NCBI GenBank assembly: GCA_030390025.1
Contig: CM059432.1
Coordinates: 38,256,001-38,320,000 of the forward strand
Length of the DNA stretch: 64,000 nt
Origin: Squalus acanthias
Taxonomy: Eukaryota
Direction: 5' to 3'
The notes beneath the pieces are model-generated. The model saw nothing but the letters and a program-made list of their open reading frames with translations. It was not told where the DNA came from and ran no database searches. Shown in pieces: positions 1-64,000 of the stretch; positions within the stretch are counted from its first letter, which is position 1, and every line of letters begins with the position of its first letter. A program made the translations under genes and the position numbers.

Positions 1-2
1 TT

Positions 3-168
3 GAAGTTCCGTGGAGGTTCACCCAATCTACTGCTGTAACTTCAGCAGAAGATCAGAGGAAACCCTGGAGAAATAGTGTAAACGGCTAAAATCAGCCGTT
101 CCACCAGGGGTTGCACTGATCCTCCAGCACAGTTACAGTAGTAGATTGGGTGAACGCCACGGAAATTC
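3..168. repeat. Short foldback (hairpin) element, MITE-like
   Basis: GAAGTTCCGTGGAGGTTCACCCAATCTACTGCTGTAACT at the start pairs with AGTTACAGTAGTAGATTGGGTGAACGCCACGGAAATTC at the end; imperfect complementarity continues inward. Confidence 0.75.
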
Positions 169-583
169 TTCGGTTTGAAATTTAAATTTTATACTAATCT
201 GAATGACAGCTTTTAAAAAACAAACTCTAAGTGCTAGAAATTTGGTATCGCCCTGGTTGGGGCGCTAAATTTTAAAAAGTTGTAGAATTAGCGCCAGGCG
301 CAAATCCTTCTGACCTCCCGCTAAATTGATTGTTAGCGCTCCGAGAGAGAACTGGAGCGCTAAATCGAGCACTAATCACCTAACTTAGGGTAATACACAC
401 AGAGCGGGGCGCTACCCACAGAGCGATAACCAGTTTCAGGTGCAGTCCAATCGGACTCATCATTCACACTGGCTCCTTCCAGTTCTTAAAGGGGAGGTTG
501 AAGATTCAGCACAACCTCATTCTCAACATTGCTGGCTCTGAAGGCGACCTCCAAGCAACTCAACAGCTACACCTCTTATCCTC

Positions 584-2040
584 ATGGCTGATCCCAGTCC
601 CAGGGAGAGAGCTCGTCATTTCAGCAACCAGGCATTGGAGGCAATGGTCGTAGCGATCGAAAGAAGGAGGGCAGTGCTGTTCCCGGCCACTGACAGGAAG
701 CCATTGCCCCAGGTCTTCAGGACAATGTGGAGGGAAGTGGCCCAGGACATCTCGGCCAGCAGTGTGGTCCTCAGGACCCTCACACAGTGCCATAAAAAAT
801 TCAACGACCTCACTCGGGTGGTCAGGGTGAGTCCATGCTTCAACAAGTCCTACATACCAGCATCTGAACCTCAGTCTGTACACACTGCACAAACCACCAC
901 ACCCCCATCACTCACCCACCAAGCATCTCCACCTACTCAAACTCACATCCACATCTCACGCCTTGCCTACAATCACAGCTATTCAACTATGGCAGGCACA
1001 TCTCCCAAACACATAGCTGCACGCTCACTCACACACTTTCCTTTCTCTTGCAGGCCAAACTGGGCCACAATAGGAGGGAGCAGCAATGAACAGGCGGGGG
1101 TGAAGTGGACATCCAACAGCTTACAGACCTGGAGGAGTGAGTGCTGAGAGTCATTTGGTGCCAGGTGGTGGGCACCGTGGCCGTCGGCGACGTTGACCCC
1201 TTTGGGGACAACAATGGTATGTCCACCCCCCCTCTTTTTCTCATCCCACACATCACCAGCCTTTCTCACTTTCCAGCTCATTATAATGTCTACATTCCTT
1301 GCTCCCTTCCTGCCCCCCTGCCCTCACCTTAACATGAGTCTTGTGCCTTTATGCTTTCAGGTAATCAGCATCCAGCTGACCAACCTGTCCCTGAGCCTCC
1401 CAGTGAGAGTGAGGCGGGAGAAGAGGAGGAGGAAGAAAGCACCGCGTCACTGCATGTTACACCCGCAGGCGCCACCTCAGATACTGGGACTACGTGATCT
1501 TTAGAGGCAGGTTTAGTAGAGGGGTCTGCACTGGGTGATGCACCGGGGACGAGTGGGCTGCAGCAAGGCCAGGGGGAAAGGGTAGCTCGGGAGACAGATC
1601 CCCAGAGGGCTAGGTCGCACGCGAGTTCTGCTGCAGAGGACTCAGATGAGGACCTCGATGGGGAGGCGTTCACAAGAAGGGTGATGGCCATGCACACCGA
1701 GATGATAGGTGCAATGGCAAGGGTGCCCGGGAGTCTGTCGGAAATGGTAAGGAGCGTGAAGGAGTCCACCTTCAACATTGCTCAGAGCTCTGCGCACGCC
1801 ATGGAGCCCATCCTTGGCAGTCTGCCAAGGATGGTGGACTCCCAGAGAGACCGTGGGGACCCAGACCTCATGTCGCGTGTCCTGGGCGATGTGACAGCAT
1901 CCATTGCAGCACAGGCAGAAGGTAGGCAACGTCTTAGAACTGCAATGCAGTCTATGCTTGGTGCCATCGATTCTCAGACTGCTCTCATGCAGTCTCAGCT
2001 TGATGCCACGCAAGCTCTGACTGCTGCCATCGTCGCTGGC
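584..2040 (+). pseudogene. Harbinger Myb/SANT-like DNA-binding protein gene, 3 exons (584-826, 1054-1216, 1361-~2040), disrupted
   Basis: Exon 1 RERARHFSNQALEAMV...WREVAQ...RTLTQCHKKFNDL is a Myb/SANT (trihelix-like) motif; GT-AG junctions at the same positions as in copies 2 and 3; in-frame TGA stops in exon 2; 3' end lost. Confidence 0.8.
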
Positions 2041-3095
2041 GAATTGAGTTGCTGCCTCTTCCCTCGCTCCTGTTCCTCCTCTGCCGCCTCATCCTCCTCC
2101 TCTCCCTCTTCCTCCTCCTGAGGTGTTCCCGCTATGCCTGGTGGCCATGGCTGGGCCCTCATGATGGCCAAGTTGTGCAGCATGCAGCACACCACACCGA
2201 AAAGGGACACCCGCTCAGCCGAGTACTGGAGGGCTCCTCCCGAGTGGTCAAGACAGCAGAACCATTGCTTGAGCACTCCAATGGTCAGCTCAATGATGTT
2301 CCTGATGGCAGCATGGCTCTCATTATATGAGTGCTGGGCAGGAGTGTTGGGGTTGCGGAGGGGAGTCATAAGCCAGGTGGAGAGCGGATAGCCCTTGTCT
2401 CCGACCAGCCAGCCGCGAGCTTGATGTGGTAGCTGGAAGAGTGCTGGCACACCGGTCTGGCGCAGGATGAAGACATCATGGCTGCTGCCAGGATAGCGGG
2501 CATTGATGGTGAGGATTCGCTGTCTGCGGTCGCACACCAACTGGACATTAAGTGAGTGGTAGCCTTTGCGGTTACGGAAGACCTCAGGATTTTTACGAGA
2601 TGCGCGCAAAGCGATATGGATGCAGTCAATGGCGCCCTGCACCATGGGGAAGCCCGCTATCCTGGCAAATCCACATGCACGCTCGTCCTGCTTCTCCCTG
2701 GTGATGGGGAAGGAAATGTAGTCCCTTCTCCTTCTGCAGAGAGCATCTGTGACCTCCCGGATGCAGAAATGGACAGCGAACTGCGAGCTGTTAGCTATGT
2801 CTCCTGCTGCAGACTGGAAGGATCCACTGGCGTAGAAATAGAGGGCGATGGTGACCTTGACTGCCACTGAGAGAGCTGTGGTGGGCCTGACCTGAGGCTT
2901 GAGGTCTGGCTGCAGGAGGTGGCAGAGCTCTGTGACCACCTCCTTGTTGAAGCGGAGCCTTCTAAGACACTGCCTCCTGTTGACAGCCCTGTTGGCCCTC
3001 CTCCCTCTAGCCACATTTTCCAATCATTGTCTCTGCCTCCGCTGCCTCTGACATTGATGCTGGAGGGCGAGGTCGAGTGCCAGTACAGCCCCCAC
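2041..3095 (-). pseudogene. Harbinger (HARBI1-like) DDE transposase, degenerate
   Basis: ORF 1995-3023 has GAIDCIH, LVGDKGY, IIELTIG motifs; upstream GTG start and a TGA stop, an N-terminal deletion relative to copy 2, and a C-terminus fused to the antisense of the Myb gene. Confidence 0.88.
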
Positions 3096-4092
3096 TAACG
3101 TATCCAAGTGTAGGAGTTAGAAATCTCAGCACAATGAAATTGACACATTTTTCACAGGCAGAACACTCCTGAAAGTAACAAACGTTTATCTCACTGAAAA
3201 CGGCTGTTATCCTATGTGAACCTGAGAAGGCAGCATTGATTGGTGACTAAAATCAAACCGGATGTTGATCCCTTTAAATACCGCTCTTACAGCGGCCATC
3301 CAACTGCATCCCGCTTCCTCTTCCTGCCGTTGTTCAGGCCAGGCGCTAAGGCAGGGGGCGGCAGTCAATTTTGCATCTGGGCCGTTAACGGGGCGTTCCA
3401 AAGTCATTGATGTCACGATCTGGGAGCTGCTAAAGGCGTAGGCGCTAAATGTTATCGGGAGCGCTAAATCCCGGGTGAACGTCGCGTGCGGCGATGGATT
3501 CGCCGACCCCGCCACAAACCCATTAGCGCCCCCCCCCCCAGGCGCTAACGGGAGGCATTAACATGCCGAACTTCTCCCCCTAAAGGTCAGAATAGGGAAT
3601 CTTAGCAGTGCCCATTTTATATGGGTGCACATCACTGAAAGAGTGCACAGGTGATAAAGCACAATGGTTTTGGCTTGGGATCAATTACTTTGGATAGCCT
3701 AAAATGAAGAGATGTAATGAGATTCCTGCACGCTCTGTGCAACGGCTCCAGAAACCTGTTAAGTTTGTAGCTCACTGAATTGGGCAGTCCGAGGCTGCTT
3801 GCCCGGTTCAGAAAAGTGCGTTTCCGGATAGTTAGGGTGTATTCTGTCAGCACATCCACTGCTAAATCAGGCCTTAGATCTTTATCTGCCTTTCTATTGG
3901 CATAAATTTTCATCTTTAGTACTCCTGGCATAAAGACTCACGTGCCAAGAATTTGGCCATGTGCCTTGCCCCAATTTTCCGCCCATTAAAATTAATGGTA
4001 AAACTGTCCACAAGGCCACATGACCAAGCTTAATAGCATTAACCCGGTTGTCAGCTGCTGGTTGAGGGGCCGATTATGATTTAAAGGAAAAA

Positions 4093-4467
4093 AGAAAGAA
4101 CTTGCACTTTTATAGCGCCTGTCGTGACCTCAGGACGTTCCAAAGCGCTTTAAAGCCAATGAAGTACTTTTGAATTGCAGTCACTGTTGTAATGTAGGAA
4201 ACACAGCAACCAATTTGCACACAGCAAGCTCCCACAAATAGCAATGTAATAATGACCAGATAATCTGTGATGTTGTTTGGGAGATAAATATTGGCCAGGA
4301 CACCGGGGATAACTCCCCTGCTCTTCTTCAAAATAGCGCCATGGGATCTTTTACATCCACCTGAGAGAGCAGACGGTGCCTCGGTTTAACATCTCATCTG
4401 AAAGACGGCACTTTCAACAGTGCAGCGCTCCCTCAGCACTGCACTGGATTGTCAGCCTAGATTTTTG
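4093..4467 (-). mobile_element. Deu-domain SINE (SacSINE1/AmnSINE-like), 5'-truncated
   Basis: Minus strand has GATGTAAAAGATCCCATGGCGCTATTT...GAAGAGCAGGGGAGTTATCCCCGGTGTCCTGGCCAATATTTAT, which I recognise as Deu-domain-like, and an L2-type tail (AGGCGCTATAAAAGTGCAAGTT) matching the tail at ~49970-50000. Confidence 0.65.
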
Positions 4468-4504
4468 GAAGAAGATCATTCGAAAAGGCCCTTTAACCTG
4501 AGCA

Positions 4505-5150
4505 TTACTGATTAAAAAGTTTAGTGGAATGTTGGCCTTTTTCTCAAGAGGGCTGGAATACAAAGGGGTGGAAGTTATGTTACAGCTGTACAGAGCTCTG
4601 GTGAGACCCCATCTGGAGAACTGTTCTCAGTTCTGGGCACCGCACCTCAGGAAGGATATAGAGGGGGTGCAGCGCAGATTCACCAGAGTGATACTGGGGC
4701 TAAAAGGGATACATTATGAGGACAGGTTGCATAGAATAGGCTTGTATTCCCTTGAATATAGAAGATTAAGGGGTGATCTAATTGAGGTGTTTAAGATGAT
4801 TAATGGATTTGACAGGGTAGATAGAGAGAAACTACTTGCTCTGGTGGCAGAGTCCAGAACAAGGGAGCATAACCTTAAAATTAGAGCTAGGCCATTCAGG
4901 GGTGATGTCAGGAAGCAATTCTTCACACAAAGGATAGTGGAAATCTGGAACTCTCTCTCCCAAAAAGCTGTTGAGTCAAGGTCAATTGAAAATTTCAAAA
5001 CTCAGATTAATAGGTTTTTGTTAGGCAAGGGTATTAAGGGTTACGGAATCAAAGCGGGTAGATGGAGTTAAGATACAGATCAGCCATGATCTAATTGAAT
5101 GGCCGAACAGGCTTGGGGGGTTGAATGGCCTAATCTTGTTCCTATGTTCA
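4505..5150 (+). mobile_element. CR1 LINE 3' fragment
   Basis: ORF 4529-5071 [11 protein letters not shown]...RRLRGDLIEVFK...FFTQRIVEIWNSL (CR1 ORF2 C-terminus) followed by the CR1 3' UTR. Confidence 0.9.
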
Positions 5151-5504
5151 TAAATCAACACTAAATTCACAGTTTAGATTACTCTCCAAAGTATATTGTT
5201 CCCATGGCAACCGACAATGATTTTCAAAACATGTGTCATTGAAATGGACTGTTTCAAGGATACTTAATAACATATTCCATTCTCCTCCTAAATCTACTGC
5301 AATAAAAAGAAAAAATAACAGTATGCACAGAATTATGGGTCCTTACTAAAAACAACTGAATCCTTTGATTTTTAACATTTGTAATTAAAGTTGCTAACCA
5401 TCTCTTTATGCTATATATGCACTGTATAGCTGACAGTTAATCATAGTGATAGTTTGCTGTGGTGAGCAATAAGTCAAAGCTTGAGTGATTGTACAACAAA
5501 GAAC

Positions 5505-6990
5505 TAGCCGCGCCTCTAGCCAAGCTGTTCCAGTACAGCAACAACACTGGCATATACCTGAAAATGTAGAAAACAGCCCAGGTATGTCCTGTCCACAAAA
5601 AGCAGGACAAATCCAATATGGCCAATTACCGCCCCATCAGTTTACTCTCAATCATCAGCAAAGTGATGGAAGGTGTCGTCGACAGTGATATCAAGCGGTA
5701 CTTACTCACCAATAACCTGCTCACCAATGCTCAGTTTGGGTTCCGCCAGGACCACTCGGATTAGAGCCTTGGTCCAAACATGGACAAAGGAGCTGAATTC
5801 CAGAGGTGAGATGAGTGTGACTGCCCTTGATATCAAAGCAGCATTTGACTGACTGTGGCATCAAGGAGCCCTAGTAAAATTTAAATCAATGGGAATCAGG
5901 GGGAAAACTCCCCACTGGAGTCACACCTAGCACAAAGGAAGATGGTTGAGGTTGTTGCAGGCCAATCATCACAGCCCCAGGACATCGCTGCAGGAGTTCC
6001 TCAGGGCAGTGTCCTAGGCCCATCCATCTTCAGCTGCATCATCAATGACCTTCCCTCCACCATAAGGTTAGAAGTGGGGATGTTCACTGATGACTGCACA
6101 GTGTTCAGTTCCATTCACAACTCTTCAGATAATGAAGCAGTCCATGCCCGCATGCAGCAAGACCTGGACGACATTCAGGCTTGGGCTGATAAGTGGCAAG
6201 TGACATTTGCGCCACACAAGTGCCAGGCAATAACTATCTCCAACAAACAAGAGTCTAACCACCGTCCCTTGACATTCAATGGCATTACCATCGCCGAATC
6301 CCCTACCATCAACATCCTGGGGGGGGTCACCATTGACCAGAAACTTAACTGGACCAGCCACATAAATGCTGTGGCTACAAGAGTGGGTCACAGGCTAGGT
6401 ATTCTGCAGTGAGTGTCTCACCTCCTGACTCCCCAAAGCCTTTCCACCATCTACAAGGCACAAGTAAGGAGTGTGATGTAATGCTCTCCACTTGCCTGGA
6501 TGAGTGCAGCTACAACAGCACTCAAGAAGCTCGACACCATCCTGGACAAAGCAACCTGTTTGATTGGCACCCCATCCACCACCTTAAACATTCACTCCCT
6601 CTACCACCAGCGTACCCTGGCTGCTGTGTGTACCATCTACAAGATGCACTGCAGCAACTTACCAAGGCAACTTTGACAGCACCTCCAAACCTGTGACCTC
6701 TACCACCTAGCAGGGCAAGGGCAGCAGGCGCATGGGAACACCACCACCTCCACGTTCCCCTCCAAGTCACACAACATCCTGACTTGGAAATATATCGCTG
6801 AACCTTCATCATCACTGGGTCAACATCCTTGACCTCCCTCCCTAACAGCAATGTGGGAGTACCTTCACCACACGGACTGCAGTGGTTCAAGAAGGCGGCT
6901 CACCACCACCTTCTCAAGGGCAATTAGGGATGGGCAATAAATGCCGGCATTTCCAGCGACAGCCACATCCCAGGAACAAATTTAAAAAAG
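5505..6990 (+). mobile_element. CR1-clade LINE 3' half (RT region), second family, degenerate
   Basis: GVPQGSVLGPSIF...MFTDDCTV...WADKWQVTF RT motifs (5942-6412); frameshifts and stops elsewhere. Confidence 0.85.
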
Positions 6991-8770
6991 TATTAAGTGT
7001 GAAATTAGGCAAATACCCAAGCTCTGAAAATTGTGGACTGCAATCCCACCAGTTACGCCTTCCAACGCTGACTCCGGCAGAGTTTGCAGGGTAAGAGGGA
7101 GGGCATCTGTTTAGCGTGGGGCCAGTGGCTGCCCACCCCACTACAGGGGCATCTCAGAAACCTGCCTGGCCCATGCTGCACCTGGCTACCACTACACGCT
7201 GTGCATCTCTGGAAATGTGATGGTCTGTCTGTGTTTGTTGCATTGTTGTGAGTTGATTCATCCCTATAAACTTCATGCTTATGCAACTAAATAGATTTTT
7301 GATGAACTTGCAAATCTTTGGCATCCCTAAAATAGAAATTCTGTAATAAACTGCAACTCCAATGATTTTTTTCTCTCTCAGTCTGACTGGTCTCAGATTG
7401 CTATCATTGAAGCCCTAGGCTCCAAGAAACAACAAGCTCTCTGCTCCTCTTTGAACAGGCTTGCCAATTGCATGGAAAGAGCTTAGAAGCTGCAGAAGTG
7501 GCACAACCTGCAGATGGGCCATCTCAAACTCATACTCACAGAGGTCAAGGTCCCCCCACCCCCCGCCCCTGCTCAATCTGAAGAGCCTCTCCTGAATACA
7601 TAGCAGCCTCCCCTGTCACTGTAGAGGTACCACAAGATTAGATTCTGGAACCCGTCAGTCACACAGTCACCAAGTGGAAGCACCTGGGTGGAAAACAATA
7701 ATGCACATAGCTCACATGTCGGGAAATAAGAAGTGGCTGCACTGAAACTGTGCTGTGTACACAGATACTTCTGGTTATGGTATTGGATCGTGTATTGGCG
7801 GGTGACAGGAATGGTATCTTTGACTGTTCAGTAGGTGGTGATGGCAATGTAGGAGAAAGCATAGCCATTAAAGACATGCTGGTAACATAGGGAGGACTGC
7901 TCACGCATCATTCAGTGTGAGCAGATACCGAATTTCCCAGCGTGCATCAGGGACAGAGAGAGAGGAGTTGTGTGTGAGAGAGGGGATGCTTGTGTCTGGG
8001 AGAGAGAGAGAGAGAGAGAGCGTGCCTTTATGTGTGTGGGAGAGACAGTGACGCTGAAAATTTGCAGGGATCCCACCTCATGTTCTGCCTCCCTCAGCCC
8101 ACCTAATATTGAAGTAGGTATCCAACTGGCTACTATAATATCTGGCTGTACAGTTAGCTGAGCCTGCTCAATGGCACTGTTTAAAATTAGAATTTGGCTT
8201 AAATTGCCAGTAAGTGGAGGATATGCCAATTATATGAGCAACTGTTACAGTAAACATTTGCAAACATCCTTCATTCTTAGGCAGGTTGAGAGAAGCAAAA
8301 CAGCAGCACTTCAAAACATACCAATTAGAATTAAAGTTCCATGGTATAGCATACATGATATTATAAAATAGCGGGGGCGAAGACACTTCTACTTACCACT
8401 ATGAAACCAGCTGGTATTCTGCAATTTTTTTCCTCCAATTTTATTTTCTTTCTTCTTTATTATTCTGGCACATTTCTCTGCCTGCCTGTCTGTCTAGCTG
8501 TCTGGCACTCTCTCACTCTCAGTCAGGTACAGCAGTCAGCCAGTTGTGATTAAAAACTACTGTTATTCATCGCAGAAATGGTTTCATTAAATTCAGGCTA
8601 AAGTTGTAGCTGTCAAATAAGAAGACTTCGAAAATAGGCATTTTCTCTGTAAATCAAAGTCACAGATCATGAAATAATCTACCTTAAAGTTGCTTCAATG
8701 CTTCTTGCATGGCTAGATTTACAAAATACAATGTTCTGAGCAAAATCAATACAAATGATAATATTAATAG

Positions 8771-9148
8771 GAACATAGAAACAATAAGATCATGGCTGCT
8801 CTGTAGCTCAACTCCATTTATATGCCTTTATTCCATATCCCTTGATACCCTTACCTAATAAAAAAATCTGTCCAGCTCAGTCTTGGAAATTTCAAATTGA
8901 CAATGTGAAAAATGTTTCTTGATTTCACATCTGAACAAGCTCTAATTTTAAGATTGTGCCCCCTTGTTCTGGAATCCCCAATTACATGAAATAGTTTCTC
9001 TGTACCTACCCAATCGAATCCTTTTGTCATTTTAACCACCTCGATTAGATTACTCCTCAACTTTCTACACTCAGTGGAATACAAGCCAAGTTTATGCAGC
9101 CTGTCCTCATAATTTAACCTTTTAAGTCCCAGTATCATTCTGATAAAT
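8771..9148 (-). mobile_element. CR1 3' fragment
   Basis: LKRLNYEDRLHKLGLYS...TRGHNLKIRA in ORF 8851-9252. Confidence 0.8.
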
Positions 9149-9253
9149 CGGCATGTAAACAGTAAGCGGGTAGTAAGAGGCAGGGTGAGGACTATTAGAG
9201 ACAAAGAAGGTGATATATGCTTAGAGGCGTAGGGCAAGGCTAGAATATTCAAT

Positions 9254-9979
9254 GGGCTGGATTTTCATTGACCCGTGGAGGCGGGTTTGGAGGCGTGTGG
9301 GGGGTTAAAATTGCAAAAACTGGCGGGCGGGCACAAGTCCGCCTCCATCCCGCCTCCACACAATTTTCATTAAATCGTGTCTGCTGGTCCCGACTCCGTC
9401 CCACCTTTAAGAGGCGGGATAGGCTGTTAAGGCCCTTAACAAGCACTAAATTGGCTCTATAATGCCATTTTAAAAGGCCTTTGTGATTTTAACCCTTGAT
9501 CAACGTGAAGCACGCCTGTTCTGAACCACGATTGTGAAAACTGGTGGGAGCACATTTGGATAGCTGACTATCAGCTGCAGGTCCACTATTACAACGGAGA
9601 TGTGATGAAGGTAGTAGTAGTATTAGGTCTGAGTCGCCTCTGAAGCTCTTCAGAGACTGCCTGGCCTTTGCTGTGAGAGGACCTGGATGGAAAAAAAAAT
9701 TCATTCTCTCTCTCTCTCTCCACAGACTTCCATCCAGGTCCTCTCACAGCAAAGGCCAGGCAGTCTCTGAAGACATTCAATACAGCAGCAATGATGACAT
9801 CATCAGAGGTGACTTTCAGACTGAAAACACGAATTGGTTCATGGGTTCCCACATTCTGGAACTCAATTGCCCAATTAGGTGAAAATTGCATCAATCTCCC
9901 ACATCCAATTGCAGTCGGGTGGATAACACGAAAAGTGGATAACACATCCCCAACCCACCCCAGTATCAAAATCCAGCCC
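9254..9979. mobile_element. Non-autonomous TIR element (Harbinger-type MITE) with internal perfect hairpin
   Basis: Perfect 12-bp TIRs GGGCTGGATTTT / AAAATCCAGCCC; flanks AAT/AAA; CR1 sequence resumes on either side. Confidence 0.8.
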
Positions 9980-11551
9980 AAAGAGTACTTTGTATCGGTG
10001 TTTACTAAGGAGGTGGATGCTGAAAAAATATCGGTCGAAGTGGAAAAGGTAAAAGCAATGGAAGGGGTGAAAATTGATAGACAGGATGTACTAGAAAGGC
10101 TGGGTATGCTTAGAGTGGACAAGTCACTTGGTCCAGATGGCTTGCATCCCAGGTTGCTAAGGGAATTGGGGGAGGAGATAGCGGAAGGGCTTGCCATAAT
10201 TTTCCAAACTTCCCTAGATGCGGGGGAGGTGCCTAGGGATTGGAAAGTGGCAATGTGACACCATTGTTCAAGAAAAGGTGTAAGGACAATCCCAGTAACT
10301 ATAGGCCAGTCAGTTTAACATCAGTGGTGGGTACAGTTTTAGAAACAATAATCAAAGAAACAATTAACAGGGCACTTGGAGAGGTTTAAGCTAATTAAGG
10401 AGAGCCAACACAGATTTGTAAAAGGCAGATCGTGTTTGACAAATCTAATTGAATTTTTTGACGAAGTAACAGAGAGGATTGATGAAGGGAACGCAATGGA
10501 TGTTGTCTACATGGATCTTCGGAAGACAAAGTACCACATAGAAGGCTAGTTAACAAAATTGAGGCTCATGGAATAGGTGGGTCAGTGGCAGCTTGGATAA
10601 GGAATTGGCTGAAGGACAGAAAACAGTGAGTTGTGGTAAATGGCTGTTTTTCAGACTGGAGGATGGTAGACAGTGGTGTTCCCCAAGGAGTCTGTGCTGG
10701 GGCCACTGCTTTTTTTGATATATACAAATGACCTAGATATTGGAATACAGAGTAGAATTTCTAAATTTGCCGATGACACCAAACTTGGGGGTGTGGCAAA
10801 CAGTGAGGATGATACCAATCGACTGCAACAGGACATAGAAATGGGCAGACAAGTGGCAGATGGAATTTAATACAGAGAAGTGTGATGTGATGCATTTTGG
10901 CAGAAAGAACAGGGAGAGGCAATATGCACTTAGTAGCACAGTTTTAAAAAGTGTGCACGGACAGAGGGACCTGGGAGTTAATGTGCATAGGTCCCTGAAG
11001 CTGGCAGGACATATTGAGAGAGTGGTTAACATGGGGTAAAAATTCACTTGGTTGCGCCTCCCGTTAGCGCCTTAAGAGGGCGCTAATGGGGCATTAAGCC
11101 ACTAACGCCCAGGCGCAGCGATGTTTGCGCCGCTCGAGAACTTAACTTGAGATTGTGCGGCGGCGCTAAAACTTACCGCTGCGACCACCTGCGCGCGCAG
11201 ATTGTGACGTCATTCCATGGTGCAACGCCCTTGGGGCGCCCCGGAGCGGAAATTGAGTGGCGCCCCCTGCCTTACCGCCTGGCGCTTCCAACGACCGGAA
11301 GACTGGAACGCTATCAATCGGTGTGGGGCTGGGGGGGGGGCGCTATTTAAAGGGGGCCTCTTCCTGTCTTTTTCTGTGGTCGACATTTATGCACCACTCG
11401 TTCTGAGAGAGAGAGAGAGATTCGGAGAGAGAGAGAGAGAGAGAGAGACTTCTACATTGACTCAACGCTTTGTGAGGTAGTTTTGCCTATTCATCCTAAC
11501 TTTGTTGCTACTTTAGTTGCTGTACCTCATTACTTTTCTGGCAAAGAGAAT

Positions 11552-12712
11552 ATGGGGGCTGCAATGATTGGGGGCGTCGTCCTGCTCCAGCTGAATCGGA
11601 GGATACCGAGACGCAGACAGAGAGTGGCAATGATGGCCAGACGGAGGAGGGCCATCAGGCGCATGTACAGGAGAGCTTACCCTCCCAGGGTATATCGTGA
11701 ACAGCTCTCCTACATCCATATGTCCGAGGAGCTGTGTTTGCGAAGGCTGCGATTCAGCAAGGAGGTGGTCACTGAGCTCTGCCACCTGCTGCAGCCAGAT
11801 CTGCAGCCTCAGCTGAGGTCCAGGACGTCTCTGTCGGTGGCAGTGAAGGTCACAGTGGCTTTGAACTTCTACGCCACTGGCTCATTCCAAGCTGCTGTTG
11901 GGGACCTCGCCAATATCTCCCAGTTTGCGGTGCATCGCTGCATCCGGCAGGTCACCAATGCCCTCTTCAGAAGGAGACGAGACTTCATCTCTTTCCCTAT
12001 GACCACAGACAAGCAGCGTGACCGTGCTTTGGGCTTTGCGAGGGTAGCGGGCTTCCCCATGGTGCAGGGCGCCATTGACTGCACGCATGTGGCTTTGCGT
12101 GCTCCGCGAGAGAATGCAGAGGAATTCAGGAACAGAAAGGGGTTCCATTCCTTGAATGTGCAGTTGGTCTGTGACCACAGACAGGTGATACTCGCTGTCA
12201 ATGCCCACTATCCGGGCAGCTGCCACGATGCTTTCATCCTGCGCCAGACTACTGTGGCAGAAGTTTTCGAGGCACCGCATCAGCCAGTTGGTTGGCTTCT
12301 GGGGGACAAGGGGTACGCATTGAGCACCTGGCTGATGACACCGCTCCGTACGCCAAACACCCCTGCTGAGCTGCGGTACAATGAAAGCCATCAAGCAACC
12401 AGGAACATTATTGAGCGCACAATCGGCGTGCTGAAACAACGGTTCCGCTGTCTGGACCATTCCGGAGGAGCCCTGCAGTACTCGCCTGAGCAAGTTTCGA
12501 ACTTCATAGTCGTGTGCTGCATGTTGCACAACATGGCAATCCTCAGGACCCAGCCAATGCCACCAGGCCTTGTAGCACCACCAGAGGAGGAGGAGGAAGA
12601 GGAGGAAGAGGACGAGGACGATGATCATCAGCAGCACCAAGGCAGGAGGGCGGCCCACAATGGTCAAACTGCAAGGGCCGTCCGTCAACGACTAATAGCA
12701 AGCCGCTTCTAG
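11552..12712 (+). CDS. Harbinger DDE transposase, apparently intact (386 aa from ATG 11552)
   Basis: Uninterrupted ORF with helix-turn-helix region and catalytic D (GAIDCTH), D (LLGDKGY), E (IIERTIG); acidic tail and terminal VRQRLIASRF helix typical of Harbinger transposases. Confidence 0.93.
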   Translation: MGAAMIGGVVLLQLNRRIPRRRQRVAMMARRRRAIRRMYRRAYPPRVYREQLSYIHMSEELCLRRLRFSKEVVTELCHLLQPDLQPQLRSRTSLSVAVKVTVALNFYATGSFQAAVGDLANISQFAVHRCIRQVTNALFRRRRDFISFPMTTDKQRDRALGFARVAGFPMVQGAIDCTHVALRAPRENAEEFRNRKGFHSLNVQLVCDHRQVILAVNAHYPGSCHDAFILRQTTVAEVFEAPHQPVGWLLGDKGYALSTWLMTPLRTPNTPAELRYNESHQATRNIIERTIGVLKQRFRCLDHSGGALQYSPEQVSNFIVVCCMLHNMAILRTQPMPPGLVAPPEEEEEEEEEDEDDDHQQHQGRRAAHNGQTARAVRQRLIASRF

Positions 12713-13006
12713 GGCCCCTGCCATTGCTACAAACACTAATCAACCCAGCACGCAACCCCTAAGCCGGCCAAGGCACCAATAATTCCAACCACCAGCCATG
12801 TATATTTTGAATACAGAAACTTATTTATTTTACAAACTCTGTGTGTGTCATTTCCTCATGACAAACTAATAGAAAGAAACACAAAAACACAGTCATTAAC
12901 ATAACTGGTTCTCACAACCTGGAGATAATGTTCAAAACACTAAATAAAAGTTTGACCACGAACCTCGGCCTTTAATAAAAAAATGACCAACATTTTGTCA
13001 CACCTC

Positions 13007-14948
13007 CTACTTTTTGCCCTTCGAGGGTGATCTCCTTCCCTTGCGTACTTCCCCCCTTCCCACCCTACTGCTCCTCCGTAATGGGACCCCAGTGGCTGCA
13101 GCAAGGCTGGTGGAAGGCTGCTGATTGTCAGAACCTGAGACTGCAGATGCCCTTGAAGGACGGCCTCGACCAGCTCTGGGCCTGGAGGGGCTGGCTGCAG
13201 ACTGCACCAACTCTGCATGGGCGGCAGCAGTCTGTCCTACAGGCGGTGGCAAGTGCAGTGGAGAAGTGACAGTGTTGGCAGCAGGAATGCTGTCATCGTG
13301 AGAGAGGCCAGCAACTCCCTGCTCGCCCGACACACTGGCACTCCCACGGGGCAGCACTTCAGCATCCGGAGCAATCTGCCGGAGAACAGATTGCTGGCCT
13401 GCTGCGGCGCGGTGACAGCCCCGGGGACATGTGCACGAACCATCGAGGTTGGCAGCAGTCTGTGCTCGCGTGGCCTCCATCTGAGTCTGTATGAGAGCAG
13501 TCAGAGGTGGGATCACGGCAGCCAGTGACTGAATTGCAGCACTAAGCGTTAGTGTGGCATCCGCCTGTGCTACAACGAAGTGCTCCACACTCCTTGCCAG
13601 TGACTCAATGCATTCGGGCACCCTTCCCACTGCACCCATGAGCTCAGTGTGCATGCCCACCGCCTGGGTGTTCATTTCTGCAATCAGCCGCTCCTCCTCT
13701 GCGTCCATTGCAGTAGGAGTGTCTGGCATACTCTCCCTCTGGGGAGAAGGCCCCCGTTCTTCCCTACCTCCCCCCATGGCGTTGCTGCAGCCCGCTGGGT
13801 CCTGGAGCTTCACCATCATCAGCCCCTTCCCCCCTGCTCCCCTCCGGGGAAGGCGTGTTCCCAGTGTGGGCATGGGCTTCCTCGGGAGAGGGTGGCACTG
13901 ATGCTCTGGCTTCCTCTTCCTCCTCAGCTGCAGCATCACTCCCAGTGGCAGCTTCAGGGCCCATCTCCTCAGCTGGTGAATCACCATCTGAAAGCAGGGA
14001 GGTACAAGAGTGGCTTTAGCGTGAGGACAGGGTGGCAGTAAGGGAGGAATAAGTGCAGCGAGTTAGCAAGTTGGATTGAAAGTGTCAAAGGCTGGTGTTG
14101 TGAGGGACAAGTGGAAGGACAGAGGACAAAAAGGTGATGACCTTACCATTGCTGTCCACAACGGGGTCGGCGTCTCCAGTGGCGACGGGACCGATCACCC
14201 GGCTTGCCACAATCCTGTGGACGCGCTCCTCCAGATCGCTGAGGGGTTGCAGCTGAAGCCGCCCTCCACCTGTCCGTTGCTGCTGTCTCCTATTATGAGC
14301 CAGCTTAGCCTGCAAGAAAAAGGACAGCATCTGAGTAAATATACAGCCATGGTCTTGCCTGATGTGCCTCCCATAGGTGAATAGCCCTTACTGTATACAG
14401 CCATGGTCTTGCCTGATGTGCCTCCCATAGATGAATAGCCCTTACAATATACAGCCATGGTCTTGCCTGATGTGCCTCCCATAGGTGAATAGCCCTTACT
14501 GTATGCAGCCATGGTCTTGCCTGATGTGCCTCCCATAGGTGAATAGCCCTTACTGTATGCAAAGTGTGGAATGTGTGTGTGTGTTTGATGAAAGGGCCAT
14601 AGGTGTTGGATGAGTGTTGTGCATTGGGGTGCATTGGGGTTTTAAGACCCTCTGGCCATAGAGTGAGGTTGAGATGGAGGGATGGAGAGGTATTGAGAAA
14701 AAGCCACTCACCCTGACGACCCGAGTGAGGTCGTTGAACTTTTTGCGGCATTGAGTATGGGTCCTGGGCACCATGCTCCTGGAGGAGACGCTCTGAGCCA
14801 CCTCCCTCCACACTCTTCTGAACTTGCGTGGCAAAGGCCTCCTGCCACTCTCAGGGAACAGCATACATCGTCTGCGCTCCACTGCGTCAACCAGAGCATC
14901 CAAGGCCCGCTCGGTGAAGCGATAAGCGCGTTCTCTCACCCTCTCCAT
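13007..14948 (-). CDS. Harbinger Myb/SANT-like protein, 3 exons (14948-14712, 14309-14147, 13987-13007) with a probable 1-nt frameshift near 13770-13776
   Basis: MERVRERAYRFTERALDALV...WREVAQ...QCRKKFNDL; canonical AGG|GTGAGT, TTGCAG|GCT, ATG|GTAAG, TTTCAG|AT junctions; spliced frame stops at 13764, while homology to copies 1 and 3 (MHTELMGA) continues in the shifted frame; basic NLS-like C-terminus. Confidence 0.8.
14341..14560. repeat. 54-bp tandem repeat x4 in intron 1 of the Myb gene
   Basis: Unit ATACAGCCATGGTCTTGCCTGATGTGCCTCCCATAGGTGAATAGCCCTTACTGT starting at 14341, 14395, 14449, 14503. Confidence 0.95.
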
Positions 14949-15893
14949 GCTTGGCAGCAAAATGGATTCACAGGTCTCTCCAGGCTGAGATTCAAGGCTG
15001 CAATGAGCAGGGTGTGGCTGGGGAGCAAGTGGCCCCCCCCGCTTTAAGAAGTGTCCGGCGCCAGTGTGTCTGTGTTCCCTCGCTAACTGGCAGCAGCTGC
15101 GCTGCGCTCGCGCGCTGAGTTAGCGCCTCACTCCTTGGCCTTTGCGCCTTAAGACAGGTGTGCAGCGCCTGCTTTAGCGCTCCACTCACCTCCCGGGGCG
15201 GTAAAAGTGAAGTTTCCTGTCAGTGCCGATAATTAGCGCCAGGCGCTAATATTTGCGTCCGGACGATATTTGCGCCCCAAATGGGGCGCGACCTAATTTC
15301 TACCCCATGGGGTCTTGGGCTTCATAAATAGAGCTATTGAGTACAAAAGTAGAGAAGTTATGCTGAACCTTTATAAAGCGCTGGTTAGGCCACAACTGGA
15401 GTATTGCATCCAGTTCTGGTCACCACACTTTAGGAAGGATATGAAGGCCCTTGAGAGGGTGCAGAGGAGATTTACCAGAATGGTTCTAGCTACAAGGACA
15501 GGTTGGAGAAGCTGGATTTGTTTTCATTAGAGCAAAGGAGGTTGCGGGGTGATTTGATAGAGGTGTACAAGATTATGACGGATTTGAATAAGCTAGATGG
15601 TACAAGGGCTAGGGGACACAGATTTAAGGTTCTGGGCAAGAGATACAGGGGGGACGTGAGGAAAAACATTTTTACGCAGCGAATGGTGATGACCTGGAAT
15701 TCGCTGCTGACGGAAGTGGTGGAAGTGGAGACACTCAATGTTTTCAAGGGGATACTGGAAAGGCACTTGAAATAAATAAACTTGCAGGGCTACGGGATAG
15801 AGCGGGGGAATGGGGCTGACTGGATTGCTCTACAGAGAGCCGGAATGGACTCGATGGGCCAAATGACCTCCTTCTGTGCCGTTATGACTCTGT

Positions 15894-16395
15894 GGGGGAG
15901 AAATTCAGTATCGCCCCATTTGGTGCGCAATTATCGACTGGGCGCAAAGATTAGCGCCTGGCGCTAATTATCGCCACTGACTGCAAACTTGACTTTTATC
16001 GCCCCTGGAGGTGATTGGAGCGCTAAATCAGGCGCTTCACACCTGTCTTAAGGCGCAAAGGCCGAGGAGCGAGGCACTACCTAAGAGCGCTGGCGAAGCT
16101 CATGTAATGTCAGTCAGCAATGGAACACACACACAATTGCACGGGCCAGTTCTTAAAGGGGATGGTTAATCTTGCTTTCCATCCACATCCTGCTCATTGC
16201 AGCCTTGAATCTCGGCCTGGAGAGACCTGCACATCAAATCTGCTGGAAAGAACAATGGAGAGTACCAGGCAAAGAGCTCAGAGTGCAGCCCCCACAGTCT
16301 CTTCTAAATCGATACAAGGAATGGCAAATCAAAATGAAACTGCAAAGTGCTGCTGAGTACCCAAAACTCCTTCACACAACGTTGAATCTCTCCAG

Positions 16396-16430
<35 letters not shown>

Positions 16431-16797
16431 AATGCGTAGTTAAAAAATGGCACCAACAGTAAAAGGCAGGAAGCGGTCACCTTTAAATAGCGCTCCCCCT
16501 TTCCCTTCATGACTGCAGAACGCTCCCCTCAACCTGTCGTTGCTAGCGTCAGGCGGTAAGGCAGGGGGCACCACTCAATAACCGCTCCGGGCGATACCGG
16601 GGCGTTGCGCACTCGACTGACGTCACGATTTGCCGGCGCAGGCGATCGTGGCGGTAGTGTTTAGCGCCGCCGCAAAATGTCTAGTTAATTTCGCGAGCGG
16701 CGCAAACTTCGCCGCGCCTGGGCGCTAGATGCTTTGCGCCCCATTAGCGCCCTCTTAAGGCGCTAACGGGAGGCGCAACCAACTGAATTTTTCCCCC
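15894..16797. mobile_element. Non-autonomous Harbinger derivative, inverted relative to copy 2
   Basis: TIRs GGGGGAGAAATT / AATTTTTCCCCC; both ends are close reverse complements of the ends of 11033-15306; no ORFs; inserted into the CR1 3' tail repeat. Confidence 0.9.
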
Positions 16798-16944
16798 TTT
16801 GATTCTATGACACTGAACCTTTTCCAAGGCTAATATATCCTTCCTGAAGTACTCCAGATGAGGCCTGAGCAAGGTTCTGTACAACTGAAGCATAACGTCC
16901 TCCCCTTTGTATTCTAGCCCCCTTTAGACTATCTCTTAGAACCA

Positions 16945-17113
16945 CGATAGGGTTCTCCTTGTCCTCACCTTTCACCCCACCAGCCTCCATATTCAACGGA
17001 CCACCCTCCTCCAATTCCGCCACATCCAGCGTGATCTCACCACCAAATACATCTTCCCCTCCCCTCCCCTTTCAGCATTTCGAAGGGACCGTTCCCTTCG
17101 CGACACCCTGGTC
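16945..17113 (+). mobile_element. Penelope-like element fragment
   Basis: GATAGGGTTCTCCTTGTCCTCACCTTTCACCCCACCAGCCTCC...CGCGACACCCTGGTCCA; its end matches the PLE piece at 63587 onward. Confidence 0.55.
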
Positions 17114-17114
17114 C

Positions 17115-17877
17115 AAACCCGCCCCCAACCCACCTCTGTGCCCTCTTGCCAGGAGGCAGGAAGCTGCCCTGCCCCGGGTCCTGTCTCCTCGAGGCGGGAA
17201 AGGGATTGAAGCCTATTAACTGCCTGTTAACAGGTAGTTAACAGGCAGAAAATAGGATTATCCCCATTTTGCTTTCTGAAGTGCAGGCTTCCCTACCTCG
17301 GGGAACCCTGCCAGGGTGTAGGAGACGAGTAGGAGGTCTGCGGGGGTCGGAGGGGTCTGAAAGTGCGATGTAGAGGTGAGTGATGGGTGCAAGTGTGGAG
17401 TGGTAAGTATGTAAGGTGAGTGTAAAGTGTTAGAAAATGTTCACTTACCTTTGTTTCTGTCTACAGCCTTCAGCCGCTGTGGAGCCGGAGTCCCAACTTC
17501 TCCATTGTAGATATCACAGACTGGCTTTTGGATCCTCCGAACCAACAGCCAGGTGATTTCTGCAAAGTTGAAAGGTTTGATGAGTCCTGAACACAAGGAC
17601 TCATCAACTATGCAGAATGTCAGTGTTTGACAGCTTCACAGAGCTGTCAAACAATTACATTTCTTCTTTCAAAAGTTCTTGACAGATGGCACGTCATATG
17701 TTGATGTGCTCTGTCACTGACTTCCCCCTAATTGGCCTGCTGAGCCCGCTGGGTGGGCTTAACAAGGTCAATCAGGGGAAAATCCCGCTGGTTGGCCAGA
17801 AGCTGATGGAGGCGGGATTGAAAGCTGGCAAGCAACAGTCCCGCCTCCAAAAGCTTCCCATTGAGAAAATCTAGACC
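17115..17877. mobile_element. Degenerate MITE-like element
   Basis: Right end AAAATCTAGACC resembles the MITE TIR at 9968-9979; internal motifs (CTGTTAACAGGTA, CAGTGTTTGACAGC..GCTGTCAAAC) shared with 33719-34290 and 38680-39019. Confidence 0.5.
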
Positions 17878-18413
17878 AAAGAATCTGCAAAGGGATATAG
17901 ATAGACTAAGTGAGTGGGCAGTAAGGTGGCAGATGGTGTATAATGTATGGAAATGTGAGGTTATTCACTTTGGCAGGAAGAATAGAAAAACAGAATATTT
18001 TTTAAATGGTGAGAAACTTTCAAATGTTGGTGTTCAGAGAGATTTGGGTGTCCTCGTGCAGGAAACACAGAAAGCTAGCATGCAGGTACAGCAAGCAATA
18101 AGGAAGGCAAATAGCATGTTGGCCTTTATTGCAAGGGGGTTGGAGTATAAGAGTAAGGAAGTCTTGCTACAATTGTACAGGACCTTGGTGAGACCACACC
18201 TGGAGTACTGTGCACAGTTTTGGTCTCCTTATCTAAGGAAGGATATACTTGCCTTGGAGGCGGTGCAATGACGGTTCACTAGATTGATTCCTGGGATGTG
18301 TCGAAGTTTGACTTCCGATTAAAGACTCTTGTAGACAATATCGTCAAAGAAGGCTTTTTATTATATTTTACTTGCAAGGAGACTGCAACCATAGCCCAAT
18401 TAGCTATGATGAC

Positions 18414-20074
18414 TGTAAGGGATTCTCTCCTGACCCTGCGTGTCTCGTAGCCTGTGAGATTCACGCGGCTCTGTGCAGCCTGTATGTCAGTGCGGGTCTA
18501 GGCCTGGTCTCCAGCCAGTCTGGGAACACTAGACACCCCTGTGAGTGGTTCGAATCACTCTCCCTTACGGTTCTAGACACTGGACTTAGATGCGAGAGCA
18601 GTAATGGAGATAAAACTCATGTAGACTTGGTTTGAACGGTACGAAATGGAAAATCTTTATTGCATGATACTTAAAATTATGAAATACATGTCATACGCAC
18701 AGATTAATGACAGTACGATCTTACAAACGGTTATAATCACTCTTAGGGAAACGAGGAACGACCAGCACAACGTAAATAGGGCACACATTACAAATATCCT
18801 TAATCTTTAAACCCTCCCCTATCAATATCTATCCTAAAACTAGCTTCGTAGGATCTCGAGACTCATGCTCACCACTCGTAATAACTCGGAGAAATCCCGA
18901 ATAGCTGATCGGATGTTTTTCACCGCAGCACCCACGTGTTGGTCAGGAGATCTCCTGGTCCCACTTGTTTACTGCTTCTGCTGCTCGGCTAGTCGGCTGG
19001 ACCGTCCGCTGTAGTGAAGACCTCTGTTGGTTGACTTCACAGTTTAGTTGAGGAGTCCCGTTGTCAATATCACTGATACGATGTGTTTGCACAGTCCAGT
19101 TATCGTTGATGCAATATGTCTTGTTAAAAGTTTAACGAAGAAAACTTCCTGTCGAGAAGACTTGGCTGATCGACCTACAGGCGCGGTCGGGATTTACTGA
19201 CCGTGGCGATGGATATGGTCTTCTTCTCTTCTCCTCTCATCTCATCTCATCTCATCTCGGGCCTTTGGTTCCGCTGCCAGTTACCAACATAGGTCTTCGT
19301 TACGCGACACGAGGTAGATCCGAACGGATCAGAAAGTTCAACAGTCTTTTACACAGGAGCAGCCACGAGGTTACGAATCGACCGGATAAAACACAGGAGC
19401 AGCCACGAATGCAGGAGCAAGGACAAGAGGCAAGCAGCAAGAGAGCGAATGGACGGTTTGGGGCCTGCAATTATAGTGCAAAATCTTCCGTTTCCCGCCC
19501 AACTATAATGTCCATTCTTTTGTTTAAGGTTTGGCGCCCAAATGTCCTGTATGGGTGATCTCCGTTCTTAATGGGTTTCGGGGCTACTCATGAATGTTTG
19601 AGTACCTGTTAATACTTCTCCCATTGTTAAATCGGTCGGTGTTCTCCCTGGAGGGGTTTGGGGCTTCCAAGTGTCCTGTATAACTACCTGCTAACGGCTC
19701 TCTCATCGTAGAGTCGTTGGGAGTTTACATATTAATGTCCTTTGGATGGGCCCTTGATTACTCGGTGCAATGGCTTTCCTTTGTACCTGGGAGACCGATT
19801 TCAGTATCTATGTTTATACTGCAAACCCATAATGTCTCGTGTATTACCTTCACTGTGCTGAATCGTTATCGATCTTGCAAAAATGTGTATTGGAACGCCA
19901 TCTTGTCTGCCTGTTGAAAAGTCTAGAATGTTCTGTCACGAGGTGCGGCGGCCATTTTACAGGCTGCTTGTGTCCAATTTAAACCTGACAGCATTCTGCT
20001 GAAATAAAAGCTGTTTGAACGAAACTTTGTGTTTGCTCCTTATTAATCAAATCGCGATAATTGCGAATTCTACA
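18414..20074 (-). repeat. 3' LTR (1661 bp)
   Basis: Minus strand TGTAGAATTC...CCCTTACA; direct repeat of 29455-31115; AATAAA (minus) at 18656-18661. Confidence 0.97.
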
Positions 20075-20087
20075 GTCCCTCCTGTTG
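20075..20087 (-). promoter_or_regulatory. Putative polypurine tract
   Basis: Minus strand CAACAGGAGGGAC immediately precedes the 3' LTR; short and imperfect. Confidence 0.55.
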
Positions 20088-20495
20088 ATGCGAATAACTC
20101 CGCTTATCGTATCAAAAACTCAGTGGTGAGCAATCTTATCTCGATTTCACTCCGAATCCAGTAAATTAATCCCATAAATTTTAACTTAACTAGGGTCTCT
20201 GTGTCGTCCTTATTTCCCAAGAAAATTACATTTTATATCACCATAGGCATCATTTGCCCTTAAACTTACACCACTTGTTTTCCTTTCCGGCGTAACCAGG
20301 CCGATACCTCACGCATCACCTGTATATTTGTCTTTTATTCAGGGAAAGGAAAAACAAAACCCAAAACCAAACAATCAACACCATCACCAAAATAAACAAA
20401 TCCCAACTCTTAAACATGTCGAGTTTCCAACGTATTTACAATGAGTACAAACTTCCGCGGCGCACGTGGCGAGCGGGAGTGACGCCATTTTCCTA

Positions 20496-22848
20496 TTACA
20501 CGGTACTCTCGTCGTGCACGCGCACGTAACGTTCTCGCCACTCTCCCGTGTTCTCATGCTTGGTGAGGCGCTTGTCTCTTTTACAATGTATGAACAATAG
20601 GTACACTACAATAAACACTTGACAGACGACTAAAATGTGGGAGGCTATTCTGACCCATGAGGGCACTTCAATATTCGTGAACAGATTCCACCACGGTGGA
20701 ACCACTATGTCCAAGATGTCTGTTCCTATCTCGACAGTTTTCTGCTCTAATGTATAAAAATGCTTCTGTGATACCGCGACGGCTTTCAGAAGTTTGGTTA
20801 AATGCTCAGGGAGAGGGGGAATGAGGTATCCAAAATGCGCGACAAATCGCTGCAAGTCGGTGAAATTCTCTTTTACTGTGAGATGAACAGTGGATGGTTC
20901 AGGGATTGGGATAATTCGCTGTTGTGCTACTTGAACTTCAGCCCTGGGTTTAAAACAGGAACTGCTGTCACTCACCGGACACCGGCTACGGTTTCCATGC
21001 TGGTAGTGTTGCGCTGCAGTGGTAACACAGTATGTTCCACCCCCGATGTATGCTACCTGCGGAGGCACATGATCTTGTGCCATTGCCTCCATGGTGCAAT
21101 TCATGGACTTGGCGCCAGCCGTTCTGAACCCGCACTGTGGTGTTAAAAAGGCATTCAAGTGCTGGGGGCACAGTATTATGTGTGCTCCCCTGCCACGACA
21201 ACCAGAGAGATCTGTACCTGTCATCGTTTGCTCCCAGCGGATGACGTAAGGTGGAACCGCTGCATAACGAATGTGGGCTCCCCCCTGAATGACACCAATG
21301 TTCTCTACCCGATATACCGGGGCGGGCTTTGCTGTGTTGCCCAAAACCGGCATGCGTAATACTATTCCCATAATAGTATGGTTTGAACGTCCGCAGTCCA
21401 CGGGGACTGGGTAAGCTTCTGAAGCTAGCCTGAGCTGGCACGGACTTAATGCGTTCTGAAAAGGGTGGAGCGCCCGCAGGTGTTTGTTACTTATCCAGGA
21501 CGGAACCAAACCTTGTTTTAAATCCTCCAAATTACTGCGGCCCTCGCCCAGTAACCACGCCCCGTAAAGCACGCACACCTCGTTCTGCGCAGCTTGATCG
21601 GATGCATTCCGATCTTCCCTGATCAGGGCATTTACCGTACGCGCATGTTTCTCCAGCTCTGCTATAATCTCCTTTAAATGGAGAGTCATGGCTTGGTCCT
21701 CATGCAGACCTGACCCTACCACTTTATTCTCATCTGTTAGAATGTCTTTTAACTGTGTTTTTAAACCATTAATCTGGGTCTGCAGCTCCACACTGTCTAG
21801 AGCGTTGACCACAGATGTCCCTGTATTAAAAGCAGTGAACGCATCGTTCACCAAACCCCTTCTTTGCCTCCCTACTTGATCCAAAACTTCCTGCGGTGCG
21901 GTGTATAAACTTGTCTTATCAATTTCTGCAAAATCAAACTCGTAAAATTGTCTGAACATCTTGGTCAACAGGACCTGATACAACTGTTCCGTCTTTTTGG
22001 GGCACCACTCTGGTAACCGTACCTCAGTGAGATTTAAAATCACTGAGGCCACCGCGTAATGTACCCCCTGAAATAGTATCTGGTCTGTGGGGACCAGTAC
22101 CAAACCGTTCCCGGGTCCCTTACTAGTTTTAGGGCACCCTTCTTCCTCAGTTAGAACCACCGGAATCGTGGGCGGGGCTTTGCGTGGGCGCGTAATGAGC
22201 TCAGTGGCATTTACTGGGATCGGGGAGAATGGGGCTCCGCACCCCCTGGTGCTCGCATCCCACCTCATCCCCTGTCCGTTATCCTGCCACTGATTAATAA
22301 AAAAATATGGAGATGCCTTTGGGGCAAACGTACTTTGACCCCCACATACAAACATAAATCCCCTCATCCGGTTCCCACCATTTGTCCCAACAGACTTTCA
22401 CTTGTCCGTCTGTCCCCGTAATTGTCCGATGGGTATTATTACCCAGTCGTTCCCACTCGACCGAAGAGTTTCTCATAGTTTTGCTCAGCTTTCGCAGCCA
22501 CCACCATCGGCTCAATGGGACATCCCCACTACAGGTCAAACAAATCCGTTTGCCGACGGTGACGCTGATCCTGGGTGCGATGATCCGTACTTTGGGGCAC
22601 ATTAAAGAAGTCTCTTTGTAGGCGAACCCCGATGTGCTGGAATACTCCGTTGAGTTCGTTCCCAGCCATCCTGGCCACCTTCCCTTGTGGAAATAGGTGC
22701 TGGTCCCTTCTGCCTTCCGTCTCCCGGTCCCATCCACCGCGATGGGGGCCGTGTCCCCGGAACATCCAAACACCACGACATCCTTGGTGTGGCCTCGATA
22801 GGCCAATCCACATCCGATTGCCACGAGCAATACTATAAGTCGTTCCAT
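20496..22848 (-). CDS. env: Envelope-like glycoprotein (signal peptide, Ig-like domain, furin site, fusion peptide/heptad repeat, Cys-rich region, TM), split into two overlapping ORFs at a T7 run (22299-22305)
   Basis: MERLIVLLVAIGCGLA signal; ICLTC..W..DEGIYVC Ig signature; GRQRR/GLVNDAFTAFNTGTSVVNAL cleavage and fusion peptide; TM IASHILVVCQVFIVVYLLFI; removing one T gives a single 783-aa ORF. Confidence 0.88.
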
Positions 22849-22861
22849 CCTTCCTTGGTTC

Positions 22862-22880
22862 CTGTGATCAGATAGAATGA
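22862..22880 (-). promoter_or_regulatory. Candidate env splice acceptor
   Basis: TCATTCTATCTGATCACAG| lies 13 nt upstream of the env ATG. Confidence 0.45.
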
Positions 22881-23114
22881 GGTAGCCAGCCTCGCAAAAA
22901 GTCTCTGGCTTTTGTGAAGGGTGAGCGGGTCCCCTGACCTCGCCTCACGTAAACTTCAACGTTTGCTGAATAGACTTCCTCTAAAACCTAGCCTTAAAAA
23001 CTCCCACCATTTTATCGTTATCTGTTAAAACACTACAAACTTAACCTTGAACTAATAAACTTAAAACTTTAAACTAATAACTTTACAGTGCCGCCCGTTC
23101 TCAGGGCGGCCCCT

Positions 23115-26100
23115 TTAAATTCTGAGAAGGCTGCTGCGAGCTCTTCCCGACGGTGGGAGGGCACTGACCCTTCCCTCTGATCTGCCGCAGCCTGTTGCTG
23201 CGCTGACCCTTTCCTCTGATCTGCCGCAGCCTGTTACTGCTGCGATGTGGCCTGTCTCTACCCGGGTTATCTTAACCTGAACTTTACGCCTTGGGGCAGT
23301 CTGGGGACATGACCACATCCTCCTGGGCTGGGGTTCTCTGCTAGACCTACGGGGAGTTGCTATGGGCGGGGGTTCCGTGACGGACGGACCGGGTTCCGGG
23401 ACCTCCAACGGGACGACCTGGGGTTCCATCACAGTCGCCGGCTCCGCCTCCGCTGACTCCGCCTCCCTAACCCCGGGGCTGGCATTTCGTGGCTCCGCCC
23501 TGCTCGGCCCAGCAGGCGGCCCTTCACTCGTGATCTCTGCCTCCCCTGAGGACTGGACGTTCAAAGCGGGCGGCCACCCCTCTGGGAACCACATTGGTAC
23601 TCTCTGTGCTCCTATAGCGGCTGGCCCTGCCTCCTCTAGCTCCTCCCTCCTGTCCTCGGGACCTGCAGCTTGTGTGTCCACCCCGTGTGGATCTCTACCT
23701 ATCGGCCCCAATCCTCCCAGACCGTTCCTCAGGAACCACCCGTCATCATCACTATACTCATCTGCACTATCCTCATCTGACCAGGGTACCCTGGGTTCTT
23801 CGTCATCTAACCCCCAACTCCAGAAAAACGCTGCATGATCGTCCGGGATGTCCCTTCCCCTGATGCAAGCTGCTACGCCTGCCTGTGTGCCTTGTGGTCC
23901 TACCTGGGGCTGCGTTTTCCCATTGGCGGGATTTACCCCTGTAGTTTTCCCTTGCGCACCCGGCTGGTACAGTTTACATTGGTTTATGTGGAACCACTTA
24001 GTGCGCCGAGGTACTTTTACGGCGTAAACCATGGGACTCGCCTTGTCTACAATGTTGTAGGGTCCCATATACAGTGGTTCCAGACTCCCTACTCTGGCGT
24101 AGTTTCTGACCATGACCTGGTCTCCTACTTCCCACTCCCGCGTTTTGCGGGGTTCCAGCAACAAGCGATTGCCCTGATGCTGCCTTCCCATGTTCCCAGC
24201 CGCCTGCTCATAAACTTGCTTCAGGCGCTCCAAGAGAGTTTGGGCGAACTTGTCCCTGCTGATCTCTTGAAGCTGACCCTCAGTGAGCACCGGGGCTAGC
24301 ACATGGGTGGGGGTTCGCATGAGCCTGCCGGTCATTACCTCGTGCGGGGAGTACCCCGTACTTTTTGACTGACTGGCCCGGACCCCCATGAGGACTAAAG
24401 GCAGAACTTCCGCCCATTTTTGGGGCGAGTTCCTAGTCTCTTTCCTCAATTTCTCCTTCAGGGTCCGGTTCATACGTTCAACAATCCCGGATGACTGGGG
24501 ATTGTGTGCTACGTGCCACTTCCCTTCAATGCCCAAAAGCATGAGGGTGTTCTGCATCACCTGGCCGGTGAAATGACTCCCTTGGTCTGACTCCACAAAA
24601 CGGGGGAGTCCCCACCGCGAGAACACTTCCCGGACCAAGATTTTTGCTGTACCCAGTGCCGTAGCTGTTCGACAAGGGAAGGCTTCCACCCACTTGGAAA
24701 ACACATCCACCAGGACGAGGCAGTACTTATAACCTCCCTGGGTGGTGGGCAGGGGTCCTATATAGTCGATCTGTATCGACTGCCATGGTCCCTCTACCCT
24801 TCTTACGTGTCCCATGGGCACCTTCCTTTTCTGGGGGTCTGGGTTGTTTGCAGCGCACACAAGACAGTTAGCGCAGAACTCGCGGACTTGTTCCCTGAGC
24901 CCTGGCCACCATCCCGCTTGCTCTACCCGTTGCCAGGTAACCTCGGGCCCGGGGTGCCCTGCCCCTGGTCCCTCGTGAGCCAACTGGAGGAATTCCCTCC
25001 TGTGCTGCTGCGGCACAACCCACTGCTCCCCGCGGAACAGCATGCCTTCCTTAACTGAGAGGGTTGCCGTACTGTACGGACCTTCTACCTGCCTCCCCTC
25101 AGCAATCGTTTTTAGGACTGCTTTTAGGGCGGGATCCTGGGCTTGGACGGTCTTAAGGTCTAGGGGCAATGCTACCCTGGTGTTCCCGGTATTCCCGTCC
25201 CCGCCTCGGACCGCTGCTATGGGTCCGGTCCTATACGGGTTCCAGAAAGTGCCGTTGCGGGCACCCTCCCTGGCTAGCGCATCTGCCTGCCGGTTGCCCT
25301 CCCCACGGGGCTCTGCGGAGGAGTGAGCTTTCACCTTATGGATGAAAATCTCCCCTTCCTCCCCTACTGCTGCCGCTAAGATCTTTTCCAGCAAGGGCTT
25401 CACCGTTAAAGGTCGCCCGTCCGCGGAGGTGTATCCGCGGCGGGACCAAATGGCCAGGTATTCCGTACACGAATTGCAGGTGAACATACTGTCCGAGCAA
25501 ATCGTGTATGGGGTTGGGAAAATGTCTGGGTGGGTCACCACGTACACCACGGCAGACAGCTCAGCCTGCTGCGCGCTCATGGTGCTAGGGAGCTTGATCG
25601 CCAGGGCAAGGTCTGCCGCAGGGTCATAAACTCCACACCCTGTGAGTCGCTCGCCAGCAGATACTGTGCTAGACCCATCAACATAAATCTCGCGCCCAGT
25701 GGGATGTATCCCGGCCCGCAAACCTATGTTGACGTCCCACACCCCTTCCACCGAACATCGGTGGGCTGTACCGGGGTATACCAAATTGGCCGCAAGCCTG
25801 GGCTCGCAAAGACCTTTTACTCTAAGATCCAACTGGGAGAGAAGAAGGGTCCAACGCGCAATGCGTGCGCTGCTTACGGTCCCGTCTTTAATCCTCCCAT
25901 CCAGAAGCATCTTAGTTGGTGTGTGATGTGTGAGGAGAGTGATGGGAGAGAGCCCTGTGAAGATCGCTGATCTTTTCACAGCCCAATGCGTGGCCAAAAG
26001 GTGCCTTTCGCAATTGGAGAAACTTCTCTCCACATCCGTTAATACCCTGGATGAATAGACAACCGGCCTCAGCTTGCCGTGACGCTCTTGGAGCAGCACG

Positions 26101-27638
26101 GCGCTTAAGCTGTCTCCGCTGGCAGCTACCTCCAGGAAAAACTCCTTCCCCCCATCTATGGCCCCTAAGGCTGGCGCGGTCTGCAGATCCCTTTTTAACT
26201 TCTCGAAGGCTGCTTGGCAGCCCTCGTCCCAAGACCACTCCACTCCCTTATGGAGGAGTCGGAGGAGCGGCGCCGCTGTGGCCGCATAATCTTCGATAAA
26301 ATCCCTGCAGTAACCGGTCAGTCCCAAGAAGGACCTCACACCCCTTACGTTGTTGGGAATCGGTAATTCTTGCACCGACTCCCTCCTTGCTTTGTCTATG
26401 GCTCTTTCCCCAGCGCGTAGGGTCAGTCCCAGGAATTTTACTTCCTGCTGACCGATACGTGCTTTCTTTGGGTTTACTTTAAAACCCTTTCTCGCTAACA
26501 GCTCCAATAACTCGTCCAGTAGTGGTCCGTGCTCCTCCCTTGAGTCCGTAAATAGGAGCAAATCATCCACATACTGTACTATCTGATTGGGCTGACTAAA
26601 CTCCTTTAAACTTCCTGCCATACACTGATGAAAAATACTGGGGCTATTGTGGAAACCCTGTGGCAAACAGTTCCACGTGTACTGTTGTCCTTTAAACGTA
26701 AAGGCAAACTTGTACTGGTCCTCTCGCCGCAGCGGGATGGACCAAAAACCGTTCGAGATATCCAGCACCGTGAACGTGGTCGCGGACGCTGGGATGCTCC
26801 CTATTAGGTCAGCAACTGCTGCTACTGTAGGCGCGCAGGCGGGAATGTTACTGTTAAGGACTCTGTAGTCCACCGTGGCTCTCCACGAATTATCCGGCTT
26901 CCTAACCGGCCATAATGGGGAGTTCACGTGTGTGGCTATCGGCCTCAACACGCCCTGCTGCACCAAGGAAGACATTGCAGCCTCCATATCGGGTTCTGCT
27001 TCTTTGGGGAAGTTATACTGCTTTTGGGGTCGGGTCATGGGGTCCCCATCTACGCTGACCTCAAACCCGACCACCCTCCCACAATCGTGCTTGTGGGTTG
27101 CAAACGCGTGCATGTTATCTGACACGTACGTTTGCATGTCCGTTGGGACATCTGCGACCATAAGCCTGAGGTCGTAGCCTCCGGATGGCTGTATGGTACA
27201 CAGGACCCCTGTTTCTTCCTCTCCTTGAATTACCATTACCTCGCCTTTTTCACCTTTAGCCCCCCAGAGACAGTGATTTCTGAGGTCCACGAGGATCCCG
27301 TGTCCCGCTAGGAGATCGGACCCGAGAATACCTCTTCCACCCCCCTTTTGCCATGCCATCAGTATACACTTCCACTTAAGGCGAAGTGTTCCTAAACGAA
27401 TGGATAGCGGGAGGGAAAACGTGCCAGCCTGTTCTTTCCCTGTGAACCCTGCTAGCGTGAATGGGACCTTGGTAGATAGCGGCGAGTCAAAAGGGTCATC
27501 TGTATGGATTATGGTGCAAGAAGCTCCCGTGTCCAACAAATAACTGCCTTTCTGTTTCTCTACCTCCATCTCCACCACAGGTCGCCTCCACGCATCATAG
27601 CTGAGCGGACACAGGTAGACGGGCTGTGCTGGTTCTAG
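23115..27638 (-). CDS. pol: Pol polyprotein: protease, RT, degenerate RNase H (tether), active RNase H, integrase with GPY/F motif, long C-terminal tail
   Basis: LLDTGAS; LDISNGF, LPQG, QYVDD; FLEVAAS..RPVVYSSR; IYVDGSS..AQQAEL..CSDS..HKVKAH..GNRQADALA; H-H-C-C, IQIDYIG, ESDQGSHF, SSGIVERMN; YMGPY. Open and in frame from the gag stop. Confidence 0.96.
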   Translation of the reverse strand, partial: LEPAQPVYLCPLSYDAWRRPVVEMEVEKQKGSYLLDTGASCTIIHTDDPFDSPLSTKVPFTLAGFTGKEQAGTFSLPLSIRLGTLRLKWKCILMAWQKGGGRGILGSDLLAGHGILVDLRNHCLWGAKGEKGEVMVIQGEEETGVLCTIQPSGGYDLRLMVADVPTDMQTYVSDNMHAFATHKHDCGRVVGFEVSVDGDPMTRPQKQYNFPKEAEPDMEAAMSSLVQQGVLRPIATHVNSPLWPVRKPDNSWRATVDYRVLNSNIPACAPTVAAVADLIGSIPASATTFTVLDISNGFWSIPLRREDQYKFAFTFKGQQYTWNCLPQGFHNSPSIFHQCMAGSLKEFSQPNQIVQYVDDLLLFTDSREEHGPLLDELLELLARKGFKVNPKKARIGQQEVKFLGLTLRAGERAIDKARRESVQELPIPNNVRGVRSFLGLTGYCRDFIEDYAATAAPLLRLLHKGVEWSWDEGCQAAFEKLKRDLQTAPALGAIDGGKEFFLEVAASGDSLSAVLLQERHGKLRPVVYSSRVLTDVERSFSNCERHLLATHWAVKRSAIFTGLSPITLLTHHTPTKMLLDGRIKDGTVSSARIARWTLLLSQLDLRVKGLCEPRLAANLVYPGTAHRCSVEGVWDVNIGLRAGIHPTGREIYVDGSSTVSAGERLTGCGVYDPAADLALAIKLPSTMSAQQAELSAVVYVVTHPDIFPTPYTICSDSMFTCNSCTEYLAIWSRRGYTSADGRPLTVKPLLEKILAAAVGEEGEIFIHKVKAHSSAEPRGEGNRQADALAREGARNGTFWNPYRTGPIAAVRGGDGNTGNTRVALPLDLKTVQAQDPALKAVLKTIAEGRQVEGPYSTATLSVKEGMLFRGEQWVVPQQHRREFLQLAHEGPGAGHPGPEVTWQRVEQAGWWPGLREQVREFCANCLVCAANNPDPQKRKVPMGHVRRVEGPWQSIQIDYIGPLPTTQGGYKYCLVLVDVFSKWVEAFPCRTATALGTAKILVREVFSRWGLPRFVESDQGSHFTGQVMQNTLMLLGIEGKWHVAHNPQSSGIVERMNRTLKEKLRKETRNSPQKWAEVLPLVLMGVRASQSKSTGYSPHEVMTGRLMRTPTHVLAPVLTEGQLQEISRDKFAQTLLERLKQVYEQAAGNMGRQHQGNRLLLEPRKTREWEVGDQVMVRNYARVGSLEPLYMGPYNIVDKASPMVYAVKVPRRTKWFHINQCKLYQPGAQGKTTGVNPANGKTQPQVGPQGTQAGVAACIRGRDIPDDHAAFFWSWGLDDEEPRVPWSDEDSADEYSDDDGWFLRNGLGGLGPIGRDPHGVDTQAAGPEDRREELEEAGPAAIGAQRVPMWFPEGWPPALNVQSSGEAEITSEGPPAGPSRAEPRNASPGVREAESAEAEPATVMEPQVVPLEVPEPGPSVTEPPPIATPRRSSREPQPRRMWSCPQTAPRRKVQVKITRVETGHIAAVTGCGRSEERVSAATGCGRSEGRVSALPPSGRARSSLLRI

Positions 27639-29450
27639 TCATGGGGCACTATTAGACGGTCCTGCGGCACCTACGGGGCCGGTTGCGACCGCCACCTGTC
27701 CACGCGCATTCAAAACCATCTTGCGCATGACTCCTAGCACTGCTTCGAGGTCTTCGGGAGAGGTGGGTGCCTTTGCTTCCTTAGGCGGGACAGGCGCCTG
27801 GGCTCGGACCGCGGGATTTTTATCCTTGGAATCCTTCCAAGGGTTCCTGCAGTGCTTGCACCAGTGCCCTGTCTTCCCACACCCGTAACAGGCATTACTT
27901 GCCTGTGGGGCGCGATTACCCTCCTGATGCCACTCTCTTTGAGCTGGGGCTGCGGGTCGTACCTCATGTACTCTTCCCTTAAAGGGACGTGTCGTCATAC
28001 CCCTTATGTTACGGTAACCTAACGTGAGTCGATTCAAGACCGACTCTTCCGTAAGGTTGAGGTCATTGGGATCGAACCAGGCTTTTGCCTGCTCTCTAAC
28101 GGCTGGTAAACTGTTGGCTATTATGCACCTAAGCCAATGAATTAAAGCGGCGCCTTCCACATCTTCGCGCTCGGGCGCACCTAGACAGCTGCGCTCATAT
28201 ACTGGCCACAGCCTGTCGGCAAAAACCTTCGGGGGTTCTCCCTCCATCTGCACTGTCTGTCCCACTCTAGCAAACGGACCTCCGTCGTTCGCCCCCACTA
28301 CTTCTAGGACCTCATTTTTCAATTCCTCATAACTTTTATTTCCCCTCTTGCTCTCGCCTGAGAGACACTGAAGGACCGAGCTATCTAACGAGAACAGCAG
28401 CATTTTTGCTGTCTCCCCATCATCGCAGCCGTTAATGGCTGCGGCTTGCTCAACTTCCCTGAAATGTACGGAAGGGTCGTCTATCTCGGTCAGCTTCCTT
28501 ACGTGGTTTATCATGGCTCTCAGCTGATGTGAACTGTGAGGCAACACCAGCTGTCCGAGGAGATCCCCCGGTTCTTCCCCACCGTTTCTGCTTGGGCCCC
28601 TTTTAATCCCCGTTACTGGATACAACGATCCCTTTTCTACTTCCTTTTCAACGGGCTCTTTTGTTTCTTCCGTTGCTTCCTCCCTAACCCAGGTTTCTGA
28701 ATAGCTGGGTGGCGCGGAGGGCGCAGTGGCTACTACTTCTTCTGCTTTACTTGGTGGGGAATTTCTAAATCTCTCATTTACTAGCGGCTGGCGCGCCGAC
28801 GGATTGATAAGGCACACCATGCCGTTCGCATTATTCACGGCCTTTTTAAGGCTCTCTATCTCTTTTTGGCAGGCGCTATGGTCGGCTCCCTGAAACTTAT
28901 CCTCAAGGGCCAACTTATACGCCGACCTAACCCCCATTAAGCTCTCTTCCTGAGTTCTTATCTGGGCAGCTTGACGGTTACATCTTTCCTTCATCCTACT
29001 CTCATTCAATTTTGCTTCAGTGATCTGGCACTCGAGATACTCTACCCTTGTTTTAAGGTAACTGGAGACTTCCTGGCTTTCCTGGCGTAACTCATTTAAA
29101 CTCTTAATGAGCACCTCCCCTCCAGAAACCTTTTCCTCCATTTCCTCCTCTAAATGCTTGATTCGAGCTGTTAGCGCTGTATTGGTCTGGTTTGAAATCT
29201 GAACCTGCCTTTTGTAGCACATAAGCCAGACTGCTTTCTCAACTGCCTTTTTATGCTCCTTACTATCAGTCCACCTTTCAGCTGCCTCTAGTGGGCTCTT
29301 ATCCGCTAACAATTCGCTTATCCACTTTTTAGTTAGATTAACCTTTCCAAACACATAATCCGCTATCTTTTCCTGCATCACATTTCGTACAGTCATTCCA
29401 AAATCTAACACACTACCCTCTCGCTGCCAGTGTCCTGCCGCGGTCGCCAT
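27639..29450 (-). CDS. gag: Gag (coiled-coil N-terminus, capsid-like region, one CCHC zinc knuckle)
   Basis: 603-aa open ORF between PBS and pol; CYGCGKTGHWCKHC fits CX2CX4HX4C; PSAP and PPSY late-domain-like motifs (APSAPPSY). Confidence 0.92.
   Translation of the reverse strand: MATAAGHWQREGSVLDFGMTVRNVMQEKIADYVFGKVNLTKKWISELLADKSPLEAAERWTDSKEHKKAVEKAVWLMCYKRQVQISNQTNTALTARIKHLEEEMEEKVSGGEVLIKSLNELRQESQEVSSYLKTRVEYLECQITEAKLNESRMKERCNRQAAQIRTQEESLMGVRSAYKLALEDKFQGADHSACQKEIESLKKAVNNANGMVCLINPSARQPLVNERFRNSPPSKAEEVVATAPSAPPSYSETWVREEATEETKEPVEKEVEKGSLYPVTGIKRGPSRNGGEEPGDLLGQLVLPHSSHQLRAMINHVRKLTEIDDPSVHFREVEQAAAINGCDDGETAKMLLFSLDSSVLQCLSGESKRGNKSYEELKNEVLEVVGANDGGPFARVGQTVQMEGEPPKVFADRLWPVYERSCLGAPEREDVEGAALIHWLRCIIANSLPAVREQAKAWFDPNDLNLTEESVLNRLTLGYRNIRGMTTRPFKGRVHEVRPAAPAQREWHQEGNRAPQASNACYGCGKTGHWCKHCRNPWKDSKDKNPAVRAQAPVPPKEAKAPTSPEDLEAVLGVMRKMVLNARGQVAVATGPVGAAGPSNSAP
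29432..29449 (-). promoter_or_regulatory. Primer binding site, tRNA-Arg(UCG)-type
   Basis: Plus strand GTCCTGCCGCGGTCGCCA (18 nt, ends in CCA) matches the 3' end of vertebrate tRNA-Arg-TCG as I recall it; 5 nt from the 5' LTR. Confidence 0.85.
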
Positions 29451-29454
29451 TTTC

Positions 29455-31115
29455 TGTAAGGGATTCTCTCCTGACCCTGCGTGTCTCGTAGCCTGTGAGA
29501 TTCACGCGGCTCTGTGCAGCCTGTATGTCAGTGCGGGTCTAGGCCTGGTCTCCAGCCAGTCTGGGAACACTAGACACCCCTGTGAGTGGTTCGAATCACT
29601 CTCCCTTACGGTTCTAGACACTGGACTTAGATGCGAGAGCAGTAATGGAGATAAAACTCATGTAGACTTGGTTTGAACGGTACGAAATGGAAAATCTTTA
29701 TTGCATGATACTTAAAATTATGAAATACATGTCATACGCACAGATTAATGACAGTACGATCTTACAAACGGTTATAATCACTCTTAGGGAAACGAGGAAC
29801 GACCAGCACAACGTAAATAGGGCACACATTACAAATATCCTTAATCTTTAAACCCTCCCCTATCAATATCTATCCTAAAACTAGCTTCGTAGGATCTCGA
29901 GACTCATGCTCACCACTCGTAATAACTCGGAGAAATCCCGAATAGCTGATCGGATGTTTTTCACCGCAGCACCCACGTGTTGGTCAGGAGATCTCCTGGT
30001 CCCACTTGTTTACTGCTTCTGCTGCTCGGCTAGTCGGCTGGACCGTCCGCTGTAGTGAAGACCTCTGTTGGTTGACTTCACAGTTTAGTTGAGGAGTCCC
30101 GTTGTCAATATCACTGATACGATGTGTTTGCACAGTCCAGTTATCGTTGATGCAATATGTCTTGTTAAAAGTTTAACGAAGAAAACTTCCTGTCGAGAAG
30201 ACTTGGCTGATCGACCTACAGGCGCGGTCGGGATTTACTGACCGTGGCGATGGATATGGTCTTCTTCTCTTCTCCTCTCATCTCATCTCATCTCATCTCG
30301 GGCCTTTGGTTCCGCTGCCAGTTACCAACATAGGTCTTCGTTACGCGACACGAGGTAGATCCGAACGGATCAGAAAGTTCAACAGTCTTTTGCACAGGAG
30401 CAGCCACGAGGTTACGAATCGACCGGATAAAACACAGGAGCAGCCACGAATGCAGGAGCAAGGACAAGAGGCAAGCAGCAAGAGAGCGAATGGACGGTTT
30501 GGGGCCTGCAATTATAGTGCAAAATCTTCCGTTTCCCGCCCAACTATAATGTCCATTCTTTTGTTTAAGGTTTGGCGCCCAAATGTCCTGTATGGGTGAT
30601 CTCCGTTCTTAATGGGTTTCGGGGCTACTCATGAATGTTTGAGTACCTGTTAATACTTCTCCCATTGTTAAATCGGTCGGTGTTCTCCCTGGAGGGGTTT
30701 GGGGCTTCCAAGTGTCCTGTATAACTACCTGCTAACGGCTCTCTCATCGTAGAGCCGTTGGGAGTTTACATATTAATGTCCTTTGGATGGGCCCTTGATT
30801 ACTCGGTGCAATGGCTTTCCTTTGTACCTGGGAGACCGATTTCAGTATCTATGTTTATACTGCAAACCCATAATGTCTCGTGTATTACCTTCACTGTGCT
30901 GAATCGTTATCGATCTTGCAAAAATGTGTATTGGAACGCCATCTTGTCTGCCTGTTGAAAAGTCTAGAATGTTCTGTCACGAGGTGCGGCGGCCATTTTA
31001 CAGGCTGCTTGTGTCCAATTTAAACCTGACAGCATTCTGCTGAAATAAAAGCTGTTTGAACGAAACTTTGTGTTTGCTCCTTATTAATCAAATCGCGATA
31101 ATTGCGAATTCTACA
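29455..31115 (-). repeat. 5' LTR (1661 bp)
   Basis: Near-identical to 18414-20074; differences noticed at 19351/30392 (A/G) and 19714/30755 (T/C). Confidence 0.97.
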
Positions 31116-31618
31116 TGACAGACTGCCGAATCACAGAAAATGGCGTATTCTTATACAGTATAATATCACATGACATGTTGTTTAAGGTAAGCTAAGTTAA
31201 AAATTAAGAAAAACACATAAGAAATGCCTTACAATGAGACTAGCTAATCTCTATAAAATGGAGTCTATCTAGTTTACTTCTCTCACCAAGGCCAAGGCGC
31301 CTGGTTTGTTTACTTTACTAGCCCTTGGTTATCTCAATATTAAGCCTGTTTTCTTTTGTGCAGGCAGTCTTTTGCTGACAGCATAGTCTAATACTTTAAA
31401 GTTATTTTCAGAAAAGAACATAACAATGGATTTTTCCCTTTTCCACACAAGTCAGAGTCGGCCATTTTATTAGTTTAAATTCAAGGAAACTATTTTGTCC
31501 GAGACAAAAACTGCACTTCCACAGATGAAAGAGTTGTCTTATGAGGAAAGGTTGAGCAAGTTGGGCCTATACTCATTGGAGTTTAGAAGAATGAGAGGTA
31601 ATCTTATTGAAATATATA

Positions 31619-32374
31619 GGGGGATAAATTGAGTCGTGCCCCCTTTGAAGCGCTAAATTCACTGGGGCGCTACTTTTAGCCCGCGCTACTTTTAGCCCGC
31701 CCCCGAAATTCACTGGTGGCACCCCGAGAGGAAGGCGGGGTGCTACTGGAAGCGCCCTGGCTCCCTCTTGGGGCACTGCGAGTGAATATCACTGTGATAT
31801 GTGCAGCAGCGCCACGCACTGCGGCACATCGCGCCACGGTACTGCAGGCCTTACTCCCTTTATTAAAGGGGAGGGCCAAGTACAGTGCGACCCGGGGCTC
31901 AGCTGGGCCACCAGGGATTATTGGAGTGCCGGCAAAAGAGCCCAGCACTCACGGACCGCAGCCGGCACCCCGCGGGGGGGCTGCACAGAAGACCGGGGAC
32001 AGCAACGGGGGCAGGTGCTGGCAGGCGGCCAGCAACAAAAATGGCCGCCCGGCACCTCCCCTTTAATTTGCGCCGCTCCGGCCGCAGGTAGAGCCCCCCC
32101 CCTGACCCTGTTGGACATAGCATCCGGCGGTAAGTGAGGGGGCGCTACTGAAGATTGCAGCCAGGGCGCGAGAGGGGCGCTGCGCAAGGCAATGACGTCA
32201 TCGCCGGAGGCGCAGCGCTGCGGGGTGCTAACGGTTACTGCCACCACTAACCTCCCGCTGAATTTTGCGGGAGGCGTTGGTAGCGCCGCGCCCAGGCGCT
32301 AGCTGCTTTGCGCCCCCCGTTAGCGCCCTCTTAGGGTGCTAACGGGAGGCACAATTCAACCGAATTTTTCCCCC
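31619..32374. mobile_element. Harbinger MITE (~750-bp GC-rich family), copy A
   Basis: TIRs GGGGGATAAATT / AATTTTTCCCCC, 3-bp TSD ATA, excision restores CR1 GAAATATATAAGATTCTG; homologous to 39224-39950 and 58692-59408. Confidence 0.92.
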
Positions 32375-34387
32375 ATAAGATTCTGAGGCGGCTTGACAAG
32401 GTAGATGCTGAGAGGTTGTTTCCCCTCGTGGGGGAATCTAGAACTAGGAGGCATAGTTTTAGGATAAAGGGTCGCCCAGTTAAGATGGAGATGAGGAGGA
32501 ATTTCTTCTCTCAGAGGGTCGAGAATCTTTGGAATTCTCTACCCCAGAGAGCTGTGGAGGCGGAGTCAGTGAACATATTCAAGGCGGAGATCGACATATA
32601 TTTGAGCTACAGGGGAGTCAAGGGTTATGGGGAACAGGCAGGAAAGTGGAGTTGAGGCCAAGATCAGATCAGCCATGATCTTATTGAATGGCGGAGCAGG
32701 CTCGGGGGGCCGAATGGCCTACTCCTGCTCCTATTTCTTATGTTATTATTTCTTAAATCCCAAGGTGATCACTTGACACTTCCCCACATTGAACTCCATT
32801 TGCCGTGGTTTTTTCCACTCACTTAATCTATCTATATCAAGCGAGAAATCAAATTCAGATATCAAATAAGCAGACCATTCCCATGGCTAGAGGGAGGGTG
32901 AACCCAACAAGTTAAATTAATTTGCTTCTTTCTTGCTTCACCAAATATCTTGACGATAGTAGTTAGTGTTACCAAAGAAATCCTGCTTATATTCCAGGGC
33001 TGATTTTCCTCTGGAGTTCTGCACACATACATCCAATGGGTGGACTGAAAAATGGGACGGGAGGCTATACCACTGGCTCACAGACACCTGCAGTTACTTC
33101 TGGGATCTCCTTCCAGGAGTGACATCAGGCATTCCATTGTCCACTCAAAAATTGGTAGGATATTGTTATCACATGTAAATGGTGGGAGTATATCAGACAA
33201 TGTATTTCCCATCATTACCACCATAGCAATGATTCCCCTGTGCGCAATTCCTGAGCTTGGCAGATTTTCTGGTGTAAAGTTATTTAACATATTGTCAGTG
33301 CGACTCCTACCTCTGTCATGGACCCCACCTCTTGGGATTGGAGAATGGCTGCAGCAGGCCTCAGTTGGCTATGCGCAGCATAGTGAATAGTCTTTGGGAC
33401 TAGTCCCAAAGTTTTTAAATATTTTTTAAAGGGCTAGAAATTCGGGGGTTTAGCGCCACCCATTACCACCAGATTCAGGCAAAAAATAGCGTCCGCCAGA
33501 CTTCCGCACACTACTAGAAGGTGCTGCAATGGCTGACAGTGCTGCCCATGTCGGCACTCGTGAGAATTGTGTAGATGATGCAGAGAGGGCTTCAATCTAA
33601 AAAAGGGGGAGGAGGGGTCAGGTGAGGGGAAATTCAGAAATCTAAAGAGAAAGGTCAGGGCAATAGAGCAGCGTAGCGATTTGGGTAAAAATAAGCAGAG
33701 TGTGACAGGAAGGGACAGAGGCTGGAATTTTGCCAGTCCTCAGAGTGCAGGATTGGAGGCGGGACCTCTGTCAAAATCGCAAAGATTGACAGCGGGTAGG
33801 AAACCCGCCTCAAATCAATCTTCCCAAGTGTCGGGTCCCCGATTTGTGCATGGATCCAACACCTAGCGGCGGGAAGAGGATAATAGCCACTTACCTGGCT
33901 GTTAACAGGTACTTGATACTTGTTAACAGGCTCTTTTTCAATTTTGCCGCTTCTGCCTCGGGTTCCCCGACGTCCGGACACCACGCCAGTTAAGTGTGGC
34001 GTGTTGTGAGTCTGCTGTAATGTTTCTGCATTGATGACAGCTGCAGAAGTGGTGTGAAGGATCCAATGGTGCACTGGTGAGTTTCAGAGGTAAGAAAATG
34101 TTGGGAAAATCATTTTTAATGCATTTCGACTTTTCTGTAGGTAACAAGTTGTGAATTGGCTGTCTAGTCCCGCCTCATTGGGAGAACCTCTTTCACAGTG
34201 ACAGATCACTTCTGTAAATCACCTGCAGCTGCCATCTGTTCTAGCCTATGGAGGGAGTCATTGGAGAGTCTGGGTGCAAGAGCTCACCTTTACATAAGAA
34301 CATAAGAAGTAGGAGCAGGAGTAGGCCATATGGCCCCTCGGGCCTGCTCCGCCATTCAATAGGATCATGGCTGATCTGAACCTAGAC

Positions 34388-37205
34388 TCACGTCCACTTC
34401 CCTGCCCGCTCCCCATAACCCTTAATTCCCTTATCAGCTAGGAAACTGTCTATCTCCGTTTTAAATTTATTTAATGTCGCAGCTTCCACAGCTCTCTGAG
34501 GTAGCAAATTCCATAGATTTACAACCCTCTGAGTGAAGAAGTTTCTCCTCATCTCAGTTTTGAAACGGCAGCCCCTTATTCTTAGATTATGCCCCCTAGT
34601 TCTAGTCTCACCCATCAGTGGAAACATCCTCCCCGCCTCCACCCGATCAAGCCCCCTCACAATCTTATATGTTTCGATAAGATCGCCCCTCATTCTTCTG
34701 AATTCCAATGAGTAGAGGCCCAACCTACTCAACCTTTCCTCATAAGTCAACACCCTCATCTCCGGAATCAACCGAGTGAACCTTCTCTGAACTGCCTCGA
34801 GAGCAAGTATATCTTTTCTTAAATATGGAAACCAAAACTGTACGCAGTATTCCAGGTGTGGCCTCACCAGTACCTTGTATAACTGAAGCAAGACTTCCCT
34901 GCTTTTATACTCCATCCCCCTTGCAATAAAAGCCAAGATTCCATTGGCCTTCCTGATCACCTGCTGTACCTGCATACTAACCTTCTGTGTTTCATGCACC
35001 AGGGCCCCCAGATCCCTTTGTACTGTAGCACTTTGCAGTTTCTTTCCATTTAGATAATAACTTGCTCTTTGATTTTTTTCTGCCAAAGTGCATAACCTCA
35101 CACTTTCCAACATTATATTCCATCTGCCAAATTTCCGCCCACTCACTTAGCCTGTCTATGTCCTTTTGCAGGTTTTTTATGTCCTCCTCACTCACTGCTT
35201 TTCCTCCCATCTTTGTATCGTCAGCAAACTTGGATACGTTGCACTTGGTCCCCTCCTCCAAATCGTTAATATAGATTGTAAAGAGTTGGGGTCCCAGCAC
35301 TGACCCTTGCGGAACACCACTAGTTACAGATTGCCAACCCGAGAATGAACCATTTATCCCAACTCTCTGTTTTCTGTTAGATAGCCAATCTTCCACCCAT
35401 GCCAGTATATTACCCCCAATCCCGTGATTTTTTCTCTTGTGCAGTAATCTTTTGTGTGGCACCTTATCAAATGCCTTTTGGAAGTCCAAATACACCACAT
35501 CAACTGGTTCCCCTTTATCCACCCTGTTTGTTACATCCTCAAAGAATTCGAGCAAATTTGTCAAGCATGATTTCCCCTTCATAAAACCATGCTGACTCTG
35601 TCCGATTAAATTATGCTTATCCAAATGTCCTGTTACTGCTTCCTTAATAATGGACTTCAACATTTTACCAACCACAGATGTTAGGCTAACTGGTCTATAG
35701 TTTCCAGCCTTTTTTCTACCTCCCTTTTTAAATAAGGGCGTTACATTAGCAGTTTTCCAATCTGCTGGGACCTTTCCCGAATCCAGGGAGTTTTGGAAAA
35801 TTACCACCAATGCATCCGCAATCCCTACTGCTGCTTCTCTCAAGACCCTAGGATGTAAGCCATCAGGTCCAGAGGATTTATCCGCCTTAAGTCCCATTAT
35901 CTTACCGAGTATCATCTCCTTAGTGATTTTAATCGTGTTTAGCTCCCCCCGCCCCCATAGCCCCCCCATTTGTCCAGTGTTGGGATATTTTTAGTATCCT
36001 CTACTATAAAGACTGATACAAAATATTTGTTCAGCGTATTTGCCATCTCCGTGTTCCCCACTACTAATTTCCCGGTCTCGTCCTCTAAGGGACCAACATT
36101 CACTTTAGCCACCCTTTTTCTTTTTATATAACTGTAGAAACTCTTGCTATCTGTTTTTATATTTTTTGCTAGTTTACTTTCATAATCTATCTTCCCCTTC
36201 TTAATTAATCTTTTAGTTATTCTTTGCTAGCTTTTAAATGCTTCCCAATCTTCTATCCTCCCACTAGATTTGGCTACTTTATATGCCCTTGTTTTCAGTC
36301 GGATACTATCCTTTATTACTTTACTTAGCCACGGATGGCTGTCTTTTCTTTTACGCCCCTTTTTCCTCAGTGGAATATATTTTTCTTGAAAGTTGTAAAA
36401 TACCTCCTTGAATGTACACCACTGCTCCTGTACCGTCTTACACCTTAATCTATTTTCCCAGTCCACTTTAGTCAACTCTGCTCTCATACCTTCATAGTCT
36501 CCTTTATTTAAGCTTAGTACGCTGGTTTGAGATCCAACTCTCTCACCCTCCAACTGAATTTGGAATTCAACCATGTTATGGTCACTCATTCCAAGGGGAT
36601 CCTTTACTAGGACATTTTTTATTAATCCTGTCTCATTACACAGGACCAGATCTAAGATTGCCTGCCCCCTGGTTAGTTCAGTAACATACTGCTCAAGGAA
36701 CCCGTCCCTAATGCACTCTATGAACTCTTCCTCAAGGCTACCCTGCCCAATTTGACTTGTCCAGTCAATATGAAAGTTAAAATCTCCCATGATTATAGCT
36801 GTTCCCTTATTACAAGCCCCAACTATTTCCTGATTTATACTCCGACCAATAGAGTTACAACTGTTAGGAGGCCTATAGACTACGCCCACTAGTGACTTTT
36901 TCCCCTTATTATTCCTTATCTCCACCCAAACTGTTTCACTATCCTGATCCTTTGACCCAATATAATTTCTCACTATTGCAGTGATTCCATCCTTTATTAA
37001 CATAGCCACCCCACCTCCCTTTCCTTCCTGTCTGTCCTTCCTAATAGTCAAATACCCCTGGATGTTTAGTTCCCAGTCATGGTCACCTCGCAGCCATGTT
37101 TCTGTAATGGCCACCAGATCATACCCATGTGTAGTTATTTGTACCGTCAACTCGTCTATTTTGTTACGAATGCTGCGTGCATGCAGATAAAGAACTTTTA
37201 AACAT
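34388..37205 (-). pseudogene. CR1 ORF2 (AP endonuclease + reverse transcriptase), one stop and two frameshifts
   Basis: AITETWL, GDFN, SDHN (APE); YLDFQKAFDKV, GVPQGSVLGP, KFADDTK (RT); broken at ~36227, ~35965, ~35080. Confidence 0.92.
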
Positions 37206-37379
37206 GTTTTGTGTCAATTTATTCCTGCTTTTACCCCCTTTACTACTTTACCTTTATCTTTATATATTCTGTCCCTTCCTGACACGCTCTGGTTTTTAAT
37301 TTCCCCACTGCTAATTTGCTCTATTGCCTTCTCCGCTGACATTTTTATTCTTCGCTCTCTTGAAACTCCCCCCCACTAA

Positions 37380-38336
37380 TTAGTTTAAAGCCCTCTCTAC
37401 AGCCCTAGTTATTCGATTCGCCAGGATTCTAGTCCCAGCACTGGCCAAGTGAAGTCCGTCCCAACGGAACAGCTCTCTCCCGTCCCAGTACTGGTGCCAG
37501 TGTCCCAAGAAGCAAAACCCATTTCTCCCACACCAGTCTTTGAGCCACGCATTTAACTCTCTGATTTTATTTACCCTAGCCAAATTTGCTCGTGGCTCAG
37601 GTAGTAATCCAGAGATTATTACCCTTGTGGTTCTGCTTTTTAATTTGGCCCCTAGCTGCTCATACTCCCTCAGCAGAACCTCTTTCCTTGTCCTATCTAT
37701 GTCGTTGGTACCAACATGGACCACGACAACTGGATGCTCCCCCTCCCACTCCAAGTTTCTCTCCAGCCCAGAGGAGATGTCCTTAACCCTGGCACCGGGC
37801 AGGCAACACAACCTTCGGGACTCTCGCTCTCGGCTGCAAAGAACCCTATCTATCCCCCTTATGATACTATCCCCTACCACTACAACATTTCTTTTTACTC
37901 CCCCCACTTGAATGGCCCCCCATTCCACGGTGCTGTGGCCAGGTTGCTCATCCTCCCTGCAGTCCCTGCTCCTGTCCTCACAGGGAGTAAGAGCCTCGAA
38001 CCTGTTGGACAAGAGCAAGGGCCGCGGCTCCTCCAACACTATCTCCTGGATCCCCGTACCTGCCTCACTCATAGTCACACTCTTCTGTCCCTGACCACGG
38101 ACTACATCTGAATTAGTTAATCTAATTGGTGTGACTACTTCCTGGAACACAGAGTCCAGGTAACTCTCCCCCTCCCTGATGTGTCGCAGTGTTTGAAGCT
38201 CGGACTCCAGCTCATCAACACGGAGCCGGAGTTCCTCGAGCAGCCAACACTTACTGCAAATGTGATCACCGTGAGCATCAATGGTGTCCACCAGCTCCCA
38301 CATATTGCAGCAGTAACACATCACCTGCTCTCCCAT
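37380..38336 (-). CDS. CR1 ORF1: zinc finger/leucine zipper plus SGNH (GDSL-like) esterase domain
   Basis: CYCC..CSKC, LEELRLRVDELESEL, VVGDSIIRG, LPGA, VHVGTND, DGLHL; open 318 aa. Confidence 0.9.
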   Translation of the reverse strand: MGEQVMCYCCNMWELVDTIDAHGDHICSKCWLLEELRLRVDELESELQTLRHIREGESYLDSVFQEVVTPIRLTNSDVVRGQGQKSVTMSEAGTGIQEIVLEEPRPLLLSNRFEALTPCEDRSRDCREDEQPGHSTVEWGAIQVGGVKRNVVVVGDSIIRGIDRVLCSRERESRRLCCLPGARVKDISSGLERNLEWEGEHPVVVVHVGTNDIDRTRKEVLLREYEQLGAKLKSRTTRVIISGLLPEPRANLARVNKIRELNAWLKDWCGRNGFCFLGHWHQYWDGRELFRWDGLHLASAGTRILANRITRAVERALN

Positions 38337-39024
38337 TCTATGTAATTAATTTAATTTATTAATATTTTTTAAATACCCTCTGCCCCGTCTGATGAATATC
38401 ACACCTTAGAAACTATAAACCACAGAGTTTAAGTTTAAAAAGAGAGAAATACTCACCAACCAATTACTTACCTGCTTTCTGGTGATGTCACACCTCGATT
38501 ATTTTTACCTCTCTCCCTCCCTCCGAGTTCGGAGACTGGTCCCGCCTTACCTGGTCTCTGGAGCCTTTTAAACCCTCTGCCGCCGCCTCGCCTCACGCAG
38601 GTCCGCCGCCGCACCAGGAAGCTGACAAAGATGGAAAAAGGAAGGAACACCTCCCTCCCTGCACTCCCTCACTCACCAAACTCGCAGTTTAACACTCTGT
38701 TCCAATCTGCACTCCGAGACAAACTGCACTCTAGTGATTGTCAGTGTTTGCAGCATTTCAATGCTGTCAAACACTGAGAAATGAGCTGTCAAAGAAAACT
38801 TGTGCATGGTCCCTTTAAGAAAATCAGCAGATGACACGTCATCAAATGACGTCATCTGACCGGCTTCCTCTTAATTGGCCGGCAAGCCCGCAGGGCAGTC
38901 TTAACAAGACCAATCGACGTAAAATCACATCCGTGGGCCGGATGCAGTTGGGGGCGGGACTGGAACCCGGAAACCAGCTGACCCGCTCCCAAGCCGCATC
39001 CATTTGCAAAATCGAGGCCAGAGA

Positions 39025-40690
39025 GTTTAACGGTAGCAGTGCAGCAGAGAATAAGGTCAATGCAGGGAATAAAGGTAAAAAATTTAAATTAAAGGCCTTT
39101 TATCTGAATGCACAAAGCATTCGCAACAAGATAGATGAACTAATGGCACAAATAGAGATAAATGGGTTGATCTAATAGCCATTACAGAGACGAGATTGCA
39201 AGATGACCAAGGTTGGGAACTAAGGGGTAAAAATTGAGTCGCGCCCCATTTGGGGCGCTAACCTCGCCGGGGCGCGACTTTTAGCGCCCCGAAAAAATTA
39301 GCGGCCCCGCGCCGGAACTTCAGTGGTTGCGCCCCAAGAGGGAAGCGGGGCGCAACTGGAAGCAGCCCGCATCCCTCTTGGGGCGCTGTGAGTGAATATC
39401 CTGGCGCTACGTGCCGCGGTATTGCAGGCCTTCCTCCCCTTCTTAAAGGGGAGGGACCCTGCGCAGCGCGAACCAGGGCCCAGCTGGGCCCCCAGGGATC
39501 GGGAGTGCCGGCAAAAGAGCCCGGCACTCAAGAGAAGTGCCGGGCTCTTGGAGCGCAGCCGGCACTTCACGGTGGGGGGGCTTCACGGGGGCCGGGGGCA
39601 GGTGCTGGCAGGCGGCCAGCAACAAAAATGGCCGCCTGCCACCTCCGCTTTAAATATCACCGCCCCGGCCGCACGTACGCCTCCCTGAACCCGTCGGACA
39701 TAGCGTCTGGCGGTAAATCAGGGGGCGCGACTGAAGATCACGGCCGGGGCGCGAGCGGGGTGCTGCGCACGGTGATGACGTCATCGCCGGCGGCGCAGCG
39801 CCACAGGGCGCTACCGGCTGCCGCCGCCGCTAACCTCCCACTAAATTTTTCGGGAGGCGTGGGCGGCGCTGCGCCCGGGCGTTAGCTGCTTTACGCCCCA
39901 TTAGCGCCCTCTTAAGGCGCTAACGGGAGGCGCAAGCAGCTGAATTTTCCAGGGTACTTGATGTTTCGAAAAGACAGGCAGAATGGAAAAGGAGCGAGGG
40001 GAATCCCTGATAATAAAGGATAACATAAGGACAGTAGAGAGAAAGGATCTCGGCTCGGAAGATCAGGAAGTAGGATCAGTATGGGTGGAAATAAAGAATG
40101 ACGAGGGGCACAAAACCCTGGTGGGTGTAGTATATAGGCCCCCTAACAGTAGCTATACCGTTGGACAGAATATTAATCAAGAAATAGTAGGAGCTCGTAA
40201 CAAAGGTAATGGAATTATACATGGGGGACTTTAATCTTCATATAGACTGGACAAATCAAATTGACAAAGGTAGTCTGGAGGACGAGTTCATGGAATGCAT
40301 TCGGGACAGTTTCCTTAGAACAATACATCATAGAACCCACCAGGGAACAGATTATTTTAGATCTTGTATTGTGTAATGAGACAGGGTTAATTAGCAATCT
40401 CATAGTAAAGGATCCTCTGGGGCAGAGTGATCATAATATGATAGAATTTCACATTAAATTTGAAAGTGACTTGCCTATAGTCTGAAATTAGAGTCTTAAA
40501 CTTAAATAAAGCCAATTACATAGGTAGATTGGAAAAATAGATTAAAAGGTATGGCGGTAGATAAGTAGTGGCTAGCATTTAAAGAAATATTTCATAATTC
40601 TCAACAAAAATACATTCCATTGAGAAACAAAAACTCCACGGGAAAAGTGATCCATCCGTGGTTAACTAAAGAAGTTAAGGATAGCATTAG
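39025..40690 (+). mobile_element. CR1 fragment (endonuclease region) interrupted by a MITE
   Basis: LKAFYLNAQSIRNKIDEL, VGVVYRPPNS, LDLVLCNE..SDHNMIEF. Confidence 0.85.
39224..39950. mobile_element. Harbinger MITE copy B (right TIR clipped)
   Basis: TAA|GGGGTAAAAATT start; body homologous to copy A; ends TGAATTTTCC running into CR1 sequence. Confidence 0.88.
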
Positions 40691-40716
40691 CTCTACTGGC
40701 AGTCCCCCTCACACCC

Positions 40717-41840
40717 AAATATCTTAGGGAGAGGGAGCGGAGGCAGCGAAGAAGAGGAGAAGATGCACGCAGAGGGAGGAAGAGGAAAGCCAGGTGGGCT
40801 CTCAACAGGCGGCCTTCCCCACCTAGGGTCTTCAGCGAGCACTTCTCTTAAATCCATTTAAGTGAGGAGCAGTGTATTAGGAGGCTACGCTTCACCAAGG
40901 AGGTGGTCACAGAACTCTGCCACCTCCTGCAACCAGACCTGCAGCCTCAGAGCAGGGCAACCACGGCTCTCCCAGTGGCAGTCAAGGTCATCATGGCTCT
41001 CAGTTTCTTCGCCAGCAGATCCTTCCAGTCTGCAGCAGCTAACATCTCATAGTTCACCGTCCATCGCTGCATCCAGGAGGTCACAGAGGCTCTCTACACC
41101 AGGAGAAGGGATTATGTTGTTTTCTCTCTGAGCAGAGAGAAACAAGACACGTGCGCATGTGGCTTTGCCAGGATAGAAGGCTTCCCCATGGTGCAGGGAG
41201 CCATCAACTGCACACATGTGGCTTTGCGGACACTGCATAACAATCCTGAGAGCTTCCATAACTGCAAAGGCTACCACTCACTTAACGTGCAGTTGGGGTG
41301 CGACCACACCCAGTGATTCCTGATGGTCAAAGCCCGCTATCCTGGCAGCCTTCATCCTGTGCCAGTCCGGTATGCCAACAATCTTCCAGGTGGCTGCTCG
41401 GAGACAAGGGCTATCCGCTCTGCACCTGGCTCATGACCCCCCTCTGCAACCCCACCACCCATGCCCAGCACTTATATAATGAGAGCCATACTTCCACCAG
41501 GAACATCATCAAGCAGACCATTGGGCTACTGAAGCAATGGTTCTGCTGCCGTGACCTCTCGGGAGGAGCCCTCCAGTACTCAGCAGAGTGAGTTTCCCAT
41601 TTTGTGGTGGTGTGCTGCATGCTTCACAACTTGGCCATCATGAGAGTGCAGCCCTCACCACCAGGGATTGTGGGACCACCTCAGGAGGAGGACGAGGGAG
41701 AGGAGGAGGAGGAGGAGCAAGAGGAGGAAGAGGAAGATGAGCAAGATGAAGAGGGCAAGAAGGAAGGGAGGAGGCAGGCAGCCAATCCTCATTCCGGAAG
41801 GGCTGTTCATGAACGCCTCATCAGACTCCAATTACAATGA
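40717..41840 (+). pseudogene. Harbinger transposase pseudogene
   Basis: [49 protein letters not shown]; several stops and deletions. Confidence 0.88.
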
Positions 41841-42007
41841 ATGTAACCCCAGATTCCCATTGCTCACCACATCCCCATCATACCATCCCTCTGTCATGGA
41901 ATATCACAGCATCCTCCTGGGCACAAAGCTGAAATGAGAGCCACCACAAAAGATTCTGAATAAAATTCTTAAATTTATCAACATTCAATTCGCACATATG
42001 ATATCAA

Positions 42008-43928
42008 CTAATCACCCTTGTGCAATCTCTTAGTGCCTGTCGTTTGGGTGCCCTTTCCTCATCTAGTGCTCCTATGAAGTGCTCTCCCAATGGTTGGTGG
42101 AAGGCTTCCCCGGGGAGTTTCCATGCGGAAGATTTCAGATGGCCTTGCAGGACGACCTCGAGCAGCTCTGGCCCTAGAAGGCCCCGCAGTAGACTGCACC
42201 ACCTCGGCATGGGCGGCAGCAGTCTGGGTTGGCTGCCTGTCAGTCAGTGGCAAGGGCAGTGACGGAGTGTCACTGGGGGGAACAGGAATGCTGTCATCCT
42301 GAGCGAGGACAGCAGGTTCCTGCTCCACTGACCCACTGCCACTCCCCGGGGAGGTGCCTCGCCATTTCTAGCAATCTGTTGGAGCACAGATTGCTGGGCT
42401 ACAGCAACACCCTGCAAGACATGGTCGACAGTGGTAAACCCAGCCACGATGGTAGTAGTCTGAGCTTGGGTGGCAGCAAGCTGAGACTGCACGAGAGCAG
42501 TCTGCACTTCCGCTGCAGCACTAAGACATTGGGTCGCTTCCGCCTGTGCTGCAATGGCAGCCGCGACATCGCCCATCACACGCACCATCATGTCTGGGTC
42601 GACACGGTCTCTTCGGGAGTTTTCCATCAATTCAAGCCTGGAAATCCTGAGCTCCAAGCTCTGCACAAAGCCCCAGGCAGACGCCTCCATGCTCCTTGAC
42701 ATTGCCAAAAGGCTCTCTGGCAGGCTTGCCATTGCATCTAGCAATTCGGTGTGCATGCCCATCACCCTTCTTCTGAAGGCTGCCCCATCGAGGTCCTCAT
42801 CTGAGTCCCGTGCAGCAGAACTCGCATGCGAACTTGCCCTCCAGGAAGCTGGTCCCCGAGCTATGCTTTCCCCCTGGCTTTGCTGCAGCCCACTTGTGCC
42901 TGGTGCCTCATCCTGTGCAGATCCCGCTTTTACACTAAACTCTAAAGTACGCTTAGTGCCAGTATCTGAGCTGGTGTCTGCGAGTGACAGATGCAGTGAC
43001 GCTGTGTCTTCTTCTTCTTCTCCCCCTCACTCTCCTGCATCGCCTCGGGAACAGGCTGCTCGGGTGCTTGGTCACAATTATCTGAAAGCAGAAAGGCACA
43101 AGAGTCGGATTATGGTGAGGGGACGGGTGGGCGGAAAGCAAAATATCCATGCATACAGCATCAGCAGCTTGAAAGTGAGAAGAGATTGTGGGATGAGGGG
43201 GAATTGGGATGTGAGAAGAAGGATTAGGAATGAGCATACCGTTATTGTCCCCAAGGGGTTCAACCTTGCTGGTTGCCCCGGCCTCCATGATCGGCTGCCC
43301 AATGATCTCCAGCACTTGCTCCTCCAGTTGGCTGAGGTCCTGGATGGCAGCTTGCCCCCTGCCTGTCTGCCGCTGCTGCCTCCTGTTATGCGCGATCTTG
43401 GCCTACAAGAGAAAGGGAAGTGTGTGAGTGAGTGTGGTGCAATGTGTTTGGGTGATGTGCCTGCCATGGCTGAATAGCTGTCAGTGTGTGCAGGTGTGAG
43501 ATGCGAGTGTGAGTGTTGCAGCAATGGTAAGGTTGTGAGGGTGAAGTGAAGCTTTGATTGTGAGGTGTGAGTAGTGATAGTTAGAGATTGGTGGTCGGTG
43601 AGTGCTGGGGGTGTGGTGCATTGAGCAGTATGTGAGGCTTGTGGTGCAGATGGTGGGATATGGCATTTGATGAAGCCTTCACTCACCTTACCTGCCGTGT
43701 GAGGTTATTAAACTTCTTGCGGCTCTGGATCGTGGACTTGGGGACCACAGTGCTGGTCATCACGTATTTGGCTATATCCTGCCAGAGCCTTCCAGATATA
43801 TGGGGTGAGGGTTTCCTGCCAGTCTGCGGGAAGAGGACAGCCCGCCTCCTCTCCACGGCCACCACTAGTGCCTCCAAAGGCATGTCTGAGGATCTTCGGG
43901 CTCTCTCCCTGTGCTGAGGCTCAGCCAT
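42008..43928 (-). pseudogene. Harbinger Myb/SANT gene, 3 exons, disrupted
   Basis: MAEPQHRERARRSSDMPLEALV...SRKKFNNLTRQ; exon 2 and 3 homologous to copies 1 and 2 (MGMHTELLDAMASLPESL); frameshifts. Confidence 0.8.
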
Positions 43929-45849
43929 CTGTGTCCAGTACTGTCTGCTTCCAGGTGGAGTTTGAACTAGATTGACAATGAGGTGCTGTAGCATCAATGC
44001 ACATCCCCTTTAAGTACTGAATAAAGCCTGTGCCAAATATGACTAGGAATTAGACGGGACCCAATATTGGCCTACCTGTTGAGCGGTAAGCCAATGAGCA
44101 GCGGTTTTAGCGCTGCGATCAGCACCATAATCATGCTAATGAGGACTGAGTGCAAATTTTGCGTGCTACCTAGACCATTTTGACCCAGCGCAGTTTAACA
44201 TCGTTGGGCCATGACACCGCCCGTTTTCTGGCCATATCCAATTTTTAGCCCAAAATATTTTAAAGATACCGACTTAGTCTATGTGATTAATTATAAAGGC
44301 CAAGACAGCCCTTTAAATTATATGTCCCCTTCCACGGCCATAGCAACCCTGTATGCCACAAACATTGGCATTCATAGCACTCAGTGTTGCTAGGGCACTA
44401 ATTATGGGAAATATGACATATTTCCATTATTTACGTGTATTTTGAATACACAACCAATATTATGGGGAATGTATTCTGTATTCCACGTCACTTTTGGAAG
44501 TGGCAGAGGGCACAATGAGGCAGCCAAGTGACTGTTCAATTGGGTTCCTGGCCCGCCTGCTGAAAATATGCCAGTGAGTTGGTGCACAGCTTTTTTATGA
44601 CGTGCAGAGGGAGAAATTTAAATTTTAAATGTACTGAAGGGAATGCAATGGATTGCACAGTGATCAATAAAACTCCATCTGGCTCAATTTTAATTTTTTT
44701 TGTAAAGAAAAATGCATTTTCTTCAGTTGCCCTGGAGCCAGCGAGCCTACACTACTGCAGGCTCCTGAGGCCTGCAATACTGATTTCACTCTCTCACCGA
44801 AGGCAGGCTTCATGACTTCAAGTAATGAAGGAATCCTGATGGGAGTCCACCAAAAATATAAAAAATAGCTTGACCCAGGGAAATCAGCAAGAGCAGGAAC
44901 ATAAGCATGGTGTGGGCAGACGTCCTGCCCCAGTTATGGGGGCTGGGAGGAAAACAGGCCCCACCATGTCTAAATTTAGTATTTTTAGAACACTCGAATA
45001 ATGCTGCAGTCTTACCAGGACTTCCCTCCTTTAGGTTAACCTTTTTACTGTTGTTGTTGACTTTGTTCTCTCTCAGGCACACATCTATAATATATTAAAT
45101 AGAGTAAGTCATCTCAGAATTCCAAAGGTAGTGTGCCTGTAGCTGGTGCTTTCACTATAACGTTATGTGACAAATGGGAAACAATGGCGCACCAGCTAAT
45201 ATTACGTGATAGCCCAAACAGTACCTTAAGTGAATCCTCAAACTAAGCAGAGGAAGTGAAAGGAAAGAATATAGCCGTAGATGCCAGCTATTCTTAGAAA
45301 AGGAAGCAACAGAATCCGAAATTGAAGGCCACAGATAGAGGAAAGATTTGGTTGCAACCTCATCCCCTGCTGAGCAAGTTTCCAGCCCCACCCCCACCCC
45401 GCTCACCCTGATGAATACATTTTTAGCCTCAATTCCCCTTCAGCTGAACAACTTTCCTCTACCCTCCTGTTGAACAGGTTTTTGCCCTCGCTGAGCAAGT
45501 GTTCAGCTCCCACACCACCTTCCCTAAACAATGTTTTGGTCCCATTCCACCCCTCCCCGAACAAGATTCCTCCCCGCACAAAATGAGAAAAAAATACGAT
45601 CACAAAATTATGGTAGACAATGGCTTGAAAACAGCATTGGGGGATGGGTGCAGGAATTGATGCAGGTAATCTTATTACAATGTGATGTAAATGTGGAAAA
45701 AATATCATATGATACCCATAGCAATGCACCTGTCAGTCCCTAGTGACCAGCATTACTTGGGCCATGGGAGGGGGGTGAATTTAAAAATTACTGGATTGGG
45801 TTCAGCTGAAACCCGCAATATAAAGAAAAGGTGTTTTTTCTTAATTTTG

Positions 45850-48548
45850 AATAAATTAAATGTTGGTGTTGTAGAATTCGCAATATATCGCGATTTTATT
45901 AATAAGGAGAAAACACAGAGTTTCGTTCAAACAGCTTTTATTTCAGCAGAATGCTGCCAGGTTTAAAGTGGACACAAGCAGCCTGTAAAATGGCCGCCGC
46001 ACCTCGTGACAGAACATTCTAGACTTTTCAACAGGCAGACAAGATGGCGTTCCAATAAACATTTGTGCAAGATCGATTAAGATTCAGCACAGTGAAGATA
46101 ATACACGAGACATTATGGGTTTGCAGTATACACATAAATACTGAAATCGGTCTCCCAGGTACAAATGAAAGCCATTGTACCGAGTAATCAAGGGCCCATC
46201 CAAAAGACATTAATATGTAAAATCCCAACGACTCTACGATGAGAGAGCCGTTAACAGGTAGTTATACAAAACACTTGGAAGCCCCACAACCCCTCCAGGG
46301 AGAACACCGACCGATTTAACAATGGGAGAAATATTAACAGGTACTCAGACATTTACGAGTAGCCCCGAAACCCATTAAGAACGGAGATCACCCATACAAG
46401 ACATTTGAGCGCCAGACCCTAAACAAAAGAATGGACATTAAGGTTGGGCGGGAAACGGAAGATTTTGCACTATAATTGCAGGCTCCAAACCGTCCATCTT
46501 TCTCTTATCCGATCGACTCGTAACCTCGTGGCTGCTCCTGTGTACTCGTAGTCGGGCTCCTGCTTGCCTGTTGACTCTTTGAAAAGGACTGTTGAACTTT
46601 CTGATCCGTTCGGATCTACCTCGTGTCGCGTAACGAAGACCTATGTTGGTAACTGGCAGCAGAACCAAAGGCCCGAGATGAGATGAGATGAGATGAGATG
46701 AGATGAGAAGAGAGGAAGACCATATCCATCGCCACGGTCAGTAAATCCCGACCGCGCCTGTAGGTCGAACAGCCAAGTTTTCCTTGCCAGGAAGACTTCT
46801 TCGAACTTGCAAAGAACATATCACATCGATGATATTGACAACTGTGCTCGGAAAAGTACCTGTTAAACCAACCAACACAGGTCTTCATCACAGCAGACGG
46901 TCCAGCCTGCTAGCCGGAGCAGCAGAAGCAAGTAAACAAGTGGGACCAGGAGATCTCCTGACCGACACGTGGGTGCTGCGGTGAAAAACATCCGATCAGC
47001 TATTCGGAATTTCTCCGAGTTATCACGAGTGGTGAGCATGAGTCTCGAAATCCTACGAATCTAGTTAGGATAGATATTGATAGGGGAGGGTTTAAGGATT
47101 AAGGATATTTGTAATGTGTGCCCCTATTTACTGTGTGCCGTTCGTTCCTCGTTTCCCTAAGATCGACTATATAACTGCTTGTAAGATTGTACTGTCATTA
47201 ATCCGTGCTTATGACATGTATTTCATAATCTTAAGTATCATGCAATAAAGATTTTCCATTTCGTACCATTCAACCGAGTCTACATGAGTTTCATCTCCAT
47301 TACTGCTCTCGCATCTAAGTCCAGTGTCTAGAACCGTAAGGGCGAGTGATTCGAACCACTCACAGGTGTGTCTAGTGTTCCCAGACTGGCTGGAGACCAG
47401 AACAGGCAACAAGGCCTAGACCCGCACTGACATACAGGCTGCACAGAGCTGCGTGAATCTCACAGGCTGCGAGACACGCAGGGTCAGAATCCCTTACAGT
47501 GTTCTGAGAGCTTTAGGTGTCCTAGTACAAGAAACACAGTGAGTTAGCATGCAGGTACAGCATGCAATTAAGAAGGCAAATGGCATGTTGGCTTTTTTTG
47601 CAAGGGGGTTGGAGTACAAGAATAAGGAAGCCTTGCTACAATTGTACAGGGCTTTGGTGAGACCACACCTGTAGTACTGTGCACAATTTTGGTCTCCTTA
47701 TCTAAGGAAGGATATACTTGCCTTGGAGGGAGTGCAACAAAGGTTCACTAAATAATTTCTGGGATGAGAGGGTTGTTCTATGAGGAAAGATTGAGTATAT
47801 TGGGTCTATACTCTCTGTAGTTTAGAAGAATGAGAGATGATATCATTGAAACTTAAGATTCTGAGGTGGATTGACAGGATAGATGCTGAGAGGTTGTTTC
47901 CCCTGGCTGGAGAGTCTAGAACGTGGGGGCATAGTCTCAGGATAAGGGGTCAGCCTTTTAAGACTGAGATGAGGAGGAATTTCTTCATAGAATCATAGAA
48001 ATTTATGGCACAGAGGGAGGCCATTCGGCCCATCATGTTTGTGCCGTCCGAAAAGAGCTATCCAGCCTAATCCCACTTCCCAGCTCTTGGTCTGTAGCCC
48101 TGTAGGTTACGGCACTTCAAGTGCATATTCAAGTACTTTTTAAATGTGATGAGGGTTTCTACCTCTACCACCCTTTCAGGCAGTGAGTTCCAGACCCCCA
48201 CCACCCTCTGGGTGAAAAAAAGTTCTCCTCAACTCCCCTTTAATCCTTCCACCAATTACTTTAAATCTGCGTCCCCTGGTTATTAACCTCTCCACTGAGG
48301 GAAATAGGTCCTTCCTGTCCACTCTATCTAGGCCCCTCATAATTTTATACACCTCAATTAAGTCTCCCCTCAGCCTCCTCTGTTCCAAAGAAACCTACCC
48401 CAGCCTATCCAATCTTTCCTCATAGCTAAAATTCTCCAGTCCTGGCAACATCCTCATAAATCTCCTCTGTACCCTCTCCAGTGCAATCACTATAGCTCGA
48501 GAGGCCGTATGACCTATTCCTGCTCCTAATTCTTATGTTCTTATGTTC
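45850..48548 (+). mobile_element. CR1 3' fragment hosting the solo LTR and an antisense CR1 piece (47988-48492)
   Basis: AAATGTTGGTGT|LTR|GTGTTCTGAGAG continues as CR1; minus-strand EQRRLRGDLIEVYK at 48176-48388. Confidence 0.8.
45870..47498 (+). mobile_element. Solo LTR of the provirus family (1629 bp), opposite orientation, diverged
   Basis: TGTAGAATTCGC...CCCTTACA, 4-bp TSD GTGT; collinear with the reverse complement of 18414-20074 with substitutions and indels. Confidence 0.96.
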
Positions 48549-49194
48549 CCAACCCTTTCTTCAAGCCCCACCAGACCATGATTGCAGCTGCATGGTGCCT
48601 CAGAACAATTCATTCCTAGTGAAGTGAGCATCCGAGTTGGAGTGGAAACGGCGCTGGTACCCACCCGTAACATTTAAATTACCCTGACCTGGGAATTTCC
48701 ATTGTTGCCAGGGACTTCAGCACTGGGCAGATGGAAATTCTGCTCTACTCAGATCCGGCCAGCTGGATTTTAGGGCCTAAGCCTTGTGCATAGTACAAAT
48801 TTCCTGTAAGTTTCACACTTATTTCCTGTAACACTTTATTTGTCACACTTTAGACATCACACTTTAAGATATCCAGTGCTGGATGAGCAGAAATTTCCTC
48901 CAACTTAATATTGGGAAGACTGAAATTTGTCCTAATTTTAACTCCAGGTGGATTCCCCGCTCAGGCCAGAGTTAAAATTACAGTCGGGTCTCAAAGACGT
49001 TATCGGGCCACAACATGCATATTTAAAGAAGGACCCTATTGGCTCCGGGCGTGTGTCCTTGCTGCCTGCTCAGGAAAGCAGGTTACAATTGCAGATGTTG
49101 CAATCATGGCAGCTTTTGGACAGGTAAGACGAGGGCAATTTTAACTGCCCACCCGCCAGATTTCTGCTGAGCGAGTAGAGCTAAAATCGCCCCT

Positions 49195-50003
49195 TGGTCC
49201 CCACCACAAATTCCATTCCTTAGCCACCGACTCCAATCCTTTACCTGGCAATAGTCTGAGACTGAACTAGACTGTTCACAACCTTGGTGTCATATTTGAG
49301 CCAGAGATGAGCTTCCGACCACATATCTGCGCCATCACGAAGACTGGTTACTTCCACCTCCGTAACATCGCTTGACTGCTCCCCTGCCTCAGCTCATCTG
49401 CTGCTGAAACCTTCATCCATGTCTTTGTTACCTCTAGACTTGACTATTCCAACACACTCCTGATCGGACTCCCATCTTACACCCTCCATAAACTTAAGCT
49501 CATCCAAAACTCTGCTCCCGTATCCTAACTCGCACCAAGTCTCATTCACCCATCACGACTGTGCTCGCTGACCTACATTGGCTCCCGGTTGAACAACGCC
49601 GCGATTTTAACATTTTCTTCCTTGTTTTCAAATCGCTCCATGGCCTCGCCCCCTCCCTATCTCTGTAATCTCCTCCAGCCCTACAAACCTCCGAGATATC
49701 TGCGCTCCTCCAATCCTGGCCTCTTGCGCCTCTCCGCTTTTAATCACTCCATCATTGGCGGCCGTGCCTTCAGCTGTCAAGGACCTAAGCTCTGGAATTC
49801 TCTCAATCTCTCCACCTCGCTACCTCTCTTTCCTCCTTTAAGACGCTCCTTAAAACCTACCTCTTTGACCAAGCTTTTGGTCACCTGCCCTAATATCTCC
49901 TTATGTGGCTCAGTGTTAAATACTGTTTCATAATGCTCCTGTGAAGCACCTTGGGACCTTTTACTACGTTAAAGGCGCTATATAAATGCAAGTTGTTTTG
50001 TTG
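49195..50003 (+). mobile_element. L2-type LINE 3' fragment
   Basis: Decayed ORF2 C-terminus (GGRAFSCQGPKLWNSL) and tail TAAAGGCGCTATATAAATGCAAGTTG. Confidence 0.8.
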
Positions 50004-51492
50004 ATATCTTGATTCATCCCGAGCAATGCCACTGCTAGTAATATATTAAAAGCAGGACTTCTAACTCACACAGGTGATTCATTCCACATTATGTTACAGA
50101 TGCAAAACAATCTTAAAATGCTGGATGAGCCAAATTACATACATTGGCAACAAAATAATATGTTCTGTATTAAATGGGATAATGTTCCTTATAAAACAGT
50201 GGTTTTGTTTTATTCGTTCCTGGGATGTGGGCGTCACTGGCAAGGCCAGCATTTATTGCCCAAGGTGGTGGTGAGCTGCCACTTCAGATGGCAGTTAAGA
50301 GGTCATTATTACTGATACTGGCTTTTTAGTCCAGATTTATTTAATTAACTGAACTAAAATTCCCCTGCTGCCGTGGTGGGATTTGAATCAGATCATTAGT
50401 CCAGGCTTTGGGAATCACTAGTCCAGTAACATAACCACTATGCTACCGTGCCTGTAGTGTACCATCTGACTTACCATAAGAAATGCCACGGATGAGCAGC
50501 TTATTAGAGAATCCTACATTGCTACTCCTGCTATTATAACGTCCAACTCACATTCAGAAATACTGCTGAAGATCCACTAGTGATGAAAATTATACAACTG
50601 GATTGAAAACAAGTCATTGTTCCATATTTACGCAATGCACAGCCTTTATGTAACAGTCATCTGATGAACTGAATGCTTTTTGCTGATCAGTTTATGTGCT
50701 GTTCAACCAGAGGCAGCGCTTCTGTATCCATCGAAACAGACAGTGTCATTATTATTCTCTCCAACCTCTCAGCAATCAGCACTGAGAAAATGTGTTTCTT
50801 TCTTTGTTGCTTGGGTAGGTTTTTGTCTTCAGTGTTCTCGCTGTGTGAAGTTCTGTGCTGGGAAAGCTAAAGATGAACATTTTCCCCAGTGAGTTTGCTG
50901 CGGCAACTTGTCTTGTACCTACTTTAAATTGATTCCCAATTTGCTACTGTAAAGTTAGAGAGTACATTAAATAAACTCCAAGATTTTGTAAATGCAGAGT
51001 TCCAGCCTGTATAAAGGGCCCTACACTTTCATTTGCTTTCAAGCTGTTTTCACAAGATCTACTTTGCACATGGCCCCCTTTGTGTGCATCAAAAGAGTGG
51101 CTGTTAAAAAAAGAAATAAAATAAAATGAACATTCTCCAACACGCAGTGTGTGGAATATTGACGCATGTAGTTTGGTGTTTTCTTTTAAACTGTCTTTTT
51201 GAAGGAGCCACACTCCAGGTAGTCCCTGCTGGAAAGGCCACTTGACTGGCAGGCAGCATGAAGGCAACGAAGGAAGAGAGAGGTGGGCACCGCGTCCTAT
51301 TTCTCCTACCAGGTTCCTCTTCTTCCCGTTGGTGAAACTACCCTCAGTGTAATAGTTTCATTAACCGAAGGACGAAATTCCAAACGGAATTTTAAGCATA
51401 AATAAGCCTTTTCTTATATGCAATTTAAGCTAACAGCACATTGGGAATCTGTTTAAAGGGCTTCTGAAGCACCCCAGTAGGTGTGATGTGTA

Positions 51493-51606
51493 AAGAAAGA
51501 AAGACTTGCATTTATATAGCGCCTTTCACGACCACCGGACGTCTCAAAGCCAATGAAGAGCCAATGAAGTACTATTTGAAGTGTAGTCACTGTTGTAATG
51601 TGGGAA
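51493..51606 (-). mobile_element. SINE 3' fragment, same family as 4093-4467
   Basis: AAGACTTGCATTTATATAGCGCCTTTCACGACC...GAAGTGTAGTCACTGTTGTAATG matches 4093-4200. Confidence 0.75.
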
Positions 51607-52270
51607 TGCACATGCAGTATAACACTGAGAACATAGATCAGCGAGGTCCCAGCTTTGATTGCTAGACTATGCTGAGTTAGCCAATATTATTTGGGGTTGC
51701 AGTGGGAGCAGTACGATTGGTCATAATGTCCCAGGGCAATGGATACAAAGTTCCTATTCCTGCTTGCTATCCAGAGATCCCTATTGTATGCAGTTGTCAG
51801 ATCCAGAATTAGTTACAAAGTCAAGAGTGAAGTGGCTCACAGACACTCACTGTTCAATGAAGAACAATATGAAGAGTGGGCACTTGGGTGAGGCATCTGA
51901 GAGTCGGTAATATCAATGGAATCTTACTTCAGCATCAGTAACCGCCTTCAGGGTGGGGGAGATGAAGGGAGAAAATTGCATGTAAGACTGGATGAGAGCG
52001 AAAAATGTCTATAAATTCTACAAATTAAACATTGGTTCCAACACTGATTAACTGAGTGTCCGATGAATGTTTCATACAGGGGCCAACTCAGAGGCTGGAG
52101 TCTAACCAGTCATGTCCGTAGCCCATAAACAGATTAGGGGAGTGGAGAGATGTGTGGCAAATGCAGTTCAACATAGATTAACATGAACTAATAGATTTTT
52201 GGAAAAGAACAGGGAATGAAAATATATCCTAATGGGCAAAATTCTCAATGCACTGGAGGAACTGATTTTA

Positions 52271-52925
52271 AGCCCTGATTTTAACCTCCCTGCATGGCGG
52301 GATGGTACAGTGAGGGTAGAGGATAAGATGGTGGGATTTCGCACCACGTTCCTGACATGTTCCTTCCCCTCACCATCTTAATTTGCCTGAAGTCAGACAT
52401 GGGACAGCAGTCCACTCCAGAGGAACATGGGCCTAACTTAAATGATGAATTTGCGTTCCAATGACATCATTGGGACACGCACCTCATTTTCACTGTGGGC
52501 CAACTAAGGGTTGCACAGTCCCAGACCCGCCAGCAAACGCTGGTGACAGGCAGCATGGTGGCCTTAGGAGTCCCAGGTAAGTTGATTGTTTTTTTAATTT
52601 TTAACGGTTCATTGTGGGCCAGTAGGAGCAGGACTGCTCCCCCAGGCTCTAAAAGGATAACTTGAGCCTCCCCTACCCCAGGCTTACCATCCTCCTGATC
52701 ACGATCTTTGCTGATTCCCCTCCTGCCCCGTCCTCCCTGACTTACCTTGCTGGGAACCATTTCTATGGGACCACAGCGGTAGCTGACCCCCTTCCCCACC
52801 CCCCCCCAGCCCCGCGACATTCCACTCCCGCTTGCCAGCATTGACATCATTCCCACCGGCCTTCGGGCAGGAATCAGTGTAGCTGTTTGCAAATGAGGTT
52901 CCTGGTCCAAGTTAAAATCTGCCCC
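52271..52925. mobile_element. Degenerate MITE-like element
   Basis: Ends GCCCTGATTTTAAC / GTTAAAATCTGCCCC. Confidence 0.5.
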
Positions 52926-53232
52926 AAAGGGATTTAGATATACAGAGTTTTCACAGCAGGATTGCAGGTGGAAGAAGCTGTGAAATGCACAGGCGAGTTT
53001 CACGTATATGGGGCACTGGGGGTTATTTTCTGATTTGTACTGGTGACGGAAACCTTGTCTGTTGCCAGCGCGCGTTGGAAATTTGTGGGCACGATGACAC
53101 GACCTTCTGATACGTTTTGCTGACAGGTGAGGTTCCTCGCCATGGGGAAGTATCCAGAAAATGTAGGCTTTTGAATACAGCAGCAAGTAAGTGAGGATGG
53201 ATCTGTACAAGGTGGGGTGGGGTGGGGGGGGG

Positions 53233-53385
53233 CTGTGTAATTTTCAACTCCAGCCCCTGGGTGGTAACCTAGCAGGGCAGATCACCTGATTTCAATGGAA
53301 TGAAAATTGGGGAGGGCTCCACAATGGCCAGGCGATCTACTTCACCAGGTTAACGCCCAGGGGGGCAAAGTTGAAAATTACCCCC
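53233..53385. repeat. Short foldback MITE
   Basis: GTAATTTTCAACT..CCCTGGGTGGTAACCT pairs with AGGTTAACGCCCAGGG..AGTTGAAAATTAC. Confidence 0.7.
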
Positions 53386-53721
53386 ATTGCTAGGCTGCAG
53401 TTGCAGTATTGGGTGCAGTTTTGAACACCCTACTGACGTAAGAAAACTACTAGGCACTTGGTCTAAGCGTTAAACAAAGCTTTAATCAACTGTTTTTCAA
53501 CATGGAGGTCTAGTTGTGTCCTTCACTTGGTTCCTGTTAAAGAATGTCCTGAGCAAGCTGGGCCCATGCCCGAGTATTTATACTCTCCCTGGACAGCGCC
53601 ACCAGCAGGCCGCCCAATATTATTTCATAAGTCATTTCCACATGAATGACAAGATTCATGTCACCTACTATAGATAAGATTTTGGAGAGGTGCAATAGTT
53701 ACACGGTAGATTCACTCGGAG

Positions 53722-53858
53722 AAAAGCAAAGTACTGCAGATGCTAGAAATCTGAAATGAAAACAGAAAATGCTGGAAATACTCAGCAGGTGAGGCAGCAT
53801 CTGTGGAGAGAGAAACAGAGTTAATGCTTGAGGTCGATGACCTTGCATCAGAACTGAA
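53722..53858 (-). mobile_element. Isolated Penelope-like terminal fragment with decayed hammerhead motif
   Basis: Homologous to 57411-57510 and 63436-63566; GAAAC core mutated. Confidence 0.7.
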
Positions 53859-56644
53859 AAATTCATTAAGTTGATGGCAGGGATTATCGGATACAGTTAG
53901 AATGAGAGATTTAAAAAAAAAAATAGGGCTGCATTCACTGAATAGAAAATATTAAAAAGGGAGTTGGAATTAGAGTAGATAGCTCTGATGGGGAAACTAA
54001 CACCCATACAGGCGCGATAGATTAAATAGCCTTAAATTCCTGAATTGCTGAAACTCCGATGGTTCCTTGATCCCCAAATGCTTCCGATTCTTCCCATTGA
54101 ACGTAAATAATAACCCCTACCACACCAAGTTTTAAACAGCAATCTGCACATTCAAATGCATGTCTCTGACATCTGTAATCTTGCCGCAGCAATAACAGAA
54201 AGCTATAGCTATAGGGCTATCCTCCTGCAGGCTAGCAGTAGAAATAGGGCCGATTCACCCTTTTCACACATTCATACACTAATACTGGAGTACGGATCAA
54301 GAGCAATATAAACACAGCACTGGAGCAAAACAGCACGGCGCTGGAGTGAAAACTTGTTATTCTTTAGTTCCTTTGATTGGGAAATTTTAGCTGGTATCCA
54401 TCGTGACAAAGGGCAGCACGCCTGCTCAGAATAGTCTGCTCAATTCCCAGCCTCTAATTGCATTCAGACTTAGCTGGCCTCTCTGGGGCGAAGTTCACTG
54501 GCCCTGTTATAAACCACTGGATGGAACGCCTTGCAATGCTGGCATCGTCCATTTCAGGAAACACAGAAACTCTAGTCAGAAGAGCCATTCCACCCTGAGA
54601 AACACCTTTCCTGTTGTTCGATATAGAGCAGCATTGACTGCAGTCTCTCCGGTGGGATGGCTGAAAGTAGGGCTATAAAATGGTTAAGTAAAAAATTACA
54701 AAAAAAGAAAGGTTAGAGTAAATGTGCTCCACTGTATAGTATCAAGCTAGTCGTTTATAGTGAGGCATTTACAGAGCTGTTCATATATTCCCTGGTTTTG
54801 ACTATTTGTGCTTCATTCATACATCCTAATGTCCACTTTCTGTAGGCTGCTGCATTTGTTTCACATTACTTTTGCGTTTGGAATTTCAAACGGTGTGAAT
54901 TGTCACTAATATAAAAGTGTTACTGATCTTAGTGGCTGTCGATATCACAGTGGCAGCTGGCTGCTCATACCTCCAATTATGCAGCCTGATGACTCTTTTA
55001 CAGCACAGGTCTTGTGATCAAAAGCCAACCACACTTTGCAATCAGTAATACCCAAATCTGGCAAAAATCTCACAGTGACTGATCCACAGTTAAAGCCTTT
55101 CCTAGTCACTCCCACCCTACAGAAAACATGCAAGATCCTTTCTGAGTAGACTAGTTATGTATTTATCAGGATTCAAATCTATTCTGACACCAAAAATGTG
55201 GAGAGAAAACAAAGTCAAGCCAATGGAAAAAATTGCTAAGCACAACATATTCTGAAGACTGTGTATCGCACAGTAACCCTTTAGAAACAATTGGCGGCAG
55301 AGTTCGGATTCTTTTCTAGTGGAGAGGACTCTGCTGCTGATTCTCCCCTGCCTCCTCCCGCCACCCCCTGTGGGAAAGTGCCTCATTTAATGTAGTTCAA
55401 GAAACATAATTCCTCTTCCTCCACATGTGGTTGATGTAGTGAATGTTCCGAATGTGACTACTGCATAGCCCAAAATTGAGGATAAGCAAACACATTTGAG
55501 TTGCTATATAAGGATATATTCACAAGTATCAATTTTCTGAATTTTCTACTGGTTTCAGGACACCAGGCTATATACTATGATTAGTGTGAAGTAATGATAC
55601 TGAGCTATATTTTCAAATGACATCCATACTATTTAAAGGGATAGCTGGCACATACAAGATCCTTGAAAGAGTCTGGAGGCAGCACCGCCTACAGGATGTA
55701 TAGTAGATAGGTTGTTTTCAGGCAATGGGCTTGGAATTGGGGACAGGAGACAGCAGGAAAGATCTGTGTGGTGAGAGAACACAATCCCACTTACTGTATC
55801 CTTAGAAATGCAACGGGACATCAGACCTTGCAGCACACACACTCCCTCATTACAAGGGTCACAAGCTCACTTCAGAACAATCACCTGCTTGCCTGTACTG
55901 AACACAGCATGCTTTTTTTTATTATTCAGCTTATTGATATAAATAAATGGTTTTCGGTAGCTATTGAATCCTGAGAGACACAAATAAGGTGCAATATCAA
56001 TCCAAGCCTTCCTTTTTTGTCTAAGAATAAAAATCACTACCTGCTCCTGATTGAGAGACTCCCCCAGTTACCTTAAGGACCACCCAATTATTCAAGGACA
56101 GCACTCCCCTCACATTGACAGCACAGACACGTCTGGAGCTCCTCAACTAAGAGTGGGCTTCGAGCATGGAAGCTGCCGCACAAAGTTACAACCGCAAGAA
56201 AGAAAAGGGAAGGATGCATTCCAGATTCCTAGATATGCACATAATCAGATCTGAGGTCATCTAGACCTCAACGTTTGGTGGGGAGGCCATGGAACTGGCT
56301 TTGAAACTCCAGGCAATTATGGCTTGTGCCTTGTGGCTTCAGCACTTGGCTGAGTCTTCCCTGAGGTTAAAGTGAATCTAAAGGAAAGCAAGCTTGAGTT
56401 TTGCCCTTTTATTCAATCGTGTCTTATTGTGCAATTAAGCATTTGGGATCAGTTATATACATAAGTGAAAAAATATATTCTGGAAGCAATACTCACTGTT
56501 GTAATATGGACTTGTATGGTATTTTTTATAAAGACAATTAACCATTTTTTAATAACCAATAAAGAGGATTTTGACACTCCATAGCTGTGTTGCACTGTGT
56601 GTGATTCTGTCCCAAGGTTTTGAGTGAATTAACAGGTTTGCTAA

Positions 56645-57150
56645 AAGAGAATGGTTTCAGTCTTCCAATTGCTTAATTGGAGGGAATTTCTGCTCATCCA
56701 GTACGGGATGTTGGACAAGCCGACTGACAACACAGAGGCAGTGGAGGGGTTGAGAGAGGTGGTGTTGAGGTAGACCTGGTTGTCATCAATGTGGAACCTG
56801 ATGTTGTGCTTTTGGATGATGTTGCCAACGGGCAGCATGTAGATGAGAAATAGGAGGGGACCAAGGATGGACCATAGATGCGGGATTGGGAAGAGAAGCC
56901 ATTGCAGGAGTTTTTCTGGTTACGATGGGATAGGTAAGAATGGAACCAGGCGAATGCAGTCCCACTCAGCTGGATGACAGAGGAGAGACGTTGGAGGAGG
57001 ATTGTGTGGTCAACCATGTCCAAGGCTGCAGACAGGTCGAGAAGGATCAGGAGGGATAGTGCACCACGGTCACAGTCACAAAAGATGTCATTTGTGATTT
57101 TGATTAGGGCCTTTTCAGTGCTGTGGCGGGGGCAGAAACCAGATTCGAAA
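56645..57150 (-). mobile_element. L2-type LINE RT fragment
   Basis: DMVDHTILLQRLS...AFAWFHSYLS. Confidence 0.75.
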
Positions 57151-57154
57151 GATG

Positions 57155-57395
57155 GGCATGGTCCCTTTGCTCCTCCACAGGTCCTAGTCTCTCACCATTA
57201 TGAAAATATTCTGATCTATCTTTCTTAGATCCAAAGTGGATGACCTCACACTTCCCCACATTGTCATAGTTTGCCCACTCACTTAGTCTGTCTACGTTCC
57301 CACTCCCATCTACAGAACGTACTGTGCCTCCTAACTTAGTGTCACCTGCAAATTTGGATTTACAACTCTCTATTCCTTCATCCAAGTCATGAATA
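57155..57395 (-). mobile_element. CR1 RT fragment
   Basis: SKFAGDTKLGG..DRLSEWA..KCEVIHFG. Confidence 0.75.
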
Positions 57396-57410
57396 TATAC
57401 AATATAATAT

Positions 57411-58680
57411 AAAAACAGAAAATGCTGGAAATACTCAACAGATTAGGCAGCATCTGTAGAGAGAGAAACAGAGTTAACGTTTCAGGTCGCTGACCTTTCG
57501 TCAGAACGAGAAGAAGTTAGAGATGTAACAGATTTTAAGCAAGTAAAGAGGCAGGGAAGGGCGGGGGGAGAGGAGAAAAGAACAACAGGGAAGGTCTGTG
57601 ATAGGGTGGAAGGCACAAGTGATTAAATGACAAAAGGGATGATGGTGCAAGACAAAAGGGATGGTAATGGGATAAGTAAAGAAACAAAAGATGGGTCTAG
57701 AGGAGGTGTAAATGGCAACAGCAGAACTATTACCAGCACCTGCTGTCCGAAAAAATGAGAGCAGTGGTTATGATCTGAAATTGTTCAACTCGATGTTGAG
57801 TCTGAAAGGCTATAAAGTGCCTAATCGAAAGTTGAGGTGCTGTTCCTCAAGCTTTCGTTGAGCTTCATTGGAACAGTGTAGGAGGCCAAGGACAGAGAGG
57901 TCAGAGTGGGAGTGGGATGGAGAATTAAAATGACAAGCAACCGAAAGCTTAGGGTCACACTTGCTAAATGTAAGAACAAGTTCAGCTAGGTGGAGGAGGG
58001 TGGTGGTGGATGGGGTCTGGTTGGGCCTCCGTTCAAGAAAGAAGCAGATGTCCCACAGGCTGTCCTGGTGGGGGATGGAGGTGTAGAGGGACTGGACCTC
58101 CATGGTGAAAAGGAGACGGTTAGGGCCAGGAAACTGGAAACTGTTAAAGTGGAGGAGGATGTTGGAAGAGTCGCGAATATAAGTCGGAAGGGAAAAAATA
58201 GAGTTGAGATAGGAAGAAGTAAGTTCCGTGGGGCAAGAACAGGCAGAAATGATGGAACTACCAGGGCATTCCTGTTTGTGGATCTTGGGAGGGATGTAGA
58301 AGCTGGCTGTGCAGGTTTGGGGGTCTATGAGGTTGGAGGCCGTGGGGGGAAGAACTCCAGAGGAGATGAGGTCAGTGCCAGTCTGGGAAACGATGGCTTG
58401 ATGTGCGGTGGTGGAGTTGTGGTCCAGGGAATGGTAGGAGGAGGTGTCAGAGACTTGGCATTCAGCCTCCGCAAGGCAGAGGTCAGTTCGCCAAACAACA
58501 ACAGCGCCATCCTTGTCAGCAGCTTTAATGACAATGTCAGGGTTGGACCAGAGAGAACGGAGTGCTGCAAGTTCAGAAGGAGGTAGGTTAGATAAAAACG
58601 GACATATCAGAAGCACTGATGTGGAAAGTGGCATCATCGGAACAGATGCGACGGAGACGGCAAAACTGGGAGAATATCAT
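57411..58680 (-). mobile_element. Penelope-like retroelement, internally deleted (RT N-terminus joined to GIY-YIG C-terminus, plus terminal repeat)
   Basis: IVIKAADKDGAVVV, FYIPPKIHK, FTMEVQSLYTSIPH (PLE RT) then VACHFNS..RKLEEQHLNFRLGTL. Confidence 0.85.
57472..57508 (-). ncRNA. Minimal type I hammerhead ribozyme motif
   Basis: Minus strand GTT-CTGACGA-A-AGGTCagcGACCT-GAAA-CG-TT-AAC. Confidence 0.7.
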
Positions 58681-58691
58681 TAAGATGTATG

Positions 58692-59408
58692 GAGGGGAAA
58701 ATTTCGGTTTCGCCCCTTTTGGGGCACTAACATCGCCGGGGCGCTAATTAGCGCCCCACTGCCTGAAATTCATTGTAGCGCCCCAAGCAGGAGGTGGAGC
58801 ACTACTGGAAGCGCTCCACCTCCTTCCTGGAGCACTACAACTGAATATCGCGGCGCTACGTGCAACAGCGCCATGCCCTCGGCACGTAGCGCCACAGTAT
58901 TGCAGGCCTCCCTCCTCTGATTAAAGGGGAGGGGCCTAGCGCTGCACGCACCGGGGCCCTGCTGGACCACCGGGGAGCGGGGTACCGTGAAAACAGCCCG
59001 GCACTCAAGAGGAGTGCCAGGCTGAGCGATCGCGGCCGGCACACCGGAGAAAATAGGGGAAGAGGGCAGGTGCTGGCAGTCGGGCAAAAAAATTGGCCGC
59101 TCGACACCTGCTCTTTAAGTAGCACCGCCGCAGCTGCAAAAACACCACCCTGACCCTGTTGGACATATCGTCCGACGATAGGTCAGGGGGCGCAACCCAA
59201 GTTTGCGAACGGGGCGCTGCGCACGGCGATGACGTTATCGCTGGCGGTGCAGCGCTGCAGGGTGCTACCGGCTACTGCCGCCGCTAACCTCCCGCTAAAT
59301 TTCGCGGGAGGCATTAGCAGCACCGCGCCCGGGCGTTAGGGGATTTGCGCCCCTTTAGCGCCCCCGGGGGCGCTAACGAGAGGCGCAAATCAACCCAATT
59401 TTTCCCCC
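58692..59408. mobile_element. Harbinger MITE copy C
   Basis: Ends GAGGGGAAAATT / AATTTTTCCCCC, 3-bp TSD ATG; homologous to copies A and B. Confidence 0.9.
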
Positions 59409-59577
59409 ATGGTGTCTTCCAACATTTTTTAACATTAGGAATGCCTTGAATAGGAACAGCGCCATTCAATGGACAATAGCTTTTTTAAAACTGAATGAAT
59501 AATATCAAGTAAAGTCTCCAACTGGCAAAGGACAATACTGCAAATATGAATTTGCGAAACCTACAGCCTCCAGTCCA

Positions 59578-59741
59578 GGGCTGATTTTAACCTTTGGCAG
59601 TGGCGTAAAACAGGTGGCAGCAGATTGGCCGCCCGTTCTATTCCATTGAAGTCAATGGAAAGGAGAATTGAAAGGGCAAATAACGAGCGTTCAATCCACT
59701 TTCGCTCATCTTTTGCCACCACTGCAAGTTAAAATAAACCC
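59578..59741. repeat. Short foldback MITE
   Basis: GGGCTGATTTTAAC..GCAGTGGCG / CCACTGCAAGTTAAAATAAACCC with central TTCCATTGA-AG-TCAATGGAA hairpin. Confidence 0.7.
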
Positions 59742-60195
59742 TAAAGATTTGTAAGTTCTCAAATCCGCAAATATGTAATGTCAGTCTTCAGGTTGCTGGC
59801 CAGAAATAAATGGTCTTATTGAACTGATACCACAGGCATAAGCGACTAATGCACTGAAATGCAACTTTCCTTGATCCTTTTAGTGCTATAACAGCGTAAC
59901 TACAGTGTTACTGATCAAAAGGAATTTCACCCCTATTATCTTTGTAACAGTGTTGCAGCGAGTATGACTCAATGAATGGGGTAGTCCACAAACCATGCCA
60001 TGTATTGTCTATGCAGCCACAACACAGCAAAGCATCTACATGTACACATCATGTGCTCTTTTCTTCTTGTTCTACTTAATCCAGACCCACAGGAGCAGCA
60101 AGCTGAGTCCTCAGCAATGAGTCCTACCTATGTAACTGAAGCAAGCACCAGCCCAGAAAGACATACTTTAGGTTATTTGACAGATTTAGAGAGAT

Positions 60196-61375
60196 GACCA
60201 GTGGATGTAGTATATTTGGATTTCTATAAGGCATTCGATAAGGTGCCACATAAAAGGTTGTTACACAAGATAAGGCCTCATGGGATTGGAGGTACTGTAA
60301 TATATTAGCATGGATAGAGGATTGGCTAACGGACAGAAAACAGAGAGTAGGGATAAACGGGTTATTTTCAGACTGGCAGGCTGTAACTAGTGTGTTGCCG
60401 CAACGATCAGTGTTGGGGCTTCAGCTATTTGCAATCTATATTAATGACTTAGATGAAGGGACCGAGTGCAATGTATCCAAGTTTGCTGATGATACAAAGC
60501 AAGGTGGAAAAGTAAGCTGTGAGGAGGACACAAAGAGCCTGCAAAGGGATATAGACAGGTTAAGTGAGTGGGCAATAAGGTGGCAGATGGAGTATAATGT
60601 AGGGAAATGTGAGGTTATTCATTTTGGTAGGAAGAATAGAAGAACAGAATATTTTTTAAATGGTGAGAAACTATTAAATGTTGGTGTGTCAGAGAGATTT
60701 GGGTGTCCTCGTACAAGAAACAGAGAGTTAGTGAGCAGGTACAGCAAGCAATTAGGAAGTCGAATGGCATGTTGGCCTTTATTACAAGGGGGTTAGAGTA
60801 CAAGAGTAAGGAAGTCTTGCTATAATTGTACAGGGCTTTGGTGAGACCGCACCTGGAGTACTGTGTACAGTTTTGGTCTCCTTATTTAAGGAAGGATATA
60901 CTTCCTTTAGAGGTTCAACCAAGGTTCACTAGATTGATTCCTGGGATGAGAGGGTTGACCTATGAGGAGAGATTAGGCCTATGCTCGTTGGAATTTAGAA
61001 GAATAAGAGGAGATCTCATTGAAACATATAAGATTCTGAGGGGGATTGACAGGATAGATGCTGAGAGATTGGATAGTCTCAGGATAAGGGGATAAGGGGT
61101 CGGCCTTTTAAGACTGAGTTGAGGAGGAACTTCTTCACTCAGAGGGTTGTGAATCTTTGGAATTCTCTGCTCCAGAAAGCTGTGGATGCTCAGTCGTTGA
61201 GTATATTCAAGGCTGAGATAGATAGATTTTTGGACTCTAGGGGAATCAAGGGATATGGAGATCGGGTGGGAAAGTGGAGTTGAGGTCAATGATCAGCCAT
61301 GATCTTATTGAATAGCGGAGCAGGCTCGAGGGGCTGTATGGCCTACTCCTGCTCCTAATTATTATGTTCTTATGT
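60196..61375 (+). mobile_element. CR1 3' portion (RT to tail)
   Basis: [46 protein letters not shown] tail. Confidence 0.9.
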
Positions 61376-62926
61376 AAAATGAAACCCCTCCCATAACAAA
61401 TATGTAGTTGAAACATATATGGGATATCCGCCACTCGGAATGAATGAAGTTTGACCTCTGCCTGTAACTGCAGAACTACCAGGAAAAGTGGGGCCCATTC
61501 TTGGAGACCCACTTTACCTTAAGCTCAGCCCCTCAACACAATAACCTACCCATGAGCCATGAGAGGCACCAACCCCAACCAACATGACCACCATAATGCA
61601 GAAATCAGGATCAAACAAACTGCATCCACTCTTCCCCAACTTGCACTGCTCCCTCTGCAAGTGGCCTGATGTGGCAATACAAGCCATTTTCCAGGCACTG
61701 TGCAGTAGTTATTGCTTCTTGCTTTGATGTCATGACAGCATTAAGAGACACGTGTGCACTGGAGTCATATATATATGCCAGACCTTAGTTCCCTTCGCTG
61801 AAAGATACTAATGAACCAGTTGGGTTTTTACGACAATCTGGCAGTTTTCATTGTCATTTTTTTGTGCTAGTCAGAAATGACCAGGATGATTCTATTCAAT
61901 TTCACAACTTGCCATGACAGAATTTGCACTCATGACCTCTGTGTTGGTAGTCCAGTCCCATAACCTACTAGCCTACCATGCCCAACTTCATAAACTATGT
62001 ATGGAAATATATTTTCTCATAAAATATGTGTGAATGTACACCTAAATATACAATGAGGTAAAATATCTGTGAATAACTGTACTTAACTGTACACTGGTTT
62101 CATAAAATATGTGAATGCTCACCTATATGTATGATAGCTTCATAAAATGTGAATATACATTCATGAGAATCCAATAAAAAAAGTAAAAGATAAGTTGGGT
62201 ACCATGACAATTTTACCTAGCAGAATTCATTAGTGGCTTCGTTAATGAGGTGCTCATATAATTGGTCCCCAGTGAGTTTGAAGTAGCTCAGCCACTTGCT
62301 ATAGCCATGCTGTCTTGAATAGTAGTGTTGCTCCTTCTAATGTATTTTGCTCCGTTCCATTCTGGACCTCTGCCAATTCACTCCATTAACTTAACACCAC
62401 CTATCTAACAGCTGTCATTAGTGCAATATATGCTAGAAGACAAATTTTCACGTTCATCTTTAATTGGCATTTAATAACCCCTTAACAAGCTGAAAAAACA
62501 TGAACGTAAGCACCTTCTATTACTCTGGATTATTCCCCAGAGAAATTTTAAGAGTATGGGCAAAAATGTACAACACTGTATTAACGCTAATGCATCAAAT
62601 TACCACACATTAATACACAGTTAACAGATGTGTTCGCTCGAGCATACAGAGCAACCTTGCCCTTTCATTCTCTCCCCCCTCCAACCTCCCCCACTACACT
62701 GTCATAACCAATTGTTATGATTGAAGCTTCTTCAGGTACTTTTTCCTTATGCCCAACACAAAAGTCAGCTTCCATAGGCAAATGTTCTCTCTCCTTATGA
62801 ACTGAAGCATAACCATCAGAGAAGAGTAATCTGGAAAAGCATGCCCCAAATTAACAAGACAAGAAATAACAACAGAAAACGCTGGAAAAACTCAGCGGGC
62901 CAGACAACATCCGTGGAGAGAGAAAG

Positions 62927-62963
62927 AGTTAACGTTTCAGGTCGATGACCTTTCGTCAGAACT
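62927..62963 (-). ncRNA. Minimal type I hammerhead ribozyme motif
   Basis: Exact reverse complement of 63438-63474. Confidence 0.72.
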
Positions 62964-63437
62964 GGGAAGAGCCGGAAATCAAATAGATTTAAGGCCAGCG
63001 AAAAGCTGGGAAAAGGGGGAGGGGATAAAGGAACAAAGGGGGAGATGAAGAGACATTAAGAGACATTAAGAGATATGCAAGGCTAGAGGTGGTGTTAATG
63101 TGACAGGCACGCTACAGCCCTCTGGACTCAATATCGAGATCAACAATTTTAGATCATAACCTCAGCTCCAATCACATTTATATTTTATTTTTTCCACCCT
63201 TTTATTTGCCCCCCCCACCTTTTTTTTTTCCTCCTAGAAGCTGGCAGCTGTCCTTCATTCTGCCAGTGGATTTCACACTTCTTTCAGCCTTAATCTGTCA
63301 CATTAACACCACCTCTAGCCTTGCATATCTCTTAATGTCTCTTAATGTCTCTTCATCTCCCCCTTTGTTCCTTTATCCCCTCCCCCTTTTCCCAGCTTTT
63401 CCCTGGCCTTAAATCTATTTGATTTCGGGCTCTTCCC

Positions 63438-63474
63438 AGTTCTGACGAAAGGTCATCGACCTGAAACGTTAACT
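63438..63474 (+). ncRNA. Minimal type I hammerhead ribozyme motif
   Basis: AGTT-CTGACGA-A-AGGTCatcGACCT-GAAA-CG-TT-AACT: stem I AGTT/AACT, stem II AGGTC/GACCT, palindromic AACGTT in place of stem III. Confidence 0.75.
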
Positions 63475-64000
63475 CTTTCTCTCTCCACGGATGTTGTCTG
63501 GCCCGCTGAGTTTTTCCAGCGTTTTCTGTTGTTATTTCGGATTTCCAGCATCCGCAGTATTTTGCTATCGTATTAACAAGACAAGAGTTCCTCCGCGACA
63601 CCCTGGCCCACTCCTCTATCACCCCCAACACCCCCTCCTGTTCCCACGGCACTTTCCCGTGAAATGCAACACCTGCCCTTTTACCTCCTCCTTTTCCACC
63701 GTCCAGGGCCCCAAACACTCCGTCCAGGTTAAACAGCGATGTACTTGTACTTCTTGCAATTTAGTATACTGTATTCGCTGCTCACGGTGAGGTCTCCTCT
63801 ACACTGGGGAGGCCAAACACAGATTGGGTGACCGCTTTGCGGAACACCTCCGTTCAGTCCGCAAGCGTGACCCCGAGCTTCCGGTCGCCTGTCACTTTAA
63901 TTCTCCGCTCCACTCCCACTCTGATCTCTCTGTCGTCAGCCTCCTACACTGTTCCAATGAAGCTCAACGTAAGCTCGAGGAACAGCACCTCATCTTTCCA

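Follow-up and report, generated by a model that had tools for sequence, protein, structure and literature searches.

A young endogenous retrovirus of Squalus acanthias with an envelope protein predicted to be of the F type

The env gene of an endogenous retrovirus from Squalus acanthias raises two questions, namely which kind of fusion protein it encodes and to which retroviral lineage the provirus belongs. The gene is located in a stretch of 64,000 bp from contig CM059432.1, which we refer to as the window and to which all positions refer. An earlier note, made from the letters of the sequence, had claimed that the fusion subunit resembles the F protein of paramyxoviruses and pneumoviruses rather than a retroviral TM subunit.

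The gene belongs to a complete LTR element (18414-31115; 12,702 bp), which is encoded on the minus strand. By self-BLAST, its two LTRs of 1,661 bp are 99.88% identical and differ by two mismatches. The 5′ LTR (29455-31115) has TG...CA ends and a purine-rich tract precedes the 3′ LTR (18414-20074). The provirus is flanked by a 4-bp target duplication (TGAC). Slower substitution rates in sharks would raise any age estimate that is derived from the LTR mismatches. With the formula and the mammalian rate of PMC7947760, the age of the provirus is about 0.3 million years. It is a full-length, recently inserted provirus and represents a young endogenous retrovirus. An ORF of 620 aa, counted from stop to stop (27639-29501, minus strand), was assigned to gag because of its position; it has a coiled-coil region and one CCHC-like knuckle and no Pfam match above the cut-off. 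The first ATG of gag overlaps the TGG of the putative primer-binding site, 5 nt inside the 5′ LTR. The pol ORF (23115-27638, minus strand, 1,507 aa) is in frame behind the UGA stop codon of gag and codes for protease, RT, tether RNase H, a second RNase H and integrase (Pfam RVT_1, RT_RNaseH, RNase_H, Integrase_H2C2, rve).

According to the ORF list, env is spread over two overlapping minus-strand frames (22294-22944 and 20496-22397). The fusion half is a single stop-to-stop ORF of 633 aa (20496-22397). The N-terminal frame (22294-22848) has a signal-peptide-like start and, according to language-model features, a probable Ig-like module at about 22315-22602. In the skate protein P0002, the N-terminal part and the F-like part are found in a single chain, and we therefore conclude that the env of this copy is broken by a frameshift within the overlap of the two frames (22294-22397, minus strand). 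The relatives P0004 and P0107 are likewise continuous. It is likely that full-length Env cannot be produced from this copy. The earlier note had delimited its feature as 20496-22100. The F2-like part starts upstream of these bounds at about 22170, and the whole env extends to about 22848 in the second frame.

The furin-type cleavage site RQRR was placed by motif search at 21869-21858, exactly where the earlier note had seen it, and aligns with the cleavage sites of the Envs from snakehead retrovirus and lokiretroviruses. It is preceded by an F2-like subunit (21870-22170, minus strand), where two long beta strands and a helix (model residues 34-45, 47-57 and 69-90) lie inside the ranges aligned to F structures and are predicted to contribute to the F core. 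A putative fusion peptide and the long helix HRA follow the cleavage site (21516-21857, minus strand; assigned by hydropathy and from the model). The fusion peptide had been described as rich in small residues, which is the case (10 of 26 residues are G, A, S or T), but it is only weakly hydrophobic, with a mean Kyte-Doolittle value of 0.39; for comparison, a lokiretrovirus Env has a value of 1.61 and the snakehead retrovirus Env one of 0.12. The pLDDT is below 50 over the fusion-peptide region (model 102-140). Next are cysteine-rich beta domains which resemble domains I and II of F (20952-21420, minus strand; model 260-430, pLDDT 72-97 per block). All motifs which the earlier note had quoted from the Cys-rich block are present on the minus strand: TDLSGC (21215-21198), IILCP (21179-21165), CGF (21134-21126), NCTM (21101-21090), TYCVTT (21035-21018) and CPVSDSSSCF (20981-20952). 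The protein continues with a second, HRB-like helix (20712-20813, minus strand; model 464-497) and, as judged by hydropathy, a transmembrane anchor (20648-20583), behind which a tail of some 28 aa extends to the stop at 20496. The ectodomain from the cleavage site to the anchor has a length of 403 aa by hydropathy (400 aa by motif), close to the 400 aa that had been estimated. The usual gamma-type TM ectodomain is well under 200 aa. A motif search for gamma-type TM marks returned neither a CX6CC motif nor a match to the immunosuppressive motif in env.

The fold was predicted with AlphaFold (monomer) from residues 66-580 of the window ORF and 38 aligned relatives (alignment A2, 39 sequences). 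The model has a pLDDT of 72.7 and a pTM of 0.57, and 112 of its 515 residues are below 50, including the fusion-peptide region. Its layout comprises two helices after RQRR (118-159 and 168-229), a beta-rich block (262-430) and a helix before the anchor (464-497), so that the long helix after cleavage, the second helix and the membrane anchor of the earlier description are all recovered. In a Foldseek search against PDB, all 38 matches listed are F proteins of paramyxoviruses or pneumoviruses. The best match is hPIV3 F (E 8.8e-12); the matches to F have low TM-scores (0.23-0.42 by query length) and a high rmsd. When VIA was run against 48,161 chains, the top 16 matches consisted of 14 F chains and two foamy virus Env chains (Z 11.1-6.2), followed by coiled coils with Z of at most 5.1. 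In a second VIA run, all 50 matches listed are F, including 1ztm, which represents hPIV3 F (Z 13.0, rmsd 15.6, 331 aligned residues), and postfusion Nipah F (Z 11.8, rmsd 5.3, 292 aligned residues). Sequence identity to F in the structure alignments is 7-16%. Neither an orthoretroviral TM nor a baculovirus F is found among the PDB matches listed, which are the best ones, so that absence from them is no exclusion. The coronavirus S2 core occurs among the PDB matches listed with just a 44-residue helix. At the level of the predicted structure, the matches listed support an F-like fusion subunit rather than a retroviral TM. The converse result, with a retroviral TM, baculovirus F or errantivirus Env as best match and no similarity to the F of Mononegavirales, was not seen in the structure searches.

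The PDB matches listed include no structure from a lispivirus, a baculovirus or gypsy, and the lead of the paramyxoviruses therefore reflects in part which structures have been solved. Among predicted viral structures, glycoproteins of insect lispiviruses and arliviruses and of a fish filovirus lead together with baculovirus F, with E-values from 7.6e-15 to 3.5e-12 (the latter for baculovirus F), and the first paramyxovirus F is found only at rank 12. The Envs of the epsilonretroviruses WEHV1 (E 5.4e-8) and WDSV (E 1.7e-4) are also matched. By language-model features, the clusters of gypsy Env and baculovirus F (0.96 and 0.95) score above the Fusion_gly clusters (0.93). Baculovirus F and errantivirus Env had been regarded in the earlier note as an alternative to the F of Mononegavirales, but this opposition cannot be upheld, as they belong to the same superfamily and score as high or higher. 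As the scores of gypsy Env, baculovirus F and the insect lispivirus glycoproteins are equally good, env is assigned to the F-type (class Ib) superfamily as a whole and not specifically to the paramyxoviruses.

Fernandez et al. 2024 (PMC11468914) define subclass Ib by the contribution of the N-terminal subunit to the core structure. In the Squalus env, the alignments to F begin some 85 residues upstream of the cleavage site (model residues 28-30), and the N-terminal subunit is thus predicted to belong to the core. Other class Ib characteristics were also found: the cleavage site is directly followed by the (weakly hydrophobic) fusion peptide and a long HRA (RQRR and helices 118-229), and disulfide-rich beta domains are predicted between HRA and HRB (model 262-430). 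Judging from the model, we consider it very likely that the fusion half of this env codes for an F-type (class Ib) fusogen which would work like paramyxovirus F, and not for a gamma- or beta-type TM.

Among 1.84 billion cluster representatives, 44 env homologues were found (E<=0.001). They occur in sharks, skates and frogs with 19-74% identity, and the best named relatives are from Pristiophorus and Rhinoraja (59-74%). A search for longer relatives (alignment A3) detected none among 4,483 candidates. The window env has no match to Pfam Fusion_gly or Baculo_F, while one of the 39 family members matches Baculo_F (E 0.0011) and none matches Fusion_gly. With phmmer, nothing was found for the window env in PDB, and the profile of the 39 sequences produced only coiled-coil noise there, with no paramyxovirus F at E<=5. 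The A2 profile scores 59.6 and 60.3 bits with two lokiretrovirus Envs, 33.3 bits with WDSV Env and 17.6 bits with the snakehead retrovirus Env. As a control, 200 shuffles of each Env scored at most 3.6 bits, and Gag and Pol of snakehead retrovirus had negative scores. Since the profile finds no paramyxovirus F in PDB, the nearest outside relatives of env by sequence are retroviral F-type Envs. HH probabilities with the window env are 98.0% for lokiretrovirus Env, 96.7% for WDSV Env and 95.2% for snakehead retrovirus Env, and the alignments are co-linear, with matching cleavage site, HRA end, first beta strands and cysteines. For the two lokiretrovirus Envs, a comparison with Pfam yielded matches to Fusion_gly (E 1.2e-5 and 0.0022). 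Only profiles reach the snakehead retrovirus Env; pairwise BLAST with the window env, including its N-terminal frame, is not significant.

The snakehead retrovirus Env was also modelled, with a poor pLDDT of 58.6. This model is not independent, because rows from lokiretroviruses and from the window family are part of its alignment. By Foldseek, F is found in all 38 matches listed (best E 1.2e-6, TM about 0.2). In VIA, foamy virus Env ranks first, with a Z of just 7.3, and is followed by coiled coils.

An F-like Env is described as a hallmark of lokiretroviruses in PMC7947760 and for foamy viruses in PMC11468914, which the earlier note had missed, and a broad F-type superfamily is described in Viro3D (PMC12583693) and by Chary and Hayashi (bioRxiv 10.1101/2023.10.26.564294). 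The orthoretroviral Env has been placed in its own subclass, which probably arose independently (PMC7947760, PMC9040795, PMC11468914). For the epsilonretrovirus Env, it is stated in print that it is neither gamma- nor beta-type, or that it could not be modelled (PMC9967133, bioRxiv 2021.11.05.467493, 2021.11.23.469661). In the source table of Viro3D, WDSV and WEHV1 are scored 0 for a class I glycoprotein hit (PMC12583693). In the openly readable literature that was searched, we found no F-type assignment for the Env of snakehead retrovirus or walleye virus; a prior mention is possible. While the fold itself is already known, what is new is an Env predicted to be of the F type in a third retroviral lineage, with sequence evidence for a fourth. 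It is also new that the polymerase which accompanies this env belongs to the canonical retroviruses and not to the lokiretroviruses, and that the env profile matches the Envs of snakehead retrovirus and WDSV. The sequence comparison suggests that the F-type fusogen may be more widespread among retroviruses than described in the literature examined.

For placement of the polymerase, natural RT references were fetched by short RT motifs. They comprise snakehead retrovirus (locus L001), 33 gamma, delta and foamy loci, three lokiretrovirus loci and three epsilon loci; L001 and WDSV (L040) were named by their RT match to the SnRV and WDSV rows in the supplement of PMC7947760, and several other loci were named in this way as well. 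Two trees were computed, one of RT with 47 rows and one of RT plus tether with 35 rows; the latter is without delta- and betaretrovirus RTs, and both contain subsets of the gamma, foamy and gypsy rows. The references in the RT tree include the three natural lokiretrovirus loci and are without Odin, fish foamy-like ERVs and named ERV-L/ERV-S. The window RT shares 51-54% identity with Pols from frogs and coelacanth, for several of which NCBI gives the label NYNRIN-like; the values are 43% for snakehead retrovirus and 34% for lokiretroviruses. The amphibian env and pol matches are unlinked sequences. When viral contigs were searched with the window RT, no related loci were obtained, nor was the lokiretrovirus RT motif found there. 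In both best trees, the group that contains the window is sister to snakehead retrovirus, albeit without support (72/49 and 21/75). We conclude that the provirus is a deep-branching canonical retrovirus, which probably belongs to the snakehead-like grade. It is not a foamy virus, as the foamy rows used in the trees form a clade with 100/100 support that leaves the window outside, and it is not an errantivirus, as its polymerase is retroviral with dual RNase H and is separated from Ty3/gypsy with 100/100 support.

The provirus is not a lokiretrovirus either, although several observations might have pointed to the first lokiretrovirus from a cartilaginous fish, with the already described F-like Env of that group. 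The env profile scores highest with lokiretrovirus Env, the ectodomains have the same length, and the window pol shows dual RNase H by Pfam. The latter is common to all retroviruses and thus not diagnostic of lokiretroviruses. Wang and Han report lokiretroviruses in 0 of 6 chondrichthyan genomes (PMC7947760), so that an extension of the host range could be envisaged. However, the polymerase argues against such an assignment. Lokiretroviruses are split from the window and all retroviruses with starred support (99/97 in the 47-row RT tree, 100/99 in the 35-row RT-plus-tether tree), a grouping of the window group with lokiretroviruses is rejected (AU p 0.026), and RT identity is lower than to snakehead retrovirus and to the amphibian and coelacanth elements. 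In addition, the RT motif of the window differs from the published lokiretrovirus rows (supplement of PMC7947760), the spacer between protease and RT is 173 aa compared with 567 aa in lokiretroviruses (161 aa in snakehead retrovirus), and the two lokiretrovirus Envs that were fetched lack the N-terminal arm. We therefore regard a lokiretrovirus as highly improbable. Even more remote is that the likeness to F results artificially from the long helices of a model of modest quality; we consider this practically negligible. The model does contain two long helices at a pTM of 0.57, and according to a warning of VIA, a Z of 13 can arise by chance in helical models. But the F matches extend over model residues 28-437, where 270-380 residues are aligned and the confident beta block is covered. 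The coiled-coil matches, in contrast, cover about 40 residues with Z of at most 5.1, and both the language-model features and the independent sequence route, which leads from the profile via lokiretrovirus Env to Pfam Fusion_gly, agree with F.

Concerning the origin of the envelope, a recent capture from a paramyxovirus, pneumovirus or other negative-strand RNA virus of fish would explain why F of paramyxoviruses and pneumoviruses is the best match among solved structures, and why insect lispivirus/arlivirus and fish filovirus glycoproteins are the best ones among predicted structures. Such an event is quite unlikely given the low sequence identity to F and the profile, which finds no F in PDB, yet three other retroviral Envs. 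The homologues in sharks, skates and frogs, with their wide range of identities, also argue for a long history in vertebrate elements. There is a slightly less than even chance that the F-type env reached this lineage, and also the epsilonretroviruses, by recombination from a lokiretrovirus or other fish retrovirus, which would make it uninformative on the ancestral envelope. Fish and amphibian retroviruses often show env-pol swaps (bioRxiv 10.1101/2021.11.23.469661), many epsilon-like ERVs have a gamma-type Env, and the walleye Env is interpreted as a later replacement in a review (PMC9967133). Moreover, env scores higher with lokiretrovirus Env than with the snakehead retrovirus Env and the RT leans the opposite way. 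Against this, the F-type Env is found on four deep branches (lokiretroviruses, foamy viruses, the snakehead-like grade and exogenous epsilonretroviruses) with a mutual identity of 12-21%, so that several old swaps would be needed. Recombination concerns the origin only and is compatible with an F-type fusion mechanism. We put it at not quite one in two that the F type (class Ib) is the ancestral retroviral envelope. Lokiretroviruses, foamy viruses, walleye epsilonretroviruses and the snakehead-like grade would then have retained it, while gamma-, alpha-, beta-, delta- and lentiviruses would later have acquired the SU/TM envelope in its place.

The Squalus Env was compared with several known systems. 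With F of paramyxoviruses and pneumoviruses it is predicted to share the core fold, with the N-terminal subunit inside the core, and the order of furin site, fusion peptide, HRA, beta domains, HRB and anchor. It differs, apart from the low identity and the weakly hydrophobic fusion peptide, by an N-terminal arm of about 260 aa with a probable Ig-like module, and the retrovirus that encodes it lacks a separate attachment gene. Lokiretroviruses (lokiorterviruses) also have an F-like Env behind gag-pol, together with dual RNase H (PMC7947760, PMC9040795), and this Env is homologous by profile. Its ectodomain of 402 aa compares with 403 aa in the window, and its cleavage site is RXKR, while that of the window reads RQRR. 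An integrase close to CGIN1 is a further trait of lokiretroviruses. The differences are in the RT, which in the window is on the side of the canonical retroviruses, in the short protease-RT spacer and in the host group (0 of 6 in PMC7947760).

Snakehead retrovirus is the best named RT match and shares the in-frame arrangement of gag and pol, the short protease-RT spacer and a homologous Env with an N-terminal arm and the same start of the F2-like part. Its Env is longer (a frame of 1,134 aa), has several basic sites and is about 20% identical, and the sister relationship is unsupported. SnRV-like ERVs have been reported from elephant shark (PMC4977317), and the SnRV-like or clade Huo ERVs are the comparison group (PMC8922424, PMC4977317). 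The foamy virus Env is also a retroviral Env with an F core (PMC11468914), found by VIA with Z 8.9 and 8.6. It differs in that a receptor-binding domain is inserted between the subunits and that the leader-peptide anchor is kept (PMC11468914), and the window RT is placed outside the foamy clade. The Env of errantiviruses (Ty3/gypsy) and baculovirus F belong to the same superfamily and are the top language-model matches, but the polymerase of the window is a retroviral one. The Env of WDSV and WEHV is homologous in its C-terminal half by profile and structure search. It is much longer (about 1,200-1,300 aa), and the RT groups with gammaretroviruses (98/95).

With an Env of predicted F type in a canonical provirus that is both young and under constraint, and with the homology to the snakehead and walleye Envs, a type would become available for envelopes that have been reviewed as neither gamma nor beta. 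The origin of the retroviral env becomes testable by comparison of env and RT trees. Screens of fish ERV envelopes with gamma- or beta-type queries are likely to miss this whole class.

From established F biology, the following mechanism can be proposed. Furin would cut the precursor at RQRR, resulting in an N-terminal subunit that stays in the core and a membrane-anchored subunit. The trimer would then throw out HRA so that the fusion peptide enters the target membrane, and the membranes would fuse when HRB zips back. The weakest step is receptor binding, for which the N-terminal arm with its probable Ig-like module is a likely candidate, because retroviruses have no separate attachment protein.

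Four public runs, representing four organism codes, cover the region 20480-22260 in 30 of 30 bins with no listed insertions or deletions. From a total of 84 differences in these runs, the 40 best-supported ones were evaluated, and 36 of them are synonymous in the env frame compared with 32% expected; the significance of this excess is overstated because the differences are linked and shared among the runs. This is in line with purifying selection on env and with an infectious spread of the family. It is likely that this spread involved the use of intact env genes. In the N-terminal arm, the region at about 22315-22602 resembles Ig V-set/I-set domains by the language-model features of ESM Atlas (0.92; 161 of 256 shared), which is rated as a lead by the tool. 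Weak Ig hints were also obtained for the arms of several frog and shark relatives and of snakehead retrovirus, while other relatives are without arms.

The C-terminal half of the Env of walleye dermal sarcoma virus (WDSV; L040:5962-9648, plus strand) is matched by the profile built from the window Env and its relatives with 33.3 bits, while 200 shuffles did not exceed 3.6 bits, and an HH comparison of the same pair gave 96.7%. In addition, the Env proteins of WDSV and of the walleye virus WEHV1 are among the matches when viral folds are searched with the window Env model. Together, this suggests that the epsilonretrovirus Env is of the F type. The second-best structural match in the BFVD (E 8.9e-13) is the glycoprotein of the fish filovirus Wenling thamnaconus. 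This agrees with PMC11521997, which describes fish filoviruses as lacking a retroviral-type ectodomain.

An Ig-like cysteine/tryptophan pattern occurs at the start of the snakehead retrovirus Env (L001:6131-6500, plus strand), where the Pfam V-set match reaches only E 0.18. The env relative P0093, from Logan, has a V-set match with E 0.045, and P0074 carries the UniRef name 'Ig-like domain-containing'.

The first ATG of the window gag frame overlaps the TGG which opens the putative primer-binding site (29435-29455, minus strand). The overlap lies 5 nt inside the 5' LTR, so that the leader is nearly absent. The snakehead retrovirus is similar, with no more than about 30 nt between its gag ATG and a TGG close to the end of the LTR. 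In the window provirus, gag and pol share one frame and are separated by a UGA, which is followed by CUA-G (27632-27641, minus strand), a context known as a read-through signal. The snakehead retrovirus has UAG at the gag-pol junction. Downstream of the integrase, the pol frame has a low-complexity, acidic and proline-rich extension of about 270 residues (23115-23930, minus strand).

Of the 24 public runs listed, 20 contain at least about half of the sampled words from the env region; these 20 come from 9 studies and carry 5 organism codes. Four runs that were aligned with the region cover it in 30 of 30 bins. Judged from these sequence matches, near-identical members of the provirus family are present in several related species.

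A solo LTR of this family (45870-47499, plus strand) lies in opposite orientation to the provirus, shows about 88% identity with 21 gaps, and is flanked by its own 4-bp duplication. A Myb/SANT-like DNA-binding ORF (14550-15119, minus strand; Pfam E 1.7e-8) belongs to a repeat whose further copies span roughly 0.6-3 kb and 41-43 kb of the window. This repeat is likely a Harbinger-type transposon, with which such ORFs are associated.

What the first reader, a model, noticed from the sequence alone, without database searches (positions are those of the whole stretch)
27579..27645. gag-pol expressed by UGA-CUAG stop-codon readthrough
Seen: gag ends CCA UGA CUA GAA and the same frame stays open for 20 codons (LEPAQPVYLCPLSYDAWRRP) into the protease. 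Known: UGA-CUAG is a strong leaky-termination context in cellular and alphavirus genes, whereas gamma/epsilon-retroviruses read through UAG with a downstream structure and most Gypsy elements frameshift. Inference: readthrough sets the Gag:Pol ratio here.
Basis: partly seen in the sequence, partly recalled or inferred. Interest (0 to 1): 0.7.

Follow-up and report, generated by a model that had tools for sequence, protein, structure and literature searches.

The report
Leaky opal stop in shark-type retrovirus
A young endogenous retrovirus of the cartilaginous-fish type separates its gag and pol genes by a single UGA stop followed by CUAG, a leaky-stop signal known from alphaviruses and some vertebrate genes, so it most likely makes its enzymes by readthrough: a familiar strategy with a signal not found reported for retroviruses.

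Summary
Confirmed, on the minus strand. The site is the gag-pro junction of a 12.7-kb provirus whose LTRs differ at 2 of 1661 bases. CCA-TGA-CTA-GAA holds the only stop in 2111 codons; pol runs on for 1507 codons and its first Met lies inside the protease. The stop is not decay: 4 of 5 Gag homologues (43-51% identical) end within one residue of it, and a contig from another run bridges it unchanged. The element is a basal, snakehead-retrovirus (SnRV)-like retrovirus, not Gypsy and not a lokiretrovirus (AU p=0.0008); its env carries a frameshift. Best reading (0.88): programmed type II (UGA-CUA) readthrough giving a minority Gag-Pol, perhaps helped by a hairpin 6 nt downstream (modest support). 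Readthrough was not measured. Gag-pol readthrough, including predicted UGA junctions in fish and frog retroviruses, is known; the CUAG context was not found in print. The same in-frame TGA-CTA stands unremarked in 6 of 24 published lokiretrovirus consensus sequences, with CGA-CTA in one more. SnRV itself uses UAG-G and many lokiretroviruses have fused gag-pol, so convergence is likelier than shared ancestry. New variant of a known kind.

The parts
29455..31115 (-). 5' LTR, 1661 bp, TG...CA ends
   Evidence: 99.88% identical to the 3' LTR (2 differences)
18414..20074 (-). 3' LTR; 4-bp target-site duplication TGAC at 18410-18413 and 31116-31119
29432..29449 (-). primer-binding-site-like 18-mer, 5 nt after the 5' LTR; overlaps the first gag ATG
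   Evidence: 13 of 18 positions match the same site in CmiERV scaffold 2 (by eye); assignment to tRNA-Ser is recalled
27639..29450 (-). gag, 603 aa from the first ATG, one CCHC zinc knuckle at 27890-27849
   Evidence: skate homologues start at the same Met and end at the same place
27635..27641 (-). readthrough site UGA-CUAG, preceded by a CCA (Pro) codon
   Evidence: unchanged in contigs of runs X11 and X9
27572..27632 (-). predicted extended stem-loop from +7 to +67 after the stop
   Evidence: pair probabilities 0.7-0.85; z from -2.4 to -0.4 for windows starting at +1 or +7; 11 of 84 gag-pol windows reach z <= -2
23115..27638 (-). pro-pol, 1507 codons in the gag frame: protease (catalytic Asp at codon 36; first Met at codon 24), RT (YVDD), tether, RNase H, integrase, ~280-aa low-complexity tail
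22294..22944 (-). 5' part of env (signal-peptide-like start)
   Evidence: 71-73% identical to the N-terminal part of skate proteins P0273 and P0275
20496..22397 (-). 3' part of env (furin-like RQRR, hydrophobic C-terminal segment), in another frame than the 5' part: env is broken by a frameshift in the overlap
   Evidence: both parts lie in one protein in P0273 and P0275

Best explanation
The full-length LTR transcript is translated from the gag ATG. Most ribosomes stop at the UGA and release a 603-aa Gag; a minority insert an amino acid by near-cognate decoding (Arg, Cys or Trp by analogy) and go on through protease, RT, RNase H and integrase to give a 2111-aa Gag-Pol. The signal is the type II context UGA-CUAG, possibly strengthened by the hairpin that starts 6 nt after the stop. 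Shown: anatomy, single in-frame stop, conserved stop position, first Met inside the protease. Inferred: readthrough itself, a level of a few percent, the residue inserted, any role of the hairpin (about even odds).
For: Single in-frame stop in 2111 codons, between NC and protease, the layout of SnRV, MLV-like and SSSV-like loci. First Met of pol (codon 24) lies inside the retropepsin match that starts at codon 17 (E 0.00095, just under the curated cut-off); the PL...RP segment before it is also seen in SnRV, P0009 and P0011. 4 of 5 Gag homologues end within one residue of the stop; the fifth is a 334-aa truncated model. Contig X11-3 bridges the site with one difference, at 27546. 11 of 14 listed variant places in pol are third codon positions (p 0.0007). 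UGA-CUAG gave efficient readthrough in four mammalian genes, about 3.5% to 31% in reporters (PMC4132726); UGACUA is the alphavirus type II motif and fused MoMLV gag-pol mutants do not replicate (PMC13517186). In-frame TGA-CAT-G in elephant-shark CmiERV lineage I and TGA-CTA in six lokiretrovirus consensus sequences, read by eye.
Against: No measurement of readthrough, no protein or raw RNA data. For the skate and Logan Gag homologues only the stop position is known, not the codon or its context. The hairpin is not exceptional within gag-pol and loses significance in some windows (z up to +1.2); no covariation test was possible. A candidate splice acceptor lies at 27601. This copy has a broken env, so it is not wholly intact. 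CUAG alone does not guarantee a useful level: only 4 of 23 human UGA-CUAG genes had a coding signature beyond the stop. In Tca2 a gag-UGA-pol junction failed to direct readthrough in a yeast reporter (PMC2194720 abstract).
Confidence: 0.88

Rival explanations
1. Splicing bypasses the stop: a donor in gag or the leader joins an acceptor just downstream, giving Gag-Pol or Pol without recoding.
For: An AG ending at 27601 has 14 of 19 pyrimidines before it; 23 of 615 AGs in gag-pol reach 13 or more. It lies before the protease match. SnRV has complex splicing and foamy viruses express Pol separately.
Against: Splicing would not require gag and pol to share a frame, nor a CUAG context. After that acceptor the first ATGs are out of the pol frame and the first in-frame Met is inside the protease. 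The pyrimidine tract is also coding and forms the 5' arm of the hairpin.
Confidence: 0.05
2. Pol is made on its own by reinitiation or from an internal promoter, starting at Met24.
For: P0005 (84% identical) has a Met at the same position; Tca2 has a minor promoter in its gag-pol junction.
Against: Met24 cuts off the first strand of the protease match and the conserved PL...RP segment; relatives have their first Met at other places, 3 to 28 residues before the catalytic Asp, SnRV only at residue 124. A Pol without Gag lacks the usual packaging route (established retrovirology).
Confidence: 0.04
3. The TGA is a nonsense mutation (CGA to TGA decay) in an originally fused gag-pol ORF.
For: The copy has another lesion, in env. 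Ten of 24 lokiretrovirus consensus sequences are annotated as fused gag-pol, one with CGA-CTA at this position. A coelacanth gene model (P0009) reads through the junction with Gln-Gly. 124 variant rows were not shown.
Against: About 4 substitutions are expected in gag-pol since insertion; 22 of 680 stop-prone codons lie in the linker and 1 of 221 TGA-neighbours precedes CTAG; 17 CGA codons are intact. Gag homologues at 43-51% identity end at the same place. The stop is shared with contigs of runs labelled as two different organisms.
Confidence: 0.02
4. The UGA is decoded as selenocysteine.
For: It is an in-frame UGA with a hairpin close downstream in a vertebrate genome.
Against: No Rfam match at 27300-27900 (the 3' end of the element was not scanned for a SECIS); the position is a linker, relatives have UAG or other contexts there.
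Confidence: 0.01

Closest known systems
Snakehead retrovirus (SnRV) and SnRV-like ERVs, including elephant-shark CmiERV lineage I
   Same: gag and pro-pol in one frame, split by one stop about 30-45 codons before the catalytic Asp; Gag ends in Pro in SnRV; Pol 33% identical over 775 aa; shared RT motifs; weak colinear Env similarity.
   Different: SnRV uses UAG-GGC, CmiERV-I has TGA-CAT-G (by eye). The trees do not make the window a sister of SnRV: it sits in an unresolved basal grade with amphibian and coelacanth elements.
Gammaretrovirus readthrough (MoMLV: UAG-G, 8-nt spacer, pseudoknot)
   Same: Same logic and position of the stop; small share of Gag-Pol.
   Different: Amber codon with G at +4 and a pseudoknot; here opal with CUAG and a predicted simple stem-loop; separate RT clade.
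Type II UGA-CUA readthrough of alphaviruses and of OPRL1, OPRK1, AQP4, MAPK10
   Same: Identical heptamer UGA-CUAG; purine before the stop; polymerase downstream and a 3' stem-loop as in alphaviruses.
   Different: Those are tested; this is not. The alphavirus structures span 126-177 nt; the hairpin here spans 61 nt.
Lokiretroviruses (PMC7947760)
   Same: gag-pol-env with tether plus RNase H; Env with an RXXR site and F-like features (weak); TGA-CTA in frame at the junction of six teleost consensus sequences.
   Different: RT has LPQG, not PFG...NSP; Loki-motif proteins are split from the window and all retroviruses at SH-aLRT 99, one clade rejected at p-AU 0.0008.
SSSV, ZFERV, RMEV, XtERV-S (UGA junctions)
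   Same: Opal stop between gag and pol, readthrough predicted.
   Different: Contexts UGAAGA, UGACGA, UGAAGU, none CUA; epsilon-related or class III. The XtERV-S context was not read.

Membership tests
Retroviridae-type ERV | paired LTRs, TSD, PBS, gag-pro-pol-env order | tested here: met
Retroviridae-type ERV | tether plus second RNase H | tested here: met
   RT_RNaseH 470-602 and RNase_H 650-793
Retroviridae-type ERV | RT groups with retroviruses, apart from Gypsy | tested here: met
   Searches (100; 99), quick trees
SnRV-like clade | monophyly with SnRV in Pol/RT trees | tested here: inconclusive
   same basal grade, no supported sister relation; motifs shared
Lokiretrovirus | RT inside the Loki clade | tested here: not met
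   the five references are unnamed proteins picked by the PFG..NSP.EF motif, not the published sequences
Lokiretrovirus | Env similar to paramyxo/pneumovirus F | tested here: inconclusive
   Baculo_F and Fusion_gly clusters at 0.92-0.94, low recognition score; no Pfam hit; model pLDDT 34
Ty3/Gypsy | single RNase H, RT in Metaviridae | tested here: not met
Type II readthrough site | UGA followed by CUA or CGG | tested here: met
Type II readthrough site | stop position conserved in relatives | tested here: met
Type II readthrough site | conserved 3' stimulatory structure | tested here: inconclusive
   predicted, modest z, no DNA of relatives for covariation
Type II readthrough site | measured readthrough product | not testable with these tools
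   needs a reporter, ribosome profiling or proteomics
Type III (gammaretroviral) readthrough site | UAG-G with spacer and pseudoknot | tested here: not met
   codon is UGA, +4 is C; pseudoknots were not modelled

The most novel reading that the evidence does not exclude
UGA-C(UA) readthrough is an overlooked, old way of making Gag-Pol near the root of the retroviruses: it recurs in this cartilaginous-fish lineage, in CmiERV-I (UGA-C) and in a teleost branch of lokiretroviruses, the sister group of retroviruses, where the codon toggles between opal and Arg as in alphaviruses. UAG-plus-pseudoknot and frameshifting would then be later replacements of a host-type leaky-stop signal.
Probability: 0.2. 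Interest if true: 0.72.

Novelty: new variant of a known kind. Interest (0 to 1): 0.47.

Why it matters
It would add a third signal type to retroviral gag-pol expression: the alphavirus and host-gene motif UGA-CUAG, not listed for any retrovirus in a 2026 review of animal-virus readthrough. The same motif in lokiretroviruses shows the signal arose at least twice, or is very old, in aquatic retroviruses. In practice these junctions are mis-annotated as separate genes with truncated proteases, and a near-intact young copy gives a clean 200-nt fragment for a reporter test.

Tried and rejected
First idea, lokiretrovirus membership: rejected. No whole genome is held, so paralogues could not be tallied directly. 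The search for related loci gave no close relative: 15 viral loci, best 40% segment identity, and 80 kept of 425 metagenome loci, at most 40%. No RNA holder listed for the junction: no evidence either way. Contigs cannot show absence of rare variants; 124 rows of letters were not shown. Single-sequence model of the env 3' part: pLDDT 34, no fold search run. Rfam scan of 27300-27900: none. No canonical slippery heptamer within -150..+120 (none printed), and the frames are the same, so frameshifting was dropped. The careful tree did not finish; quick trees were used. Junctions of Loki-Bsp and Loki-Tfu could not be read as DNA because search terms span line ends. Earlier findings of this scan: nothing. 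Literature searches without a report of this motif in retroviruses: lokiretrovir + readthrough, 0 papers; retrovirus + TGACTA + gag + pol, 0 papers; subscription papers and Repbase reports are not covered.
Full report
Observation. The finding lies on the minus strand, where the sequence reads GCC CCA TGA CTA GAA CCA. The frame is open for 620 codons before the TGA and 1507 after it, and this is the only internal stop in 2111 codons counted from the first ATG. TGACTA occurs once in the 12.7-kb element.

The element. Two 1661-bp LTRs (18414-20074 and 29455-31115) differ at 2 positions and are flanked by a TGAC duplication, so the insertion is young. Gag has one CCHC knuckle. Pol carries protease, RT, a degenerate RNase H (tether), a second RNase H and integrase. 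Two overlapping ORFs downstream are one protein in two skate models (P0273, P0275), so env is broken by a frameshift in this copy. The named homologues of Env and Gag come from a sawshark and a skate, which points to a cartilaginous-fish host; that is inference.

Placement. The best Pol hits are an unnamed 84% relative and amphibian and coelacanth proteins at 45-47%. I first took it for a lokiretrovirus. Its RT motifs instead match snakehead retrovirus (by eye; L001: 33% over 775 aa). In a 31-row RT-plus-tether quick tree, five proteins with the Loki RT motif form their own clade (99) and are split, with Gypsy, from the window and all retroviruses (99); holding them together with the window is rejected (p-AU 0.0008). 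Those five are unnamed and were picked by motif from 147 hits. The window sits in an unresolved basal grade and is not shown to be the sister of SnRV. PMC4422223 (main text part 1 of 2) already reports SnRV-like ERVs in elephant shark.

Is the stop real? LTR divergence predicts about 4 substitutions in gag-pol. Only 22 of 680 stop-prone codons lie in the knuckle-to-protease linker, 1 of 221 codons next to TGA is followed by CTAG, and 17 CGA codons are intact. Of five Gag homologues fetched, four (three skate loci at 50-51%, one unnamed at 43%) end within one residue of the window's stop; the fifth is a truncated 334-aa model. That search covered only 341-1085 aa, so full fused forms could not appear. 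Four of 24 listed runs were laid on 27000-28400: a contig of X11 spans 27520-27677 with a single difference at 27546; a contig of X9 covers the stop unchanged but only 5 letters beyond it; none of the 40 listed variant places falls in 27635-27641, but 124 more were not shown. Of those 40, 11 of 14 in pol are third positions (p 0.0007) and 13 of 26 in gag (p 0.06); they are the best-supported rows and not independent.

How Pol must be made. The first Met after the stop is codon 24, inside the retropepsin match that starts at codon 17, and the PL...RP segment before it recurs in SnRV, P0009 and P0011. No frameshift is needed or signalled. SnRV, MLV-like, REV-like and SSSV-like loci show the same layout with TAG-G or TGA-A. 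UGA-CUAG is an experimentally shown leaky context in four mammalian genes (PMC4132726, passages) and UGACUA is the alphavirus type II motif (PMC13517186, section 2 part 1, section 4.2.4 and passages). Readthrough by a near-cognate tRNA giving a minority 2111-aa Gag-Pol is therefore the best reading (0.88). It was not measured.

Downstream structure. A hairpin from +7 to +67 is predicted with pair probabilities of 0.7-0.85; the 166-nt region has z -2.8, shorter windows range from -2.4 to +1.2, and 11 of 84 gag-pol windows reach -2. It is a lead only. An AG at 27601 with a pyrimidine-rich tract keeps splicing alive as a minor rival; Tca2 is a caution that a gag-UGA-pol junction may not read through on its own (PMC2194720, abstract).

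What is known. Gag-pol readthrough defines gamma- and epsilonretroviruses; UGA junctions are listed for SSSV (UGAAGA) and two ERVs (UGACGA, UGAAGU), SnRV has UAGGGC, and the review has no mention of lokiretroviruses. XtERV-S also has TGA (PMC8278194, passages). Eight library searches found no report of UGA-CUA at a retroviral junction; subscription journals and Repbase are outside them. Passages of PMC5210030, PMC5512871, PMC12440569 and PMC12193657 and a term search of PMC9040795 held nothing on it.

A wider pattern. In the supplement of PMC7947760 (passages, read and translated by eye; file cut when stored; main text parts 1-3 of 4 read), 6 of 24 lokiretrovirus consensus sequences show an in-frame TGA-CTA upstream of the protease: Ofa, Cne, Pyo, Sau with G next, Dcl and Lro with A. 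Pfl has CGA-CTA-A at that place, Tfu an ambiguous residue before Leu-Ser. Against a general rule: 10 of 24 are annotated as fused gag-pol (junction DNA seen only for Pfl), Bsp was not seen, six have no usable junction, and in Lch the heptamer is out of frame. The word readthrough does not occur in that supplement. Elephant-shark CmiERV scaffold 2 has an in-frame TGA-CAT-G (by eye), and a coelacanth gene model has Gln-Gly across the junction. The motif thus recurs in two distant groups of aquatic retroviruses amid other states; convergence on a strong host-type leaky context is likelier than one ancient origin (0.2).

Verdict. Observation confirmed, interpretation supported. It works like alphavirus type II readthrough, placed where gammaretroviruses put UAG. 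New variant of a known kind; interest 0.47.

Noticed in passing
window 29432-29450 (-): The first gag ATG overlaps the primer-binding-site-like sequence, 4 nt after the 5' LTR, leaving no leader between PBS and gag; two skate Gag models start at the same Met. The packaging signal would have to lie in the long LTR or in gag.
   Followed up: partly
window 22294-22397 (-): env is split by a frameshift; both parts are one protein in skate homologues. A homopolymer sequencing error is not excluded.
   Followed up: partly
window 20496-22397 (-): Env features resemble baculovirus F and paramyxovirus fusion glycoprotein clusters (low recognition) although the RT is not lokiretroviral; weak colinear match to SnRV Env.
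   Followed up: partly
window 22294-22850 (-): The 5' part of env has Cys/Trp spacing reminiscent of an Ig-like domain (recalled motif; no Pfam hit); frog model P0007 ends in a similar segment.
   Followed up: no
window 23115-23950 (-): Pol has a ~280-aa low-complexity tail after the integrase, with a short direct repeat near its end; frog relatives end soon after the integrase.
   Followed up: no
window 45870-47487: A solo-LTR-like relative, about 90% identical, in the opposite orientation: an older member of the family.
   Followed up: partly
window 27607 (runs X4, X9, X11): Contigs of three runs match the stretch on the stop side of 27607 and diverge just beyond it; one X3 contig matches up to 27643 and diverges in gag. 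Possibly sister subfamilies that keep the junction-proximal sequence; how far the matches reach is not shown.
   Followed up: partly
PMC7947760 supplement (not in the window): Unremarked TGA-CTA, CGA-CTA and ambiguous codons at the gag-pol junction of teleost lokiretrovirus consensus sequences.
   Followed up: partly
window 34388-38345 (-) and 11351-14062: Several other long ORFs (250-450 codons) and dispersed repeats outside the provirus, probably LINE and other repeat remnants.
   Followed up: no
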